Assembly (NCBI RefSeq): GCF_009914755.1 | Contig: NC_060946.1 | DNA length: 64,000 nt | From: the human T2T-CHM13v2.0 reference genome, Homo sapiens | Strand: one strand, 5' to 3' | In this document: in pieces, positions 1 to 64,000 of the stretch | How positions within the stretch are numbered: the first letter of the stretch is position 1 | Layout of the letters: each line of letters opens with the position of its first letter | Notes under the pieces: model-generated | What the model saw: only the letters and a program-made list of their open reading frames with translations | Database searches by the model: none | What the model was told of the DNA's origin: nothing | Position numbers and translations under genes: made by a program

Positions 1-122
1 GAAGGAAGGAAGCAAGCAAGGAAGAAAGGAAGGAAGGAAAGAAGGAAGGAAGGACGGAAGGAAGGAAGGAAGGAAGGAAGGAAGGAAGGAAGGAAGGAAG
101 GAAAGAAGGATGAAAGGAAGGA
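1..122 (+). repeat. GGAA microsatellite (also ~6607-6716 and equivalent positions in each unit)
   Basis: Longest pure run: 12 GGAA at 56-103, 8 at 6666-6697, 9 in the 6601-bp units, 11 at 59452-59495. Confidence 0.97.
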
Positions 123-174
123 GAAAACACCGGTGTTACTAAAACCCCCCAAAAAATGGTTTCCCCCTGTGGGT

Positions 175-510
175 AAGCCTACAATGTGGATGAATCTTGA
201 AAATATTGTTCTACGTGTTATGTCAGTCATAGCAGCTCACCTATTGTGCAATTCCGTTTATAGGAAATGTCCACAATATGGAAATCTATGCATATGGGAT
301 TGATCGCACTAGGTAGTTGCTACCTAGGTCTGAGGGTCAGGGAGAGGGTTTGAGACAGAATGAGGAGTGACTAATGTCTACAGGGTCTTTCTCTGGTCGG
401 GGGTGATAAGACGTTTTACAATGGATTGCGAATTAAAATTGAATGTGCACAACCACAGGTATACTAAAAGCCACTCAATTCATGACCTTTAATGGGGGAA
501 TCTTACGTGG
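175..510 (+). mobile_element. Old L1M (L1MB/L1ME-type) 3' UTR fragment (also ~6770-7105 etc.)
   Basis: tggatgaatcttgaaaatattg...tattgtgcaattccgtttataggaaatgtcca...atactaaaagccactcaatt...ctttaa resembles L1M 3' UTR consensus. Confidence 0.75.
488..493 (-). terminator. Candidate proximal polyadenylation signal ATTAAA
   Basis: tttaat on + strand; on the minus strand a GU-rich stretch (TGTGGTTGTG) follows ~30 nt downstream; lies within the antisense L1M fragment. Confidence 0.3.
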
Positions 511-858
511 CGTAGTCTCATGGAGACCACGGCAGACATAGTGAGAGAGAAAAAGGTGAGTAAATATCTGAAACGGAGGCAGAAACAGAGAGAATGAAAA
601 GCCCTGTGAATGGAAGGGAGAGCGAAAAGGGAAAATGGTCCTATTTACAAATGACAGATGTGAAACTGGGGTTCACATCAACAGTGTCACTGCCAGGAAG
701 GAGGGTCATGCTAGCCATGTCACCGGTAGTGTGGCCCGCAGGGACGCTGACCTGCTGGAGCGTCGTGCCAGCATGGGCTGTGGCAACCACGTGGGCCAGC
801 AGGAGGTTCCCGCTGCACAGCTGTGGGGTGAGGATAGACTGGGTGGTGATATCGGCCA

Positions 859-3800
859 TTACAGAGGCCCTCTTCTGCTGGCAAGAGTGTGACAGTAGCA
901 AGTAGATGGACAGGCCTGCGTGTGAGGACGGAATGCAGGAGGGGTTCTTGTGCGCCTGGGTGTGGGGCCCTCACGGGAACCGTGGAGAAATGGCCAGGTA
1001 ACTGCGTCATGTGGGCTAGTAGATTGGCCAGGGCTTCGAACTGAAGGACGATAACGGGGAGTAGCTGTCAGGCCCTGGGAGTGCCTGAGTGTAAGTGGAG
1101 ATGGGTTTGGGGTCACTGAGGGATGCGTGGGAGCCATCCCTGTATAGGTACAGGTCATAGGGAGATAGTCTCGTGAGGCCTGTGAGTGTCTAGGGTTGTC
1201 CTGGGTGCCTGGGGCTGACTGTGGCAGAAATCTGGGGAAGGCTGGAGAGAAGCTGGGAGACCCAGGAGAGTCCCTGAAGGCAGGGGGTGAAGAGGTGAAA
1301 GAAATGGGGGAGGGTTGCAGTAAGGTCCGTGAGTTTGTAGGTGATTCCTGGGTGCGGGAAGCTGACTCCAGGTGAAATCTGGAGATGGTTGGAGAGTAGC
1401 TGAGAGAGACAGAAGAGTCCCTGAGGGCTGGGGGTGAGAACATGAGGGAGACGGGGGAGTAAGTCAGTGAAATTCGTGAGTTCGGTGGTGTATCGTGGGT
1501 GCCTGGAACTGACTCCAGCTGGAATCTAGAGAAGTTTTGAGAGTAGCTGAAGGAGACACAAGAGTCCCTGTGGGCTGAGGGCAAAGACCTGAGACAGACC
1601 AGGGAGGACCTCAGTGAAGTCTGTGAGTCTGTAGGTGATTCCGGAGTGTGGGAGGCTGACTCCCGCTGAAATCTGGGCGTGGTGGGAGAGTAGCTGGGAC
1701 AGACAGGAGAGTCCCAGGGGGCTGGGGGTGACGACGTGAGAGAGACTGGGGAGTAACTCAGTGAAATTGCTGAGTTGGTTGGTGATACCTGGGTGCCTGG
1801 AACTGACCCCCGCTGAAATCTGGGCATGGTTGGAGAGTAGCTGGGACACACAGGAGAGTCCCTGAGGGCTGGGGGTGAAGACATGAGCGAGACCGGGGAG
1901 TAACTGAGTGAAACTGGTGAGTTTGGTGGTGACTCCGGGGTGCCTGGAACTGACTCCAGCTGAAATGTGGGCGTGGTTGGAGAGTAGCTGGGACAGACAG
2001 GAGAGTCCCTGAGGACTGGTGAAGACATGAGAGAAACTGGAGAGTAATTGAGTGAAATTGGTGAGTTTGGTGGTGATTCCTGGGTGCCTGGAACTGACTC
2101 CCGCTGAAGTGTGGGCGTGGTTGGAGAGTAGCTGGGACACACAGGAGAGTCCCTGAGGGTTGGAGATAAAGACGTGCTAGAGACTGAGGAGTAACTGAGT
2201 GAAATTGGTGAGTTTGGTGGTGATTCCGGGGTGCCTGGAACGGACTCCAGCTGAAATGTGGGCGTGGTTGGAGAGTAGCTGGGACAGACGGGAGAGTCCC
2301 TGAGGGATGGTGAAGACATGAGAGAGACTGGGGAGTAACGCAGTGAAATTGGTGAGTTTGGTGGTGATTTCTGGGTGCCTGCAACGGACTCCCGCTGAAG
2401 TGTGGGCGTGCTTGGAGAGTAGCTGGGACAGACAGGCGAGTCCCTGAGGGTTGGAGATAAAGACGTGCTAGAGACTGAGGAGTAACTGAGTGAAATTGGT
2501 GAGTTTGGTGGTGATTCCGGGGTGCCTGGAACGGACTCCAGCTGAAATGTGGGCGTGGTTGGAGAGTAGCTGGGACAGACGGGAGAGTCCCTGAGGGATG
2601 GTGAAGACATGAGAGAGACTGGGGAGTAACGCAGTGAAATTGGTGAGTTTGGTGGTGATTTCTGGGTGCCTGCAACGGACTCCCGCTGAAGTGTGGGCGT
2701 GCTTGGAGAGTAGCTGGGACAGACAGGCGAGTCCCTGAGGGTTGGAGATAAAGACGTGCTGGAGACTGGGGAGTAACTCAGTGAAAGTGGTGGGCTTGGT
2801 GGTGATCCCAGGGTTCCTGGAACTGACCCGCGCTGAAATGTGGGCGTGGTTGGAGAGTAGCTGGGACAGACTGGAGGGTCCGTAAGGGCTGGGGGTGAAG
2901 ACGTGAGAGAGACTGGCGAGGATCTCACTGAGGTCTGTGAGTTTGTAGGTGTTTCTGGGGTGTGGGGTACAGACTCCCGCTGAAATCTGGGCGTAGTTGG
3001 AGAGTAGCTGGGACAGACAGGAGAGTCATGGGTGGCTGGGGGTGAGCTGCTGGATGATGGCAGTAAGAACATATGGTACATTATTGATGAATGAGGTGAC
3101 TGTGAAGAATCTCCAGAGGAGGACACGGGAGAACACAATGACATGAGTGACTGTCCTGCTTGGTTAGGAAAGGGAAACGTAAAGTTGTGGAATTCTGTTG
3201 ATGATGGATGTGAGAGTGGTGAAGCCCTGCGGGATGATGTAGAGGACTTCCACATCCCTGGTGAGGAGCTGCCCCTTGGGTCTGAGTTTCTGGGAGGGGA
3301 GAGGGAGAAGCTGGGTGAGGCAGGCATGAATCTTGAGGAGTCAGGGCTGGGGGACCGCTCATATTCTCCCGAGACCTGTGAGTCTCTGGGGGACTCCTGG
3401 GTGCATGGGGCTGACTCCCGCAGGAACCTGGGGATGGCTGGAGAGTAACTGGGAGCCACAGGAGGGTCCCTGAGGCCTGGGGGTGAAGAGATGCAAGACA
3501 CAGGGGTGGAGCAGCGTGAGGCTCGTGAGTTTGTAGGTGATTCCTGGGTGTGGGGGGCTGACTCCAGCTGAAATCTGGGGTTGTTTGGAGAGTAGCTGGG
3601 AGACACAGGAGAACCCCCGAGAGCTGGGGGTGAGCTGCTGGGTGATGGCAGTAAGAACATGTGGTATATTATTGATGAACGTGGGGACTCTGAGGAGTCC
3701 TCAGAGGAGGACACGGCAGAGCCCAATGGCTTCATTGATTGCCCATCACGGTGAGGACAGGGAAATGGGAGCTTGTGGGATTCTGGTGATGACAGAGGTG

Positions 3801-3993
3801 AGTGTGGTGAAGCCCTAGGGGATGGTGAATGGTAGTTCCGGATCCCTGGTGAGGAGCTTCCCCTTAAGCCTGAGTTTCTGAGAGGGGAGAGGGAGAAGCT
3901 GGGTGAGGCTCGCATGGACCTTGGGGTGTCCGTGCTGGGGGACCGTTCATAAGAAGAGCCAGACAAGACCCTACTGTTCTTAGGTGCAGACAT
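859..3993 (-). CDS. Ser/Pro-rich CTD-like repeat protein, copy 1 (1044 aa, short C-terminus)
   Basis: Uninterrupted ORF, ATG in ATCATGT context (A at -3), TATA/Inr upstream; one extra base near 865-870 gives ...RRGPL* rather than the longer tail. Confidence 0.7.
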   Translation of the reverse strand: MSAPKNSRVLSGSSYERSPSTDTPRSMRASPSFSLSPLRNSGLRGSSSPGIRNYHSPSPRASPHSPLSSPESHKLPFPCPHRDGQSMKPLGSAVSSSEDSSESPRSSIIYHMFLLPSPSSSPPALGGSPVSPSYSPNNPRFQLESAPHTQESPTNSRASRCSTPVSCISSPPGLRDPPVAPSYSPAIPRFLRESAPCTQESPRDSQVSGEYERSPSPDSSRFMPASPSFSLSPPRNSDPRGSSSPGMWKSSTSSRRASPLSHPSSTEFHNFTFPFPNQAGQSLMSLCSPVSSSGDSSQSPHSSIMYHMFLLPSSSSSPPATHDSPVCPSYSPTTPRFQRESVPHTPETPTNSQTSVRSSPVSLTSSPPALTDPPVCPSYSPTTPTFQRGSVPGTLGSPPSPPLSLSYSPVSSTSLSPTLRDSPVCPSYSPSTPTLQRESVAGTQKSPPNSPISLRYSPVSLMSSPSLRDSPVCPSYSPTTPTFQLESVPGTPESPPNSPISLSYSSVSSTSLSPTLRDSPVCPSYSPSTPTLQRESVAGTQKSPPNSPISLRYSPVSLMSSPSLRDSPVCPSYSPTTPTFQLESVPGTPESPPNSPISLSYSSVSSTSLSPTLRDSPVCPSYSPTTPTLQRESVPGTQESPPNSPISLNYSPVSLMSSPVLRDSPVCPSYSPTTPTFQLESVPGTPESPPNSPVSLSYSPVSLMSSPPALRDSPVCPSYSPTMPRFQRGSVPGTQVSPTNSAISLSYSPVSLTSSPPAPWDSPVCPSYSPTTPRFQRESASHTPESPTDSQTSLRSSLVCLRSLPSAHRDSCVSFSYSQNFSRFQLESVPGTHDTPPNSRISLTYSPVSLMFSPPALRDSSVSLSYSPTISRFHLESASRTQESPTNSRTLLQPSPISFTSSPPAFRDSPGSPSFSPAFPRFLPQSAPGTQDNPRHSQASRDYLPMTCTYTGMAPTHPSVTPNPSPLTLRHSQGLTATPRYRPSVRSPGQSTSPHDAVTWPFLHGSREGPTPRRTRTPPAFRPHTQACPSTCYCHTLASRRGPL
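1190..3050. repeat. Coding VNTR of 144/147-bp monomers (present in every unit)
   Basis: Motif ggagagtagctgggaca recurs every 144-147 bp; ten CPSYSP repeats plus three degenerate C-terminal ones here and two more at ~3390-3640. tggagataaagacgtgct at 2161 and 2452 gives a 291-bp dimer period. Confidence 0.97.
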
Positions 3994-4054
3994 GATTAGG
4001 AAACCTGCAGCTCCCAGGGGCCCCCACTAATGTTCTAACTCGCAGAAGGAAGGA

Positions 4055-4113
4055 GTGTGTGTGCGTGTGTGCGTGTGCGTGTGTGTGTGTGTGTGTTTGT
4101 GTGTGTGCGGTGT
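4055..4113 (+). repeat. (TG)n/(CG) microsatellite in the predicted 5' leader
   Basis: gtgtgtgtgcgtgtgtgcgtgtgcgtgtgt...; 4 bp longer in copies 4-8. Confidence 0.95.
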
Positions 4114-4157
4114 GAGGTATGGGCCCCTTAAGGAAATGGAAATCAACCAACCAATGG

Positions 4158-4183
4158 GACAGACAGACAGACAGACAGACAGA
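4158..4183 (+). repeat. (GACA)n microsatellite
   Basis: gacagacagacagacagacagacaga; expanded with a gtca interruption in copy 10 (~63253-63287). Confidence 0.95.
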
Positions 4184-4304
4184 GATTCACTTGCCCAAGT
4201 GTTCTGTCCTGTCCTCTGAATCCGCTTTCAAGTCGCAAGACGCTGTGAGCTCCAAGTCCACGCAGAGTCCGCCAAACGCTCCGGCCGCTGATCCGCTCCG
4301 CGAA

Positions 4305-4375
4305 GATCTGAGTACAGGCCAGCCAGGGTGGGTTTAAATAGCCTCGGGCGCAGCCTAGCAGCGGAAAGGGCCGAG
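4305..4375 (-). promoter_or_regulatory. Putative Pol II core promoter: TATA (4340-4333), Inr (+1 at 4309), GC-box position (4368-4375); repeated in every unit
   Basis: Minus strand reads TATTTAAA then TCAGATC (YYANWYY) with its A 31 nt after the first T of TATA; locally CpG-rich. Equivalent +1 positions: 10902, 17495, 24092, 30693, 37294, 43895, 50496, 57091, 63412. Confidence 0.7.
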
Positions 4376-4837
4376 CTTCACTCCTCCTTTCCATCAGTCA
4401 CCCCCAACTTTCCCAGGCTACACCTCGTAGGAAACTGTTCTCCTGCTTTGATTTCATGCGCCACCTTTGGGACAATCTAAGAACTTACAGGTTTTCTTGG
4501 CCAGATTTATTAGGAATTGTATGCACTGAAACACTGAAAACCAACTAGTGGTTCTGTGCTTCCCACGTTGTGGTTTTGACACCAGCAGCATCCTTGCCAC
4601 AATCAAACCCCGGAGATCCGCAGATCTGTGTTGTAACAAGACCTCCCCCTGACCCTGATGCATGGCAGTTGAAGAAGTCTTTCCGTGTAAGCGAAAAGAC
4701 TTTGAAGAAAAGGTGGAGATATGCGTAGTATAAACATTCTTTGGCTCTGGAACCACGTAGAGACTTGGGAGCCAGTTGGGTGGAGCATTCGTTGGATGAG
4801 GGTGCTCGGGTTAGGAATATCAAGGTGTTTCTCCAGA

Positions 4838-4848
4838 TAATCCAATCA
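4838..4848 (+). promoter_or_regulatory. DUX4-type double-homeodomain motif TAATCCAATCA (all 10 units)
   Basis: Matches the DUX4 consensus TAAYYBAATCA; also at 11431, 18024, 24621, 31222, 37823, 44424, 51025, 57620, 63941. Binding not demonstrated. Confidence 0.5.
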
Positions 4849-4929
4849 TCTAATTAAGATTCCAGTTATGCTCATCTGTTTTAAAATTCCGTTTGGGTAA
4901 ATTCTTTTAGTCAGACTGAGAATGGCAAA

Positions 4930-5390
4930 GCCTCAACCCCAATTTCCAGGGAGGGTGGAGAGCCTCAGGTGGAGTTGATCACCAATAGCCTATGGTTTAA
5001 CCCATCATGCCTATAGAATGAGGTCTCCATCAAAACCCAAAAGGACTGGGTTCAGAGAGCTTCTGGATAACACTTCCTGGAAGGTAGTGCACCCCTCCCC
5101 GCATGCCGGGCCCCACATTTATTTCTGAACTTTGTGCAATGTCCGCTAAAATACAACGGCAAATGTAAGTGTTTCCCTGCGTGCTGTGAGCTCTTCCAGC
5201 AAATGAATGCAACTAAATCTGGGAGTGGTGGCAACCTGATTTATAGCCAGTTGCTGAGAAGCACAGGTAAAACAACGTAGGGCTTCCCATTGTTATTGGT
5301 GTGGGAGGCCTGTCTGGCGGGACTCGGCCCTTTGGAATCTAATGCTATGTCCCGGTAGATAGCGTCACCATTGAATTAGAAGACACACAT
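4930..5390 (+). mobile_element. MER21-family LTR fragment (repeated per unit)
   Basis: Recognised from memory of the consensus: gttgatcaccaat...catgccta...aaaacccaaaaggactgggttcagagagctt, gtaagtgtttccctg...tgtgagc, ggtagatagcgtc...attgaattagaagacac. Subfamily not determined. Confidence 0.75.
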
Positions 5391-5559
5391 ATGTGGAGAA
5401 TAATCTTTCTGGTCATTTACTGCATGTCATATTTACAATATGTAATCAAATTCTTTATCCTGACCTTATGGCACCTGGGTTTAGGACCATGATTTGAACC
5501 AAACGTTGGTCTGTCACTTTCTGAGTTTGAAACTTTATTTTGCCTTTAGCGTTTTGCTA

Positions 5560-5860
5560 TTGCTTTTTCGTTTTCTTTTGTTTCGTTTCGTTTCTAAGTT
5601 CTGGGGTATATGTGCAGGATGTGCAGATTTGTTACTAAGGTAAACGTGTGCCATGGTGGTTTGCTGCACCTGTCAACCCGTCACCTAGGTATTAAGCCCA
5701 GCATGCAGTAGCTGTTTTTCTTAACGCTCTGCCTCCCGAAAGGCCCCAGTGTGTGTTGTTCCCCTTCCTGTGTCCATGGGATCTCACTTTTCAGCTCCCA
5801 TTATAAGTGAGAAGGTGGCGTTTGGTTTTCTTTCCCTGGATTAGTTTGCTGACGATAATG
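5560..5860 (-). mobile_element. L1PA 3'-end fragment with decayed poly(A) tail (repeated per unit)
   Basis: T-rich tail then gttctggggtatatgtgcaggatgtgcag...gtgtgccatggtggtttgctgcacc...cacctaggtattaagcccagcatgca...cccagtgtgtgttgttcccc, typical antisense L1PA (roughly L1PA8-10) 3' UTR. Confidence 0.9.
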
Positions 5861-5877
5861 ACCACACATCACCACTG

Positions 5878-6235
5878 TTTTTGTTTTTTAGTATAAAGAG
5901 TAGTATTTTATTGAATAAGATTTGCTCACAGAAAAATAAGCTTAAATCTACAATGAATGCCAGACCCTACAGCAGAAAGCAATTTTCTCACTTTTCCACA
6001 CACAATGGTTCCTACTAAGTGAAAAAAAAGCCATAAAATTTCATTCACAAATGTACTACTCTGTCTCAAAACATCTCACGTAATCATGCACTGTACTAAA
6101 GCCATCAGATCAGTTCTTCAGTCAGGTTAAAGAAGTATCCCTCTAATAACTGACTTTTATAATGCTATCAATATCCACTCCCAATCAGTCTGCCATTGTT
6201 AATGGTGTACAGCATTACTGAATACAACGGAATTG
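5878..6235 (-). other. Poly(A)-tailed mRNA-like 3' end (possible retrocopied 3' UTR), repeated per unit
   Basis: Minus strand AATAAA at 5912-5907, then 17 nt, then an A-rich tract at 5889-5878; preceded by AU-rich non-TE-looking sequence. Source gene not recognised. Confidence 0.5.
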
Positions 6236-6249
6236 ATGACGCCCATATC

Positions 6250-6387
6250 CACAGACAAACCGTGACTTATGATGGTTTGATTTATGATTTTTCAACGTTA
6301 TGATGGGTTTATTGGAATATTAGATTCGTTTCTGAGTTACACTGGGTTTATGAGTATGCGACCCTACACTCCAGAAACAGCTGTATA
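6250..6387. mobile_element. MER47-like Tigger-derived MITE (repeated per unit)
   Basis: gacttatgatggtttgatttatgatttttcaacgttatgatgggtttatt matches CpG-decayed MER47 terminal sequence. Confidence 0.65.
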
Positions 6388-7313
6388 AGGAAAAACAGGT
6401 GTACCTAATAAAAATATGCTTAGTGACTTGGGATAAACCAATAGATGTTCACAAGTGATGGAGAGCCGTGAAAGAGAGATAGCGGTAAATAGTTACAATA
6501 ACACAATTTTCCTGCACCTGTCGAGGATTTCCCCCAAAAAACGCAGAATGTGGGATGCACCTAAGGCATATGAAAGAGAGAGGGCAGAAGGAGTAAGAGA
6601 GAAATAGGAGGAAGGAAGGAAGGAAGCAAGGAAGAAAGGAAGGAAGGAAAGAAGGAAGGAAGGACGGAAGGAAGGAAGGAAGGAAGGAAGGAAGGAAAGA
6701 AGGATGAAAGGAAGGAGAAAACACCGGTGTTACTAAAACCCCCCAAAAAATGGTTTCCCCCTGTGGGTAAGCCTACAATGTGGATGAATCTTGAAAATAT
6801 TGTGCTACGTGTTATGTCAGTCATAGCAGCTCACCTATTGTGCAATTCCGTTTATAGGAAATGTCCACAATATGGAAATCTATGCATATGGGATTGATCG
6901 CACTAGGTAGTTGCTACCTAGGGCTGAGGGTCAGGGAGAGGGTTTGAGACAGAATGAGGAGTGACTAATGTCTACAGGGTCTTTCTCTGGTCGGGGGTGA
7001 TAAGACGTTTTACAATGGATTGCGAATTAAAATTGAATGTGCACAACCACAGGTATACTAAAAGCCACTCAATTCATGACCTTTAATGGGGGAATCTTAC
7101 GTGGCGTAGTCTCATGGAGACCACGGCAGACATAGTGAGAGAGAAAAAGGTGAGTAAATATCTGAAACGGAGGCAGAAACAGAGAGAATGAAAAGCCCTG
7201 TGAATGGAAGGGAGAGCGAAAAGGGAAAATGGTCCTATTTACAAATGACAGATGTGAAACTGGGGTTCACATCAACAGTGTCACTGCCAGGAAGGAGGGT
7301 CATGCTAGCCATG

Positions 7314-10300
7314 TCACCGGTAGTGTGGCCCGCAGGGACGCCGACCTGCTGGAGCGTCGTGCCAGCATGGGCTGTGGCAACCACGTGGGCCAGCAGGAGG
7401 TTCCCGCTGCACAGCTGTGGGGTGAGGATAGACTGGGTGGTGATATCGGCCATTACAGGGGCCTCTTCTGCTGGCAAGAGTGTGACAGTAGCAAGTAGAT
7501 GGACAGGCCTGCGTGTGAGGACGGAATGCAGGAGGGGTTCTTGTGCGCCTGGGTGTGGGGCCCTCACGGGAACCGTGGAGAAATGGCCAGGTAACTGCGT
7601 CATGTGGGCTAGTAGATTGGCCAGGGCTTCGAACTGAAGGACGATAATGGGGAGTAGCTGTCAGGCCCTGGGAGTGCCTGAGTGTAAGTGGAGATGGGTT
7701 TGGGGTCACTGAGGGATGCGTGGGAGCCATCCCTGTATAGGTACAGGTCATAGGGAGATAGTCTCGTGAGGCCTGTGAGTGTCTAGGGTTGTCCTGGGTG
7801 CCTGGGGCTGACTGTGGCAGAAATCTGGGGAAGGCTGGAGAGAAGCTGGGAGACCCAGGAGAGTCCCTGAAGGCAGGGGGTGAAGAGGTGAAAGAAATGG
7901 GGGAGGGTTGCAGTAAGGTCCGTGAGTTTGTAGGTGATTCCTGGGTGCGGGAAGCTGACTCCAGGTGAAATCTGGAGATGGTTGGAGAGTAGCTGAGAGA
8001 GACAGAAGAGTCCCTGAGGGCTGGGGGTGAGAACATGAGGGAGACGGGGGAGTAAGTCAGTGAAATTCGTGAGTTCGGTGGTGTATCGTGGGTGCCTGGA
8101 ACTGACTCCAGCTGGAATCTAGAGAAGTTTTGAGAGTAGCTGAAGGAGACACAAGAGTCCCTGTGGGCTGAGGGCAAAGACCTGAGACAGACCAGGGAGG
8201 ACCTCAGTGAAGTCTGTGAGTCTGTAGGTGATTCCGGAGTGTGGGAGGCTGACTCCCGCTGAAATCTGGGCGTGGTGGGAGAGTAGCTGGGACAGACAGG
8301 AGAGTCCCAGGGGGCTGGGGGTGACGACGTGAGAGAGACTGGGGAGTAACTCAGTGAAATTGCTGAGTTGGTTGGTGATACCTGGGTGCCTGGAACTGAC
8401 CCCCGCTGAAATCTGGGCATGGTTGGAGAGTAGCTGGGACACACAGGAGAGTCCCTGAGGGCTGGGGGTGAAGACATGAGCGAGACCGGGGAGTAACTGA
8501 GTGAAACTGGTGAGTTTGGTGGTGACTCCGGGGTGCCTGGAACTGACTCCAGCTGAAATGTGGGCGTGGTTGGAGAGTAGCTGGGACAGACAGGAGAGTC
8601 CCTGAGGACTGGTGAAGACATGAGAGAGACTGGAGAGTAATTGAGTGAAATTGGTGAGTTTGGTGGTGATTCCTGGGTGCCTGGAACTGACTCCCGCTGA
8701 AGTGTGGGCGTGGTTGGAGAGTAGCTGGGACACACAGGAGAGTCCCTGAGGGTTGGAGATAAAGACGTGCTAGAGACTGAGGAGTAACTGAGTGAAATTG
8801 GTGAGTTTGGTGGTGATTCCGGGGTGCCTGGAACGGACTCCAGCTGAAATGTGGGCGTGGTTGGAGAGTAGCTGGGACAGACGGGAGAGTCCCTGAGGAA
8901 TGGTGAAGACATGAGAGAGACTGGGGAGTAACGCAGTGAAATTGGTGAGTTTGGTGGTGATTTCTGGGTGCCTGCAACGGACTCCCGCTGAAGTGTGGGC
9001 GTGCTTGGAGAGTAGCTGGGACAGACAGGCGAGTCCCTGAGGGTTGGAGATAAAGACGTGCTAGAGACTGAGGAGTAACTGAGTGAAATTGGTGAGTTTG
9101 GTGGTGATTCCGGGGTGCCTGGAACGGACTCCAGCTGAAATGTGGGCGTGGTTGGAGAGTAGCTGGGACAGACGGGAGAGTCCCTGAGGGATGGTGAAGA
9201 CATGAGAGAGACTGGGGAGTAACGCAGTGAAATTGGTGAGTTTGGTGGTGATTTCTGGGTGCCTGCAACAGACTCCCGCTGAAGTGTGGGCGTGCTTGGA
9301 GAGTAGCTGGGACAGACAGGCGAGTCCCTGAGGGTTGGAGATAAAGACGTGCTGGAGACTGGGGAGTAACTCAGTGAAAGTGGTGGGCTTGGTGGTGATC
9401 CCAGGGTTCCTGGAACTGACCCGCGCTGAAATGTGGGCGTGGTTGGAGAGTAGCTGGGACAGACTGGAGGGTCCGTAAGGGCTGGGGGTGAAGACGTGAG
9501 AGAGACTGGCGAGGATCTCACTGAGGTCTGTGAGTTTGTAGGTGTTTCTGGGGTGTGGGGTACAGACTCCCGCTGAAATCTGGGCGTAGTTGGAGAGTAG
9601 CTGGGACAGACAGGAGAGTCATGGGTGGCTGGGGGTGAGCTGCTGGATGATGGCAGTAAGAACATATGGTACATTATTGATGAATGAGGTGACTGTGAAG
9701 AATCTCCAGAGGAGGACACGGGAGAACACAATGACATGAGTGACTGTCCTGCTTGGTTAGGAAAGGGAAACGTAAAGTTGTGGAATTCTGTTGATGATGG
9801 ATGTGAGAGTGGTGAAGCCCTGCGGGATGATGTAGAGGACTTCCACATCCCTGGTGAGGAGCTGCCCCTTGGGTCTGAGTTTCTGGGAGGGGAGAGGGAG
9901 AAGCTGGGTGAGGCAGGCATGAATCTTGAGGAGTCAGGGCTGGGGGACCGCTCATATTCTCCCGAGACCTGTGAGTCTCTGGGGGACTCCTGGGTGCATG
10001 GGGCTGACTCCCGCAGGAACCTGGGGATGGCTGGAGAGTAACTGGGAGCCACAGGAGGGTCCCTGAGGCCTGGGGGTGAAGAGATGCAAGACACAGGGGT
10101 GGAGCAGCGTGAGGCTCGTGAGTTTGTAGGTGATTCCTGGGTGTGGGGGGCTGACTCCAGCTGAAATCTGGGGTTGTTTGGAGAGTAGCTGGGAGACACA
10201 GGAGAACCCCCGAGAGCTGGGGGTGAGCTGCTGGGTGATGGCAGTAAGAACATGTGGTATATTATTGATGAACGTGGGGACTCTGAGGAGTCCTCAGAGG

Positions 10301-10586
10301 AGGACACGGCAGAGCCCAATGGCTTCATTGATTGCCCATCACGGTGAGGACAGGGAAATGGGAGCTTGTGGGATTCTGGTGATGACAGAGGTGAGTGTGG
10401 TGAAGCCCTAGGGGATGGTGAATGGTAGTTCCGGATCCCTGGTGAGGAGCTTCCCCTTAAGCCTGAGTTTCTGAGAGGGGAGAGGGAGAAGCTGGGTGAG
10501 GCTCGCATGGACCTTGGGGTGTCCGTGCTGGGGGACCGTTCATAAGAAGAGCCAGACAAGACCCTACTGTTCTTAGGTGCAGACAT
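7314..10586 (-). CDS. Ser/Pro-rich CTD-like repeat protein, copy 2 (1090 aa)
   Basis: Intact ORF with 48/49-aa repeats containing YSPTTPT-type heptads. Confidence 0.7.
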   Translation of the reverse strand: MSAPKNSRVLSGSSYERSPSTDTPRSMRASPSFSLSPLRNSGLRGSSSPGIRNYHSPSPRASPHSPLSSPESHKLPFPCPHRDGQSMKPLGSAVSSSEDSSESPRSSIIYHMFLLPSPSSSPPALGGSPVSPSYSPNNPRFQLESAPHTQESPTNSRASRCSTPVSCISSPPGLRDPPVAPSYSPAIPRFLRESAPCTQESPRDSQVSGEYERSPSPDSSRFMPASPSFSLSPPRNSDPRGSSSPGMWKSSTSSRRASPLSHPSSTEFHNFTFPFPNQAGQSLMSLCSPVSSSGDSSQSPHSSIMYHMFLLPSSSSSPPATHDSPVCPSYSPTTPRFQRESVPHTPETPTNSQTSVRSSPVSLTSSPPALTDPPVCPSYSPTTPTFQRGSVPGTLGSPPSPPLSLSYSPVSSTSLSPTLRDSPVCPSYSPSTPTLQRESVAGTQKSPPNSPISLRYSPVSLMSSPSLRDSPVCPSYSPTTPTFQLESVPGTPESPPNSPISLSYSSVSSTSLSPTLRDSPVCPSYSPSTPTLQRESVAGTQKSPPNSPISLRYSPVSLMSSPFLRDSPVCPSYSPTTPTFQLESVPGTPESPPNSPISLSYSSVSSTSLSPTLRDSPVCPSYSPTTPTLQRESVPGTQESPPNSPISLNYSPVSLMSSPVLRDSPVCPSYSPTTPTFQLESVPGTPESPPNSPVSLSYSPVSLMSSPPALRDSPVCPSYSPTMPRFQRGSVPGTQVSPTNSAISLSYSPVSLTSSPPAPWDSPVCPSYSPTTPRFQRESASHTPESPTDSQTSLRSSLVCLRSLPSAHRDSCVSFSYSQNFSRFQLESVPGTHDTPPNSRISLTYSPVSLMFSPPALRDSSVSLSYSPTISRFHLESASRTQESPTNSRTLLQPSPISFTSSPPAFRDSPGSPSFSPAFPRFLPQSAPGTQDNPRHSQASRDYLPMTCTYTGMAPTHPSVTPNPSPLTLRHSQGLTATPHYRPSVRSPGQSTSPHDAVTWPFLHGSREGPTPRRTRTPPAFRPHTQACPSTCYCHTLASRRGPCNGRYHHPVYPHPTAVQREPPAGPRGCHSPCWHDAPAGRRPCGPHYR

Positions 10587-13500
10587 GATTAGGAAACCTG
10601 CAGCTCCCAGGGGCCCCCACTAATGTTCTAACTCGCAGAAGGAAGGAGTGTGTGTGCGTGTGTGCGTGTGCGTGTGTGTGTGTGTGTGTTTGTGTGTGTG
10701 CGGTGTGAGGTATGGGCCCCTTAAGGAAATGGAAATCAACCAACCAATGGGACAGACAGACAGACAGACAGACAGAGATTCACTTGCCCAAGTGTTCTGT
10801 CCTGTCCTCTGAATCCGCTTTCAAGTCGCAAGACGCTGTGAGCTCCAAGTCCACGCAGAGTCCGCCAAACGCTCCGGCCGCTGATCCGCTCCGCGAAGAT
10901 CTGAGTACAGGCCAGCCAGGGTGGGTTTAAATAGCCTCGGGCGCAGCCTAGCAGCGGAAAGGGCCGAGCTTCACTCCTCCTTTCCATCAGTCACCCCCAA
11001 CTTTCCCAGGCTACACCTCGTAGGAAACTGTTCTCCTGCTTTGATTTCATGCGCCACCTTTGGGACAATCTAAGAACTTACAGGTTTTCTTGGCCAGATT
11101 TATTAGGAATTGTATGCACTGAAACACTGAAAACCAACTAGTGGTTCTGTGCTTCCCACGTTGTGGTTTTGACACCAGCAGCATCCTTGCCACAATCAAA
11201 CCCCGGAGATCCGCAGATCTGTGTTGTAACAAGACCTCCCCCTGACCCTGATGCATGGCAGTTGAAGAAGTCTTTCCGTGTAAGCGAAAAGACTTTGAAG
11301 AAAAGGTGGAGATATGCGTAGTATAAACATTCTTTGGCTCTGGAACCACGTAGAGACTTGGGAGCCAGTTGGGTGGAGCATTCGTTGGATGAGGGTGCTC
11401 GGGTTAGGAATATCAAGGTGTTTCTCCAGATAATCCAATCATCTAATTAAGATTCCAGTTATGCTCATCTGTTTTAAAATTCCGTTTGGGTAAATTCTTT
11501 TAGTCAGACTGAGAATGGCAAAGCCTCAACCCCAATTTCCAGGGAGGGTGGAGAGCCTCAGGTGGAGTTGATCACCAATAGCCTATGGTTTAACCCATCA
11601 TGCCTATAGAATGAGGTCTCCATCAAAACCCAAAAGGACTGGGTTCAGAGAGCTTCTGGATAACACTTCCTGGAAGGTAGTGCACCCCTCCCCGCATGCC
11701 GGGCCCCACATTTATTTCTGAACTTTGTGCAATGTCCGCTAAAATACAACGGCAAATGTAAGTGTTTCCCTGCGTGCTGTGAGCTCTTCCAGCAAATGAA
11801 TGCAACTAAATCTGGGAGTGGTGGCAACCTGATTTATAGCCAGTTGCTGAGAAGCACAGGTAAAACAACGTAGGGCTTCCCATTGTTATTGGTGTGGGAG
11901 GCCTGTCTGGCGGGACTCGGCCCTTTGGAATCTAATGCTATGTCCCGGTAGATAGCGTCACCATTGAATTAGAAGACACACATATGTGGAGAATAATCTT
12001 TCTGGTCATTTACTGCATGTCATATTTACAATATGTAATCAAATTCTTTATCCTGACCTTATGGCACCTGGGTTTAGGACCATGATTTGAACCAAACGTT
12101 GGTCTGTCACTTTCTGAGTTTGAAACTTTATTTTGCCTTTAGCGTTTTGCTATTGCTTTTTCGTTTTCTTTTGTTTCGTTTCGTTTCTAAGTTCTGGGGT
12201 ATATGTGCAGGATGTGCAGATTTGTTACTAAGGTAAACGTGTGCCATGGTGGTTTGCTGCACCTGTCAACCCGTCACCTAGGTATTAAGCCCAGCATGCA
12301 GTAGCTGTTTTTCTTAACGCTCTGCCTCCCGAAAGGCCCCAGTGTGTGTTGTTCCCCTTCCTGTGTCCATGGGATCTCACTTTTCAGCTCCCATTATAAG
12401 TGAGAAGGTGGCGTTTGGTTTTCTTTCCCTGGATTAGTTTGCTGACGATAATGACCACACATCACCACTGTTTTTGTTTTTTAGTATAAAGAGTAGTATT
12501 TTATTGAATAAGATTTGCTCACAGAAAAATAAGCTTAAATCTACAATGAATGCCAGACCCTACAGCAGAAAGCAATTTTCTCACTTTTCCACACACAATG
12601 GTTCCTACTAAGTGAAAAAAAAGCCATAAAATTTCATTCACAAATGTACTACTCTGTCTCAAAACATCTCACGTAATCATGCACTGTACTAAAGCCATCA
12701 GATCAGTTCTTCAGTCAGGTTAAAGAAGTATCCCTCTAATAACTGACTTTTATAATGCTATCAATATCCACTCCCAATCAGTCTGCCATTGTTAATGGTG
12801 TACAGCATTACTGAATACAACGGAATTGATGACGCCCATATCCACAGACAAACCGTGACTTATGATGGTTTGATTTATGATTTTTCAACGTTATGATGGG
12901 TTTATTGGAATATTAGATTCGTTTCTGAGTTACACTGGGTTTATGAGTATGCGACCCTACACTCCAGAAACAGCTGTATAAGGAAAAACAGGTGTACCTA
13001 ATAAAAATATGCTTAGTGACTTGGGATAAACCAATAGATGTTCACAAGTGATGGAGAGCCGTGAAAGAGAGATAGCGGTAAATAGTTACAATAACACAAT
13101 TTTCCTGCACCTGTCGAGGATTTCCCCCAAAAAACGCAGAATGTGGGATGCACCTAAGGCATATGAAAGAGAGAGGGCAGAAGGAGTAAGAGAGAAATAG
13201 GAGGAAGGAAGGAAGGAAGCAAGGAAGAAAGGAAGGAAGGAAAGAAGGAAGGAAGGACGGAAGGAAGGAAGGAAGGAAGGAAGGAAGGAAAGAAGGATGA
13301 AAGGAAGGAGAAAACACCGGTGTTACTAAAACCCCCCAAAAAATGGTTTCCCCCTGTGGGTAAGCCTACAATGTGGATGAATCTTGAAAATATTGTGCTA
13401 CGTGTTATGTCAGTCATAGCAGCTCACCTATTGTGCAATTCCGTTTATAGGAAATGTCCACAATATGGAAATCTATGCATATGGGATTGATCGCACTAGG

Positions 13501-13906
13501 TAGTTGCTACCTAGGGCTGAGGGTCAGGGAGAGGGTTTGAGACAGAATGAGGAGTGACTAATGTCTACAGGGTCTTTCTCTGGTCGGGGGTGATAAGACG
13601 TTTTACAATGGATTGCGAATTAAAATTGAATGTGCACAACCACAGGTATACTAAAAGCCACTCAATTCATGACCTTTAATGGGGGAATCTTACGTGGCGT
13701 AGTCTCATGGAGACCACGGCAGACATAGTGAGAGAGAAAAAGGTGAGTAAATATCTGAAACGGAGGCAGAAACAGAGAGAATGAAAAGCCCTGTGAATGG
13801 AAGGGAGAGCGAAAAGGGAAAATGGTCCTATTTACAAATGACAGATGTGAAACTGGGGTTCACATCAACAGTGTCACTGCCAGGAAGGAGGGTCATGCTA
13901 GCCATG

Positions 13907-16900
13907 TCACCGGTAGTGTGGCCCGCAGGGACGCCGACCTGCTGGAGCGTCGTGCCAGCATGGGCTGTGGCAACCACGTGGGCCAGCAGGAGGTTCCCGC
14001 TGCACAGCTGTGGGGTGAGGATAGACTGGGTGGTGATATCGGCCATTACAGGGGCCTCTTCTGCTGGCAAGAGTGTGACAGTAGCAAGTAGATGGACAGG
14101 CCTGCGTGTGAGGACGGAATGCAGGAGGGGTTCTTGTGCGCCTGGGTGTGGGGCCCTCACGGGAACCGTGGAGAAATGGCCAGGTAACTGCGTCATGTGG
14201 GCTAGTAGATTGGCCAGGGCTTCGAACTGAAGGACGATAATGGGGAGTAGCTGTCAGGCCCTGGGAGTGCCTGAGTGTAAGTGGAGATGGGTTTGGGGTC
14301 ACTGAGGGATGCGTGGGAGCCATCCCTGTATAGGTACAGGTCATAGGGAGATAGTCTCGTGAGGCCTGTGAGTGTCTAGGGTTGTCCTGGGTGCCTGGGG
14401 CTGACTGTGGCAGAAATCTGGGGAAGGCTGGAGAGAAGCTGGGAGACCCAGGAGAGTCCCTGAAGGCAGGGGGTGAAGAGGTGAAAGAAATGGGGGAGGG
14501 TTGCAGTAAGGTCCGTGAGTTTGTAGGTGATTCCTGGGTGCGGGAAGCTGACTCCAGGTGAAATCTGGAGATGGTTGGAGAGTAGCTGAGAGAGACAGAA
14601 GAGTCCCTGAGGGCTGGGGGTGAGAACATGAGGGAGACGGGGGAGTAAGTCAGTGAAATTCGTGAGTTCGGTGGTGTATCGTGGGTGCCTGGAACTGACT
14701 CCAGCTGGAATCTAGAGAAGTTTTGAGAGTAGCTGAAGGAGACACAAGAGTCCCTGTGGGCTGAGGGCAAAGACCTGAGACAGACCAGGGAGGACCTCAG
14801 TGAAGTCTGTGAGTCTGTAGGTGATTCCGGAGTGTGGGAGGCTGACTCCCGCTGAAATCTGGGCGTGGTGGGAGAGTAGCTGGGACAGACAGGAGAGTCC
14901 CAGGGGGCTGGGGGTGACGACGTGAGAGAGACTGGGGAGTAACTCAGTGAAATTGCTGAGTTGGTTGGTGATACCTGGGTGCCTGGAACTGACCCCCGCT
15001 GAAATCTGGGCATGGTTGGAGAGTAGCTGGGACACACAGGAGAGTCCCTGAGGGCTGGGGGTGAAGACATGAGCGAGACCGGGGAGTAACTGAGTGAAAC
15101 TGGTGAGTTTGGTGGTGACTCCGGGGTGCCTGGAACTGACTCCAGCTGAAATGTGGGCGTGGTTGGAGAGTAGCTGGGACAGACAGGAGAGTCCCTGAGG
15201 ACTGGTGAAGACATGAGAGAGACTGGAGAGTAATTGAGTGAAATTGGTGAGTTTGGTGGTGATTCCTGGGTGCCTGGAACTGACTCCCGCTGAAGTGTGG
15301 GCGTGGTTGGAGAGTAGCTGGGACACACAGGAGAGTCCCTGAGGGTTGGAGATAAAGACGTGCTAGAGACTGAGGAGTAACTGAGTGAAATTGGTGAGTT
15401 TGGTGGTGATTCCGGGGTGCCTGGAACGGACTCCAGCTGAAATGTGGGCGTGGTTGGAGAGTAGCTGGGACAGACGGGAGAGTCCCTGAGGAATGGTGAA
15501 GACATGAGAGAGACTGGGGAGTAACGCAGTGAAATTGGTGAGTTTGGTGGTGATTTCTGGGTGCCTGCAACGGACTCCCGCTGAAGTGTGGGCGTGCTTG
15601 GAGAGTAGCTGGGACAGACAGGCGAGTCCCTGAGGGTTGGAGATAAAGACGTGCTAGAGACTGAGGAGTAACTGAGTGAAATTGGTGAGTTTGGTGGTGA
15701 TTCCGGGGTGCCTGGAACGGACTCCAGCTGAAATGTGGGCGTGGTTGGAGAGTAGCTGGGACAGACGGGAGAGTCCCTGAGGGATGGTGAAGACATGAGA
15801 GAGACTGGGGAGTAACGCAGTGAAATTGGTGAGTTTGGTGGTGATTTCTGGGTGCCTGCAACAGACTCCCGCTGAAGTGTGGGCGTGCTTGGAGAGTAGC
15901 TGGGACAGACAGGCGAGTCCCTGAGGGTTGGAGATAAAGACGTGCTGGAGACTGGGGAGTAACTCAGTGAAAGTGGTGGGCTTGGTGGTGATCCCAGGGT
16001 TCCTGGAACTGACCCGCGCTGAAATGTGGGCGTGGTTGGAGAGTAGCTGGGACAGACTGGAGGGTCCGTAAGGGCTGGGGGTGAAGACGTGAGAGAGACT
16101 GGCGAGGATCTCACTGAGGTCTGTGAGTTTGTAGGTGTTTCTGGGGTGTGGGGTACAGACTCCCGCTGAAATCTGGGCGTAGTTGGAGAGTAGCTGGGAC
16201 AGACAGGAGAGTCATGGGTGGCTGGGGGTGAGCTGCTGGATGATGGCAGTAAGAACATATGGTACATTATTGATGAATGAGGTGACTGTGAAGAATCTCC
16301 AGAGGAGGACACGGGAGAACACAATGACATGAGTGACTGTCCTGCTTGGTTAGGAAAGGGAAACGTAAAGTTGTGGAATTCTGTTGATGATGGATGTGAG
16401 AGTGGTGAAGCCCTGCGGGATGATGTAGAGGACTTCCACATCCCTGGTGAGGAGCTGCCCCTTGGGTCTGAGTTTCTGGGAGGGGAGAGGGAGAAGCTGG
16501 GTGAGGCAGGCATGAATCTTGAGGAGTCAGGGCTGGGGGACCGCTCATATTCTCCCGAGACCTGTGAGTCTCTGGGGGACTCCTGGGTGCATGGGGCTGA
16601 CTCCCGCAGGAACCTGGGGATGGCTGGAGAGTAACTGGGAGCCACAGGAGGGTCCCTGAGGCCTGGGGGTGAAGAGATGCAAGACACAGGGGTGGAGCAG
16701 CGTGAGGCTCGTGAGTTTGTAGGTGATTCCTGGGTGTGGGGGGCTGACTCCAGCTGAAATCTGGGGTTGTTTGGAGAGTAGCTGGGAGACACAGGAGAAC
16801 CCCCGAGAGCTGGGGGTGAGCTGCTGGGTGATGGCAGTAAGAACATGTGGTATATTATTGATGAACGTGGGGACTCTGAGGAGTCCTCAGAGGAGGACAC

Positions 16901-17179
16901 GGCAGAGCCCAATGGCTTCATTGATTGCCCATCACGGTGAGGACAGGGAAATGGGAGCTTGTGGGATTCTGGTGATGACAGAGGTGAGTGTGGTGAAGCC
17001 CTAGGGGATGGTGAATGGTAGTTCCGGATCCCTGGTGAGGAGCTTCCCCTTAAGCCTGAGTTTCTGAGAGGGGAGAGGGAGAAGCTGGGTGAGGCTCGCA
17101 TGGACCTTGGGGTGTCCGTGCTGGGGGACCGTTCATAAGAAGAGCCAGACAAGACCCTACTGTTCTTAGGTGCAGACAT
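13907..17179 (-). CDS. Ser/Pro-rich CTD-like repeat protein, copy 3 (1090 aa)
   Basis: Intact ORF; translation appears identical to copy 2. Confidence 0.7.
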   Translation of the reverse strand: MSAPKNSRVLSGSSYERSPSTDTPRSMRASPSFSLSPLRNSGLRGSSSPGIRNYHSPSPRASPHSPLSSPESHKLPFPCPHRDGQSMKPLGSAVSSSEDSSESPRSSIIYHMFLLPSPSSSPPALGGSPVSPSYSPNNPRFQLESAPHTQESPTNSRASRCSTPVSCISSPPGLRDPPVAPSYSPAIPRFLRESAPCTQESPRDSQVSGEYERSPSPDSSRFMPASPSFSLSPPRNSDPRGSSSPGMWKSSTSSRRASPLSHPSSTEFHNFTFPFPNQAGQSLMSLCSPVSSSGDSSQSPHSSIMYHMFLLPSSSSSPPATHDSPVCPSYSPTTPRFQRESVPHTPETPTNSQTSVRSSPVSLTSSPPALTDPPVCPSYSPTTPTFQRGSVPGTLGSPPSPPLSLSYSPVSSTSLSPTLRDSPVCPSYSPSTPTLQRESVAGTQKSPPNSPISLRYSPVSLMSSPSLRDSPVCPSYSPTTPTFQLESVPGTPESPPNSPISLSYSSVSSTSLSPTLRDSPVCPSYSPSTPTLQRESVAGTQKSPPNSPISLRYSPVSLMSSPFLRDSPVCPSYSPTTPTFQLESVPGTPESPPNSPISLSYSSVSSTSLSPTLRDSPVCPSYSPTTPTLQRESVPGTQESPPNSPISLNYSPVSLMSSPVLRDSPVCPSYSPTTPTFQLESVPGTPESPPNSPVSLSYSPVSLMSSPPALRDSPVCPSYSPTMPRFQRGSVPGTQVSPTNSAISLSYSPVSLTSSPPAPWDSPVCPSYSPTTPRFQRESASHTPESPTDSQTSLRSSLVCLRSLPSAHRDSCVSFSYSQNFSRFQLESVPGTHDTPPNSRISLTYSPVSLMFSPPALRDSSVSLSYSPTISRFHLESASRTQESPTNSRTLLQPSPISFTSSPPAFRDSPGSPSFSPAFPRFLPQSAPGTQDNPRHSQASRDYLPMTCTYTGMAPTHPSVTPNPSPLTLRHSQGLTATPHYRPSVRSPGQSTSPHDAVTWPFLHGSREGPTPRRTRTPPAFRPHTQACPSTCYCHTLASRRGPCNGRYHHPVYPHPTAVQREPPAGPRGCHSPCWHDAPAGRRPCGPHYR

Positions 17180-20100
17180 GATTAGGAAACCTGCAGCTCC
17201 CAGGGGCCCCCACTAATGTTCTAACTCGCAGAAGGAAGGAGTGTGTGTGCGTGTGTGCGTGTGCGTGTGTGTGTGTGTGTGTTTGTGTGTGTGCGGTGTG
17301 AGGTATGGGCCCCTTAAGGAAATGGAAATCAACCAACCAATGGGACAGACAGACAGACAGACAGACAGAGATTCACTTGCCCAAGTGTTCTGTCCTGTCC
17401 TCTGAATCCGCTTTCAAGTCGCAAGACGCTGTGAGCTCCAAGTCCACGCAGAGTCCGCCAAACGCTCCGGCCGCTGATCCGCTCCGCGAAGATCTGAGTA
17501 CAGGCCAGCCAGGGTGGGTTTAAATAGCCTCGGGCGCAGCCTAGCAGCGGAAAGGGCCGAGCTTCACTCCTCCTTTCCATCAGTCACCCCCAACTTTCCC
17601 AGGCTACACCTCGTAGGAAACTGTTCTCCTGCTTTGATTTCATGCGCCACCTTTGGGACAATCTAAGAACTTACAGGTTTTCTTGGCCAGATTTATTAGG
17701 AATTGTATGCACTGAAACACTGAAAACCAACTAGTGGTTCTGTGCTTCCCACGTTGTGGTTTTGACACCAGCAGCATCCTTGCCACAATCAAACCCCGGA
17801 GATCCGCAGATCTGTGTTGTAACAAGACCTCCCCCTGACCCTGATGCATGGCAGTTGAAGAAGTCTTTCCGTGTAAGCGAAAAGACTTTGAAGAAAAGGT
17901 GGAGATATGCGTAGTATAAACATTCTTTGGCTCTGGAACCACGTAGAGACTTGGGAGCCAGTTGGGTGGAGCATTCGTTGGATGAGGGTGCTCGGGTTAG
18001 GAATATCAAGGTGTTTCTCCAGATAATCCAATCATCTAATTAAGATTCCAGTTATGCTCATCTGTTTTAAAATTCCGTTTGGGTAAATTCTTTTAGTCAG
18101 ACTGAGAATGGCAAAGCCTCAACCCCAATTTCCAGGGAGGGTGGAGAGCCTCAGGTGGAGTTGATCACCAATAGCCTATGGTTTAACCCATCATGCCTAT
18201 AGAATGAGGTCTCCATCAAAACCCAAAAGGACTGGGTTCAGAGAGCTTCTGGATAACACTTCCTGGAAGGTAGTGCACCCCTCCCCGCATGCCGGGCCCC
18301 ACATTTATTTCTGAACTTTGTGCAATGTCCGCTAAAATACAACGGCAAATGTAAGTGTTTCCCTGCGTGCTGTGAGCTCTTCCAGCAAATGAATGCAACT
18401 AAATCTGGGAGTGGTGGCAACCTGATTTATAGCCAGTTGCTGAGAAGCACAGGTAAAACAACGTAGGGCTTCCCATTGTTATTGGTGTGGGAGGCCTGTC
18501 TGGCGGGACTCGGCCCTTTGGAATCTAATGCTATGTCCCGGTAGATAGCGTCACCATTGAATTAGAAGACACACATATGTGGAGAATAATCTTTCTGGTC
18601 ATTTACTGCATGTCATATTTACAATATGTAATCAAATTCTTTATCCTGACCTTATGGCACCTGGGTTTAGGACCATGATTTGAACCAAACGTTGGTCTGT
18701 CACTTTCTGAGTTTGAAACTTTATTTTGCCTTTAGCGTTTTGCTATTGCTTTTTCGTTTTCTTTTGTTTCGTTTCGTTTCTAAGTTCTGGGGTATATGTG
18801 CAGGATGTGCAGATTTGTTACTAAGGTAAACGTGTGCCATGGTGGTTTGCTGCACCTGTCAACCCGTCACCTAGGTATTAAGCCCAGCATGCAGTAGCTG
18901 TTTTTCTTAACGCTCTGCCTCCCGAAAGGCCCCAGTGTGTGTTGTTCCCCTTCCTGTGTCCATGGGATCTCACTTTTCAGCTCCCATTATAAGTGAGAAG
19001 GTGGCGTTTGGTTTTCTTTCCCTGGATTAGTTTGCTGACGATAATGACCACACATCACCACTGTTTTTGTTTTTTAGTATAAAGAGTAGTATTTTATTGA
19101 ATAAGATTTGCTCACAGAAAAATAAGCTTAAATCTACAATGAATGCCAGACCCTACAGCAGAAAGCAATTTTCTCACTTTTCCACACACAATGGTTCCTA
19201 CTAAGTGAAAAAAAAGCCATAAAATTTCATTCACAAATGTACTACTCTGTCTCAAAACATCTCACGTAATCATGCACTGTACTAAAGCCATCAGATCAGT
19301 TCTTCAGTCAGGTTAAAGAAGTATCCCTCTAATAACTGACTTTTATAATGCTATCAATATCCACTCCCAATCAGTCTGCCATTGTTAATGGTGTACAGCA
19401 TTACTGAATACAACGGAATTGATGACGCCCATATCCACAGACAAACCGTGACTTATGATGGTTTGATTTATGATTTTTCAACGTTATGATGGGTTTATTG
19501 GAATATTAGATTCGTTTCTGAGTTACACTGGGTTTATGAGTATGCGACCCTACACTCCAGAAACAGCTGTATAAGGAAAAACAGGTGTACCTAATAAAAA
19601 TATGCTTAGTGACTTGGGATAAACCAATAGATGTTCACAAGTGATGGAGAGCCGTGAAAGAGAGATAGCGGTAAATAGTTACAATAACACAATTTTCCTG
19701 CACCTGTCGAGGATTTCCCCCAAAAAACGCAGAATGTGGGATGCACCTAAGGCATATGAAAGAGAGAGGGCAGAAGGAGTAAGAGAGAAATAGGAGGAAG
19801 GAAGGAAGGAAGCAAGGAAGAAAGGAAGGAAGGAAAGAAGGAAGGAAGGACGGAAGGAAGGAAGGAAGGAAGGAAGGAAGGAAAGAAGGATGAAAGGAAG
19901 GAGAAAACACCGGTGTTACTAAAACCCCCCAAAAAATGGTTTCCCCCTGTGGGTAAGCCTACAATGTGGATGAATCTTGAAAATATTGTGCTACGTGTTA
20001 TGTCAGTCATAGCAGCTCACCTATTGTGCAATTCCGTTTATAGGAAATGTCCACAATATGGAAATCTATGCATATGGGATTGATCGCACTAGGTAGTTGC

Positions 20101-20499
20101 TACCTAGGGCTGAGGGTCAGGGAGAGGGTTTGAGACAGAATGAGGAGTGACTAATGTCTACAGGGTCTTTCTCTGGTCGGGGGTGATAAGACGTTTTACA
20201 ATGGATTGCGAATTAAAATTGAATGTGCACAACCACAGGTATACTAAAAGCCACTCAATTCATGACCTTTAATGGGGGAATCTTACGTGGCGTAGTCTCA
20301 TGGAGACCACGGCAGACATAGTGAGAGAGAAAAAGGTGAGTAAATATCTGAAACGGAGGCAGAAACAGAGAGAATGAAAAGCCCTGTGAATGGAAGGGAG
20401 AGCGAAAAGGGAAAATGGTCCTATTTACAAATGACAGATGTGAAACTGGGGTTCACATCAACAGTGTCACTGCCAGGAAGGAGGGTCATGCTAGCCATG

Positions 20500-23400
20500 T
20501 CACCGGTAGTGTGGCCCGCAGGGACGCCGACCTGCTGGAGCGTCGTGCCAGCATGGGCTGTGGCAACCACGTGGGCCAGCAGGAGGTTCCCGCTGCACAG
20601 CTGTGGGGTGAGGATAGACTGGGTGGTGATATCGGCCATTACAGGGGCCTCTTCTGCTGGCAAGAGTGTGACAGTAGCAAGTAGATGGACAGGCCTGCGT
20701 GTGAGGACGGAATGCAGGAGGGGTTCTTGTGCGCCTGGGTGTGGGGCCCTCACGGGAACCGTGGAGAAATGGCCAGGTAACTGCGTCATGTGGGCTAGTA
20801 GATTGGCCAGGGCTTCGAACTGAAGGACGATAATGGGGAGTAGCTGTCAGGCCCTGGGAGTGCCTGAGTGTAAGTGGAGATGGGTTTGGGGTCACTGAGG
20901 GATGCGTGGGAGCCATCCCTGTATAGGTACAGGTCATAGGGAGATAGTCTCGTGAGGCCTGTGAGTGTCTAGGGTTGTCCTGGGTGCCTGGGGCTGACTG
21001 TGGCAGAAATCTGGGGAAGGCTGGAGAGAAGCTGGGAGACCCAGGAGAGTCCCTGAAGGCAGGGGGTGAAGAGGTGAAAGAAATGGGGGAGGGTTGCAGT
21101 AAGGTCCGTGAGTTTGTAGGTGATTCCTGGGTGCGGGAAGCTGACTCCAGGTGAAATCTGGAGATGGTTGGAGAGTAGCTGAGAGAGACAGAAGAGTCCC
21201 TGAGGGCTGGGGGTGAGAACATGAGGGAGACGGGGGAGTAAGTCAGTGAAATTCGTGAGTTCGGTGGTGTATCGTGGGTGCCTGGAACTGACTCCAGCTG
21301 GAATCTAGAGAAGTTTTGAGAGTAGCTGAAGGAGACACAAGAGTCCCTGTGGGCTGAGGGCAAAGACCTGAGACAGACCAGGGAGGACCTCAGTGAAGTC
21401 TGTGAGTCTGTAGGTGATTCCGGAGTGTGGGAGGCTGACTCCCGCTGAAATCTGGGCGTGGTGGGAGAGTAGCTGGGACAGACAGGAGAGTCCCAGGGGG
21501 CTGGGGGTGACGACGTGAGAGAGACTGGGGAGTAACTCAGTGAAATTGCTGAGTTGGTTGGTGATACCTGGGTGCCTGGAACTGACCCCCGCTGAAATCT
21601 GGGCATGGTTGGAGAGTAGCTGGGACACACAGGAGAGTCCCTGAGGGCTGGGGGTGAAGACATGAGCGAGACCGGGGAGTAACTGAGTGAAACTGGTGAG
21701 TTTGGTGGTGACTCCGGGGTGCCTGGAACTGACTCCAGCTGAAATGTGGGCGTGGTTGGAGAGTAGCTGGGACAGACAGGAGAGTCCCTGAGGACTGGTG
21801 AAGACATGAGAGAGACTGGAGAGTAATTGAGTGAAATTGGTGAGTTTGGTGGTGATTCCTGGGTGCCTGGAACTGACTCCCGCTGAAGTGTGGGCGTGGT
21901 TGGAGAGTAGCTGGGACACACAGGAGAGTCCCTGAGGGTTGGAGATAAAGACGTGCTAGAGACTGAGGAGTAACTGAGTGAAATTGGTGAGTTTGGTGGT
22001 GATTCCGGGGTGCCTGGAACGGACTCCAGCTGAAATGTGGGCGTGGTTGGAGAGTAGCTGGGACAGACGGGAGAGTCCCTGAGGAATGGTGAAGACATGA
22101 GAGAGACTGGGGAGTAACGCAGTGAAATTGGTGAGTTTGGTGGTGATTTCTGGGTGCCTGCAACGGACTCCCGCTGAAGTGTGGGCGTGCTTGGAGAGTA
22201 GCTGGGACAGACAGGCGAGTCCCTGAGGGTTGGAGATAAAGACGTGCTAGAGACTGAGGAGTAACTGAGTGAAATTGGTGAGTTTGGTGGTGATTCCGGG
22301 GTGCCTGGAACGGACTCCAGCTGAAATGTGGGCGTGGTTGGAGAGTAGCTGGGACAGACGGGAGAGTCCCTGAGGGATGGTGAAGACATGAGAGAGACTG
22401 GGGAGTAACGCAGTGAAATTGGTGAGTTTGGTGGTGATTTCTGGGTGCCTGCAACAGACTCCCGCTGAAGTGTGGGCGTGCTTGGAGAGTAGCTGGGACA
22501 GACAGGCGAGTCCCTGAGGGTTGGAGATAAAGACGTGCTGGAGACTGGGGAGTAACTCAGTGAAAGTGGTGGGCTTGGTGGTGATCCCAGGGTTCCTGGA
22601 ACTGACCCGCGCTGAAATGTGGGCGTGGTTGGAGAGTAGCTGGGACAGACTGGAGGGTCCGTAAGGGCTGGGGGTGAAGACGTGAGAGAGACTGGCGAGG
22701 ATCTCACTGAGGTCTGTGAGTTTGTAGGTGTTTCTGGGGTGTGGGGTACAGACTCCCGCTGAAATCTGGGCGTAGTTGGAGAGTAGCTGGGACAGACAGG
22801 AGAGTCATGGGTGGCTGGGGGTGAGCTGCTGGATGATGGCAGTAAGAACATATGGTACATTATTGATGAATGAGGTGACTGTGAAGAATCTCCAGAGGAG
22901 GACACGGGAGAACACAATGACATGAGTGACTGTCCTGCTTGGTTAGGAAAGGGAAACGTAAAGTTGTGGAATTCTGTTGATGATGGATGTGAGAGTGGTG
23001 AAGCCCTGCGGGATGATGTAGAGGACTTCCACATCCCTGGTGAGGAGCTGCCCCTTGGGTCTGAGTTTCTGGGAGGGGAGAGGGAGAAGCTGGGTGAGGC
23101 AGGCATGAATCTTGAGGAGTCAGGGCTGGGGGACCGCTCATATTCTCCCGAGACCTGTGAGTCTCTGGGGGACTCCTGGGTGCATGGGGCTGACTCCCGC
23201 AGGAACCTGGGGATGGCTGGAGAGTAACTGGGAGCCACAGGAGGGTCCCTGAGGCCTGGGGGTGAAGAGATGCAAGACACAGGGGTGGAGCAGCGTGAGG
23301 CTCGTGAGTTTGTAGGTGATTCCTGGGTGTGGGGGGCTGACTCCAGCTGAAATCTGGGGTTGTTTGGAGAGTAGCTGGGAGACACAGGAGAACCCCCGAG

Positions 23401-23772
23401 AGCTGGGGGTGAGCTGCTGGGTGATGGCAGTAAGAACATGTGGTATATTATTGATGAACGTGGGGACTCTGAGGAGTCCTCAGAGGAGGACACAGCAGAG
23501 CCCAATGGCTTCATTGATTGCCCATCACGGTGAGGACAGGGAAATGGGAGCTTGTGGGATTCTGGTGATGACAGAGGTGAGTGTGGTGAAGCCCTAGGGG
23601 ATGGTGAATGGTAGTTCCGGATCCCTGGTGAGGAGCTTCCCCTTAAGCCGGAGTTTCTGAGAGGGGAGAGGGAGAAGCTGGGTGAGGCTCGCATGGACCT
23701 TGGGGTGTCCGTGCTGGGGGACCGTTCATAAGAAGAGCCAGACAAGACCTTACTGTTCTTAGGTGCAGACAT
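20500..23772 (-). CDS. Ser/Pro-rich CTD-like repeat protein, copy 4 (1090 aa, R8K)
   Basis: Intact ORF beginning MSAPKNSKV. Confidence 0.7.
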   Translation of the reverse strand: MSAPKNSKVLSGSSYERSPSTDTPRSMRASPSFSLSPLRNSGLRGSSSPGIRNYHSPSPRASPHSPLSSPESHKLPFPCPHRDGQSMKPLGSAVSSSEDSSESPRSSIIYHMFLLPSPSSSPPALGGSPVSPSYSPNNPRFQLESAPHTQESPTNSRASRCSTPVSCISSPPGLRDPPVAPSYSPAIPRFLRESAPCTQESPRDSQVSGEYERSPSPDSSRFMPASPSFSLSPPRNSDPRGSSSPGMWKSSTSSRRASPLSHPSSTEFHNFTFPFPNQAGQSLMSLCSPVSSSGDSSQSPHSSIMYHMFLLPSSSSSPPATHDSPVCPSYSPTTPRFQRESVPHTPETPTNSQTSVRSSPVSLTSSPPALTDPPVCPSYSPTTPTFQRGSVPGTLGSPPSPPLSLSYSPVSSTSLSPTLRDSPVCPSYSPSTPTLQRESVAGTQKSPPNSPISLRYSPVSLMSSPSLRDSPVCPSYSPTTPTFQLESVPGTPESPPNSPISLSYSSVSSTSLSPTLRDSPVCPSYSPSTPTLQRESVAGTQKSPPNSPISLRYSPVSLMSSPFLRDSPVCPSYSPTTPTFQLESVPGTPESPPNSPISLSYSSVSSTSLSPTLRDSPVCPSYSPTTPTLQRESVPGTQESPPNSPISLNYSPVSLMSSPVLRDSPVCPSYSPTTPTFQLESVPGTPESPPNSPVSLSYSPVSLMSSPPALRDSPVCPSYSPTMPRFQRGSVPGTQVSPTNSAISLSYSPVSLTSSPPAPWDSPVCPSYSPTTPRFQRESASHTPESPTDSQTSLRSSLVCLRSLPSAHRDSCVSFSYSQNFSRFQLESVPGTHDTPPNSRISLTYSPVSLMFSPPALRDSSVSLSYSPTISRFHLESASRTQESPTNSRTLLQPSPISFTSSPPAFRDSPGSPSFSPAFPRFLPQSAPGTQDNPRHSQASRDYLPMTCTYTGMAPTHPSVTPNPSPLTLRHSQGLTATPHYRPSVRSPGQSTSPHDAVTWPFLHGSREGPTPRRTRTPPAFRPHTQACPSTCYCHTLASRRGPCNGRYHHPVYPHPTAVQREPPAGPRGCHSPCWHDAPAGRRPCGPHYR

Positions 23773-23847
23773 GATTAGGAAACCTGCAGCTCCCAGGGGC
23801 CCCCACTAATGTTCTAACTCGCAGAAGGAAGGAGTGTGTGTGCGTGT

Positions 23848-23879
<32 letters not shown>

Positions 23880-24150
23880 TTGTGTGTGTGCGGTGTGAGG
23901 TATGGGCCCCTTAAGGAAATGGAAATCAACCAACCAATGGGACAGACAGACAGACAGACAGACAGAGATTCACTTGCCCAAGTGTTCTGTCCTGTCCTCT
24001 GAATCCGCTTTCAAGTCGCAAGACGCTGTGAGCTCCAAGTCCACGCAGAGTCCGCCAAACGCTCCGGCCGCTGATCCGCTCCGCGAAGATCTGAGTACAG
24101 GCCAGCCAGGGTGGGTTTAAATAGCCTCGGGCGCAGCCTAGCAGCGGAAA

Positions 24151-24159
24151 GGGCGGAGC
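24151..24159 (+). promoter_or_regulatory. Sp1/KLF GC box GGGCGGAGC (intact in copies 4-10)
   Basis: gggcggagc about 60 bp upstream of the predicted TSS; copies 1-3 read gggccgagc. Confidence 0.55.
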
Positions 24160-27100
24160 TTCACTCCTCCTTTCCATCAGTCACCCCCAACTTTCCCAGG
24201 CTACACCTCGTAGGAAACTGTTCTCCTGCTTTGATTTCATGCGCCACCTTTGGGACAATCTAAGAACTTACAGGTTTTCTTGGCCAGATTTATTAGGAAT
24301 TGTATGCACTGAAACACTGAAAACCAACTAGTGGTTCTGTGCTTCCCACGTTGTGGTTTTGACACCAGCAGCATCCTTGCCACAATCAAACCCCGGAGAT
24401 CCGCAGATCTGTGTTGTAACAAGACCTCCCCCTGACCCTGAAGCATGGCAGTTGAAGAAGTCTTTCCGTGTAAGCGAAAAGACTTTGAAGAAAAGGTGGA
24501 GATATGCGTTGTATAAACATTCTTTGGCTCTGGAACCACGTAGAGACTTGGGAGCCAGTTGGGTGGAGCATTCGTTGGATGAGGGTGCTCGGGTTAGGAA
24601 TATCAAGGTGTTTCTCCAGATAATCCAATCATCTAATTAAGATTCCAGTTATGCTCATCTGTTTTAAAATTCCGTTTGGGTAAATTCTTTTAGTCAGACT
24701 GAGAATGGCAAAGCCTCAACCCCAATTTCCAGGGAGGGTGGAGAGCCTCAGGTGGAGTTGATCACCAATAGCCTATGGTTTAACCCATCATGCCTATAGA
24801 ATGAGGTCTCCATCAAAACCCAAAAGGACTGGGTTCAGAGAGCTTCTGGATAACACTTCCTGGAAGGTAGTGCACCCCTCCCCGCATGCCGGGCCCCACA
24901 TTTATTTCTGAACCTTGTGCAATGTCCGCTAAAATACAACGGCAAATGTAAGTGTTTCCCTGCGTGCTGTGAGCTCTTCCAGCAAATGAATGCAACTAAA
25001 TCTGGGAGTGGTGGCAACCTGATTTATAGCCAGTTGCTGAGAAGCACAGGTAAAACAACGTAGGGCTTCCCATTGTTATTGGTGTGGGAGGCCTGTCTGG
25101 CGGGACTCGGCCCTTTGGAATCTAATGCTATGTCCCGGTAGATAGCGTCACCATTGAATTAGAAGACACACATATGTGGAGAATAATCTTTCTGGTCATT
25201 TACTGCATGTCATATTTACAATATGTAATCAAATTCTTTATCCTGACCTTATGGCACCTGGGTTTAGGACCATGATTTGAACCAAACGTTGGTCTGTCAC
25301 TTTCTGAGTTTGAAACTTTATTTTGCCTTTAGCGTTTTGCTATTGCTTTTTCGTTTTCTTTTGTTTCGTTTCGTTTCTAAGTTCTGGGGTATATGTGCAG
25401 GATGTGCAGATTTGTTACTAAGGTAAACGTGTGCCATGGTGGTTTGCTGCACCTGTCAACCCGTCACCTAGGTATTAAGCCCAGCATGCAGTAGCTGTTT
25501 TTCTTAACGCTCTGCCTCCCGAAAGGCCCCAGTGTGTGTTGTTCCCCTTCCTGTGTCCATGGGATCTCACTTTTCAGCTCCCATTATAAGTGAGAAGGTG
25601 GCGTTTGGTTTTCTTTCCCTGGATTAGTTTGCTGACGATAATGACCACACATCACCACTGTTTTTGTTTTTTAGTATAAAGAGTAGTATTTTATTGAATA
25701 AGATTTGCTCACAGAAAAATAAGCTTAAATCTACAATGAATGCCAGACCCTACAGCAGAAAGCAATTTTCTCACTTTTCCACACACAATGGTTCCTACTA
25801 AGTGAAAAAAAAGCCATAAAATTTCATTCACAAATGTACTACTCTGTCTCAAAACATCTCACGTAATCATGCACTGTACTAAAGCCATCAGATCAGTTCT
25901 TCAGTCAGGTTAAAGAAGTATCCCTCTAATAACTGACTTTTATAATGCTATCAATATCCACTCCCAATCAGTCTGCCATTGTTAATGGTGTACAGCATTA
26001 CTGAATACAACGGAATTGATGACGCCCATATCCACAGACAAACCGTGACTTATGATGGTTTGATTTATGATTTTTCAACGTTATGATGGGTTTATTGGAA
26101 TATTAGATTCGTTTCTGAGTTACACTGGGTTTATGAGTATGCGACCCTACACTCCAGAAACAGCTGTATAAGGAAAAACAGGTGTACCTAATAAAAATAT
26201 GCTTAGTGACTTGGGATAAACCAATAGATGTTCACAAGTGATGGAGAGCCGTGAAAGAGAGATAGCGGTAAATAGTTACAATAACACAATTTTCCTGCAC
26301 CTGTCGAGGATTTCCCCCAAAAAACGCAGAATGTGGGATGCACCTAAGGCATATGAAAGAGAGAGGGCAGAAGGAGTAAGAGAGAAATAGGAGGAAGGAA
26401 GGAAGGAAGCAAGGAAGAAAGGAAGGAAGGAAAGAAGGAAGGAAGGACGGAAGGAAGGAAGGAAGGAAGGAAGGAAGGAAGGAAAGAAGGATGAAAGGAA
26501 GGAGAAAACACCGGTGTTACTAAAACCCCCCAAAAAATGGTTTCCCCCTGTGGGTAAGCCTACAATGTGGATGAATCTTGAAAATATTGTGCTACGTGTT
26601 ATGTCAGTCATAGCAGCTCACCTATTGTGCAATTCCGTTTATAGGAAATGTCCACAATATGGAAATCTATGCATATGGGATTGATCGCACTAGGTAGTTG
26701 CTACCTAGGGCTGAGGGTCAGGGAGAGGGTTTGAGACAGAATGAGGAGTGACTAATGTCTACAGGGTCTTTCTCTGGTCGGGGGTGATAAGACGTTTTAC
26801 AATGGATTGCGAATTAAAATTGAATGTGCACAACCACAGGTATACTAAAAGCCACTCAATTCATGACCTTTAATGGGGGAATCTTACGTGGCGTAGTCTC
26901 ATGGAGACCACGGCAGACATAGTGAGAGAGAAAAAGGTGAGTAAATATCTGAAACGGAGGCAGAAACAGAGAGAATGAAAAGCCCTGTGAATGGAAGGGA
27001 GAGCGAAAAGGGAAAATGGTCCTATTTACAAATGACAGATGTGAAACTGGGGTTCACATCAACAGTGTCACTGCCAGGAAGGAGGGTCATGCTAGCCATG

Positions 27101-30100
27101 TCACCGGTAGTGTGGCCCGCAGGGACGCCGACCTGCTGGAGCGTCGTGCCAGCATGGGCTGTGGCAACCACGTGGGCCAGCAGGAGGTTCCCGCTGCACA
27201 GCTGTGGGGTGAGGATAGACTGGGTGGTGATATCGGCCATTACAGGGGCCTCTTCTGCTGGCAAGAGTGTGACAGTAGCAAGTAGATGGACAGGCCTGCG
27301 TGTGAGGACGGAATGCAGGAGGGGTTCTTGTGCGCCTGGGTGTGGGGCCCTCACGGGAACCGTGGAGAAATGGCCAGGTAACTGCGTCATGTGGGCTAGT
27401 AGATTGGCCAGGGCTTCGAACTGAAGGACGATAATGGGGAGTAGCTGTCAGGCCCTGGGAGTGCCTGAGTGTAAGTGGAGATGGGTTTGGGGTCACTGAG
27501 GGATGCGTGGGAGCCATCCCTGTATAGGTACAGGTCATAGGGAGATAGTCTCGTGAGGCCTGTGAGTGTCTAGGGTTGTCCTGGGTGCCTGGGGCTGACT
27601 GTGGCAGAAATCTGGGGAAGGCTGGAGAGAAGCTGGGAGACCCAGGAGAGTCCCTGAAGGCAGGGGGTGAAGAGGTGAAAGAAATGGGGGAGGGTTGCAG
27701 TAAGGTCCGTGAGTTTGTAGGTGATTCCTGGGTGCGGGAAGCTGACTCCAGGTGAAATCTGGAGATGGTTGGAGAGTAGCTGAGAGAGACAGAAGAGTCC
27801 CTGAGGGCTGGGGGTGAGAACATGAGGGAGACGGGGGAGTAAGTCAGTGAAATTCGTGAGTTCGGTGGTGTATCGTGGGTGCCTGGAACTGACTCCAGCT
27901 GGAATCTAGAGAAGTTTTGAGAGTAGCTGAAGGAGACACAAGAGTCCCTGTGGGCTGAGGGCAAAGACCTGAGACAGACCAGGGAGGACCTCAGTGAAGT
28001 CTGTGAGTCTGTAGGTGATTCCGGAGTGTGGGAGGCTGACTCCCGCTGAAATCTGGGCGTGGTGGGAGAGTAGCTGGGACAGACAGGAGAGTCCCAGGGG
28101 GCTGGGGGTGACGACGTGAGAGAGACTGGGGAGTAACTCAGTGAAATTGCTGAGTTGGTTGGTGATACCTGGGTGCCTGGAACTGACCCCCGCTGAAATC
28201 TGGGCATGGTTGGAGAGTAGCTGGGACACACAGGAGAGTCCCTGAGGGCTGGGGGTGAAGACATGAGCGAGACCGGGGAGTAACTGAGTGAAACTGGTGA
28301 GTTTGGTGGTGACTCCGGGGTGCCTGGAACTGACTCCAGCTGAAATGTGGGCGTGGTTGGAGAGTAGCTGGGACAGACAGGAGAGTCCCTGAGGACTGGT
28401 GAAGACATGAGAGAGACTGGAGAGTAATTGAGTGAAATTGGTGAGTTTGGTGGTGATTCCTGGGTGCCTGGAACTGACTCCCGCTGAAGTGTGGGCGTGG
28501 TTGGAGAGTAGCTGGGACACACAGGAGAGTCCCTGAGGGTTGGAGATAAAGACGTGCTAGAGACTGAGGAGTAACTGAGTGAAATTGGTGAGTTTGGTGG
28601 TGATTCCGGGGTGCCTGGAACGGACTCCAGCTGAAATGTGGGCGTGGTTGGAGAGTAGCTGGGACAGACGGGAGAGTCCCTGAGGAATGGTGAAGACATG
28701 AGAGAGACTGGGGAGTAACGCAGTGAAATTGGTGAGTTTGGTGGTGATTTCTGGGTGCCTGCAACGGACTCCCGCTGAAGTGTGGGCGTGCTTGGAGAGT
28801 AGCTGGGACAGACAGGCGAGTCCCTGAGGGTTGGAGATAAAGACGTGCTAGAGACTGAGGAGTAACTGAGTGAAATTGGTGAGTTTGGTGGTGATTCCGG
28901 GGTGCCTGGAACGGACTCCAGCTGAAATGTGGGCGTGGTTGGAGAGTAGCTGGGACAGACGGGAGAGTCCCTGAGGGATGGTGAAGACATGAGAGAGACT
29001 GGGGAGTAACGCAGTGAAATTGGTGAGTTTGGTGGTGATTTCTGGGTGCCTGCAACAGACTCCCGCTGAAGTGTGGGCGTGCTTGGAGAGTAGCTGGGAC
29101 AGACAGGCGAGTCCCTGAGGGTTGGAGATAAAGACGTGCTGGAGACTGGGGAGTAACTCAGTGAAAGTGGTGGGCTTGGTGGTGATCCCAGGGTTCCTGG
29201 AACTGACCCGCGCTGAAATGTGGGCGTGGTTGGAGAGTAGCTGGGACAGACTGGAGGGTCCGTAAGGGCTGGGGGTGAAGACGTGAGAGAGACTGGCGAG
29301 GATCTCACTGAGGTCTGTGAGTTTGTAGGTGTTTCTGGGGTGTGGGGTACAGACTCCCGCTGAAATCTGGGCGTAGTTGGAGAGTAGCTGGGACAGACAG
29401 GAGAGTCATGGGTGGCTGGGGGTGAGCTGCTGGATGATGGCAGTAAGAACATATGGTACATTATTGATGAATGAGGTGACTGTGAAGAATCTCCAGAGGA
29501 GGACACGGGAGAACACAATGACATGAGTGACTGTCCTGCTTGGTTAGGAAAGGGAAACGTAAAGTTGTGGAATTCTGTTGATGATGGATGTGAGAGTGGT
29601 GAAGCCCTGCGGGATGATGTAGAGGACTTCCACATCCCTGGTGAGGAGCTGCCCCTTGGGTCTGAGTTTCTGGGAGGGGAGAGGGAGAAGCTGGGTGAGG
29701 CAGGCATGAATCTTGAGGAGTCAGGGCTGGGGGACCGCTCATATTCTCCCGAGACCTGTGAGTCTCTGGGGGACTCCTGGGTGCATGGGGCTGACTCCCG
29801 CAGGAACCTGGGGTTGGCTGGAGAGTAACTGGGAGCCACAGGAGGGTCCCTGAGGCCTGGGGGTGAAGAGATGCAAGACACAGGGGTGGAGCAGCGTGAG
29901 GCTCGTGAGTTTGTAGGTGATTCCTGGGTGTGGGGGGCTGACTCCAGCTGAAATCTGGGGTTGTTTGGAGAGTAGCTGGGAGACACAGGAGAACCCCCGA
30001 GAGCTGGGGGTGAGCTGCTGGGTGATGGCAGTAAGAACATGTGGTATATTATTGATGAACGTGGGGACTCTGAGGAGTCCTCAGAGGAGGACACGGCAGA

Positions 30101-30373
30101 GCCCAATGGCTTCATTGATTGCCCATCACGGTGAGGACAGGGAAATGGGAGCTTGTGGGATTCTGGTGATGACAGAGGTGAGTGTGGTGAAGCCCTAGGG
30201 GATGGTGAATGGTAGTTCCGGATCCCTGGTGAGGAGCTTCCCCTTAAGCCGGAGTTTCTGAGAGGGGAGAGGGAGAAGCTGGGTGAGGCTCGCATGGACC
30301 TTGGGGTGTCCGTGCTGGGGGACCGTTCATAAGAAGAGCCAGACAAGACCCTACTGTTCTTAGGTGCAGACAT
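27101..30373 (-). CDS. Ser/Pro-rich CTD-like repeat protein, copy 5 (1090 aa)
   Basis: Intact ORF; YSPANPR variant shared by copies 5-8. Confidence 0.7.
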   Translation of the reverse strand: MSAPKNSRVLSGSSYERSPSTDTPRSMRASPSFSLSPLRNSGLRGSSSPGIRNYHSPSPRASPHSPLSSPESHKLPFPCPHRDGQSMKPLGSAVSSSEDSSESPRSSIIYHMFLLPSPSSSPPALGGSPVSPSYSPNNPRFQLESAPHTQESPTNSRASRCSTPVSCISSPPGLRDPPVAPSYSPANPRFLRESAPCTQESPRDSQVSGEYERSPSPDSSRFMPASPSFSLSPPRNSDPRGSSSPGMWKSSTSSRRASPLSHPSSTEFHNFTFPFPNQAGQSLMSLCSPVSSSGDSSQSPHSSIMYHMFLLPSSSSSPPATHDSPVCPSYSPTTPRFQRESVPHTPETPTNSQTSVRSSPVSLTSSPPALTDPPVCPSYSPTTPTFQRGSVPGTLGSPPSPPLSLSYSPVSSTSLSPTLRDSPVCPSYSPSTPTLQRESVAGTQKSPPNSPISLRYSPVSLMSSPSLRDSPVCPSYSPTTPTFQLESVPGTPESPPNSPISLSYSSVSSTSLSPTLRDSPVCPSYSPSTPTLQRESVAGTQKSPPNSPISLRYSPVSLMSSPFLRDSPVCPSYSPTTPTFQLESVPGTPESPPNSPISLSYSSVSSTSLSPTLRDSPVCPSYSPTTPTLQRESVPGTQESPPNSPISLNYSPVSLMSSPVLRDSPVCPSYSPTTPTFQLESVPGTPESPPNSPVSLSYSPVSLMSSPPALRDSPVCPSYSPTMPRFQRGSVPGTQVSPTNSAISLSYSPVSLTSSPPAPWDSPVCPSYSPTTPRFQRESASHTPESPTDSQTSLRSSLVCLRSLPSAHRDSCVSFSYSQNFSRFQLESVPGTHDTPPNSRISLTYSPVSLMFSPPALRDSSVSLSYSPTISRFHLESASRTQESPTNSRTLLQPSPISFTSSPPAFRDSPGSPSFSPAFPRFLPQSAPGTQDNPRHSQASRDYLPMTCTYTGMAPTHPSVTPNPSPLTLRHSQGLTATPHYRPSVRSPGQSTSPHDAVTWPFLHGSREGPTPRRTRTPPAFRPHTQACPSTCYCHTLASRRGPCNGRYHHPVYPHPTAVQREPPAGPRGCHSPCWHDAPAGRRPCGPHYR

Positions 30374-30448
30374 GATTAGGAAACCTGCAGCTCCCAGGGG
30401 CCCCCACTAATGTTCTAACTCGCAGAAGGAAGGAGTGTGTGTGCGTGT

Positions 30449-30480
<32 letters not shown>

Positions 30481-33400
30481 TTGTGTGTGTGCGGTGTGAG
30501 GTATGGGCCCCTTAAGGAAATGGAAATCAACCAACCAATGGGACAGACAGACAGACAGACAGACAGAGATTCACTTGCCCAAGTGTTCTGTCCTGTCCTC
30601 TGAATCCGCTTTCAAGTCGCAAGACGCTGTGAGCTCCAAGTCCACGCAGAGTCCGCCAAACGCTCCGGCCGCTGATCCGCTCCGCGAAGATCTGAGTACA
30701 GGCCAGCCAGGGTGGGTTTAAATAGCCTCGGGCGCAGCCTAGCAGCGGAAAGGGCGGAGCTTCACTCCTCCTTTCCATCAGTCACCCCCAACTTTCCCAG
30801 GCTACACCTCGTAGGAAACTGTTCTCCTGCTTTGATTTCATGCGCCACCTTTGGGACAATCTAAGAACTTACAGGTTTTCTTGGCCAGATTTATTAGGAA
30901 TTGTATGCACTGAAACACTGAAAACCAACTAGTGGTTCTGTGCTTCCCACGTTGTGGTTTTGACACCAGCAGCATCCTTGCCACAATCAAACCCCGGAGA
31001 TCCGCAGATCTGTGTTGTAACAAGACCTCCCCCTGACCCTGAAGCATGGCAGTTGAAGAAGTCTTTCCGTGTAAGCGAAAAGACTTTGAAGAAAAGGTGG
31101 AGATATGCGTTGTATAAACATTCTTTGGCTCTGGAACCACGTAGAGACTTGGGAGCCAGTTGGGTGGAGCATTCGTTGGATGAGGGTGCTCGGGTTAGGA
31201 ATATCAAGGTGTTTCTCCAGATAATCCAATCATCTAATTAAGATTCCAGTTATGCTCATCTGTTTTAAAATTCCGTTTGGGTAAATTCTTTTAGTCAGAC
31301 TGAGAATGGCAAAGCCTCAACCCCAATTTCCAGGGAGGGTGGAGAGCCTCAGGTGGAGTTGATCACCAATAGCCTATGGTTTAACCCATCATGCCTATAG
31401 AATGAGGTCTCCATCAAAACCCAAAAGGACTGGGTTCAGAGAGCTTCTGGATAACACTTCCTGGAAGGTAGTGCACCCCTCCCCGCATGCCGGGCCCCAC
31501 ATTTATTTCTGAACCTTGTGCAATGTCCGCTAAAATACAACGGCAAATGTAAGTGTTTCCCTGCGTGCTGTGAGCTCTTCCAGCAAATGAATGCAACTAA
31601 ATCTGGGAGTGGTGGCAACCTGATTTATAGCCAGTTGCTGAGAAGCACAGGTAAAACAACGTAGGGCTTCCCATTGTTATTGGTGTGGGAGGCCTGTCTG
31701 GCGGGACTCGGCCCTTTGGAATCTAATGCTATGTCCCGGTAGATAGCGTCACCATTGAATTAGAAGACACACATATGTGGAGAATAATCTTTCTGGTCAT
31801 TTACTGCATGTCATATTTACAATATGTAATCAAATTCTTTATCCTGACCTTATGGCACCTGGGTTTAGGACCATGATTTGAACCAAACGTTGGTCTGTCA
31901 CTTTCTGAGTTTGAAACTTTATTTTGCCTTTAGCGTTTTGCTATTGCTTTTTCGTTTTCTTTTGTTTCGTTTCGTTTCTAAGTTCTGGGGTATATGTGCA
32001 GGATGTGCAGATTTGTTACTAAGGTAAACGTGTGCCATGGTGGTTTGCTGCACCTGTCAACCCGTCACCTAGGTATTAAGCCCAGCATGCAGTAGCTGTT
32101 TTTCTTAACGCTCTGCCTCCCGAAAGGCCCCAGTGTGTGTTGTTCCCCTTCCTGTGTCCATGGGATCTCACTTTTCAGCTCCCATTATAAGTGAGAAGGT
32201 GGCGTTTGGTTTTCTTTCCCTGGATTAGTTTGCTGACGATAATGACCACACATCACCACTGTTTTTGTTTTTTAGTATAAAGAGTAGTATTTTATTGAAT
32301 AAGATTTGCTCACAGAAAAATAAGCTTAAATCTACAATGAATGCCAGACCCTACAGCAGAAAGCAATTTTCTCACTTTTCCACACACAATGGTTCCTACT
32401 AAGTGAAAAAAAAGCCATAAAATTTCATTCACAAATGTACTACTCTGTCTCAAAACATCTCACGTAATCATGCACTGTACTAAAGCCATCAGATCAGTTC
32501 TTCAGTCAGGTTAAAGAAGTATCCCTCTAATAACTGACTTTTATAATGCTATCAATATCCACTCCCAATCAGTCTGCCATTGTTAATGGTGTACAGCATT
32601 ACTGAATACAACGGAATTGATGACGCCCATATCCACAGACAAACCGTGACTTATGATGGTTTGATTTATGATTTTTCAACGTTATGATGGGTTTATTGGA
32701 ATATTAGATTCGTTTCTGAGTTACACTGGGTTTATGAGTATGCGACCCTACACTCCAGAAACAGCTGTATAAGGAAAAACAGGTGTACCTAATAAAAATA
32801 TGCTTAGTGACTTGGGATAAACCAATAGATGTTCACAAGTGATGGAGAGCCGTGAAAGAGAGATAGCGGTAAATAGTTACAATAACACAATTTTCCTGCA
32901 CCTGTCGAGGATTTCCCCCAAAAAACGCAGAATGTGGGATGCACCTAAGGCATATGAAAGAGAGAGGGCAGAAGGAGTAAGAGAGAAATAGGAGGAAGGA
33001 AGGAAGGAAGCAAGGAAGAAAGGAAGGAAGGAAAGAAGGAAGGAAGGACGGAAGGAAGGAAGGAAGGAAGGAAGGAAGGAAGGAAAGAAGGATGAAAGGA
33101 AGGAGAAAACACCGGTGTTACTAAAACCCCCCAAAAAATGGTTTCCCCCTGTGGGTAAGCCTACAATGTGGATGAATCTTGAAAATATTGTGCTACGTGT
33201 TATGTCAGTCATAGCAGCTCACCTATTGTGCAATTCCGTTTATAGGAAATGTCCACAATATGGAAATCTATGCATATGGGATTGATCGCACTAGGTAGTT
33301 GCTACCTAGGGCTGAGGGTCAGGGAGAGGGTTTGAGACAGAATGAGGAGTGACTAATGTCTACAGGGTCTTTCTCTGGTCGGGGGTGATAAGACGTTTTA

Positions 33401-33701
33401 CAATGGATTGCGAATTAAAATTGAATGTGCACAACCACAGGTATACTAAAAGCCACTCAATTCATGACCTTTAATGGGGGAATCTTACGTGGCGTAGTCT
33501 CATGGAGACCACGGCAGACATAGTGAGAGAGAAAAAGGTGAGTAAATATCTGAAACGGAGGCAGAAACAGAGAGAATGAAAAGCCCTGTGAATGGAAGGG
33601 AGAGCGAAAAGGGAAAATGGTCCTATTTACAAATGACAGATGTGAAACTGGGGTTCACATCAACAGTGTCACTGCCAGGAAGGAGGGTCATGCTAGCCAT
33701 G

Positions 33702-36700
33702 TCACCGGTAGTGTGGCCCGCAGGGACGCCGACCTGCTGGAGCGTCGTGCCAGCATGGGCTGTGGCAACCACGTGGGCCAGCAGGAGGTTCCCGCTGCAC
33801 AGCTGTGGGGTGAGGATAGACTGGGTGGTGATATCGGCCATTACAGGGGCCTCTTCTGCTGGCAAGAGTGTGACAGTAGCAAGTAGATGGACAGGCCTGC
33901 GTGTGAGGACGGAATGCAGGAGGGGTTCTTGTGCGCCTGGGTGTGGGGCCCTCACGGGAACCGTGGAGAAATGGCCAGGTAACTGCGTCATGTGGGCTAG
34001 TAGATTGGCCAGGGCTTCGAACTGAAGGACGATAATGGGGAGTAGCTGTCAGGCCCTGGGAGTGCCTGAGTGTAAGTGGAGATGGGTTTGGGGTCACTGA
34101 GGGATGCGTGGGAGCCATCCCTGTATAGGTACAGGTCATAGGTAGATAGTCTCGTGAGGCCTGTGAGTGTCTAGGGTTGTCCTGGGTGCCTGGGGCTGAC
34201 TGTGGCAGAAATCTGGGGAAGGCTGGAGAGAAGCTGGGAGACCCAGGAGAGTCCCTGAAGGCAGGGGGTGAAGAGGTGAAAGAAATGGGGGAGGGTTGCA
34301 GTAAGGTCCGTGAGTTTGTAGGTGATTCCTGGGTGCGGGAAGCTGACTCCAGGTGAAATCTGGAGATGGTTGGAGAGTAGCTGAGAGAGACAGAAGAGTC
34401 CCTGAGGGCTGGGGGTGAGAACATGAGGGAGACGGGGGAGTAAGTCAGTGAAATTCGTGAGTTCGGTGGTGTATCGTGGGTGCCTGGAACTGACTCCAGC
34501 TGGAATCTAGAGAAGTTTTGAGAGTAGCTGAAGGAGACACAAGAGTCCCTGTGGGCTGAGGGCAAAGACCTGAGACAGACCAGGGAGGACCTCAGTGAAG
34601 TCTGTGAGTCTGTAGGTGATTCCGGAGTGTGGGAGGCTGACTCCCGCTGAAATCTGGGCGTGGTGGGAGAGTAGCTGGGACAGACAGGAGAGTCCCAGGG
34701 GGCTGGGGGTGACGACGTGAGAGAGACTGGGGAGTAACTCAGTGAAATTGCTGAGTTGGTTGGTGATACCTGGGTGCCTGGAACTGACCCCCGCTGAAAT
34801 CTGGGCATGGTTGGAGAGTAGCTGGGACACACAGGAGAGTCCCTGAGGGCTGGGGGTGAAGACATGAGCGAGACCGGGGAGTAACTGAGTGAAACTGGTG
34901 AGTTTGGTGGTGACTCCGGGGTGCCTGGAACTGACTCCAGCTGAAATGTGGGCGTGGTTGGAGAGTAGCTGGGACAGACAGGAGAGTCCCTGAGGACTGG
35001 TGAAGACATGAGAGAGACTGGAGAGTAATTGAGTGAAATTGGTGAGTTTGGTGGTGATTCCTGGGTGCCTGGAACTGACTCCCGCTGAAGTGTGGGCGTG
35101 GTTGGAGAGTAGCTGGGACACACAGGAGAGTCCCTGAGGGTTGGAGATAAAGACGTGCTAGAGACTGAGGAGTAACTGAGTGAAATTGGTGAGTTTGGTG
35201 GTGATTCCGGGGTGCCTGGAACGGACTCCAGCTGAAATGTGGGCGTGGTTGGAGAGTAGCTGGGACAGACGGGAGAGTCCCTGAGGAATGGTGAAGACAT
35301 GAGAGAGACTGGGGAGTAACGCAGTGAAATTGGTGAGTTTGGTGGTGATTTCTGGGTGCCTGCAACGGACTCCCGCTGAAGTGTGGGCGTGCTTGGAGAG
35401 TAGCTGGGACAGACAGGCGAGTCCCTGAGGGTTGGAGATAAAGACGTGCTAGAGACTGAGGAGTAACTGAGTGAAATTGGTGAGTTTGGTGGTGATTCCG
35501 GGGTGCCTGGAACGGACTCCAGCTGAAATGTGGGCGTGGTTGGAGAGTAGCTGGGACAGACGGGAGAGTCCCTGAGGGATGGTGAAGACATGAGAGAGAC
35601 TGGGGAGTAACGCAGTGAAATTGGTGAGTTTGGTGGTGATTTCTGGGTGCCTGCAACAGACTCCCGCTGAAGTGTGGGCGTGCTTGGAGAGTAGCTGGGA
35701 CAGACAGGCGAGTCCCTGAGGGTTGGAGATAAAGACGTGCTGGAGACTGGGGAGTAACTCAGTGAAAGTGGTGGGCTTGGTGGTGATCCCAGGGTTCCTG
35801 GAACTGACCCGCGCTGAAATGTGGGCGTGGTTGGAGAGTAGCTGGGACAGACTGGAGGGTCCGTAAGGGCTGGGGGTGAAGACGTGAGAGAGACTGGCGA
35901 GGATCTCACTGAGGTCTGTGAGTTTGTAGGTGTTTCTGGGGTGTGGGGTACAGACTCCCGCTGAAATCTGGGCGTAGTTGGAGAGTAGCTGGGACAGACA
36001 GGAGAGTCATGGGTGGCTGGGGGTGAGCTGCTGGATGATGGCAGTAAGAACATATGGTACATTATTGATGAATGAGGTGACTGTGAAGAATCTCCAGAGG
36101 AGGACACGGGAGAACACAATGACATGAGTGACTGTCCTGCTTGGTTAGGAAAGGGAAACGTAAAGTTGTGGAATTCTGTTGATGATGGATGTGAGAGTGG
36201 TGAAGCCCTGCGGGATGATGTAGAGGACTTCCACATCCCTGGTGAGGAGCTGCCCCTTGGGTCTGAGTTTCTGGGAGGGGAGAGGGAGAAGCTGGGTGAG
36301 GCAGGCATGAATCTTGAGGAGTCAGGGCTGGGGGACCGCTCATATTCTCCCGAGACCTGTGAGTCTCTGGGGGACTCCTGGGTGCATGGGGCTGACTCCC
36401 GCAGGAACCTGGGGTTGGCTGGAGAGTAACTGGGAGCCACAGGAGGGTCCCTGAGGCCTGGGGGTGAAGAGATGCAAGACACAGGGGTGGAGCAGCGTGA
36501 GGCTCGTGAGTTTGTAGGTGATTCCTGGGTGTGGGGGGCTGACTCCAGCTGAAATCTGGGGTTGTTTGGAGAGTAGCTGGGAGACACAGGAGAACCCCCG
36601 AGAGCTGGGGGTGAGCTGCTGGGTGATGGCAGTAAGAACATGTGGTATATTATTGATGAACGTGGGGACTCTGAGGAGTCCTCAGAGGAGGACACAGCAG

Positions 36701-36974
36701 AGCCCAATGGCTTCATTGATTGCCCATCACGGTGAGGACAGGGAAATGGGAGCTTGTGGGATTCTGGTGATGACAGAGGTGAGTGTGGTGAAGCCCTAGG
36801 GGATGGTGAATGGTAGTTCCGGATCCCTGGTGAGGAGCTTCCCCTTAAGCCGGAGTTTCTGAGAGGGGAGAGGGAGAAGCTGGGTGAGGCTCGCATGGAC
36901 CTTGGGGTGTCCGTGCTGGGGGACCGTTCATAAGAAGAGCCAGACAAGACCCTACTGTTCTTAGGTGCAGACAT
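33702..36974 (-). CDS. Ser/Pro-rich CTD-like repeat protein, copy 6 (1090 aa)
   Basis: Intact ORF. Confidence 0.7.
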   Translation of the reverse strand: MSAPKNSRVLSGSSYERSPSTDTPRSMRASPSFSLSPLRNSGLRGSSSPGIRNYHSPSPRASPHSPLSSPESHKLPFPCPHRDGQSMKPLGSAVSSSEDSSESPRSSIIYHMFLLPSPSSSPPALGGSPVSPSYSPNNPRFQLESAPHTQESPTNSRASRCSTPVSCISSPPGLRDPPVAPSYSPANPRFLRESAPCTQESPRDSQVSGEYERSPSPDSSRFMPASPSFSLSPPRNSDPRGSSSPGMWKSSTSSRRASPLSHPSSTEFHNFTFPFPNQAGQSLMSLCSPVSSSGDSSQSPHSSIMYHMFLLPSSSSSPPATHDSPVCPSYSPTTPRFQRESVPHTPETPTNSQTSVRSSPVSLTSSPPALTDPPVCPSYSPTTPTFQRGSVPGTLGSPPSPPLSLSYSPVSSTSLSPTLRDSPVCPSYSPSTPTLQRESVAGTQKSPPNSPISLRYSPVSLMSSPSLRDSPVCPSYSPTTPTFQLESVPGTPESPPNSPISLSYSSVSSTSLSPTLRDSPVCPSYSPSTPTLQRESVAGTQKSPPNSPISLRYSPVSLMSSPFLRDSPVCPSYSPTTPTFQLESVPGTPESPPNSPISLSYSSVSSTSLSPTLRDSPVCPSYSPTTPTLQRESVPGTQESPPNSPISLNYSPVSLMSSPVLRDSPVCPSYSPTTPTFQLESVPGTPESPPNSPVSLSYSPVSLMSSPPALRDSPVCPSYSPTMPRFQRGSVPGTQVSPTNSAISLSYSPVSLTSSPPAPWDSPVCPSYSPTTPRFQRESASHTPESPTDSQTSLRSSLVCLRSLPSAHRDSCVSFSYSQNFSRFQLESVPGTHDTPPNSRISLTYSPVSLMFSPPALRDSSVSLSYSPTISRFHLESASRTQESPTNSRTLLQPSPISFTSSPPAFRDSPGSPSFSPAFPRFLPQSAPGTQDNPRHSQASRDYLPMTCTYTGMAPTHPSVTPNPSPLTLRHSQGLTATPHYRPSVRSPGQSTSPHDAVTWPFLHGSREGPTPRRTRTPPAFRPHTQACPSTCYCHTLASRRGPCNGRYHHPVYPHPTAVQREPPAGPRGCHSPCWHDAPAGRRPCGPHYR

Positions 36975-37049
36975 GATTAGGAAACCTGCAGCTCCCAGGG
37001 GCCCCCACTAATGTTCTAACTCGCAGAAGGAAGGAGTGTGTGTGCGTGT

Positions 37050-37081
<32 letters not shown>

Positions 37082-40000
37082 TTGTGTGTGTGCGGTGTGA
37101 GGTATGGGCCCCTTAAGGAAATGGAAATCAACCAACCAATGGGACAGACAGACAGACAGACAGACAGAGATTCACTTGCCCAAGTGTTCTGTCCTGTCCT
37201 CTGAATCCGCTTTCAAGTCGCAAGACGCTGTGAGCTCCAAGTCCACGCAGAGTCCGCCAAACGCTCCGGCCGCTGATCCGCTCCGCGAAGATCTGAGTAC
37301 AGGCCAGCCAGGGTGGGTTTAAATAGCCTCGGGCGCAGCCTAGCAGCGGAAAGGGCGGAGCTTCACTCCTCCTTTCCATCAGTCACCCCCAACTTTCCCA
37401 GGCTACACCTCGTAGGAAACTGTTCTCCTGCTTTGATTTCATGCGCCACCTTTGGGACAATCTAAGAACTTACAGGTTTTCTTGGCCAGATTTATTAGGA
37501 ATTGTATGCACTGAAACACTGAAAACCAACTAGTGGTTCTGTGCTTCCCACGTTGTGGTTTTGACACCAGCAGCATCCTTGCCACAATCAAACCCCGGAG
37601 ATCCGCAGATCTGTGTTGTAACAAGACCTCCCCCTGACCCTGAAGCATGGCAGTTGAAGAAGTCTTTCCGTGTAAGCGAAAAGACTTTGAAGAAAAGGTG
37701 GAGATATGCGTTGTATAAACATTCTTTGGCTCTGGAACCACGTAGAGACTTGGGAGCCAGTTGGGTGGAGCATTCGTTGGATGAGGGTGCTCGGGTTAGG
37801 AATATCAAGGTGTTTCTCCAGATAATCCAATCATCTAATTAAGATTCCAGTTATGCTCATCTGTTTTAAAATTCCGTTTGGGTAAATTCTTTTAGTCAGA
37901 CTGAGAATGGCAAAGCCTCAACCCCAATTTCCAGGGAGGGTGGAGAGCCTCAGGTGGAGTTGATCACCAATAGCCTATGGTTTAACCCATCATGCCTATA
38001 GAATGAGGTCTCCATCAAAACCCAAAAGGACTGGGTTCAGAGAGCTTCTGGATAACACTTCCTGGAAGGTAGTGCACCCCTCCCCGCATGCCGGGCCCCA
38101 CATTTATTTCTGAACCTTGTGCAATGTCCGCTAAAATACAACGGCAAATGTAAGTGTTTCCCTGCGTGCTGTGAGCTCTTCCAGCAAATGAATGCAACTA
38201 AATCTGGGAGTGGTGGCAACCTGATTTATAGCCAGTTGCTGAGAAGCACAGGTAAAACAACGTAGGGCTTCCCATTGTTATTGGTGTGGGAGGCCTGTCT
38301 GGCGGGACTCGGCCCTTTGGAATCTAATGCTATGTCCCGGTAGATAGCGTCACCATTGAATTAGAAGACACACATATGTGGAGAATAATCTTTCTGGTCA
38401 TTTACTGCATGTCATATTTACAATATGTAATCAAATTCTTTATCCTGACCTTATGGCACCTGGGTTTAGGACCATGATTTGAACCAAACGTTGGTCTGTC
38501 ACTTTCTGAGTTTGAAACTTTATTTTGCCTTTAGCGTTTTGCTATTGCTTTTTCGTTTTCTTTTGTTTCGTTTCGTTTCTAAGTTCTGGGGTATATGTGC
38601 AGGATGTGCAGATTTGTTACTAAGGTAAACGTGTGCCATGGTGGTTTGCTGCACCTGTCAACCCGTCACCTAGGTATTAAGCCCAGCATGCAGTAGCTGT
38701 TTTTCTTAACGCTCTGCCTCCCGAAAGGCCCCAGTGTGTGTTGTTCCCCTTCCTGTGTCCATGGGATCTCACTTTTCAGCTCCCATTATAAGTGAGAAGG
38801 TGGCGTTTGGTTTTCTTTCCCTGGATTAGTTTGCTGACGATAATGACCACACATCACCACTGTTTTTGTTTTTTAGTATAAAGAGTAGTATTTTATTGAA
38901 TAAGATTTGCTCACAGAAAAATAAGCTTAAATCTACAATGAATGCCAGACCCTACAGCAGAAAGCAATTTTCTCACTTTTCCACACACAATGGTTCCTAC
39001 TAAGTGAAAAAAAAGCCATAAAATTTCATTCACAAATGTACTACTCTGTCTCAAAACATCTCACGTAATCATGCACTGTACTAAAGCCATCAGATCAGTT
39101 CTTCAGTCAGGTTAAAGAAGTATCCCTCTAATAACTGACTTTTATAATGCTATCAATATCCACTCCCAATCAGTCTGCCATTGTTAATGGTGTACAGCAT
39201 TACTGAATACAACGGAATTGATGACGCCCATATCCACAGACAAACCGTGACTTATGATGGTTTGATTTATGATTTTTCAACGTTATGATGGGTTTATTGG
39301 AATATTAGATTCGTTTCTGAGTTACACTGGGTTTATGAGTATGCGACCCTACACTCCAGAAACAACTGTATAAGGAAAAACAGGTGTACCTAATAAAAAT
39401 ATGCTTAGTGACTTGGGATAAACCAATAGATGTTCACAAGTGATGGAGAGCCGTGAAAGAGAGATAGCGGTAAATAGTTACAATAACACAATTTTCCTGC
39501 ACCTGTCGAGGATTTCCCCCAAAAAACGCAGAATGTGGGATGCACCTAAGGCATATGAAAGAGAGAGGGCAGAAGGAGTAAGAGAGAAATAGGAGGAAGG
39601 AAGGAAGGAAGCAAGGAAGAAAGGAAGGAAGGAAAGAAGGAAGGAAGGACGGAAGGAAGGAAGGAAGGAAGGAAGGAAGGAAGGAAAGAAGGATGAAAGG
39701 AAGGAGAAAACACCGGTGTTACTAAAACCCCCCAAAAAATGGTTTCCCCCTGTGGGTAAGCCTACAATGTGGATGAATCTTGAAAATATTGTGCTACGTG
39801 TTATGTCAGTCATAGCAGCTCACCTATTGTGCAATTCCGTTTATAGGAAATGTCCACAATATGGAAATCTATGCATATGGGATTGATCGCACTAGGTAGT
39901 TGCTACCTAGGGCTGAGGGTCAGGGAGAGGGTTTGAGACAGAATGAGGAGTGACTAATGTCTACAGGGTCTTTCTCTGGTCGGGGGTGATAAGACGTTTT

Positions 40001-40302
40001 ACAATGGATTGCGAATTAAAATTGAATGTGCACAACCACAGGTATACTAAAAGCCACTCAATTCATGACCTTTAATGGGGGAATCTTACGTGGCGTAGTC
40101 TCATGGAGACCACGGCAGACATAGTGAGAGAGAAAAAGGTGAGTAAATATCTGAAACGGAGGCAGAAACAGAGAGAATGAAAAGCCCTGTGAATGGAAGG
40201 GAGAGCGAAAAGGGAAAATGGTCCTATTTACAAATGACAGATGTGAAACTGGGGTTCACATCAACAGTGTCACTGCCAGGAAGGAGGGTCATGCTAGCCA
40301 TG

Positions 40303-43300
40303 TCACCGGTAGTGTGGCCCGCAGGGACGCCGACCTGCTGGAGCGTCGTGCCAGCATGGGCTGTGGCAACCACGTGGGCCAGCAGGAGGTTCCCGCTGCA
40401 CAGCTGTGGGGTGAGGATAGACTGGGTGGTGATATCGGCCATTACAGGGGCCTCTTCTGCTGGCAAGAGTGTGACAGTAGCAAGTAGATGGACAGGCCTG
40501 CGTGTGAGGACGGAATGCAGGAGGGGTTCTTGTGCGCCTGGGTGTGGGGCCCTCACGGGAACCGTGGAGAAATGGCCAGGTAACTGCGTCATGTGGGCTA
40601 GTAGATTGGCCAGGGCTTCGAACTGAAGGACGATAATGGGGAGTAGCTGTCAGGCCCTGGGAGTGCCTGAGTGTAAGTGGAGATGGGTTTGGGGTCACTG
40701 AGGGATGCGTGGGAGCCATCCCTGTATAGGTACAGGTCATAGGGAGATAGTCTCGTGAGGCCTGTGAGTGTCTAGGGTTGTCCTGGGTGCCTGGGGCTGA
40801 CTGTGGCAGAAATCTGGGGAAGGCTGGAGAGAAGCTGGGAGACCCAGGAGAGTCCCTGAAGGCAGGGGGTGAAGAGGTGAAAGAAATGGGGGAGGGTTGC
40901 AGTAAGGTCCGTGAGTTTGTAGGTGATTCCTGGGTGCGGGAAGCTGACTCCAGGTGAAATCTGGAGATGGTTGGAGAGTAGCTGAGAGAGACAGAAGAGT
41001 CCCTGAGGGCTGGGGGTGAGAACATGAGGGAGACGGGGGAGTAAGTCAGTGAAATTCGTGAGTTCGGTGGTGTATCGTGGGTGCCTGGAACTGACTCCAG
41101 CTGGAATCTAGAGAAGTTTTGAGAGTAGCTGAAGGAGACACAAGAGTCCCTGTGGGCTGAGGGCAAAGACCTGAGACAGACCAGGGAGGACCTCAGTGAA
41201 GTCTGTGAGTCTGTAGGTGATTCCGGAGTGTGGGAGGCTGACTCCCGCTGAAATCTGGGCGTGGTGGGAGAGTAGCTGGGACAGACAGGAGAGTCCCAGG
41301 GGGCTGGGGGTGACGACGTGAGAGAGACTGGGGAGTAACTCAGTGAAATTGCTGAGTTGGTTGGTGATACCTGGGTGCCTGGAACTGACCCCCGCTGAAA
41401 TCTGGGCATGGTTGGAGAGTAGCTGGGACACACAGGAGAGTCCCTGAGGGCTGGGGGTGAAGACATGAGCGAGACCGGGGAGTAACTGAGTGAAACTGGT
41501 GAGTTTGGTGGTGACTCCGGGGTGCCTGGAACTGACTCCAGCTGAAATGTGGGCGTGGTTGGAGAGTAGCTGGGACAGACAGGAGAGTCCCTGAGGACTG
41601 GTGAAGACATGAGAGAGACTGGAGAGTAATTGAGTGAAATTGGTGAGTTTGGTGGTGATTCCTGGGTGCCTGGAACTGACTCCCGCTGAAGTGTGGGCGT
41701 GGTTGGAGAGTAGCTGGGACACACAGGAGAGTCCCTGAGGGTTGGAGATAAAGACGTGCTAGAGACTGAGGAGTAACTGAGTGAAATTGGTGAGTTTGGT
41801 GGTGATTCCGGGGTGCCTGGAACGGACTCCAGCTGAAATGTGGGCGTGGTTGGAGAGTAGCTGGGACAGACGGGAGAGTCCCTGAGGAATGGTGAAGACA
41901 TGAGAGAGACTGGGGAGTAACGCAGTGAAATTGGTGAGTTTGGTGGTGATTTCTGGGTGCCTGCAACGGACTCCCGCTGAAGTGTGGGCGTGCTTGGAGA
42001 GTAGCTGGGACAGACAGGCGAGTCCCTGAGGGTTGGAGATAAAGACGTGCTAGAGACTGAGGAGTAACTGAGTGAAATTGGTGAGTTTGGTGGTGATTCC
42101 GGGGTGCCTGGAACGGACTCCAGCTGAAATGTGGGCGTGGTTGGAGAGTAGCTGGGACAGACGGGAGAGTCCCTGAGGGATGGTGAAGACATGAGAGAGA
42201 CTGGGGAGTAACGCAGTGAAATTGGTGAGTTTGGTGGTGATTTCTGGGTGCCTGCAACAGACTCCCGCTGAAGTGTGGGCGTGCTTGGAGAGTAGCTGGG
42301 ACAGACAGGCGAGTCCCTGAGGGTTGGAGATAAAGACGTGCTGGAGACTGGGGAGTAACTCAGTGAAAGTGGTGGGCTTGGTGGTGATCCCAGGGTTCCT
42401 GGAACTGACCCGCGCTGAAATGTGGGCGTGGTTGGAGAGTAGCTGGGACAGACTGGAGGGTCCGTAAGGGCTGGGGGTGAAGACGTGAGAGAGACTGGCG
42501 AGGATCTCACTGAGGTCTGTGAGTTTGTAGGTGTTTCTGGGGTGTGGGGTACAGACTCCCGCTGAAATCTGGGCGTAGTTGGAGAGTAGCTGGGACAGAC
42601 AGGAGAGTCATGGGTGGCTGGGGGTGAGCTGCTGGATGATGGCAGTAAGAACATATGGTACATTATTGATGAATGAGGTGACTGTGAAGAATCTCCAGAG
42701 GAGGACACGGGAGAACACAATGACATGAGTGACTGTCCTGCTTGGTTAGGAAAGGGAAACGTAAAGTTGTGGAATTCTGTTGATGATGGATGTGAGAGTG
42801 GTGAAGCCCTGCGGGATGATGTAGAGGACTTCCACATCCCTGGTGAGGAGCTGCCCCTTGGGTCTGAGTTTCTGGGAGGGGAGAGGGAGAAGCTGGGTGA
42901 GGCAGGCATGAATCTTGAGGAGTCAGGGCTGGGGGACCGCTCATATTCTCCCGAGACCTGTGAGTCTCTGGGGGACTCCTGGGTGCATGGGGCTGACTCC
43001 CGCAGGAACCTGGGGTTGGCTGGAGAGTAACTGGGAGCCACAGGAGGGTCCCTGAGGCCTGGGGGTGAAGAGATGCAAGACACAGGGGTGGAGCAGCGTG
43101 AGGCTCGTGAGTTTGTAGGTGATTCCTGGGTGTGGGGGGCTGACTCCAGCTGAAATCTGGGGTTGTTTGGAGAGTAGCTGGGAGACACAGGAGAACCCCC
43201 GAGAGCTGGGGGTGAGCTGCTGGGTGATGGCAGTAAGAACATGTGGTATATTATTGATGAACGTGGGGACTCTGAGGAGTCCTCAGAGGAGGACACGGCA

Positions 43301-43575
43301 GAGCCCAATGGCTTCATTGATTGCCCATCACGGTGAGGACAGGGAAATGGGAGCTTGTGGGATTCTGGTGATGACAGAGGTGAGTGTGGTGAAGCCCTAG
43401 GGGATGGTGAATGGTAGTTCCGGATCCCTGGTGAGGAGCTTCCCCTTAAGCCGGAGTTTCTGAGAGGGGAGAGGGAGAAGCTGGGTGAGGCTCGCATGGA
43501 CCTTGGGGTGTCCGTGCTGGGGGACCGTTCATAAGAAGAGCCAGACAAGACCCTACTGTTCTTAGGTGCAGACAT
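40303..43575 (-). CDS. Ser/Pro-rich CTD-like repeat protein, copy 7 (1090 aa)
   Basis: Intact ORF. Confidence 0.7.
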   Translation of the reverse strand: MSAPKNSRVLSGSSYERSPSTDTPRSMRASPSFSLSPLRNSGLRGSSSPGIRNYHSPSPRASPHSPLSSPESHKLPFPCPHRDGQSMKPLGSAVSSSEDSSESPRSSIIYHMFLLPSPSSSPPALGGSPVSPSYSPNNPRFQLESAPHTQESPTNSRASRCSTPVSCISSPPGLRDPPVAPSYSPANPRFLRESAPCTQESPRDSQVSGEYERSPSPDSSRFMPASPSFSLSPPRNSDPRGSSSPGMWKSSTSSRRASPLSHPSSTEFHNFTFPFPNQAGQSLMSLCSPVSSSGDSSQSPHSSIMYHMFLLPSSSSSPPATHDSPVCPSYSPTTPRFQRESVPHTPETPTNSQTSVRSSPVSLTSSPPALTDPPVCPSYSPTTPTFQRGSVPGTLGSPPSPPLSLSYSPVSSTSLSPTLRDSPVCPSYSPSTPTLQRESVAGTQKSPPNSPISLRYSPVSLMSSPSLRDSPVCPSYSPTTPTFQLESVPGTPESPPNSPISLSYSSVSSTSLSPTLRDSPVCPSYSPSTPTLQRESVAGTQKSPPNSPISLRYSPVSLMSSPFLRDSPVCPSYSPTTPTFQLESVPGTPESPPNSPISLSYSSVSSTSLSPTLRDSPVCPSYSPTTPTLQRESVPGTQESPPNSPISLNYSPVSLMSSPVLRDSPVCPSYSPTTPTFQLESVPGTPESPPNSPVSLSYSPVSLMSSPPALRDSPVCPSYSPTMPRFQRGSVPGTQVSPTNSAISLSYSPVSLTSSPPAPWDSPVCPSYSPTTPRFQRESASHTPESPTDSQTSLRSSLVCLRSLPSAHRDSCVSFSYSQNFSRFQLESVPGTHDTPPNSRISLTYSPVSLMFSPPALRDSSVSLSYSPTISRFHLESASRTQESPTNSRTLLQPSPISFTSSPPAFRDSPGSPSFSPAFPRFLPQSAPGTQDNPRHSQASRDYLPMTCTYTGMAPTHPSVTPNPSPLTLRHSQGLTATPHYRPSVRSPGQSTSPHDAVTWPFLHGSREGPTPRRTRTPPAFRPHTQACPSTCYCHTLASRRGPCNGRYHHPVYPHPTAVQREPPAGPRGCHSPCWHDAPAGRRPCGPHYR

Positions 43576-43650
43576 GATTAGGAAACCTGCAGCTCCCAGG
43601 GGCCCCCACTAATGTTCTAACTCGCAGAAGGAAGGAGTGTGTGTGCGTGT

Positions 43651-43682
<32 letters not shown>

Positions 43683-46600
43683 TTGTGTGTGTGCGGTGTG
43701 AGGTATGGGCCCCTTAAGGAAATGGAAATCAACCAACCAATGGGACAGACAGACAGACAGACAGACAGAGATTCACTTGCCCAAGTGTTCTGTCCTGTCC
43801 TCTGAATCCGCTTTCAAGTCGCAAGACGCTGTGAGCTCCAAGTCCACGCAGAGTCCGCCAAACGCTCCGGCCGCTGATCCGCTCCGCGAAGATCTGAGTA
43901 CAGGCCAGCCAGGGTGGGTTTAAATAGCCTCGGGCGCAGCCTAGCAGCGGAAAGGGCGGAGCTTCACTCCTCCTTTCCATCAGTCACCCCCAACTTTCCC
44001 AGGCTACACCTCGTAGGAAACTGTTCTCCTGCTTTGATTTCATGCGCCACCTTTGGGACAATCTAAGAACTTACAGGTTTTCTTGGCCAGATTTATTAGG
44101 AATTGTATGCACTGAAACACTGAAAACCAACTAGTGGTTCTGTGCTTCCCACGTTGTGGTTTTGACACCAGCAGCATCCTTGCCACAATCAAACCCCGGA
44201 GATCCGCAGATCTGTGTTGTAACAAGACCTCCCCCTGACCCTGAAGCATGGCAGTTGAAGAAGTCTTTCCGTGTAAGCGAAAAGACTTTGAAGAAAAGGT
44301 GGAGATATGCGTTGTATAAACATTCTTTGGCTCTGGAACCACGTAGAGACTTGGGAGCCAGTTGGGTGGAGCATTCGTTGGATGAGGGTGCTCGGGTTAG
44401 GAATATCAAGGTGTTTCTCCAGATAATCCAATCATCTAATTAAGATTCCAGTTATGCTCATCTGTTTTAAAATTCCGTTTGGGTAAATTCTTTTAGTCAG
44501 ACTGAGAATGGCAAAGCCTCAACCCCAATTTCCAGGGAGGGTGGAGAGCCTCAGGTGGAGTTGATCACCAATAGCCTATGGTTTAACCCATCATGCCTAT
44601 AGAATGAGGTCTCCATCAAAACCCAAAAGGACTGGGTTCAGAGAGCTTCTGGATAACACTTCCTGGAAGGTAGTGCACCCCTCCCCGCATGCCGGGCCCC
44701 ACATTTATTTCTGAACCTTGTGCAATGTCCGCTAAAATACAACGGCAAATGTAAGTGTTTCCCTGCGTGCTGTGAGCTCTTCCAGCAAATGAATGCAACT
44801 AAATCTGGGAGTGGTGGCAACCTGATTTATAGCCAGTTGCTGAGAAGCACAGGTAAAACAACGTAGGGCTTCCCATTGTTATTGGTGTGGGAGGCCTGTC
44901 TGGCGGGACTCGGCCCTTTGGAATCTAATGCTATGTCCCGGTAGATAGCGTCACCATTGAATTAGAAGACACACATATGTGGAGAATAATCTTTCTGGTC
45001 ATTTACTGCATGTCATATTTACAATATGTAATCAAATTCTTTATCCTGACCTTATGGCACCTGGGTTTAGGACCATGATTTGAACCAAACGTTGGTCTGT
45101 CACTTTCTGAGTTTGAAACTTTATTTTGCCTTTAGCGTTTTGCTATTGCTTTTTCGTTTTCTTTTGTTTCGTTTCGTTTCTAAGTTCTGGGGTATATGTG
45201 CAGGATGTGCAGATTTGTTACTAAGGTAAACGTGTGCCATGGTGGTTTGCTGCACCTGTCAACCCGTCACCTAGGTATTAAGCCCAGCATGCAGTAGCTG
45301 TTTTTCTTAACGCTCTGCCTCCCGAAAGGCCCCAGTGTGTGTTGTTCCCCTTCCTGTGTCCATGGGATCTCACTTTTCAGCTCCCATTATAAGTGAGAAG
45401 GTGGCGTTTGGTTTTCTTTCCCTGGATTAGTTTGCTGACGATAATGACCACACATCACCACTGTTTTTGTTTTTTAGTATAAAGAGTAGTATTTTATTGA
45501 ATAAGATTTGCTCACAGAAAAATAAGCTTAAATCTACAATGAATGCCAGACCCTACAGCAGAAAGCAATTTTCTCACTTTTCCACACACAATGGTTCCTA
45601 CTAAGTGAAAAAAAAGCCATAAAATTTCATTCACAAATGTACTACTCTGTCTCAAAACATCTCACGTAATCATGCACTGTACTAAAGCCATCAGATCAGT
45701 TCTTCAGTCAGGTTAAAGAAGTATCCCTCTAATAACTGACTTTTATAATGCTATCAATATCCACTCCCAATCAGTCTGCCATTGTTAATGGTGTACAGCA
45801 TTACTGAATACAACGGAATTGATGACGCCCATATCCACAGACAAACCGTGACTTATGATGGTTTGATTTATGATTTTTCAACGTTATGATGGGTTTATTG
45901 GAATATTAGATTCGTTTCTGAGTTACACTGGGTTTATGAGTATGCGACCCTACACTCCAGAAACAGCTGTATAAGGAAAAACAGGTGTACCTAATAAAAA
46001 TATGCTTAGTGACTTGGGATAAACCAATAGATGTTCACAAGTGATGGAGAGCCGTGAAAGAGAGATAGCGGTAAATAGTTACAATAACACAATTTTCCTG
46101 CACCTGTCGAGGATTTCCCCCAAAAAACGCAGAATGTGGGATGCACCTAAGGCATATGAAAGAGAGAGGGCAGAAGGAGTAAGAGAGAAATAGGAGGAAG
46201 GAAGGAAGGAAGCAAGGAAGAAAGGAAGGAAGGAAAGAAGGAAGGAAGGACGGAAGGAAGGAAGGAAGGAAGGAAGGAAGGAAGGAAAGAAGGATGAAAG
46301 GAAGGAGAAAACACCGGTGTTACTAAAACCCCCCAAAAAATGGTTTCCCCCTGTGGGTAAGCCTACAATGTGGATGAATCTTGAAAATATTGTGCTACGT
46401 GTTATGTCAGTCATAGCAGCTCACCTATTGTGCAATTCCGTTTATAGGAAATGTCCACAATATGGAAATCTATGCATATGGGATTGATCGCACTAGGTAG
46501 TTGCTACCTAGGGCTGAGGGTCAGGGAGAGGGTTTGAGACAGAATGAGGAGTGACTAATGTCTACAGGGTCTTTCTCTGGTCGGGGGTGATAAGACGTTT

Positions 46601-46903
46601 TACAATGGATTGCGAATTAAAATTGAATGTGCACAACCACAGGTATACTAAAAGCCACTCAATTCATGACCTTTAATGGGGGAATCTTACGTGGCGTAGT
46701 CTCATGGAGACCACGGCAGACATAGTGAGAGAGAAAAAGGTGAGTAAATATCTGAAACGGAGGCAGAAACAGAGAGAATGAAAAGCCCTGTGAATGGAAG
46801 GGAGAGCGAAAAGGGAAAATGGTCCTATTTACAAATGACAGATGTGAAACTGGGGTTCACATCAACAGTGTCACTGCCAGGAAGGAGGGTCATGCTAGCC
46901 ATG

Positions 46904-49900
46904 TCACCGGTAGTGTGGCCCGCAGGGACGCCGACCTGCTGGAGCGTCGTGCCAGCATGGGCTGTGGCAACCACGTGGGCCAGCAGGAGGTTCCCGCTGC
47001 ACAGCTGTGGGGTGAGGATAGACTGGGTGGTGATATCGGCCATTACAGGGGCCTCTTCTGCTGGCAAGAGTGTGACAGTAGCAAGTAGATGGACAGGCCT
47101 GCGTGTGAGGACGGAATGCAGGAGGGGTTCTTGTGCGCCTGGGTGTGGGGCCCTCACGGGAACCGTGGAGAAATGGCCAGGTAACTGCGTCATGTGGGCT
47201 AGTAGATTGGCCAGGGCTTCGAACTGAAGGACGATAATGGGGAGTAGCTGTCAGGCCCTGGGAGTGCCTGAGTGTAAGTGGAGATGGGTTTGGGGTCACT
47301 GAGGGATGCGTGGGAGCCATCCCTGTATAGGTACAGGTCATAGGTAGATAGTCTCGTGAGGCCTGTGAGTGTCTAGGGTTGTCCTGGGTGCCTGGGGCTG
47401 ACTGTGGCAGAAATCTGGGGAAGGCTGGAGAGAAGCTGGGAGACCCAGGAGAGTCCCTGAAGGCAGGGGGTGAAGAGGTGAAAGAAATGGGGGAGGGTTG
47501 CAGTAAGGTCCGTGAGTTTGTAGGTGATTCCTGGGTGCGGGAAGCTGACTCCAGGTGAAATCTGGAGATGGTTGGAGAGTAGCTGAGAGAGACAGAAGAG
47601 TCCCTGAGGGCTGGGGGTGAGAACATGAGGGAGACGGGGGAGTAAGTCAGTGAAATTCGTGAGTTCGGTGGTGTATCGTGGGTGCCTGGAACTGACTCCA
47701 GCTGGAATCTAGAGAAGTTTTGAGAGTAGCTGAAGGAGACACAAGAGTCCCTGTGGGCTGAGGGCAAAGACCTGAGACAGACCAGGGAGGACCTCAGTGA
47801 AGTCTGTGAGTCTGTAGGTGATTCCGGAGTGTGGGAGGCTGACTCCCGCTGAAATCTGGGCGTGGTGGGAGAGTAGCTGGGACAGACAGGAGAGTCCCAG
47901 GGGGCTGGGGGTGACGACGTGAGAGAGACTGGGGAGTAACTCAGTGAAATTGCTGAGTTGGTTGGTGATACCTGGGTGCCTGGAACTGACCCCCGCTGAA
48001 ATCTGGGCATGGTTGGAGAGTAGCTGGGACACACAGGAGAGTCCCTGAGGGCTGGGGGTGAAGACATGAGCGAGACCGGGGAGTAACTGAGTGAAACTGG
48101 TGAGTTTGGTGGTGACTCCGGGGTGCCTGGAACTGACTCCAGCTGAAATGTGGGCGTGGTTGGAGAGTAGCTGGGACAGACAGGAGAGTCCCTGAGGACT
48201 GGTGAAGACATGAGAGAGACTGGAGAGTAATTGAGTGAAATTGGTGAGTTTGGTGGTGATTCCTGGGTGCCTGGAACTGACTCCCGCTGAAGTGTGGGCG
48301 TGGTTGGAGAGTAGCTGGGACACACAGGAGAGTCCCTGAGGGTTGGAGATAAAGACGTGCTAGAGACTGAGGAGTAACTGAGTGAAATTGGTGAGTTTGG
48401 TGGTGATTCCGGGGTGCCTGGAACGGACTCCAGCTGAAATGTGGGCGTGGTTGGAGAGTAGCTGGGACAGACGGGAGAGTCCCTGAGGAATGGTGAAGAC
48501 ATGAGAGAGACTGGGGAGTAACGCAGTGAAATTGGTGAGTTTGGTGGTGATTTCTGGGTGCCTGCAACGGACTCCCGCTGAAGTGTGGGCGTGCTTGGAG
48601 AGTAGCTGGGACAGACAGGCGAGTCCCTGAGGGTTGGAGATAAAGACGTGCTAGAGACTGAGGAGTAACTGAGTGAAATTGGTGAGTTTGGTGGTGATTC
48701 CGGGGTGCCTGGAACGGACTCCAGCTGAAATGTGGGCGTGGTTGGAGAGTAGCTGGGACAGACGGGAGAGTCCCTGAGGGATGGTGAAGACATGAGAGAG
48801 ACTGGGGAGTAACGCAGTGAAATTGGTGAGTTTGGTGGTGATTTCTGGGTGCCTGCAACAGACTCCCGCTGAAGTGTGGGCGTGCTTGGAGAGTAGCTGG
48901 GACAGACAGGCGAGTCCCTGAGGGTTGGAGATAAAGACGTGCTGGAGACTGGGGAGTAACTCAGTGAAAGTGGTGGGCTTGGTGGTGATCCCAGGGTTCC
49001 TGGAACTGACCCGCGCTGAAATGTGGGCGTGGTTGGAGAGTAGCTGGGACAGACTGGAGGGTCCGTAAGGGCTGGGGGTGAAGACGTGAGAGAGACTGGC
49101 GAGGATCTCACTGAGGTCTGTGAGTTTGTAGGTGTTTCTGGGGTGTGGGGTACAGACTCCCGCTGAAATCTGGGCGTAGTTGGAGAGTAGCTGGGACAGA
49201 CAGGAGAGTCATGGGTGGCTGGGGGTGAGCTGCTGGATGATGGCAGTAAGAACATATGGTACATTATTGATGAATGAGGTGACTGTGAAGAATCTCCAGA
49301 GGAGGACACGGGAGAACACAATGACATGAGTGACTGTCCTGCTTGGTTAGGAAAGGGAAACGTAAAGTTGTGGAATTCTGTTGATGATGGATGTGAGAGT
49401 GGTGAAGCCCTGCGGGATGATGTAGAGGACTTCCACATCCCTGGTGAGGAGCTGCCCCTTGGGTCTGAGTTTCTGGGAGGGGAGAGGGAGAAGCTGGGTG
49501 AGGCAGGCATGAATCTTGAGGAGTCAGGGCTGGGGGACCGCTCATATTCTCCCGAGACCTGTGAGTCTCTGGGGGACTCCTGGGTGCATGGGGCTGACTC
49601 CCGCAGGAACCTGGGGTTGGCTGGAGAGTAACTGGGAGCCACAGGAGGGTCCCTGAGGCCTGGGGGTGAAGAGATGCAAGACACAGGGGTGGAGCAGCGT
49701 GAGGCTCGTGAGTTTGTAGGTGATTCCTGGGTGTGGGGGGCTGACTCCAGCTGAAATCTGGGGTTGTTTGGAGAGTAGCTGGGAGACACAGGAGAACCCC
49801 CGAGAGCTGGGGGTGAGCTGCTGGGTGATGGCAGTAAGAACATGTGGTATATTATTGATGAACGTGGGGACTCTGAGGAGTCCTCAGAGGAGGACACAGC

Positions 49901-50176
49901 AGAGCCCAATGGCTTCATTGATTGCCCATCACGGTGAGGACAGGGAAATGGGAGCTTGTGGGATTCTGGTGATGACAGAGGTGAGTGTGGTGAAGCCCTA
50001 GGGGATGGTGAATGGTAGTTCCGGATCCCTGGTGAGGAGCTTCCCCTTAAGCCGGAGTTTCTGAGAGGGGAGAGGGAGAAGCTGGGTGAGGCTCGCATGG
50101 ACCTTGGGGTGTCCGTGCTGGGGGACCGTTCATAAGAAGAGCCAGACAAGACCCTACTGTTCTTAGGTGCAGACAT
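46904..50176 (-). CDS. Ser/Pro-rich CTD-like repeat protein, copy 8 (1090 aa)
   Basis: Intact ORF. Confidence 0.7.
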   Translation of the reverse strand: MSAPKNSRVLSGSSYERSPSTDTPRSMRASPSFSLSPLRNSGLRGSSSPGIRNYHSPSPRASPHSPLSSPESHKLPFPCPHRDGQSMKPLGSAVSSSEDSSESPRSSIIYHMFLLPSPSSSPPALGGSPVSPSYSPNNPRFQLESAPHTQESPTNSRASRCSTPVSCISSPPGLRDPPVAPSYSPANPRFLRESAPCTQESPRDSQVSGEYERSPSPDSSRFMPASPSFSLSPPRNSDPRGSSSPGMWKSSTSSRRASPLSHPSSTEFHNFTFPFPNQAGQSLMSLCSPVSSSGDSSQSPHSSIMYHMFLLPSSSSSPPATHDSPVCPSYSPTTPRFQRESVPHTPETPTNSQTSVRSSPVSLTSSPPALTDPPVCPSYSPTTPTFQRGSVPGTLGSPPSPPLSLSYSPVSSTSLSPTLRDSPVCPSYSPSTPTLQRESVAGTQKSPPNSPISLRYSPVSLMSSPSLRDSPVCPSYSPTTPTFQLESVPGTPESPPNSPISLSYSSVSSTSLSPTLRDSPVCPSYSPSTPTLQRESVAGTQKSPPNSPISLRYSPVSLMSSPFLRDSPVCPSYSPTTPTFQLESVPGTPESPPNSPISLSYSSVSSTSLSPTLRDSPVCPSYSPTTPTLQRESVPGTQESPPNSPISLNYSPVSLMSSPVLRDSPVCPSYSPTTPTFQLESVPGTPESPPNSPVSLSYSPVSLMSSPPALRDSPVCPSYSPTMPRFQRGSVPGTQVSPTNSAISLSYSPVSLTSSPPAPWDSPVCPSYSPTTPRFQRESASHTPESPTDSQTSLRSSLVCLRSLPSAHRDSCVSFSYSQNFSRFQLESVPGTHDTPPNSRISLTYSPVSLMFSPPALRDSSVSLSYSPTISRFHLESASRTQESPTNSRTLLQPSPISFTSSPPAFRDSPGSPSFSPAFPRFLPQSAPGTQDNPRHSQASRDYLPMTCTYTGMAPTHPSVTPNPSPLTLRHSQGLTATPHYRPSVRSPGQSTSPHDAVTWPFLHGSREGPTPRRTRTPPAFRPHTQACPSTCYCHTLASRRGPCNGRYHHPVYPHPTAVQREPPAGPRGCHSPCWHDAPAGRRPCGPHYR

Positions 50177-50251
50177 GATTAGGAAACCTGCAGCTCCCAG
50201 GGGCCCCCACTAATGTTCTAACTCGCAGAAGGAAGGAGTGTGTGTGCGTGT

Positions 50252-50283
<32 letters not shown>

Positions 50284-53200
50284 TTGTGTGTGTGCGGTGT
50301 GAGGTATGGGCCCCTTAAGGAAATGGAAATCAACCAACCAATGGGACAGACAGACAGACAGACAGACAGAGATTCACTTGCCCAAGTGTTCTGTCCTGTC
50401 CTCTGAATCCGCTTTCAAGTCGCAAGACGCTGTGAGCTCCAAGTCCACGCAGAGTCCGCCAAACGCTCCGGCCGCTGATCCGCTCCGCGAAGATCTGAGT
50501 ACAGGCCAGCCAGGGTGGGTTTAAATAGCCTCGGGCGCAGCCTAGCAGCGGAAAGGGCGGAGCTTCACTCCTCCTTTCCATCAGTCACCCCCAACTTTCC
50601 CAGGCTACACCTCGTAGGAAACTGTTCTCCTGCTTTGATTTCATGCGCCACCTTTGGGACAATCTAAGAACTTACAGGTTTTCTTGGCCAGATTTATTAG
50701 GAATTGTATGCACTGAAACACTGAAAACCAACTAGTGGTTCTGTGCTTCCCACGTTGTGGTTTTGACACCAGCAGCATCCTTGCCACAATCAAACCCCGG
50801 AGATCCGCAGATCTGTGTTGTAACAAGACCTCCCCCTGACCCTGAAGCATGGCAGTTGAAGAAGTCTTTCCGTGTAAGCGAAAAGACTTTGAAGAAAAGG
50901 TGGAGATATGCGTTGTATAAACATTCTTTGGCTCTGGAACCACGTAGAGACTTGGGAGCCAGTTGGGTGGAGCATTCGTTGGATGAGGGTGCTCGGGTTA
51001 GGAATATCAAGGTGTTTCTCCAGATAATCCAATCATCTAATTAAGATTCCAGTTATGCTCATCTGTTTTAAAATTCCGTTTGGGTAAATTCTTTTAGTCA
51101 GACTGAGAATGGCAAAGCCTCAACCCCAATTTCCAGGGAGGGTGGAGAGCCTCAGGTGGAGTTGATCACCAATAGCCTATGGTTTAACCCATCATGCCTA
51201 TAGAATGAGGTCTCCATCAAAACCCAAAAGGACTGGGTTCAGAGAGCTTCTGGATAACACTTCCTGGAAGGTAGTGCACCCCTCCCCGCATGCCGGGCCC
51301 CACATTTATTTCTGAACCTTGTGCAATGTCCGCTAAAATACAACGGCAAATGTAAGTGTTTCCCTGCGTGCTGTGAGCTCTTCCAGCAAATGAATGCAAC
51401 TAAATCTGGGAGTGGTGGCAACCTGATTTATAGCCAGTTGCTGAGAAGCACAGGTAAAACAACGTAGGGCTTCCCATTGTTATTGGTGTGGGAGGCCTGT
51501 CTGGCGGGACTCGGCCCTTTGGAATCTAATGCTATGTCCCGGTAGATAGCGTCACCATTGAATTAGAAGACACACATATGTGGAGAATAATCTTTCTGGT
51601 CATTTACTGCATGTCATATTTACAATATGTAATCAAATTCTTTATCCTGACCTTATGGCACCTGGGTTTAGGACCATGATTTGAACCAAACGTTGGTCTG
51701 TCACTTTCTGAGTTTGAAACTTTATTTTGCCTTTAGCGTTTTGCTATTGCTTTTTCGTTTTCTTTTGTTTCGTTTCGTTTCTAAGTTCTGGGGTATATGT
51801 GCAGGATGTGCAGATTTGTTACTAAGGTAAACGTGTGCCATGGTGGTTTGCTGCACCTGTCAACCCGTCACCTAGGTATTAAGCCCAGCATGCAGTAGCT
51901 GTTTTTCTTAACGCTCTGCCTCCCGAAAGGCCCCAGTGTGTGTTGTTCCCCTTCCTGTGTCCATGGGATCTCACTTTTCAGCTCCCATTATAAGTGAGAA
52001 GGTGGCGTTTGGTTTTCTTTCCCTGGATTAGTTTGCTGACGATAATGACCACACATCACCACTGTTTTTGTTTTTTAGTATAAAGAGTAGTATTTTATTG
52101 AATAAGATTTGCTCACAGAAAAATAAGCTTAAATCTACAATGAATGCCAGACCCTACAGCAGAAAGCAATTTTCTCACTTTTCCACACACAATGGTTCCT
52201 ACTAAGTGAAAAAAAAGCCATAAAATTTCATTCACAAATGTACTACTCTGTCTCAAAACATCTCACGTAATCATGCACTGTACTAAAGCCATCAGATCAG
52301 TTCTTCAGTCAGGTTAAAGAAGTATCCCTCTAATAACTGACTTTTATAATGCTATCAATATCCACTCCCAATCAGTCTGCCATTGTTAATGGTGTACAGC
52401 ATTACTGAATACAACGGAATTGATGACGCCCATATCCACAGACAAACCGTGACTTATGATGGTTTGATTTATGATTTTTCAACGTTATGATGGGTTTATT
52501 GGAATATTAGATTCGTTTCTGAGTTACACTGGGTTTATGAGTATGCGACCCTACACTCCAGAAACAACTGTATAAGGAAAAACAGGTGTACCTAATAAAA
52601 ATATGCTTAGTGACTTGGGATAAACCAATAGATGTTCACAAGTGATGGAGAGCCGTGAAAGAGAGATAGCGGTAAATAGTTACAATAACACAATTTTCCT
52701 GCACCTGTCGAGGATTTCCCCCAAAAAACGCAGAATGTGGGATGCACCTAAGGCATATGAAAGAGAGAGGGCAGAAGGAGTAAGAGAGAAATAGGAGGAA
52801 GGAAGGAAGGAAGCAAGGAAGAAAGGAAGGAAGGAAAGAAGGAAGGAAGGACGGAAGGAAGGAAGGAAGGAAGGAAGGAAGGAAGGAAAGAAGGATGAAA
52901 GGAAGGAGAAAACACCGGTGTTACTAAAACCCCCCAAAAAATGGTTTCCCCCTGTGGGTAAGCCTACAATGTGGATGAATCTTGAAAATATTGTGCTACG
53001 TGTTATGTCAGTCATAGCAGCTCACCTATTGTGCAATTCCGTTTATAGGAAATGTCCACAATATGGAAATCTATGCATATGGGATTGATCGCACTAGGTA
53101 GTTGCTACCTAGGGCTGAGGGTCAGGGAGAGGGTTTGAGACAGAATGAGGAGTGACTAATGTCTACAGGGTCTTTCTCTGGTCGGGGGTGATAAGACGTT

Positions 53201-53504
53201 TTACAATGGATTGCGAATTAAAATTGAATGTGCACAACCACAGGTATACTAAAAGCCACTCAATTCATGACCTTTAATGGGGGAATCTTACGTGGCGTAG
53301 TCTCATGGAGACCACGGCAGACATAGTGAGAGAGAAAAAGGTGAGTAAATATCTGAAACGGAGGCAGAAACAGAGAGAATGAAAAGCCCTGTGAATGGAA
53401 GGGAGAGCGAAAAGGGAAAATGGTCCTATTTACAAATGACAGATGTGAAACTGGGGTTCACATCAACAGTGTCACTGCCAGGAAGGAGGGTCATGCTAGC
53501 CATG

Positions 53505-56500
53505 TCACCGGTAGTGTGGCCCGCAGGGACGCCGACCTGCTGGAGCGTCGTGCCAGCATGGGCTGTGGCAACCACGTGGGCCAGCAGGAGGTTCCCGCTG
53601 CACAGCTGTGGGGTGAGGATAGACTGGGTGGTGATATCGGCCATTACAGGGGCCTCTTCTGCTGGCAAGAGTGTGACAGTAGCAAGTAGATGGACAGGCC
53701 TGCGTGTGAGGACGGAATGCAGGAGGGGTTCTTGTGCGCCTGGGTGTGGGGCCCTCACGGGAACCGTGGAGAAATGGCCAGGTAACTGCGTCATGTGGGC
53801 TAGTAGATTGGCCAGGGCTTCGAACTGAAGGACGATAATGGGGAGTAGCTGTCAGGCCCTGGGAGTGCCTGAGTGTAAGTGGAGATGGGTTTGGGGTCAC
53901 TGAGGGATGCGTGGGAGCCATCCCTGTATAGGTACAGGTCATAGGTAGATAGTCTCGTGAGGCCTGTGAGTGTCTAGGGTTGTCCTGGGTGCCTGGGGCT
54001 GACTGTGGCAGAAATCTGGGGAAGGCTGGAGAGAAGCTGGGAGACCCAGGAGAGTCCCTGAAGGCAGGGGGTGAAGAGGTGAAAGAAATGGGGGAGGGTT
54101 GCAGTAAGGTCCGTGAGTTTGTAGGTGATTCCTGGGTGCGGGAAGCTGACTCCAGGTGAAATCTGGAGATGGTTGGAGAGTAGCTGAGAGAGACAGAAGA
54201 GTCCCTGAGGGCTGGGGGTGAGAACATGAGGGAGACGGGGGAGTAAGTCAGTGAAATTCGTGAGTTCGGTGGTGTATCGTGGGTGCCTGGAACTGACTCC
54301 AGCTGGAATCTAGAGAAGTTTTGAGAGTAGCTGAAGGAGACACAAGAGTCCCTGTGGGCTGAGGGCAAAGACCTGAGACAGACCAGGGAGGACCTCAGTG
54401 AAGTCTGTGAGTCTGTAGGTGATTCCGGAGTGTGGGAGGCTGACTCCCGCTGAAATCTGGGCGTGGTGGGAGAGTAGCTGGGACAGACAGGAGAGTCCCA
54501 GGGGGCTGGGGGTGAAGACGTGAGAGAGACTGGGGAGTAACTCAGTGAAATTGCTGAGTTGGTTGGTGATACCTGGGTGCCTGGAACTGACCCCCGCTGA
54601 AATCTGGGCATGGTTGGAGAGTAGCTGGGACACACAGGAGAGTCCCTGAGGGCTGGGGGTGAAGACATGAGCGAGACCGGGGAGTAACTGAGTGAAACTG
54701 GTGAGTTTGGTGGTGACTCCGGGGTGCCTGGAACTGACTCCAGCTGAAATGTGGGCGTGGTTGGAGAGTAGCTGGGACAGACAGGAGAGTCCCTGAGGAC
54801 TGGTGAAGACATGAGAGAGACTGGAGAGTAATTGAGTGAAATTGGTGAGTTTGGTGGTGATTTCTCGGTGCCTGCAACGGACTCCCGCTGAAGTGTGGGC
54901 GTGCTTGGAGAGTAGCTGGGACAGACAGGCGAGTCCCTGAGGGTTGGAGATAAAGACGTGCTAGAGACTGAGGAGTAACTGAATGAAATTGGTGAGTTTG
55001 GTGGTGATTCCGGGGTGCCTGGAACGGACTCCAGCTGAAATGTGGGCGTGGTTGGAGAGTAGCTGGGACAGACGGGAGAGTCCCTGAGGGATGGTGAAGA
55101 CATGAGAGAGACTGGGGAGTAACGCAGTGAAATTGGTGAGTTTGGTGGTGATTTCTGGGTGCCTGCAACGGACTCCCGCTGAAGTGTGGGCGTGCTTGGA
55201 GAGTAGCTGGGACAGACAGGCGAGTCCCTGAGGGTTGGAGATAAAGACGTGCTAGAGACTGAGGAGTAACTGAGTGAAATTGGTGAGTTTGGTGGTGATT
55301 CCGGGGTGCCTGGAACGGACTCCAGCTGAAATGTGGGCGTGGTTGGAGAGTAGCTGGGACAGACGGGAGAGTCCCTGAGGGATGGTGAAGACATGAGAGA
55401 GACTGGGGAGTAACGCAGTGAAATTGGTGAGTTTGGTGGTGATTTCTGGGTGCCTGCAACGGACTCCCGCTGAAGTGTGGGCGTGCTTGGAGAGTAGCTG
55501 GGGCAGACAGGCGAGTCCCTGAGGGTTGGAGATAAAGACGTGCTGGAGACTGGGGAGTAACTCAGTGAAAGTGGTGGGCTTGGTGGTGATCCCAGGGTTC
55601 CTGGAACTGACCCGCGCTGAAATGTGGGCGTGGTTGGAGAGTAGCTGGGACAGACTGGAGGGTCCGTAAGGGCTGGGGGTGAAGACGTGAGAGAGACTGG
55701 CGAGGATCTCACTGAGGTCTGTGAGTTTGTAGGTGTTTCTGGGGTGTGGGGTACAGACTCCCGCTGAAATCTGGGCGTAGTTGGAGAGTAGCTGGGACAG
55801 ACAGGAGAGTCATGGGTGGCTGGGGGTGAGCTGCTGGATGATGGCAGTAAGAACATATGGTACATTATTGATGAATGAGGTGACTGTGAAGAATCTCCAG
55901 AGGAGGACACGGGAGAACACAATGACATGAGTGACTGTCCTGCTTGGTTAGGAAAGGGAAACGTAAAGTTGTGGAATTCTGTTGATGATGGATGTGAGAG
56001 TGGTGAAGCCCTGCGGGATGATGTAGAGGACTTCCACATCCCTGGTGAGGAGCTGCCCCTTGGGTCTGAGTTTCTGGGAGGGGAGAGGGAGAAGCTGGGT
56101 GAGGCAGGCATGAATCTTGAGGAGTCAGGGCTGGGGGACCGCTCATATTCTCCCGAGACCTGTGAGTCTCTGGGGGACTCCTGGGTGCATGGGGCTGACT
56201 CCCGCAGGAACCTGGGGATGGCTGGAGAGTAACTGGGAGCCACAGGAGTGTCCCTGAGGCCTGGGGGTGAAGAGATGCAAGACACAGGGGTGGAGCAGCG
56301 TGAGGCTCGTGAGTTTGTAGGTGATTCCTGGGTGTGGGGGCCTGACTCCAGCTGAAATCTGGGGTTGTTTGGAGAGTAGCTGGGAGACACAGGAGAACCC
56401 CCGAGAGCTGGGGGTGAGCTGCTGGGTGATGGCAGTAAGAACATGTGGTATATTATTGATGAACGAGGGGACTCTGAGGAGTCCTCAGAGGAGGACACGG

Positions 56501-56777
56501 CAGAGCCCAATGGCTTCATTGATTGCCCATCACGGTGAGGACAGGGAAATGGGAGCTTGTGGGATTCTGGTGATGACAGAGGTGAGTGTGGTGAAGCCCT
56601 AGGGGATGGTGAATGGTAGTTCCGGATCCCTGGTGAGGAGCTTCCCCTTAAGCCGGAGTTTCTGAGAGGGGAGAGGGAGAAGCTGGGTGAGGCTCGCATG
56701 GACCTTGGGGTGTCCGTGCTGGGGGACCGTTCATAAGAAGAGCCAGACAAGACCCTACTGTTCTTAGGTGCAGACAT
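53505..56777 (-). CDS. Ser/Pro-rich CTD-like repeat protein, copy 9 (1090 aa, divergent)
   Basis: Intact ORF with private changes (ESGPH, RDTPV, ISFSY, GTEKS) and one converted repeat. Confidence 0.7.
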   Translation of the reverse strand: MSAPKNSRVLSGSSYERSPSTDTPRSMRASPSFSLSPLRNSGLRGSSSPGIRNYHSPSPRASPHSPLSSPESHKLPFPCPHRDGQSMKPLGSAVSSSEDSSESPRSSIIYHMFLLPSPSSSPPALGGSPVSPSYSPNNPRFQLESGPHTQESPTNSRASRCSTPVSCISSPPGLRDTPVAPSYSPAIPRFLRESAPCTQESPRDSQVSGEYERSPSPDSSRFMPASPSFSLSPPRNSDPRGSSSPGMWKSSTSSRRASPLSHPSSTEFHNFTFPFPNQAGQSLMSLCSPVSSSGDSSQSPHSSIMYHMFLLPSSSSSPPATHDSPVCPSYSPTTPRFQRESVPHTPETPTNSQTSVRSSPVSLTSSPPALTDPPVCPSYSPTTPTFQRGSVPGTLGSPPSPPLSLSYSPVSSTSLSPTLRDSPVCPSYSPSTPTLQRESVAGTQKSPPNSPISLRYSPVSLMSSPSLRDSPVCPSYSPTTPTFQLESVPGTPESPPNSPISLSYSSVSSTSLSPTLRDSPVCPSYSPSTPTLQRESVAGTQKSPPNSPISLRYSPVSLMSSPSLRDSPVCPSYSPTTPTFQLESVPGTPESPPNSPISFSYSSVSSTSLSPTLRDSPVCPSYSPSTPTLQRESVAGTEKSPPNSPISLNYSPVSLMSSPVLRDSPVCPSYSPTTPTFQLESVPGTPESPPNSPVSLSYSPVSLMSSPPALRDSPVCPSYSPTMPRFQRGSVPGTQVSPTNSAISLSYSPVSLTSSPPAPWDSPVCPSYSPTTPRFQRESASHTPESPTDSQTSLRSSLVCLRSLPSAHRDSCVSFSYSQNFSRFQLESVPGTHDTPPNSRISLTYSPVSLMFSPPALRDSSVSLSYSPTISRFHLESASRTQESPTNSRTLLQPSPISFTSSPPAFRDSPGSPSFSPAFPRFLPQSAPGTQDNPRHSQASRDYLPMTCTYTGMAPTHPSVTPNPSPLTLRHSQGLTATPHYRPSVRSPGQSTSPHDAVTWPFLHGSREGPTPRRTRTPPAFRPHTQACPSTCYCHTLASRRGPCNGRYHHPVYPHPTAVQREPPAGPRGCHSPCWHDAPAGRRPCGPHYR

Positions 56778-59700
56778 GATTAGGAAACCTGCAGCTCCCA
56801 GGGGCCCCCACTAATGTTCTAACTCGCAGAAGGAAGGAGTGTGTGTGCGTGTGTGCGTGTGCGTGTGTGTGTGTGTGTTTGTGTGTGTGCGGTGTGAGGT
56901 ATGGGCCCCTTAAGGAAATGGAAATCAACCAACCAATGGGACAGACAGACAGACAGACAGACAGAGATTCACTTGCCCAAGTGTTCTGTCCTGTCCTCTG
57001 AATCCGCTTTCAAGTCGCAAGACGCTGTGAGCTCCAAGTCCACGCAGAGTCCGCCAAACGCTCCGGCCGCTGATCCGCTCCGCGAAGATCTGAGTACAGG
57101 CCAGCCAGGGTGGGTTTAAATAGCCTCGGGCGCAGCCTAGCAGCGGAAAGGGCGGAGCTTCACTCCTCCTTTCCATCAGTCACCCCCAACTTTCCCAGGC
57201 TACACCTCGTAGGAAACTGTTCTCCTGCTTTGATTTCATGCGCCACCTTTGGGACAATCTAAGAACTTACAGGTTTTCTTGGCCAGATTTATTAGGAATT
57301 GTATGCACTGAAACACTGAAAACCAACTAGTGGTTCTGTGCTTCCCACGTTGTGGTTTTGACACCAGCAGCATCCTTGCCACAATCAAACCCCGGAGATC
57401 CGCAGATCTGTGTTGTAACAAGACCTCCCCCTGACCCTGATGCATGGCAGTTGAAGAAGTCTTTCCGTGTAAGCGAAAAGACTTTGAAGAAAAGGTGGAG
57501 ATATGCGTAGTATAAACATTCTTTGGCTCTGGAACCACGTAGAGACTTGGGAGCCAGTTGGGTGGAGCATTCGTTGGATGAGGGTGCTCGGGTTAGGAAT
57601 ATCAAGGTGTTTCTCCAGATAATCCAATCATCTAATTAAGATTCCAGTTATGCTCATCTGTTTTAAAATTCCGTTTGGGTAAATTCTTTTAGTCAGACTG
57701 AGAATGGCAAAGCCTCAAGCCCAATTTCCAGGGAGGGTGGAGAGCCTCAGGTGGAGTTGATCACCAATAGCCTATGGTTTAACCCATCATGCCTATAGAA
57801 TGAGGTCTCCATCAAAACCCAAAAGGACTGGGTTCAGAGAGCTTCTGGATAACACTTCCTGGAAGGTAGTGCACCCCTCCCCGCATGCCGGGCCCCACAT
57901 TTATTTCTGAACTTTGTGCAATGTCCGCTAAAATACAACGGCAAATGTAAGTGTTTCCCTGCGTGCTGTGAGCTCTTCCAGCAAATGAATGCAACTAAAT
58001 CTGGGAGTGGTGGCAACCTGATTTATAGCCAGTTGCTGAGAAGCACAGGTAAAACAACGTAGGGCTTCCCATTGTTATTGGTGTGGGAGGCCTGTCTGGC
58101 GGGACTCGGCCCTTTGGAATCTAATGCTATGTCCCGGTAGATAGCGTCACCATTGAATTAGAAGACACACATATGTGGAGAATAATCTTTCTGGTCATTT
58201 ACTGCATGTCATATTTACAATATGTAATCAAATTCTTTATCCTGACCTTATGGCACCTGGGTTTAGGACCATGATTTGAACCAAACGTTGGTCTGTCACT
58301 TTCTGAGTTTGAAACTTTATTTTGCCTTTAGCGTTTTGCTATTGCTTTTTCGTTTTCTTTTGTTTCGTTTCGTTTCTAAGTTCTGGGGTATATGTGCAGG
58401 ATGTGCAGATTTGTTACTAAGGTAAACGTGTGCCATGGTGGTTTGCTGCACCTGTCAACCCGTCACCTAGGTATTAAGCCCAGCATGCAGTAGCTGTTTT
58501 TCTTAACGCTCTGCCTCCCGAAAGGCCCCAGTGTGTGTTGTTCCCCTTCCTGTGTCCATGGGATCTCACTTTTCAGCTCCCATTATAAGTGAGAAGGTGG
58601 CGTTTGGTTTTCTTTCCCTGGATTAGTTTGCTGACGATAATGACCACACATCACCACTGTTTTTGTTTTTTAGTATAAAGAGTAGTATTTTATTGAATAA
58701 GATTTGCTCACAGAAAAATAAGCTTAAATCTACAATGAATGCCAGACCCTACAGCAGAAAGCAATTTTCTCACTTTTCCACACACAATGGTTCCTACTAA
58801 GTGAAAAAAAAGCCATAAAATTTCATTCACAAATGTACTACTCTGTCTCAAAACATCTCACGTAATCATGCACTGTACTAAAGCCATCAGATCAGTTCTT
58901 CAGTCAGGTTAAAGAAGTATCCCTCTAATAACTGACTTTTATAATGCTATCAATATCCACTCCCAATCAGTCTGCCATTGTTAATGGTGTACAGCATTAC
59001 TGAATACAACGGAATTGATGACGCCCATATCCACAGACAAACCGTGACTTATGATGGTTTGACTTATGATTTTTCAACGTTATGATGGGTTTATTGGAAT
59101 ATTAGATTCGTTTCTGAGTTACACTGGGTTTATGAGTATGCGACCCTACACTCCAGAAACAGCTGTATAAGGAAAAACAGGAGTACCTAATAAAAATATG
59201 CTTAGTGACTTGGGATAAACCAATAGATGTTCACAAGTGATGGAGAGCCGTGAAAGAGAGATAGCGGTAAATAGTTACAATAACACAATTTTCCTGCACC
59301 TGTCGAGGATTTCCCCCAAAAAACGCAGAATGTGGGATGCACCTAAGGCATATGAAAGAGAGAGGGCAGAAGGAGTAAGAGAGAAATAGGAGGAAGGAAG
59401 GAAGGAAGCAAGCAAGGTAGAAAGGAAGGAAGGAAAGAAGGAAGGAAGGACGGAAGGAAGGAAGGAAGGAAGGAAGGAAGGAAGGAAGGAAGGAAAGAAG
59501 GATGAAAGGAAGGAGAAAACACCGGTGTTACTAAAACCCCCCAAAAAATGGTTTCCCCCTGTGGGTAAGCCTACAATGTGGATGAATCTTGAAAATATTG
59601 TGCTACGTGTTATGTCAGTCATAGCAGCTCACCTATTGTGCAATTCCGTTTATAGGAAATTTCCACAATAAGGAAATCTATGCATATGGGATTGATCGCA

Positions 59701-60111
59701 CTAGGTAGTTGCTACCTAGGGCTGAGGGTCAGGGAGAGGGTTTGAGACAGAATGAGGAGTGACTAATGTCTACAGGGTCTTTCTCTGGTCGGGGGTGATA
59801 AGACGTTTTACAATGGATTGCGAATTAAAATTGAATGTGCACAACCACAGGTATACTAAAAGCCACTCAATTCATGACCTTTAATGGGGGAATCTTACGT
59901 GGCGTAGTCTCATGGAGACCACGGCAGACATAGTGAGAGAGAAAAAGGTGAGTAAATATCTGAAACGGAGGCAGAAACAGAGAGAATGAAAAGCCCTGTG
60001 AATGGAAGGGAGAGCGAAAAGGGAAAATGGTCCTATTTACAAATGACAGATGTGAAACTGGGGTTCACATCAACAGTGTCACTGCCAGGAAGGAGGGTCA
60101 TGCTAGCCATG

Positions 60112-63090
60112 TCACCGGTAGTGTGGCCCGCAGGGACGCCGACCTGCTGGAGCGTCGTGCCAGCATGGGCTGTGGCAACCACGTGGGCCAGCAGGAGGTT
60201 CCCGCTGCACAGCTGTGGGGTGAGGATAGACTGGGTGGTGATATCGGCCATTACAGGGGCCTCTTCTGCTGGCAAGAGTGTGACAGTAGCAAGTAGATGG
60301 ACAGGCCTGCGTGTGAGGACGGAATGCAGGAGGGGTTCTTGTGCGCCTGGGTGTGGGGCCCTCACGGGAACCGTGGAGAAATGGCCAGGTAACTGCGTCA
60401 TGTGGGCTAGTAGATTGGCCAGGGCTTCGAACTGAAGGACGATAACGGGGAGTAGCTGTCAGGCCCTGGGAGTGCCTGAGTGTAAGTGGAGATGGGTTTG
60501 GGGTCACTGAGGGATGCGTGGGAGCCATCCCTGTATAGGTACAGGTCATAGGGAGATAGTCTCGTGAGGCCTGTGAGTGTCTAGGGTTGTCCTGGGTGCC
60601 TGGGGCTGACTGTGGCAGAAATCTGGGGAAGGCTGGAGAGAAGCTGGGAGACCCAGGAGAGTCCCTGAAGGCAGGGGGTGAAGAGGTGAAAGAAATGGGG
60701 GAGGGTTGCAGTAAGGTCCGTGAGTTTGTAGGTGATTCCTGGGTGCGGGAAGCTGACTCCAGGTGAAATCTGGAGATGGTTGGAGAGTAGCTGAGAGAGA
60801 CAGAAGAGTCCCTGAGGGCTGGGGGTGAGAACATGAGGGAGACGGGGGAGTAAGTCAGTGAAATTCGTGAGCTCGGTGGTGTATCGTGGGTGCCTGGAAC
60901 TGACTCCAGCTGGAATCTAGAGAAGTTTTGAGAGTAGCTGAAGGAGACACAAGAGTCCCTGTGGGCTGAGGGCAAAGACCTGAGACAGACCAGGGAGGAC
61001 CTCAGTGAAGTCTGTGAGTCTGTAGGTGATTCCGGAGTGTGGGAGGCTGACTCCCGCTGAAATATGGGCGTGGTGGGAGAGTAGCTGGGACAGACAGGAG
61101 AGTCCCTGAGGACTGGTGAAGACATGAGAGAGACTGGAGAGTAATTGAGTGAAATTGGTGAGTTTGGTGGTGATTCCTGGGTGCCTGGAACTGACTCCCG
61201 CTGAAGTGTGGGCATGGTTGGAGAGTAGCTGGGACACACAGGAGAGTCCCTGAGGGTTGGAGATAAAGACGTGCTAGAGACTGAGGAGTAACTGAGTGAA
61301 ATTGGTGAGTTTGGTGGTGATTCCGGGGTGCCTGGAACGGACTCCAGCTGAAATGTGGGCGTGGTTGGAGAGTAGCTGGGACAGACGGGAGAGTCCCTGA
61401 GGGATGGTGAAGACATGAGAGAGACTGGGGAGTAACGCAGTGAAATTGGTGAGTTTGGTGGTGATTTCTGGGTGCCTGCAACGGACTCCCGCTGAAGTGT
61501 GGGCGTGCTTGGAGAGTAGCTGGGACAGACAGGCGAGTCCCTGAGGGTTGGAGATAAAGACGTGCTAGAGACTGAGGAGTAACTGAGTGAAATTGGTGAG
61601 TTTGGTGGTGATTCCGGGGTGCCTGGAACGGACTCCAGCTGAAATGTGGGCGTGGTTGGAGAGTAGCTGGGACAGACGGGAGAGTCCCTGAGGGATGGTG
61701 AAGACATGAGAGAGACTGGGGAGTAACGCAGTGAAATTGGTGAGTTTGGTGGTGATTTCTGGGTGCCTGCAACGGACTCCCGCTGAAGTGTGGGCGTGCT
61801 TGGAGAGTAGCTGGGACAGACAGGCGAGTCCCTGAGGGTTGGAGATAAAGACGTGCTGGAGACTGGGGAGTAACTCAGTGAAAGTGGTGGGCTTGGTGGT
61901 GATCCCAGGGTTCCTGGAACTGACCCGCGCTGAAATGTGGGCGTGGTTGGAGAGTAGCTGGGACAGACTGGAGGGTCCGTAAGGGCTGGGGGTGAAGACG
62001 TGAGAGAGACTGGCGAGGATCTCACTGAGGTCTGTGAGTTTGTAGGTGTTTCTGGGGTGTGGGGTACAGACTCCCGCTGAAATCTGGGCGTAGTTGGAGA
62101 GTAGCTGGGACAGACAGGAGAGTCATGGGTGGCTGGGGGTGAGCTGCTGGATGATGGCAGTAAGAACATATGGTACATTATTGATGAATGAGGTGACTGT
62201 GAAGAATCTCCAGAGGAGGACACGGGAGAACACAATGACATGAGTGACTGTCCTGCTTGGTTAGGAAAGGGAAACGTAAAGTTGTGGAATTCTGTTGATG
62301 ATGGATGTGAGAGTGGTGAAGCCCTGCGGGATGATGTAGAGGACTTCCACATCCCTGGTGAGGAGCTGCCCCTTGGGTCTGAGTTTCTGGGAGGGGAGAG
62401 GGAGAAGCTGGGTGAGGCAGGCATGAATCTTGAGGAGTCAGGGCTGGGGGACCGCTCATATTCTCCCGAGACCTGTGAGTCTCTGGGGGACTCCTGGGTG
62501 CATGGGGCTGACTCCCGCAGGAACCTGGGGATGGCTGGAGAGTAACTGGGAGCCACAGGAGGGTCCCTGAGGCCTGGGGGTGAAGAGATGCAAGACACAG
62601 GGGTGGAGCAGCGTGAGGCTCGTGAGTTTGTAGGTGATTCCTGGGTGTGGGGGGCTGACTCCAGCTGAAATCTGGGGTTGTTTGGAGAGTAGCTGGGAGA
62701 CACAGGAGAACCCCCGAGAGCTGGGGGTGAGCTGCTGGGTGATGGCAGTAAGAACATGTGGTATATTATTGATGAACGTGGGGACTCTGAGGAGTCCTCA
62801 GAGGAGGACACGGCAGAGCCCAATGGCTTCATTGATTGCCCATCACGGTGAGGACAGGGAAATGGGAGCTTGTGGGATTCTGGTGATGACAGAGGTGAGT
62901 GTGGTGAAGCCCTAGGGGATGGTGAATGGTAGTTCCGGATCCCTGGTGAGGAGCTTCCCCTTAAGCCGGAGTTTCTGAGAGGGGAGAGGGAGAAGCTGGG
63001 TGAGGCTCGCATGGACCTTGGGGTGTCCGTGCTGGGGGACCGTTCATAAGAAGAGCCAGACAAGACCCTACTGTTCTTAGGTGCAGACAT
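60112..63090 (-). CDS. Ser/Pro-rich CTD-like repeat protein, copy 10 (992 aa, two repeats fewer)
   Basis: Intact ORF, exactly 98 aa (294 bp = 2 x 147) shorter than copies 2-9. Confidence 0.7.
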   Translation of the reverse strand: MSAPKNSRVLSGSSYERSPSTDTPRSMRASPSFSLSPLRNSGLRGSSSPGIRNYHSPSPRASPHSPLSSPESHKLPFPCPHRDGQSMKPLGSAVSSSEDSSESPRSSIIYHMFLLPSPSSSPPALGGSPVSPSYSPNNPRFQLESAPHTQESPTNSRASRCSTPVSCISSPPGLRDPPVAPSYSPAIPRFLRESAPCTQESPRDSQVSGEYERSPSPDSSRFMPASPSFSLSPPRNSDPRGSSSPGMWKSSTSSRRASPLSHPSSTEFHNFTFPFPNQAGQSLMSLCSPVSSSGDSSQSPHSSIMYHMFLLPSSSSSPPATHDSPVCPSYSPTTPRFQRESVPHTPETPTNSQTSVRSSPVSLTSSPPALTDPPVCPSYSPTTPTFQRGSVPGTLGSPPSPPLSLSYSPVSSTSLSPTLRDSPVCPSYSPSTPTLQRESVAGTQKSPPNSPISLRYSPVSLMSSPSLRDSPVCPSYSPTTPTFQLESVPGTPESPPNSPISLSYSSVSSTSLSPTLRDSPVCPSYSPSTPTLQRESVAGTQKSPPNSPISLRYSPVSLMSSPSLRDSPVCPSYSPTTPTFQLESVPGTPESPPNSPISLSYSSVSSTSLSPTLRDSPVCPSYSPTMPTLQRESVPGTQESPPNSPISLNYSPVSLMSSPVLRDSPVCPSYSPTTPIFQRESASHTPESPTDSQTSLRSSLVCLRSLPSAHRDSCVSFSYSQNFSRFQLESVPGTHDTPPSSRISLTYSPVSLMFSPPALRDSSVSLSYSPTISRFHLESASRTQESPTNSRTLLQPSPISFTSSPPAFRDSPGSPSFSPAFPRFLPQSAPGTQDNPRHSQASRDYLPMTCTYTGMAPTHPSVTPNPSPLTLRHSQGLTATPRYRPSVRSPGQSTSPHDAVTWPFLHGSREGPTPRRTRTPPAFRPHTQACPSTCYCHTLASRRGPCNGRYHHPVYPHPTAVQREPPAGPRGCHSPCWHDAPAGRRPCGPHYR

Positions 63091-64000
63091 GATTAGGAAA
63101 CCTGCAGCTCCCAGGGGCCCCCACTAATGTTCTAACTCGCAGAAGGAAGGAGTGTGTGTGCGTGTGTGCGTGTGCGTGTGTGTGTGTGTGTTTGTGTGTG
63201 TGCGGTGTGAGGTATGGGCCCCTTAAGGAAATGGAAATCAACCAACCAATGGGACAGACAGACAGTCAGACAGACAGACAGACAGAGATTCACTTGCCCA
63301 AGTGTTCTGTCCTGTCCTCTGAATCCGCTTTCAAGTCGCAAGACGCTGTGAGCTCCAAGTCCACGCAGAGTCCGCCAAACGCTCCGGCCGCTGATCCGCT
63401 CCGCGAAGATCTGAGTACAGGCCAGCCAGGGTGGGTTTAAATAGCCTCGGGCGCAGCCTAGCAGCGGAAAGGGCGGAGCTTCACTCCTCCTTTCCATCAG
63501 TCACCCCCAACTTTCCCAGGCTACACCTCGTAGGAAACTGTTCTCCTGCTTTGATTTCATGCGCCACCTTTGGGACAATCTAAGAACTTACAGGTTTTCT
63601 TGGCCAGATTTATTAGGAATTGTATGCACTGAAACACTGAAAACCAACTAGTGGTTCTGTGCTTCCCACGTTGTGGTTTTGACACCAGCAGCATCCTTGC
63701 CACAATCAAACCCCGGAGATCCGCAGATCTGTGTTGTAACAAGACCTCCCCCTGACCCTGATGCATGGCAGTTGAAGAAGTCTTTCCGTGTAAGCGAAAA
63801 GACTTTGAAGAAAAGGTGGAGATATGCGTAGTATAAACATTCTTTGGCTCTGGAACCACGTAGAGACTTGGGAGCCAGTTGGGTGGAGCATTCGTTGGAT
63901 GAGGGTGCTCGGGTTAGGAATATCAAGGTGTGGCTCCAGATAATCCAATCATCTAATTAAGATTCCAGTTATGCTCATCTGTTTTAAAATTCCGTTTGGG

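What the first reader, a model, noticed from the sequence alone, without database searches (positions are those of the whole stretch)
1650..3050. The 49-aa repeat is exactly seven heptads in CTD register
Seen: 147 bp = 7 x 21 bp. Parsing from Tyr gives YSPTTPT / FQLESVP / GTPESPP / NSPISLS / YS(P/S)VSST / SLSPTLR / DSPVCPS. Four of seven heptads carry x-S-P at positions 1-3 in phase, and the two Tyr are spaced 28 and 21 residues. DSPVCPS-YSPTTPT forms a di-heptad with P3 and P6 in both. Known: the di-heptad is the functional unit of the CTD. Inference: the monomer arose from a degenerate heptad array, by descent from a POLR2A CTD segment or by convergence.
Basis: partly seen in the sequence, partly recalled or inferred. 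Interest (0 to 1): 0.8.

Follow-up and report, generated by a model that had tools for sequence, protein, structure and literature searches.

The report
ACRO1 satellite: CTD-like coding repeat
The 147-base repeat is the known human ACRO1 satellite, whose seven-residue Pol II tail-like rhythm is real and already published, but it appears to be the expanded coding repeat of an old, unnamed mammalian gene, not a copy of the polymerase gene.

Summary
Its 7-residue / 21-base sub-period exceeds every composition-matched shuffle for the consensus monomer. It matches the real POLR2A CTD at 23 of 49 residues, against 14.2±1.3 for shuffles.

This is not new. The 147-bp unit is the ACRO1 satellite inside the 6.6-kb ACRO/ACRE macrosatellite. 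Boots et al. 2020 (PMC7714431) already reported the 23/49 CTD match, the heptad character and possible descent from CTD mRNA.

What I add:
- The periodicity lies only at codon positions 1 and 2.
- DNA similarity to POLR2A is not clearly above what the shared amino acids force (p=0.14).
- The repeat is part of a 1,055-1,339-codon open frame with a conserved start and a conserved Cys-rich tail.
- That frame has protein homologues in marmoset, two baleen whales and several unnamed records. Some of these carry in-register 46-49-residue units.
- CTD-likeness is strongest in human and weaker in the homologues.

My reading is that this is an old, fast-evolving S/P-rich coding repeat that converged on CTD-like grammar, not a primate POLR2A retrocopy. 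Evidence that the frame is still under selection in humans is moderate only.

The parts
1..64000 (.). About 9.7 tandem units of the 6.6-kb ACRO/ACRE macrosatellite
   Evidence: The 147-bp arrays and the (GT)n, (GACA)n and (AGGA)n tracts recur at 6593-6607-bp spacing. The hub annotation places the window on the chr22 short arm.
1199..3045 (.). ACRO1 147-bp satellite array of unit 1 (12.6 copies, with 291- and 438-bp higher orders)
   Evidence: TRF. The 147-bp unit and the 6-kb host repeat fit the published descriptions (PMC7714431; 10.64898/2025.12.22.696095).
2422..2568 (-).
   Evidence: Translation and the monomer list.
859..4026 (-). Stop-to-stop open frame of 1055 codons (P0001). It is 1101 codons in most other units and 1290-1339 in the distal chr21/chr15 arrays.
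   Evidence: The non-array parts have 0 stops in this frame, 3-10 in each of the other two sense frames and 5-41 in each antisense frame.
3991..3993 (-). Candidate start codon (MSAPKN...), conserved as MSASKN (marmoset), MSASEE (whales) and MSAPEE (P0041)
   Evidence: The context is CTAATCATGT and the 360 nt upstream hold no ATG.
3373..3594 (-). Short ACRO1-like block (one and a half monomers) inside the N-terminal part of the frame. The N-terminal 'unique segment plus monomers' module occurs twice.
   Evidence: Monomer cuts and the protein print. It fits the '256 bp array' of PMC7714431.
862..1251 (-). C-terminal non-repeat tail with the conserved Cys-rich motif (CPSTCYCHTLA...)
   Evidence: BLASTP to P0041 (E 1e-20), P0009 (E 5e-6) and P0031.
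4333..4340 (-). TATA-like TATTTAAA about 347 nt upstream of the ATG
   Evidence: Read from the sequence. Its role as a promoter is inferred.
4838..4848 (+). One exact match per unit to a DUX4-type site (TAAYCYAATCA; consensus recalled from memory), about 845 nt upstream of the ATG
   Evidence: 10 matches, one per unit, against 0.08 expected. They count as one independent event. The literature says DUX4 activates ACRO1 transcription (PMC8990217).

Best explanation
The 147-bp repeat is the ACRO1 satellite of the ACRO/ACRE macrosatellite. On the minus strand it is the 49-codon repeat of a long intronless open frame. That frame has an N-terminal module with FxFPFP and (I)MYHMF anchors, then S/P-rich 46-49-residue units, then a Cys-rich tail. 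It descends from an unnamed, fast-evolving mammalian protein-coding gene.

The 7-residue rhythm is a property of the codons: [ST]-P motifs fall at heptad positions 2-3 and 5-6. It was sharpened in primates, and the 147-bp unit was then multiplied. Because 147 is a multiple of 3, unequal exchange keeps the frame. The whole 6.6-kb unit was in turn multiplied and homogenised on the acrocentric short arms.

The likeness to the Pol II CTD is real but convergent. It is not the result of a POLR2A copy made in primates.

Shown here: the periodicity, its codon phase, the CTD likeness, the open frame, and the homologues. Inferred: the coding origin of the unit, convergence, and present-day function.
For: Periodicity:
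- Protein and DNA periodicity exceed the shuffles.
- It sits only at codon positions 1 and 2. Identical pairs are 85, 74 and 36 at positions 1, 2 and 3, against chance values of 36.8, 52.9 and 37.5. Only 175 of 116,280 column subsets score as low as position 3.

CTD likeness:
- 23/49 against 14.2±1.3 for shuffles, with a maximum of 21 in 20,000.
- All 13 PDB sequences matched at E<=10 are RPB1 (best E 9.8e-7; in the one alignment shown the match lies in the CTD).
- No clear DNA excess over the protein-forced level: 85 against 81.3±2.8, p=0.14.

Homologues:
- Marmoset P0005 and whale P0006 came from 5 hits among 8000 scored candidates.
- BLASTP of P0001 gives E 8e-16 to P0006, 1e-20 and 1e-18 to P0041, 6e-37 to P0031, and 5e-6 and 4e-5 to P0009.
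- 47 representative proteins have E<=1e-3 to the N-terminal 206 residues.
- A monomer HMM finds in-register units in P0005, P0031 and P0041.
- None of 6 homologues has any Pfam domain.

Trends across the family:
- CTD-likeness falls from human to marmoset to the other homologues.
- The 14/21/28-residue ladder of [ST]P spacings is seen only in primates.

Frame maintenance, lineage A (chr22/15/13/3) against lineage B (distal chr21/chr15):
- 1524 non-array coding bases show 90 mismatches, 0 gaps and 0 stops.
- The intergenic 3284 bases show 7.43% mismatch and 10 gap events. That predicts 4.64 gaps in the coding part, so P(0)=0.0097.
- P(no stop after 90 random substitutions) = 0.038.
Against: - dN/dS between lineages A and B is 0.67, and wrong frames give 0.67 and 1.61, so substitutions do not show clear protein constraint.
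- If only gap events outside simple sequence are counted (2 of 10), the indel test loses significance (P=0.40).
- The chr19 copy and one chr13 copy are frame-broken, and 3 of the 46 listed matches (all on chr3) carry a TAA.
- Within the array, other frames also stay open for up to 738-817 codons, so openness there is cheap.
- RefSeq annotates no gene in this window (hub note).
- Boots et al. found no stable ACRO1 transcript in HeLa cells, and sense ACRO1 inserts abolished reporter RNA.
- The whale and marmoset proteins are computational models. The species of P0008-10, P0031 and P0041 are unknown to me.
- In favour of descent from the CTD: serine codon families by heptad column are TCN 42/42, TCN 39/39 and AGY 15/17 in ACRO1. 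In POLR2A they are TCN 36/42, TCN 36/49 and AGY 22/26. Individual monomers give synonymous-shuffle p values as low as 0.01.
Confidence: 0.65

Rival explanations
1. Descent from POLR2A. A piece of CTD-coding sequence or mRNA of seven heptads was copied and then amplified as ACRO1. The copying happened either in primates, as Boots et al. 2020 suggested, or much earlier in the ancestor of this gene family.
For: - 23/49 residues and 85/147 bases match the real CTD exon in frame, far above order shuffles.
- All 13 PDB matches are RPB1.
- The serine codon families by heptad column match POLR2A.
- All homologues are slightly more CTD-like than their own shuffles (z 5-9).
Against: - DNA identity is not clearly above the level forced by the protein (p=0.14).
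- The Pfam CTD model gives no hit, and no other RPB1 sequence adjoins the repeat.
- The unit is embedded in a frame with non-primate homologues.
- CTD-likeness is highest in human, not in the more distant homologues.
- A 42% base difference from the CTD would need far more time than the primate era at ordinary neutral rates (rate recalled; this is inference).
Confidence: 0.1
2. Plain non-coding satellite. The open frame, the heptads and the 'homologues' are by-products of a C/T-rich strand, a monomer length divisible by 3, and gene predictors run on low-complexity DNA.
For: - Other frames of the array are also open for hundreds of codons.
- dN/dS is not distinguishable from neutral.
- No RefSeq gene is annotated in the window.
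- Proteins near-identical to the human frame occur in unnamed 'ena/lgn' records. They look like the spurious proteins that human contamination creates in microbial assemblies, as described in PMC6581058.
Against: - The non-array parts have 0 stops only in this frame.
- The periodicity is confined to codon positions 1 and 2.
- The start, the N-terminal anchors and the Cys-rich tail are conserved at 34-45% identity with composition-corrected E values from 1e-18 to 6e-37.
- Two human lineages about 6-7% apart keep the frame without stop or indel.
Confidence: 0.13
3. The pattern is shaped at the RNA level. ACRO1 sense RNA is a Pol II-binding aptamer that stops its own transcription (Boots et al. 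2020), and the codon-like rhythm reflects RNA-CTD binding preferences, not translation.
For: Genomic SELEX enrichment (1029 sense against 1 antisense mappings) and strand-specific, in-cis loss of reporter RNA with 0.3-1.4 kb ACRO1 inserts (PMC7714431, passages read).
Against: - It does not explain the conserved non-repeat N- and C-terminal parts, the conserved ATG, or the absence of stops and indels there.
- It does not explain why the third codon position carries no periodicity.
- It can coexist with a coding origin.
Confidence: 0.1

Closest known systems
ACRO1 satellite within the ACRO composite / 'ACRE' macrosatellite of human acrocentric short arms
   Same: A 147-bp monomer, a roughly 6-kb host unit with one long and one short ACRO1 block, and a chr22 short-arm location. 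It occurs in near-identical arrays on chr15, 13, 21 and 3.
   Different: Nothing; this is a member. I could not run a Dfam/Repbase consensus comparison.
C-terminal domain (YSPTSPS heptads) of RNA polymerase II subunit RPB1 (POLR2A)
   Same: Period 7, a heptad consensus Y-S-P-x-S-(P/L)-(S/R/T), [ST]-P at positions 2-3 and 5-6, and the same serine codon families by column. 23/49 residues are identical, and RPB1 is the only kind of PDB sequence matched.
   Different: - Heptads 2 and 6 have lost the motif, and T4 and S7 are poorly kept.
- The repeat unit is 49 residues, not 7.
- There is no RPB1 core and no Pfam CTD hit.
- DNA similarity is not clearly beyond the codon-forced level.
- It sits in a different gene family that has its own conserved ends.
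Macrosatellite-borne, DUX4-linked intronless ORFs such as DUX4 in D4Z4 (kind recalled from general knowledge)
   Same: A multi-kb tandem unit, each copy with an intact long open frame. The literature reports a 4-cell-stage RNA peak and activation by DUX4 (PMC6545021, PMC8990217). One DUX4-type motif lies upstream in each unit.
   Different: There is no recognisable domain, the frame contains its own internal satellite, there is no evidence of a protein product, and constraint on the amino-acid sequence is weak or absent.

Membership tests
ACRO1 / ACRO composite macrosatellite | 147-bp tandem monomer | tested here: met
   TRF gives period 147 and 12.6 copies at 1199-3045, repeated in all ten units.
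ACRO1 / ACRO composite macrosatellite | About 6-kb higher-order unit holding one 1.3-2.4-kb and one roughly 256-bp ACRO1 block | tested here: met
   The unit is 6593-6607 bp, the long block is 1.85 kb, and the short block lies at 3373-3594. The definition is taken from PMC7714431.
ACRO1 / ACRO composite macrosatellite | Location on acrocentric short arms, homogenised between chromosomes | tested here: met
   The window is on the chr22 short arm (hub). Copies 97-100% identical at the protein level lie on chr15, chr21 and chr3 and on chr13.
ACRO1 / ACRO composite macrosatellite | Match to the Dfam/Repbase ACRO1 consensus and to the L1PA10, MER21B and L1MB8 parts | not testable with these tools
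   No repeat library is on hand. The composition is taken from 10.64898/2025.12.22.696095.
RNA polymerase II CTD heptad repeat (Pfam PF05001) | Tandem heptads with consensus YSPTSPS | tested here: inconclusive
   Period 7 and 23/49 identity are well above shuffles, but only 4-5 of 7 heptads keep x-[ST]-P and 2 keep Tyr.
RNA polymerase II CTD heptad repeat (Pfam PF05001) | Match to the Pfam model | tested here: not met
   PF05001 does not appear at E<=10. The 14-position model also failed to ring anywhere in the whole-genome search, POLR2A included, so this is a weak test.
RNA polymerase II CTD heptad repeat (Pfam PF05001) | Attached to the RPB1 catalytic core | tested here: not met
   The frame and 6 homologues have no RPB1 domain. 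POLR2A itself lies on chr17.
RNA polymerase II CTD heptad repeat (Pfam PF05001) | Nucleotide-level homology to POLR2A beyond codon-forced matches | tested here: inconclusive
   85/147 against 81.3±2.8 for synonymous shuffles, p=0.14; individual monomers give p 0.01-0.36. The serine codon families do match.
Macrosatellite-embedded DUX4-induced gene (D4Z4-like kind) | Intact ORF in most units | tested here: met
   43 of the 46 listed matches have no internal stop. The open frames are 1055-1149 codons and 1290-1339 codons in the distal arrays.
Macrosatellite-embedded DUX4-induced gene (D4Z4-like kind) | Purifying selection on the product | tested here: inconclusive
   Lineages A and B show no stop (P=0.038) and no indel (P=0.0097, or 0.40 on the strict count), but dN/dS is 0.67 and no different from a wrong frame.
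Macrosatellite-embedded DUX4-induced gene (D4Z4-like kind) | Transcript and protein in cleavage-stage embryos or DUX4-expressing cells | not testable with these tools
   RNA is known from the literature only. I found no protein evidence.

The most novel reading that the evidence does not exclude
The ACRO macrosatellite would be a multi-copy gene array, not a plain satellite. Each 6.6-kb unit would carry a DUX4-responsive promoter and an intact frame for a roughly 1,100-residue disordered protein, with some 80-90 CTD-like heptads and about 74 [ST]-P sites in the array part alone. The frame would be conserved as an ORF from whales to humans.

It would be made at the 4-cell stage and act as a mimic of the Pol II tail. 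It could compete for CTD kinases, phosphatases or prolyl isomerase, or join polymerase condensates, at embryonic genome activation. The same sense RNA would throttle its own transcription, as Boots et al. showed.
Probability: 0.12. Interest if true: 0.85.

Novelty: already known. Interest (0 to 1): 0.45.

Why it matters
ACRO is described as the repeat class most specific to great-ape acrocentric short arms, rivalling rDNA. [quoted passage not shown] The CTD likeness has been read so far either as a curiosity or as a hint that ACRO1 came from Pol II mRNA.

If the repeat is instead the expanded coding repeat of an older mammalian gene, two things change. The 'primate-specific' label would hold only at the DNA level. 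And the arrays would become candidates for a cleavage-stage gene family of the D4Z4/DUX4 kind. That can be tested with existing embryo and DUX4-induction data mapped to complete genomes.

Tried and rejected
- The Pfam CTD model searched over the whole genome rang nowhere, not even at POLR2A, so it carries no weight.
- My first shuffle script against the CTD timed out. I replaced it with a vectorised version using rotation 0 only.
- My first indel comparisons double-counted flanks that overlap by one repeat period and inflated gaps inside microsatellites. Their P=4.5e-5 is wrong. The global alignment replaces it (P=0.0097, or 0.40 on the strict count).
- dN/dS is uninformative, because wrong-frame controls give similar values.
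- I looked in the human unit for a DUX-like C-terminal exon using whale P0007. Nothing matched residues 520-598.
- A scan of genome contigs with P0009 to obtain homologue DNA gave 600 pattern matches, none confirmed. No cross-species codon analysis was therefore possible.
- A third word-indexed protein search (P0009 residues 40-200) found only 3 proteins and no names.
- Structure prediction, complex prediction and the ESM Atlas were not used. The protein is low-complexity and a model would not bear on the question.
- I did not see the supplements of PMC7714431 (SI Fig. S3, on ACRE composition and primate conservation). They may bear on the 'primate-specific' claim.
Full report
**What is there**

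The window is a tandem array of a roughly 6.6-kb unit. TRF finds the same 147-bp array ten times, first at 1199-3045 (12.6 copies, 81% matches, with 291- and 438-bp higher orders). The spacings are 6593 (x3), 6601 (x5) and 6607 (x1) bp, and each unit also holds (GT)n, (GACA)n and (AGGA)n tracts. The hub places the window on the short arm of chr22 in T2T-CHM13.

A 147-bp monomer inside a 6-kb unit on acrocentric short arms is the published description of the ACRO1 satellite. Its host repeat is called 'ACRE' by Boots et al. 2020 (PMC7714431, passages read). A 2025-26 preprint calls it 'ACRO', made of ACRO1, L1PA10, MER21B and L1MB8, and describes it as primate-specific (10.64898/2025.12.22.696095, passages read). 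I could not compare it with a Dfam consensus.

**The observation**

All later statistics read the window file by coordinates.

Protein level:
- For the column consensus of the ten 49-residue monomers, identical pairs within heptad columns number 43. Residue shuffles give 17.9±3.5 and shuffles that keep [ST]P dipeptides give 18.2±3.8. None of 20,000 of either kind reaches 43.
- Circular identities at lags 7, 14 and 21 are 16, 15 and 12 of 49. All other lags give 0-10.
- Over the ten monomers, which are related, p runs from <5e-5 to 0.073.

DNA level: lags 21, 63 and 42 are the top three of 73 lags (67, 65 and 63 of 147; the next best is 58). Their sum, 195, is reached by 0 of 5000 base or codon shuffles.

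**Already in print**

Boots et al. 2020 state the following:
- ACRO1 translated in silico matches a CTD fragment at 23 of 49 residues.
[quoted passage not shown] They also showed that sense ACRO1 RNA is enriched in a Pol II SELEX and stops reporter transcription in cis.

**Comparison with the real CTD**

I located POLR2A in the window's own assembly through Pfam RNA_pol_Rpb1_7 (chr17, E 2.8e-29). I then fetched the downstream region. Its CTD is a 399-codon open stretch with 50 Y[ST]P heptad starts.

- Without gaps, the consensus monomer matches a CTD window at 23/49. Shuffles give 14.2±1.3, with a maximum of 21 in 20,000.
- phmmer against PDB sequences returns 13 matches at E<=10. All are RPB1 (best E 9.8e-7), and in the one alignment shown the match lies in the CTD.
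- At the DNA level the best in-frame match is 85/147. Codon-order shuffles give 62.6±2.3. Identities at codon positions 1, 2 and 3 are 36, 29 and 20 of 49.
When codons are shuffled only among positions with the same amino acid, the expectation is 81.3±2.8, so 85 gives p=0.14. Individual monomers give p from 0.01 to 0.36.
- The small excess comes mainly from serine codon families. ACRO1 uses TCN at heptad column 2 (42/42) and column 5 (39/39), and AGY at column 7 (15/17). POLR2A does the same (TCN 36/42, TCN 36/49, AGY 22/26). This favours descent, but it rests on two AGY positions per monomer.
- The Pfam CTD model does not match the frame. That model is too short to be a strong test, since it also missed POLR2A in the genome search.

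**Codon phase of the periodicity**

I stacked the consensus as 7 x 21 bases. Identical pairs sum to 85 at first codon positions, 74 at second and 36 at third. The chance expectations are 36.8, 52.9 and 37.5. Only 175 of the 116,280 possible sets of seven columns score as low as the third positions.

So the 21-base rhythm is carried by the amino-acid-determining bases and is absent from wobble positions. A recently decayed 21-bp DNA satellite would not show this. Heptads that diverged as codons would.

**The frame around the repeat**

- The minus strand is open from 4026 to 859, which is 1055 codons. That extends well beyond the array.
- It holds two copies of a module (a roughly 117-residue non-repeat segment followed by monomers), then the long array, then a 130-176-residue non-repeat tail.
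- In the non-array parts this frame has 0 stops. The other two sense frames have 3-10 each and the antisense frames 5-41 each.
- Inside the array, openness means little. Other frames stay open for up to 339 codons here and 738-817 codons in another lineage.
- A search of the assembly scored 44 of 2380 candidates and listed 46 matches on chr22, 15, 3 and 21, at 97-100% identity. Their open frames are 1055-1149 codons, and three of them carry a TAA. Further copies on chr13 and chr19 appear.
- From the ATG at 3993 (MSAPKN) the frame in unit 2 is 1090 codons. The 360-nt leader has no ATG, a TATTTAAA lies about 347 nt upstream, and an ATTAAA lies 229 nt after the stop.

**Homologues outside the human genome**

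- The word-indexed search found 5 proteins among 8000 scored candidates.
  - Three are near-identical to the human frame and come from unnamed records. They fit the human-contamination proteins described in PMC6581058.
  - One is an 832-residue marmoset model and one a 633-residue model from Balaenoptera ricei. Their sources name both 'DNA-directed RNA polymerase II subunit RPB1'. Neither has any RPB1 domain, so the name is a misnomer based on CTD likeness.
- Further searches added a gray-whale protein and unnamed proteins P0008-P0010.
- The exhaustive representative search with the N-terminal 206 residues gave 47 proteins at E<=1e-3, of which 33 are at E<=1e-10.
- Composition-corrected BLASTP of the human frame gives:
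  - E 8e-16 to the whale protein, starting at H(N/D)FxFPFP ... S(I)MYHMF;
  - E 1e-20 (C-terminal tail, CPSTCYCHTLA) and E 1e-18 (N-terminus including MSAP) to the 355-residue P0041, which has only one repeat unit;
  - E 6e-37 to P0031;
  - E 5e-6 and 4e-5 to P0009.
- An HMM of the human monomers finds full-length, in-register units in marmoset (7 of 11 domains at E<1e-15), in P0031 (6 of 10 domains significant, best 7e-11) and once in P0041 (6.5e-9). In the whale protein and P0009 it finds only weak partial matches.

The 49-residue unit is therefore part of a gene-like frame that is older than the human arrays. By the whale evidence, the frame as a whole is not restricted to primates. I do not know the species of the unnamed records, and the whale and marmoset proteins are computational models.

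I found no paper stating such homology. The searches were ACRO1 with acrocentric/147, with 'open reading frame', with DUX4, and with 'protein coding'/'conserved', and 'RPB1-like' with acrocentric. [quoted passage not shown] 2020)' (PMC12746033).

**Descent or convergence**

- Lag-7 identity is z=8.4 in the human array, 4.4 in marmoset, 3.7 in whale and 2.0 in P0008 and P0009.
- The ladder of [ST]P spacings at 14, 21 and 28 is seen only in the primates. The others show 7, 11, 18 and 22.
- The mean best identity of 49-residue windows to the CTD is 19.6 in the human array, 15.5 in marmoset and 14.1-15.0 in whale, P0009, P0031 and P0041. Each is 1.5-3 residues above its own shuffles.

A weak CTD-like spacing of SP motifs is thus common to the family, and the strict register is a primate sharpening. 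Decay from a CTD ancestor should make all lineages about equally CTD-like. The gradient argues for convergence, followed by amplification of an especially regular unit.

A primate-era copy is also hard to square with 62 of 147 base differences from the CTD. That argument is inference and uses a recalled neutral rate. An ancient capture of CTD sequence by the family's ancestor cannot be excluded.

**Is the frame still constrained in humans?**

There are three lineages, about 5-7% apart:
- A: the chr22/15/13/3 arrays.
- B: the distal chr21/chr15 arrays, with frames of 1339 and 1290 codons ending at the same stop as A.
- C: a single chr19 copy, frame-broken into 697 + 290 codons.

A against B:
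- The 1524 non-array coding bases show 90 mismatches (5.9%), no gap and no stop.
- The whole intergenic region, aligned globally, shows 244 mismatches in 3284 bases (7.43%) and 10 gap events, 8 of them not multiples of three.
- At that rate 4.64 gaps are expected in the coding part (P of none = 0.0097). However, 8 of the 10 events lie in simple sequence. The strict count of 2 events gives P=0.40.
- Ninety random substitutions leave the frame stop-free in 3.8% of simulations.
- dN/dS is 0.67, but the wrong frames give 0.67 and 1.61, so it decides nothing.
- My earlier figure of P=4.5e-5 was an error caused by double-counted flanks.

Taken together, there is moderate evidence that the frame is maintained and none that the amino-acid sequence is constrained. 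That pattern would fit a disordered, fast-evolving protein. It would also fit weak evidence overall.

**Expression context, from the literature only**

- ACRO1 RNA peaks at the 4-cell stage (PMC6545021).
- DUX4 is said to activate ACRO1 transcription (PMC8990217 introduction; PMC12776069).
- Each unit has one exact match to a DUX4-type motif about 845 nt upstream of the ATG: 10 matches against 0.08 expected, counting as one independent event. The consensus is recalled, not taken from a call.
- Against easy expression, Boots et al. saw no stable transcript in HeLa cells and found that sense ACRO1 blocks elongation.

**Verdict**

- The feature is the known ACRO1 satellite, and its CTD likeness is already published.
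- Descent from POLR2A is not supported. I rate it at about 0.1, including an ancient version.
- The best reading, at about 0.65, is an old S/P-rich coding repeat of an unnamed mammalian gene that converged on CTD-like heptads and was then amplified as a satellite inside a macrosatellite.
- Whether a protein is made today is open.

Noticed in passing
P0007 (gray whale homologue), residues about 515-598; human loci L049-L051: The gray-whale model ends in a tail that matches 148 places in the human assembly at 40-56% identity. They lie on the acrocentric short arms, at chr1 128 Mb and at the end of chr10, among others. The one locus I opened has a double-homeobox, DUX4-like ORF next to the match. 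So the whale gene model joins the ACRO-type frame to a DUX-family C-terminal exon, which suggests the two genes are neighbours in whales. The human ACRO unit has no such exon.
   Followed up: partly
G000 chr3, 13, 15, 21, 22 (coordinates): On five chromosomes a DUX4-like match with the same 385-codon open frame lies 334-389 kb from the nearest listed ACRO copy. Examples are chr22 3,516,609 against 3,857,378 and chr3 95,379,288 against 95,754,042. The two are probably parts of one shared segmental duplication.
   Followed up: no
window 859-861 and the same place in two other chr22 units (L004, L005): Unit 1 of the window has a stop that shortens the frame from 1101 to 1055 codons. Most other units read through to a stop 46 codons later.
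   Followed up: partly
window 1-122, 6609-6716 and once per unit: Each unit holds a (GGAA/AGGA)n tract of 27-31 units. ACRO1 RNA is reported to be raised in plasma vesicles of Ewing sarcoma patients, although EWS:FLI1 transfection did not change ACRO1 in that paper (PMC11060741).
   Followed up: no
window 53983-55829 and 60590-62142: The last two units have altered arrays. One has a monomer consensus one base shorter, and the other has 10.6 instead of 12.6 copies. The final unit spacing is 6607 bp.
   Followed up: no
P0005 (marmoset) and P0006 (Balaenoptera ricei): Their sources name both 'DNA-directed RNA polymerase II subunit RPB1', yet they have no Pfam domain at all. The name is an annotation artefact of CTD-like low complexity.
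   Followed up: yes
G000 chr19:47,280,000-47,286,600 (L034, L048): A solitary copy of about 1.1 ACRO units lies outside the acrocentric arms. It is the best human match to the whale protein (E 4.1e-9). Its frame is broken into 697 + 290 codons, and it is about 10% diverged in the flanks. It could be either the ancestral locus or a dispersed copy.
   Followed up: partly

What the first reader, a model, noticed from the sequence alone, without database searches (positions are those of the whole stretch)
3991..4375. Complete TATA-Inr promoter with an AUG-free leader pointing at the ORF
Seen: TATTTAAA at -31, Inr TCAGATC at +1 (4309), GC-box position near -60, CpG-rich surroundings, and by my reading no ATG on the minus strand between 4309 and the ORF ATG at 3993 (A at -3). 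This independent evidence argues the ORF is a gene and not a by-product of VNTR composition.
Basis: partly seen in the sequence, partly recalled or inferred. Interest (0 to 1): 0.7.

Follow-up and report, generated by a model that had tools for sequence, protein, structure and literature searches.

The report
Hidden gene promoter in ACRO satellite
This TATA-box motif set sits at the head of every 6.6-kb unit of a human "gene-free" satellite (ACRO), in front of a ~1,000-codon reading frame that has relatives in marmoset and rabbit, so the satellite is likely an overlooked gene family of about 200 copies that would make an RNA-polymerase-tail-like protein, probably in very early embryos.

Summary
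Mostly confirmed. TATTTAAA (4340-4333), Inr with A+1 at 4309 and no ATG before 3993 are real in all 10 units. The GC box is mutated in this unit and intact in 7 of 10. The leader likely holds a ~190-nt intron (donor GTAAGT in old copies, GCAAGT here). The window is the ACRO composite (ACRO1 satellite), described as gene-free and primate-specific. Yet each unit reads like a whole gene: DUX4 site (-530), GC/TATA/Inr, exon 1, intron, ~1,000-1,100-codon Ser/Pro/Thr frame with YSP motifs in heptad register like the Pol II CTD, and an ATTAAA signal. At least 177 exact promoter copies exist. A marmoset model starts at the same Met, a non-human 47%-identical protein shares start and end, and a rabbit model shares the C-terminal Cys motif. 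An old chr8 paralogue took 6 frameshifts while this lineage took none. Against: dN/dS is about 1-1.5 among recent human copies, several are broken, and no transcript end or peptide was seen. This unit is slightly degenerate (GC box lost, last 46 aa lost). Verdict: likely the promoter of an unannotated amplified gene family; protein and function untested.

The parts
4838..4848 (+). DUX4-type site TAATCCAATCA, about -530 from the predicted start; one per unit
   Evidence: 10 of 10 units, 0.21 expected in the whole window; present in 23 of 29 fetched loci; this CC form is bound and activated by DUX4 in PMC4730607 (passages). Looked for post hoc.
4368..4373 (-). GC-box position (-64..-59); mutated at 4372 in this unit
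   Evidence: CCGCCC in 7 of 10 window units and 15 of 15 other loci aligned
4333..4340 (-). TATA box TATTTAAA (-31)
   Evidence: 177 exact genome-wide copies of the 22-mer that begins with it, 0 for the reversed control; mutated in a chr14 copy and in the chr8 paralogue
4305..4311 (-). Initiator TCAGATC, predicted +1 at 4309
   Evidence: kept in the 78%-identical chr8 paralogue
4200..4400 (.). small CpG-rich patch over the core promoter and exon 1
   Evidence: GC 0.59, CpG o/e 0.86, 15 CpG
4195..4309 (-). predicted non-coding exon 1 (115 nt)
   Evidence: inferred from the donor position
4189..4194 (-). predicted 5' splice site: GCAAGT here (GC-type), GTAAGT in chr19, chr2:132.7 Mb and chr8 copies, ACAAGT in most chr14 distal units
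   Evidence: lies in a 53-nt block with one mismatch to chr8 (permutation P=0.001, about 12 nt of it microsatellite)
4005..4194 (-). predicted 5'-UTR intron with (TCTG)n 4158-4183 and (CA)n 4055-4107; acceptor AG at 4006-4005 (invariant in 16 of 16 aligned copies) or 4036-4035 (better pyrimidine tract)
   Evidence: splicing not shown
859..3993 (-). ORF, 1044 aa in this unit (1090 aa in 8 and 992 aa in 1 of the other 9 units); Ser/Pro/Thr 50%
1199..3045 (-). ACRO1 147-bp VNTR = 49-aa unit = 7 heptads, with [YFH]SP spaced by multiples of 7 in 19 of 24 intervals
880..912 (-). C-terminal motif CPSTCYCHTLA, conserved to rabbit
861..870 (-). one extra base in this unit only, giving a stop at 861-859 and loss of the last 46 residues
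488..493 (-). predicted polyadenylation signal ATTAAA followed by a GT-rich stretch
   Evidence: kept in 9 of 10 copies shown
1..64000 (.). tandem array of ~6.6-kb ACRO composite units (10 promoters; unit junction near 5290-5390 in this unit's coordinates)
   Evidence: published Acro probe primers match every unit

Best explanation
The motifs are likely the RNA polymerase II core promoter of an old mammalian gene that has been amplified whole as the 6.6-kb ACRO unit, and that would make a disordered protein resembling the Pol II C-terminal domain (CTD), probably in cleavage-stage embryos. Shown in sequence: each unit carries in order a DUX4-type site, GC box, TATA, Inr, donor, microsatellites, acceptor, ATG, a ~1,000-1,100-codon frame and ATTAAA; there are about 200 units on chr13, 14, 15, 21, 22, 3 and 4, and single copies on chr19, 2, 1 and 8. 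Inferred steps: (1) DUX4, helped by low methylation, opens the unit and Pol II starts at about 4309; (2) a 190-nt leader intron is spliced in old GT copies, and because the leader has no AUG the amplified GC/AC-donor copies stay translatable even if it is retained; (3) the product is a Ser/Pro/Thr-rich chain of SPxxPSYSPTxP di-heptads with a Cys/His C-terminal motif; (4) it most likely acts as a decoy or scaffold for CTD kinases, phosphatases and readers during genome activation (about 35% for this step alone). The unit in question is a slightly degenerate member.
For: Same start Met and in-frame homology in a marmoset model (71% over 330 aa). Unnamed protein P0064 is collinear from MSAP to the stop (142 of 298 aligned residues identical to the compact human chr2:161.7 Mb ORF), and its best human match is only 48% among 114 loci scored of 1514 candidates. 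Rabbit model P0048 shares the C-terminal motif (E 7e-13). The chr8 paralogue (78-80% DNA identity) has 6 frameshifting indels of 8 in about 1,160 ORF bases, while the ACRO frame is the one P0064 uses. Against chr19 and chr2 copies the ORF has 1 indel (3 nt) in 2x1563 nt and the flanks 17 in 2x1570 nt (the two comparisons are not independent). Older internal duplications show dN/dS 0.52-0.72 (p 0.007-0.07). 90 of 114 scored loci have an open frame of 900 codons or more (my count). ACRO1 RNA peaks at the 4-cell stage (PMC6545021), is reported as DUX4-induced (PMC8990217, PMC11467316, both second-hand), and ACRO1 DNA is hypomethylated in spermatogonia and sperm (PMC5832720).
Against: Among 13 human paralogues dN/dS is 0.8-2.0 pairwise and 1.1-1.2 pooled, and 1.48 in the 11 amplified copies. 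7 nonsense variants against about 11-12 expected is not significant (P 0.08-0.15), and the loci were chosen for good matches. The fetched GT-donor copies whose ORF I read (chr19:47.232 and 47.284 Mb, chr2:132.7 Mb, chr8) are all broken. Array copies are homogenised, so intact frames are not independent. The marmoset model has a ~65-residue stretch that reads like another frame and only 7 [YFH]SP motifs against 25. No exact YSPTSPS occurs. ACRO1 RNA blocks Pol II elongation in cis in HeLa reporters and no stable transcript was found there (PMC7714431). RefSeq annotates nothing in the window. The non-human records are predictions. No TSS, splice junction, ribosome or peptide data were available.
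Confidence: 0.62

Rival explanations
1. Real promoter of a formerly coding gene whose human copies now drift: the frame stays open only because the arrays were recently homogenised from an intact founder, and any function lies in the RNA or in chromatin near the nucleolar organisers.
For: dN/dS about 1-1.5 in recent copies and no significant lack of stops; loss of the GT donor in about 210 copies; mutated TATA and donor in chr14 units; self-silencing RNA.
Against: Copies up to 4-5% apart on different chromosomes keep 896-1138-aa frames. A compact chr2:161.7 Mb copy and a database protein 350/358 identical to it are both intact. dN/dS above 1 also fits positive selection.
Confidence: 0.27
2. 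Chance motifs, or a transposon-derived promoter, beside a frame that is open because the C-rich VNTR strand lacks stops.
For: TATA+Inr occurs by chance in 14% of shuffled units; alternative VNTR frames are also stop-poor; the unit contains MER21B and L1 pieces (10.64898/2025.12.22.696095).
Against: Position-specific chance 0.16% or less. The published 1.1-kb non-transposon probe spans 3637-4838 and so covers the promoter. The promoter is shared with chr8, which lacks the upstream LTR region. Unique parts of the ORF are conserved as protein in distant mammals.
Confidence: 0.06
3. A recent primate retrocopy of the 3' end of POLR2A mRNA that landed behind an unrelated promoter, as suggested for ACRO1 by Boots et al. 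2020.
For: The VNTR aligns in phase with the POLR2A CTD exon at 56-60% DNA identity over 220-370 nt (77 bits against at most 33 for codon-shuffled controls, which do not keep the heptad period); phmmer E 9e-7 to RPB1.
Against: No homology to 600 nt of POLR2A 3' UTR (best E 0.025 over 27 nt). N- and C-terminal domains are unrelated to RPB1. The compact homologue P0064 has a single di-heptad. The family reaches rabbit. An ancient CTD-derived seed is not excluded.
Confidence: 0.05

Closest known systems
ACRO composite / ACRE / ACRO1 satellite (Warburton 2008 PMC2588610; Boots 2020 PMC7714431; Hoyt 2021 preprint; 10.64898/2025.12.22.696095)
   Same: It is this repeat: 147-bp ACRO1 block in a ~6-6.6-kb unit on the acrocentrics, chr3 and chr4; the published probe primers match; CTD likeness of the translated 49-aa consensus is already noted.
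   Different: The passages read treat it as containing no gene and as primate-specific. Here it has a promoter, a leader intron, one long ORF with unique ends, a polyA signal and non-primate protein relatives.
Gene-bearing macrosatellites such as D4Z4/DUX4 and CT47 (named); RS447/USP17L (recalled)
   Same: A whole transcription unit repeated in tandem, silent in most tissues, with expression reported in early embryos.
   Different: About 200 units over at least seven chromosomes; the protein is mostly an internal VNTR and matches no Pfam family; no protein has been shown.
Pol II RPB1 CTD, and the CTD-like heptad array of ZNF768 (PMC6344866, abstract)
   Same: Heptad register, YSP and SP/TP motifs, species-specific array length.
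   Different: No exact YSPTSPS; only about two YSP per 7 heptads; no polymerase body or C2H2 fingers; own N-terminal module and Cys/His C-terminal motif.

Membership tests
ACRO composite | 147-bp ACRO1 array inside a ~6-kb tandem unit | tested here: met
   period 147, 12.6 copies, unit spacing about 6.6 kb
ACRO composite | matches the published Acro probe primers | tested here: met
   left primer exact in 10 of 10 units; right primer with 0-2 mismatches in 10 of 10
ACRO composite | L1PA10, MER21B and L1MB8 subunits | not testable with these tools
   no Dfam or Repbase library; names taken
TATA-Inr Pol II core promoter | TATA at about -31 and Inr at +1 | tested here: met
TATA-Inr Pol II core promoter | upstream GC box | tested here: not met
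   mutated in this unit; met in 7 of 10 window units
TATA-Inr Pol II core promoter | capped 5' ends at +1, TBP/TFIID binding, TATA-dependent activity | not testable with these tools
   no CAGE, ChIP or reporter data
CpG-island promoter | GC above 0.5-0.55 and CpG o/e above 0.6-0.65 over 200-500 bp (recalled criteria) | tested here: inconclusive
   met over 200 bp, not over 500 bp
Protein-coding gene | frame, start and end conserved across species | tested here: met
   (non-human side is predicted proteins only)
Protein-coding gene | purifying selection on amino acids | tested here: inconclusive
   0.52-0.72 in old internal duplications, about 1-1.5 in recent paralogues
Protein-coding gene | spliced polyadenylated mRNA and protein detected | not testable with these tools
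   only repeat-level RNA counts in the papers read
RPB1 CTD (Pfam PF05001) | tandem consensus YSPTSPS heptads above the family cut-off | tested here: not met
   0 exact heptads; no Pfam hit; no ACRO locus among the 17 PF05001 matches, 150 of 629 candidates scored. It resembles the CTD but is not a member.
POLR2A processed retrocopy | homology to the POLR2A 3' UTR | tested here: not met
DUX4 target | consensus site near the promoter | tested here: met
DUX4 target | DUX4 occupancy and induction of this start site | not testable with these tools
   induction of ACRO1 RNA seen only as cited in other papers

The most novel reading that the evidence does not exclude
ACRO, the repeat most specific to ape acrocentric short arms, is one of the highest-copy protein-coding gene families in the human genome: about 200 DUX4-driven TATA promoters fire at embryonic genome activation to make a free, ~1,000-residue mimic of the Pol II CTD that titrates or scaffolds CTD kinases, phosphatases and readers, grown by VNTR expansion from a small ancient mammalian gene.
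Probability: 0.3. Interest if true: 0.93.

Novelty: new variant of a known kind. Interest (0 to 1): 0.78.

Why it matters
If true, the T2T annotation misses a gene family of about 200 copies on the acrocentric short arms, outside the rDNA, whose copy number and repeat length can vary. It would explain why ACRO is kept on ape acrocentrics and why its RNA peaks at the 4-cell stage and follows DUX4. It would add a candidate regulator of embryonic genome activation, a candidate effector in FSHD, and a possible tumour antigen. The exact start site, splice junction, polyA site and unique peptides given here make this testable with existing embryo and DUX4 long-read, CAGE, ribosome-profiling and proteomics data.

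Tried and rejected
3'-UTR intron: the donor-like GTAAGA at 506-501 is absent from the 9 other copies shown; rejected. Known non-coding RNA driven by this promoter: no Rfam match in 400-7300. P0045 first looked like a distant mammal but is the human chr8 paralogue (99.5%), so it was dropped from the cross-species evidence. P0070 (best 46% to fetched loci) was not searched genome-wide and is not relied on. Atlas search of the marmoset protein gave leads under 0.9 only and a low-confidence model (pLDDT 0.40), which fits disorder. Pattern searches were too short or ill-chosen and gave nothing. No fold or complex prediction was run. dN/dS left out 3 of 16 aligned sequences: chr15:1.94 (frameshift), chr4:49.24 and chr13:5.34 (C-terminal anchor not found); the chr14 locus was not in the alignment. 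The synteny of the chr19 copies was not established; a search for ACRO1 with ZNF229 (a recalled neighbour) found no paper. Hendrickson et al. 2017 could not be read.

Full report
1. Observation. On the minus strand TATTTAAA lies at 4340-4333, TCAGATC has its A at 4309, and the first ATG downstream is 3993 with A at -3. The window is ten tandem units of about 6.6 kb and all ten have this layout. In shuffles, a loose TATA with an Inr 29-33 nt on appears somewhere in 14% of whole units, but in 0.16% of the 600 nt before the ATG, and in 0 of 5000 with a GC box (unit 4). The GC box at -64..-59 is intact in 7 of 10 units and 15 of 15 other loci aligned, and mutated at 4372 in this unit. CpG enrichment is a 200-bp patch. 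The AUG-free leader has P=0.02 over 316 nt.

2. Identity. The unit is the ACRO composite. The 147-bp array is at 1199-3045, and the primers of Warburton's non-transposon Acro probe match each unit at 3637-3656 and 4819-4838, bracketing the promoter. Warburton lists it among megasatellites that do not contain genes (passages). Boots et al. noted that the translated consensus is 23/49 identical to the Pol II CTD, found no non-primate homologue, and showed that its RNA blocks elongation in cis (parts 1-3 of 5 and a term search). A recent preprint calls ACRO the repeat class most enriched on ape acrocentrics (passages). Genome-wide there are 177 exact copies of the TATA 22-mer and 213 plus 4 matches to the donor pattern, a few probably chance.

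3. The leader probably holds an intron. Copies at chr19:47.23-47.28 Mb, chr2:132.7 Mb and chr8:48.46 Mb read TGG|GTAAGT where this unit reads TGG|GCAAGT (4194-4189); most chr14 distal units read ACAAGT. Then come (TCTG)n, (CA)n, a pyrimidine tract and AGs at 4036-4035 and 4006-4005; the last is invariant in 16 of 16 aligned copies. Against chr8 (78% overall) the two best-kept blocks are the exon end with donor (96%) and the 5' UTR end with ATG (97%). These windows were picked after viewing; the longest-run permutation gives P=0.001, and about 12 nt of the run is microsatellite. Inference: exon 1 of 115 nt and an intron of about 190 nt. Since the unspliced leader has no AUG, a weak donor need not stop translation.

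4. The ORF. It is 1090 aa in 8 units, 992 in 1 and 1044 here, where one extra base removes the last 46 residues. Half the residues are S, P or T; [YFH]SP motifs are spaced by multiples of 7 in 19 of 24 intervals; there is no exact YSPTSPS and no Pfam hit. Inside the VNTR the other sense frames have only 5 and 4 stops in 615 codons, so composition helps there. In the unique ends frame 0 has none and the others have 3-9; shuffles of the first and last 190 codons stay open in 53 and 37 of 3000 trials. ATTAAA at 493-488 is kept in 9 of 10 copies shown.

5. Relatives. A marmoset model (832 aa, auto-named RPB1) starts at the same Met, is 71% identical over 330 aa and ends in the same C-terminal region, though a ~65-residue stretch reads like another frame. 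Two titi monkey models share the C-terminus. P0064, from an unnamed record, is collinear from MSAP to the stop with a compact intact human copy at chr2:161.74 Mb (358 aa, full promoter; 142 of 298 aligned residues identical). Its best human hit is 48% (114 scored of 1514), so it is likely non-human; P0073 behaves alike. A rabbit model shares CPS.CYCH..A.R..NG (E 7e-13) but not the N-terminus. So the family likely predates primates, against the published view. All non-human records are predictions and I could not see their DNA.

6. Selection. For: the chr8 paralogue, which is further from the marmoset protein (52%) than ACRO is, carries 6 frameshifting indels in about 1,160 ORF bases while the ACRO frame matches P0064 throughout. 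ORF indels are scarce relative to flanks (1 against 17). The old N-terminal duplication and the VNTR units give dN/dS 0.52-0.72 (p 0.007-0.07). 90 of 114 scored loci have frames of 900 codons or more (my count; scoring favours intact copies). Against: recent paralogues give dN/dS about 1-1.5, the nonsense deficit is not significant, and the GT-donor copies read are broken. This fits a fast-evolving birth-and-death family, but also drift after homogenisation.

7. Regulation. One TAATCCAATCA per unit lies at 4838-4848 (10 seen, 0.21 expected; found post hoc) and in 23 of 29 loci (three of the six without it are chr8 pieces). DUX4 binds and activates this form (PMC4730607 passages). ACRO1 RNA peaks at the 4-cell stage (PMC6545021 passages) and rises in early embryos, with hypomethylation in spermatogonia and sperm (PMC5832720 passage). 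It is said to be DUX4-induced in three papers citing others (passages) and is raised in plasma vesicles of Ewing sarcoma patients (PMC11060741 passages). These are repeat-level counts without strand or start site.

8. Origin of the CTD likeness. The VNTR aligns in phase with the POLR2A CTD exon at 56-60%, but nothing matches the POLR2A 3' UTR. P0064 has one DSPVSPSYSPTIP di-heptad and marmoset few YSP. A recent retrocopy is unlikely; an ancient seed later expanded is the simpler reading. ZNF768 is a precedent for a CTD-like array outside RPB1 (abstract). The decoy or scaffold role is inference.

9. Novelty. Eight searches on ACRO gave no listing that describes a promoter, intron or long ORF in the unit; only one paper holds both ACRO1 and CTD. 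I read passages, not whole texts, and no supplements (Boots SI Fig. S3 and Hoyt Fig. S10 may bear on this). Paywalled papers and gene databases were out of reach. Automated models exist in other species, and an Atlas cluster called extensin-like (993 aa, 70 members, score 0.89) may be this family.

10. Verdict. The motifs are real and beyond chance in their position. Best reading (0.62): the promoter of an unannotated, tandemly amplified protein-coding gene family. Main rival (0.27): a real promoter of a family now drifting. This particular unit is a degenerate member. Interest 0.78.

Noticed in passing
L029 1207-2610 (G000:C2:161.74 Mb): Single-copy compact member outside any array: intact GC box, TATA, Inr, DUX4 site and a 358-aa ORF with no VNTR expansion; a database protein is 350/358 identical. 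An Alu-like stretch begins about 50 nt after the stop. Uniquely mappable, so the easiest copy to test.
   Followed up: partly
L026/L027 (G000:C8:48.46 Mb): Old, compact, frameshifted paralogue (74-80% identity) with GT donor, mutated TATA and no DUX4 site.
   Followed up: yes
L009, L025 (G000:C19:47.23-47.29 Mb): Three copies with GT donors, two in tandem and one inverted, in euchromatic 19q; the two ORFs read are broken; one has two DUX4-type sites. Possible source locus; synteny not tested.
   Followed up: partly
L014 (chr14 distal array): TATA, GC box and donor are all mutated, yet a 993-aa ORF is intact.
   Followed up: partly
window 6609-6716 and equivalents: (GGAA)n-type microsatellite of 27-31 copies in every unit, a possible EWS-FLI1 site; ACRO1 RNA is high in Ewing sarcoma plasma vesicles but was not much changed by EWS-FLI1 in HeLa.
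   Followed up: no
window units 1-3 against 4-10: The GC-box mutation and the shorter leader (ATG at +317) mark the first three units as a recent sub-block of the array.
   Followed up: no
G000:C15:100-150 kb and C21:100-220 kb: Distal arrays with longer VNTRs and open frames of 1145-1513 codons.
   Followed up: no

What the first reader, a model, noticed from the sequence alone, without database searches (positions are those of the whole stretch)
4838..4848. DUX4 consensus site about 530 bp upstream of every predicted TSS
Seen: TAATCCAATCA in all ten copies, with a near match (TAACCCATCA, ~4998) in the adjacent MER21 fragment. Known: DUX4 binds TAAYYBAATCA and activates cleavage-stage multicopy genes (ZSCAN4, PRAMEF, TRIM43, MBD3L2). 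Inference: the array may be transiently expressed at zygotic genome activation, in 8C-like cells or FSHD muscle, which would explain absence from adult data. A single 11-mer can occur by chance and the ten copies are not independent evidence.
Basis: partly seen in the sequence, partly recalled or inferred. Interest (0 to 1): 0.7.

Follow-up and report, generated by a model that had tools for sequence, protein, structure and literature searches.

The report
DUX4-bound promoter of ACRO repeat gene
Each 6.6-kb unit of this human acrocentric repeat array carries an exact binding sequence for the embryo factor DUX4 ahead of a predicted gene for a long, RNA-polymerase-tail-like protein; DUX4 binds the same site in copies elsewhere, so it likely switches on some 190 copies in early embryos and FSHD muscle.

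Summary
The 11-mer TAATCCAATCA is exact in 10 of 10 units, 529 bp from a predicted minus-strand start site. The window is the ACRO composite macrosatellite. Each unit holds a TATA/Inr-like promoter and an open Ser/Pro-rich frame of 992-1090 aa with 16-20 YSP motifs; a database model of an 832-aa marmoset relative exists. Published DUX4 ChIP-seq peaks (Young 2013, hg19) sit on this site in five mappable paralogs on chr2 and chr4, matched by exact spacings and offsets, and ACRO1 RNA rose 15.8-fold with DUX4. DUX4 induction and cleavage-stage expression of ACRO1 are already in print; the site, its binding and the gene layout were not found there. Against: DUX4 binds tens of thousands of sites when overexpressed; none of the five peaks shows significant local induction; the site is lost in at least five lineages, one a 26-copy sub-array; the start site is unverified; pN/pS is about 1 or above; no protein evidence. 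The second 'near match' is decayed MER21 sequence. Verdict: likely a new member of the DUX4-driven multicopy gene arrays.

The parts
4838..4848 (+). DUX4 consensus site TAATCCAATCA, unit 1 (also 11431, 18024, 24621, 31222, 37823, 44424, 51025, 57620, 63941); overlaps TAATCC and is followed by CTAATTA
   Evidence: homologous site under DUX4 ChIP-seq peaks on chr2 and chr4
4803..4813 (-). Inverted, degenerate second DUX4-like site (2 mismatches here; exact in chr19 copy L040, 1 mismatch in L027 and L034)
4934..5393 (.). MER21-type LTR fragment (MER21B label from the acrocentric preprint); holds TAACCCATCA at 4998; the DUX4 site lies outside it
   Evidence: boundaries from the alignment to the chr8 paralog
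4368..4375 (-). GC-box position: CTCCGCCC in units 4-10, CTCGGCCC in units 1-3
4333..4340 (-). TATA-like TATTTAAA
   Evidence: 10 of 10 units; kept in 12 of 14 paralogs aligned, changed in L022 and chr8 L039
4305..4311 (-). Inr-like TCAGATC; predicted start site at 4309
   Evidence: spacing from TATA; not verified by 5' data (one search found nothing)
4195..4309 (-). Predicted non-coding exon 1, no ATG
4005..4194 (-). Predicted 190-nt intron, GC donor (GT donor at the same place in chr19 and chr8 paralogs), AG acceptor with weak pyrimidine tract
859..3993 (-). Open frame, unit 1: 1044 aa, Ser/Pro-rich, 20 YSP motifs
7314..10586 (-). Open frame, unit 2: 1090 aa (same length in units 2-9; 992 aa in unit 10); Ser 24%, Pro 18%, Thr 8%; no Pfam family
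1199..3045 (.). ACRO1 147-bp satellite array (12.6 copies; 49 codons per unit) inside the open frame
488..493 (-). Candidate poly(A) signal ATTAAA followed by G/T-rich sequence
   Evidence: present in the 8 array paralogs that aligned (2 did not align), changed in chr8
19..6608 (.). One 6.6-kb ACRO composite unit; ten units in the window

Best explanation
The 11-mer is a DUX4 binding site in the upstream region of a predicted two-exon gene inside each ACRO composite unit, and DUX4 bound there likely fires the TATA promoter 0.5 kb away at the 4- to 8-cell stage and in DUX4-expressing muscle. Shown: the site; the open frame; DUX4 peaks on the homologous site in five paralogs; family-level induction of ACRO1 RNA by DUX4 with no ChIP enrichment on ACRO1 itself (1.1x), which places the binding outside the satellite. 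Inferred: that DUX4 (recruiting p300/CBP, passage) opens this promoter; that the ACRO1 RNA of cleavage embryos is the body of a minus-strand transcript running 4309 to about 470; that about 190 site-bearing copies respond together. Untested: translation into the disordered YSP-repeat protein.
For: Peaks in Young 2013 Table S1 at hg19 chr2:133,041,212 and 133,047,117 are 5,905 bp apart, as are the two chr2 paralog sites in CHM13 (offset 321,222 for both). The peak at chr2:162,137,203 maps to the third chr2 paralog with offset 398,206, between the offsets of flanking peaks (398,264-398,269 and 398,187). Peaks at chr4:49,296,723 and 49,309,157 match two chr4 copies that carry the window's exact TAATCCAATCA (offsets 28,206 and 28,205). 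ACRO1 RNA 15.8x with DUX4; five other satellites 0.5-4.2x and HSATII 857x. ACRO1 peaks at the 4-cell stage, is low in germ and somatic cells and up in early embryos, and is hypomethylated in FSHD model cells. The site is present from the chr19 copy L040 inward; diverged copies read TAATTCAATCA, a change at a degenerate position. Gene layout kept in paralogs, with a canonical GT donor in chr19 and chr8 copies. Frame open in 10 of 10 units against 12-100 stops in the other five frames; marmoset model of 832 aa, 72% identical over residues 1-340; none of 1500 neutral simulations kept 830 codons open at 4% divergence.
Against: The ChIP-seq was lentiviral overexpression with 63,795 peaks against 50,174 consensus sites, so binding of an exact site is common. 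None of the five peaks shows significant induction within 1 kb (two 'Not expressed', three FDR 0.62-0.97). Only 2 of 6 intact chr4 copies have a listed peak (peaks used unique reads only). The site is broken in at least five lineages among 29 aligned copies (L030, L036/L037, L042, L045/L046, L047; sample enriched for variants), among them 26 copies at the tips of chr15 and chr21 most of whose listed frames stay long; no excess conservation over the flanks was shown. The chr8 paralog (74% identical) lacks about 80 bp around the site. No match for the tested hg19 coordinates in the embryo 5'-end supplements of PMC4569847. One reanalysis reports ACRO1 rising after cleavage; it is also found in Ewing sarcoma plasma. 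pN/pS among human paralogs is about 1 or above. ACRO1 RNA blocks Pol II elongation in reporters. Strand of the induced RNA is not given in what I read.
Confidence: 0.65

Rival explanations
1. DUX4 binds the site, but ACRO1 RNA rises indirectly, through general loss of heterochromatin at satellites or through DUX4 targets; the site is a bystander like most bound sites.
For: Binding is common; no significant local induction at five peaks; site repeatedly lost; ACRO1 DNA is already hypomethylated in sperm and spermatogonial cells.
Against: Beta satellite (0.8x) and SST1 (0.5x) of the same chromosome arms are not induced while ACRO1 is (15.8x); the site lies 0.5 kb from a TATA/Inr pair kept in paralogs.
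Confidence: 0.17
2. In the embryo the promoter is driven mainly by another homeodomain factor: the site overlaps TAATCC, the K50-type motif of OTX2 and TPRX (motif recalled, not from a call), and is followed by CTAATTA.
For: TAATCC is in the acrocentric clade, which is the clade that expanded most; DUX4 knockdown changes human ZGA genes little (passage).
Against: Older copies read TAATTC, which lacks TAATCC but keeps the DUX4 match and is DUX4-bound; DUX4 alone induces ACRO1 in myoblasts. The two are not exclusive.
Confidence: 0.08
3. The site drives a non-coding satellite transcript: the RNA, not a protein, is the product (chromatin or nucleolar organisation, or self-silencing through Pol II-binding aptamers), and the open frame is a relic.
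For: pN/pS about 1 or above; baboon and colobus models are short (282, 291 aa); the marmoset model has a stretch that reads like another frame; ACRO1 RNA binds Pol II; RefSeq has no gene here.
Against: Frame open in about 120 of the 150 places listed (900 aa or more; hand-copied tally); repeat unit is a multiple of three; no indel in the first 1005 nt of 17 array copies; colinear marmoset model. This rival differs from the best explanation only in the product.
Confidence: 0.1

Closest known systems
ACRO composite repeat / ACRO1-containing repeat elements (ACREs)
   Same: The window is this repeat: 147-bp ACRO1 arrays in a roughly 6-kb unit with MER21B and L1 pieces. Pol II CTD likeness of the translated repeat, a 'putative protein coding gene' in the array, cleavage-stage expression and DUX4 induction are in print.
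   Different: In the passages read, no promoter, start codon, full frame or DUX4 site is described; ACRO1 is treated as a satellite. Database models of primate relatives are named 'RPB1' or 'RPB1-like' automatically.
DUX4-activated multicopy cleavage-stage genes (ZSCAN4, PRAMEF, TRIM43/49/51, MBD3L2-5, RFPL4A; family features recalled, some names seen)
   Same: Primate tandem gene array, DUX4 site upstream, induced by DUX4, expressed in cleavage embryos, fast-evolving.
   Different: About 224 copies on nine or more chromosomes, mostly acrocentric short arms; no folded domain; no protein evidence; not annotated as a gene here.
RNA polymerase II CTD (RPB1 heptad YSPTSPS)
   Same: 20 YSP motifs, 12 as YSPxxP, in a Ser/Pro/Thr-rich chain predicted to be disordered.
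   Different: Motifs are spaced about 22-27 residues apart in a 49-aa repeat, never as tandem heptads; no exact YSPTSPS among the 20; no polymerase domain, no Pfam hit. It is not an RPB1 paralog.
HSATII, the DUX4-induced satellite
   Same: Satellite family induced by DUX4 in the same data set.
   Different: HSATII is bound within the satellite and induced 857x; ACRO1 has 0 peaks on 61 copies and is bound 1.8 kb or more away, at a gene-like promoter.

Membership tests
Direct DUX4 target genes | Exact DUX4 consensus near the promoter | tested here: met
   529 bp from the predicted start
Direct DUX4 target genes | DUX4 ChIP-seq peak on the site | tested here: met
   five paralogs on chr2 and chr4 in Young 2013 Table S1; the window's own copies could not be checked; 49,232 of 63,795 rows were held
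Direct DUX4 target genes | RNA induced by DUX4 | tested here: met
   family level only: ACRO1 15.8x; not significant per peak
Direct DUX4 target genes | Expression peak in cleavage embryos | tested here: met
   from papers: 4-cell peak, early embryo; one reanalysis reports a rise after cleavage
Direct DUX4 target genes | Induction depends on the site and starts at the predicted promoter | not testable with these tools
   needs reporter or 5'-end data; one search found nothing
Direct DUX4 target genes | Site conserved beyond its flanks | tested here: inconclusive
   old in the family but lost at least five times; sample biased
ACRO composite repeat | 147-bp ACRO1 array in a roughly 6-kb unit with MER21B and L1 pieces on acrocentric arms | tested here: met
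   L1 pieces not checked against a library
Protein-coding gene | Long open frame kept across copies and species | tested here: met
   other species are database models
Protein-coding gene | Purifying selection on amino acids | tested here: not met
   N/S per site 0.95-1.55 on pooled variants of human paralogs
Protein-coding gene | Translation evidence | not testable with these tools
   no paper held with ACRO1 + protein + ribosome profiling
RPB1 / Pol II CTD | Tandem YSPTSPS heptads on a polymerase body | tested here: not met

The most novel reading that the evidence does not exclude
Human acrocentric short arms, thought to hold almost no coding genes, carry about 190 DUX4-switched copies of an unannotated gene whose 1000-aa disordered product mimics the Pol II tail; made in a burst at genome activation and in FSHD muscle, it would soak up CTD kinases, phosphatases or readers, or seed condensates beside forming nucleoli, with copy number varying between people.
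Probability: 0.2. Interest if true: 0.9.

Novelty: new member of a known kind. Interest (0 to 1): 0.62.

Why it matters
It turns a loose observation in print (ACRO1 satellite RNA rises with DUX4 and at the 4-cell stage) into a gene model with a named switch that can be tested with existing data. ACRO is the repeat most tied to great-ape acrocentric arms and changes copy number between generations. If it is a direct DUX4 target it would be among the highest-copy ones, hidden from unique-read analyses, and a candidate marker in FSHD and 8-cell-like cells. The 26 copies with a broken site are a built-in control.

Tried and rejected
Second site TAACCCATCA: rejected as a DUX4 site. Ten copies as independent evidence: rejected. 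Site donated by MER21: rejected; it lies about 90 bp outside the fragment. RPB1 paralog: rejected. Excess conservation of the site: the 26-bp invariant run in 22 copies is not evidence, since 20 of them were picked by that 22-mer; copies picked by other anchors showed losses. EWS:FLI1 acting through the unit's GGAA tract: ACRO1 did not change much on EWS:FLI1 expression in HeLa. Embryo 5'-end tables of PMC4569847: no match for six coordinate prefixes in 7 files; the table format was not inspected, so this is weak. Young 2013 Tables S4/S5 do not list six tested peaks as new promoters. Hendrickson 2017, Whiddon 2017 and Hoyt 2022 were not held, so the primary report of DUX4 induction was seen second-hand only; two large supplements of PMC8990217 could not be read and may hold NET-CAGE start sites. 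chr19 and chr21 peaks lie in the part of Table S1 that was cut. Atlas search of the marmoset model gave only leads under 0.9 and a low-confidence model, pLDDT 0.40. A peak without motif at hg19 chr4:49,316,533 maps inside a frame and stays unexplained. No fold, complex or representative search was run.

Full report
Observation. The window is a tandem array of 6.6-kb units, 96-99.7% identical. TAATCCAATCA, an exact match to TAAYYBAATCA, occurs once per unit at the same place in 10 of 10 units. Because the units are copies, the fair test is per unit: 2.6% for the whole unit and 0.5% for the kilobase upstream of the TATA-like box, or about 1.6% per kb from the 50,174 sites in the genome. That is suggestive, not decisive. 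I drop it.

What the array is. A 147-bp satellite of 12.6 copies inside a roughly 6-kb unit is the ACRO composite repeat (preprint 10.64898/2025.12.22.696095, passages; PMC7714431, passages and section 7). A 32-base anchor finds 224 units in CHM13 (up to 2 mismatches). The consensus site with its flank is found 194 times, of which at least 3 of the 100 listed are unrelated places; 26 copies at the tips of chr15 and chr21 carry a broken site.

Anatomy. On the minus strand each unit has a GC-box position, TATTTAAA at 4340-4333, an Inr-like TCAGATC whose A (4309) is 31 bases on, a predicted 190-nt intron and an ATG at 3993. The donor is GC in the window and canonical GT at the same place in chr19 and chr8 paralogs, which supports the intron; no ATG precedes 3993 whether or not it is spliced (sequence). 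The frame is open for 1044, 1090 (eight units) and 992 aa; the other five frames hold 12-100 stops. ATTAAA lies at 493-488. The product is 24% Ser, 18% Pro, with 20 YSP motifs and no Pfam family. The DUX4 site starts 529 bp from 4309 and lies outside both ACRO1 and the MER21 fragment. Start site, intron and poly(A) site are predictions.

Is the site bound? Young 2013 (PMC3836709; passages; Table S1 parts 1, 67, 134 and searches, 49,232 of 63,795 rows held; Table S2 rows) lists DUX4 peaks in hg19. Two peaks on chr2 have best motifs 5,905 bp apart, the spacing of the two chr2 paralog sites in CHM13, with one offset, 321,222. A third peak maps to the other chr2 paralog at offset 398,206, between the offsets of three upstream peaks (398,264-398,269) and one downstream (398,187) that I checked against the genome. 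Two chr4 peaks match two copies with the window's exact 11-mer (offsets 28,206, 28,205). So 3 of 3 chr2 copies and 2 of 6 intact chr4 copies have a peak, and 0 of 2 broken chr4 copies, if hg19 is colinear there. Peaks used unique reads only. The chr1 copy was not looked up; chr19 and chr21 lie in the cut part; the window's own copies could not be checked.

Is the unit induced? In the same work ACRO1 RNA rose 15.8x, with 0 peaks on 61 ACRO1 copies and 1.1x read enrichment; beta satellite 0.8x, SST1 0.5x, SATR1 2.7x, D20S16 3.3x, HSAT5 4.2x, HSATII 857x. That fits binding at the promoter rather than in the satellite. None of the five peaks shows significant induction within 1 kb. DUX4 induction of ACRO1 is stated in PMC8990217, PMC11467316 and PMC12776069 (passages), which cite earlier work (PMC11467316 and PMC8990217 name Hendrickson 2017, which I could not read). 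ACRO1 peaks at the 4-cell stage (PMC6545021, passages), is low in germ and somatic cells and up in early embryos (PMC5832720, passage); PMC12287470 (passages) reports a rise after cleavage; PMC11060741 (passages) finds it in Ewing sarcoma plasma.

History of the site. In a tree of 29 promoter copies rooted on the chr8 paralog, the diverged chr2 and chr19 copies read TAATTCAATCA and the acrocentric clade TAATCCAATCA, both consensus. The site is broken in at least five lineages; the sample was enriched for variants, and no excess conservation is shown. One chr19 copy has a second exact site, inverted, 35 bp away, where the window has two mismatches. The chr8 paralog (74% identical, frame broken) keeps exon 1, donor, acceptor and ATG but lacks about 80 bp around the site; whether the site was gained in the ACRO line or lost on chr8 is open.

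Is it a coding gene? For: about 120 of the 150 places listed by a protein search have open frames of 900 aa or more (hand-copied, may be off by one; 150 of 1765 candidates); a marmoset model of 832 aa is 72% identical over residues 1-340 and colinear to the tail; two adjacent titi monkey models match the tail; 0 of 1500 neutral simulations kept 830 codons open at 4% divergence under my assumed indel rate. Against: N/S per site is 0.95-1.55 among 22 human paralogs (the group labelled 'intact' there includes broken copies); baboon and colobus models are short; the marmoset model has a stretch that reads like another frame; all are predictions; ACRO1 RNA blocks elongation in reporters.

Mechanism. 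Most likely DUX4 binds the site, opens the promoter and gives a burst of minus-strand transcript through ACRO1 from many copies at cleavage and in DUX4-expressing muscle (0.65). Rivals: bystander site with indirect derepression (0.17), RNA rather than protein as the product (0.1, compatible with the same promoter), another homeodomain factor on the overlapping TAATCC (0.08).

Novelty. Known: the repeat, its CTD likeness, a 'putative protein coding gene' in it (PMC12746033, passage), its embryo expression and DUX4 induction. Not found in print: the promoter, the site and its binding. Searches: ACRO1+DUX4 (6 listed, passages of all 6 read), ACRO1+satellite, ACRO1+embryo, ACRO+acrocentric+open reading frame+CTD (0), ACRO composite+acrocentric (0), RPB1-like+DUX4 (0), ACRO1+protein+ribosome profiling (0), DUX4+T2T-CHM13+acrocentric+unannotated, ACRO+macrosatellite+DUX4+zygotic genome activation (listings only unless named above). 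Subscription papers and unread supplements may hold it. Verdict: new member of a known kind, interest 0.62.

Noticed in passing
L039 (G000:C8:48461400-48465800), L029: Single, deeply diverged paralog on chr8 (74% identical): exon 1, GT donor, acceptor, ATG and a longer MER21-type copy kept, frame broken, about 2 kb of extra sequence between promoter and MER21; a candidate source locus or early offshoot of the family.
   Followed up: partly
G000:C15:91 kb-155 kb and C21:106 kb-217 kb (L045, L046): 26-copy sub-array with a broken DUX4 site; most of its listed open frames are among the longest (up to 1513 aa stop to stop).
   Followed up: partly
L040 (chr19), window 4803-4813: A second exact DUX4 site, inverted, 35 bp from the first in one chr19 copy; degenerate in the window.
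   Followed up: partly
G000:C13:9352392, C14:2822001, C15:4711836, C22:5725004: Diverged copies with short frames (268-329 aa) on four acrocentric arms, about 86% identical (L030); positions suggest the rDNA-proximal junction (recalled coordinates).
   Followed up: no
L022, L023 (chr14 tip array): TATA-like box changed to AATTTAAA in chr14 tip copies that keep the DUX4 site and a 993-aa frame.
   Followed up: no
window 859-880 against 7314-7470: Unit 1 ends its frame 46 codons early (1044 against 1090 aa) through a small frameshift near the tail; units 1-3 also lack the GC box.
   Followed up: no
window 1-122, 6609-6716 and each unit: GGAA-type tract of 27-31 copies between units.
   Followed up: partly
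residues about 15-200 and 211-400 of the frame: In-frame internal duplication of about 196 aa, present in human and marmoset.
   Followed up: no
P0009, P0019: Near-identical proteins are filed under Plasmodium ovale wallikeri, one as RPB1; likely human contamination of that assembly.
   Followed up: no
hg19 chr4:49,316,359-49,316,745 and 49,513,543-49,514,591: Two strong DUX4 peaks near the chr4 array: one without motif maps inside a frame (L017), one was not mapped.
   Followed up: partly
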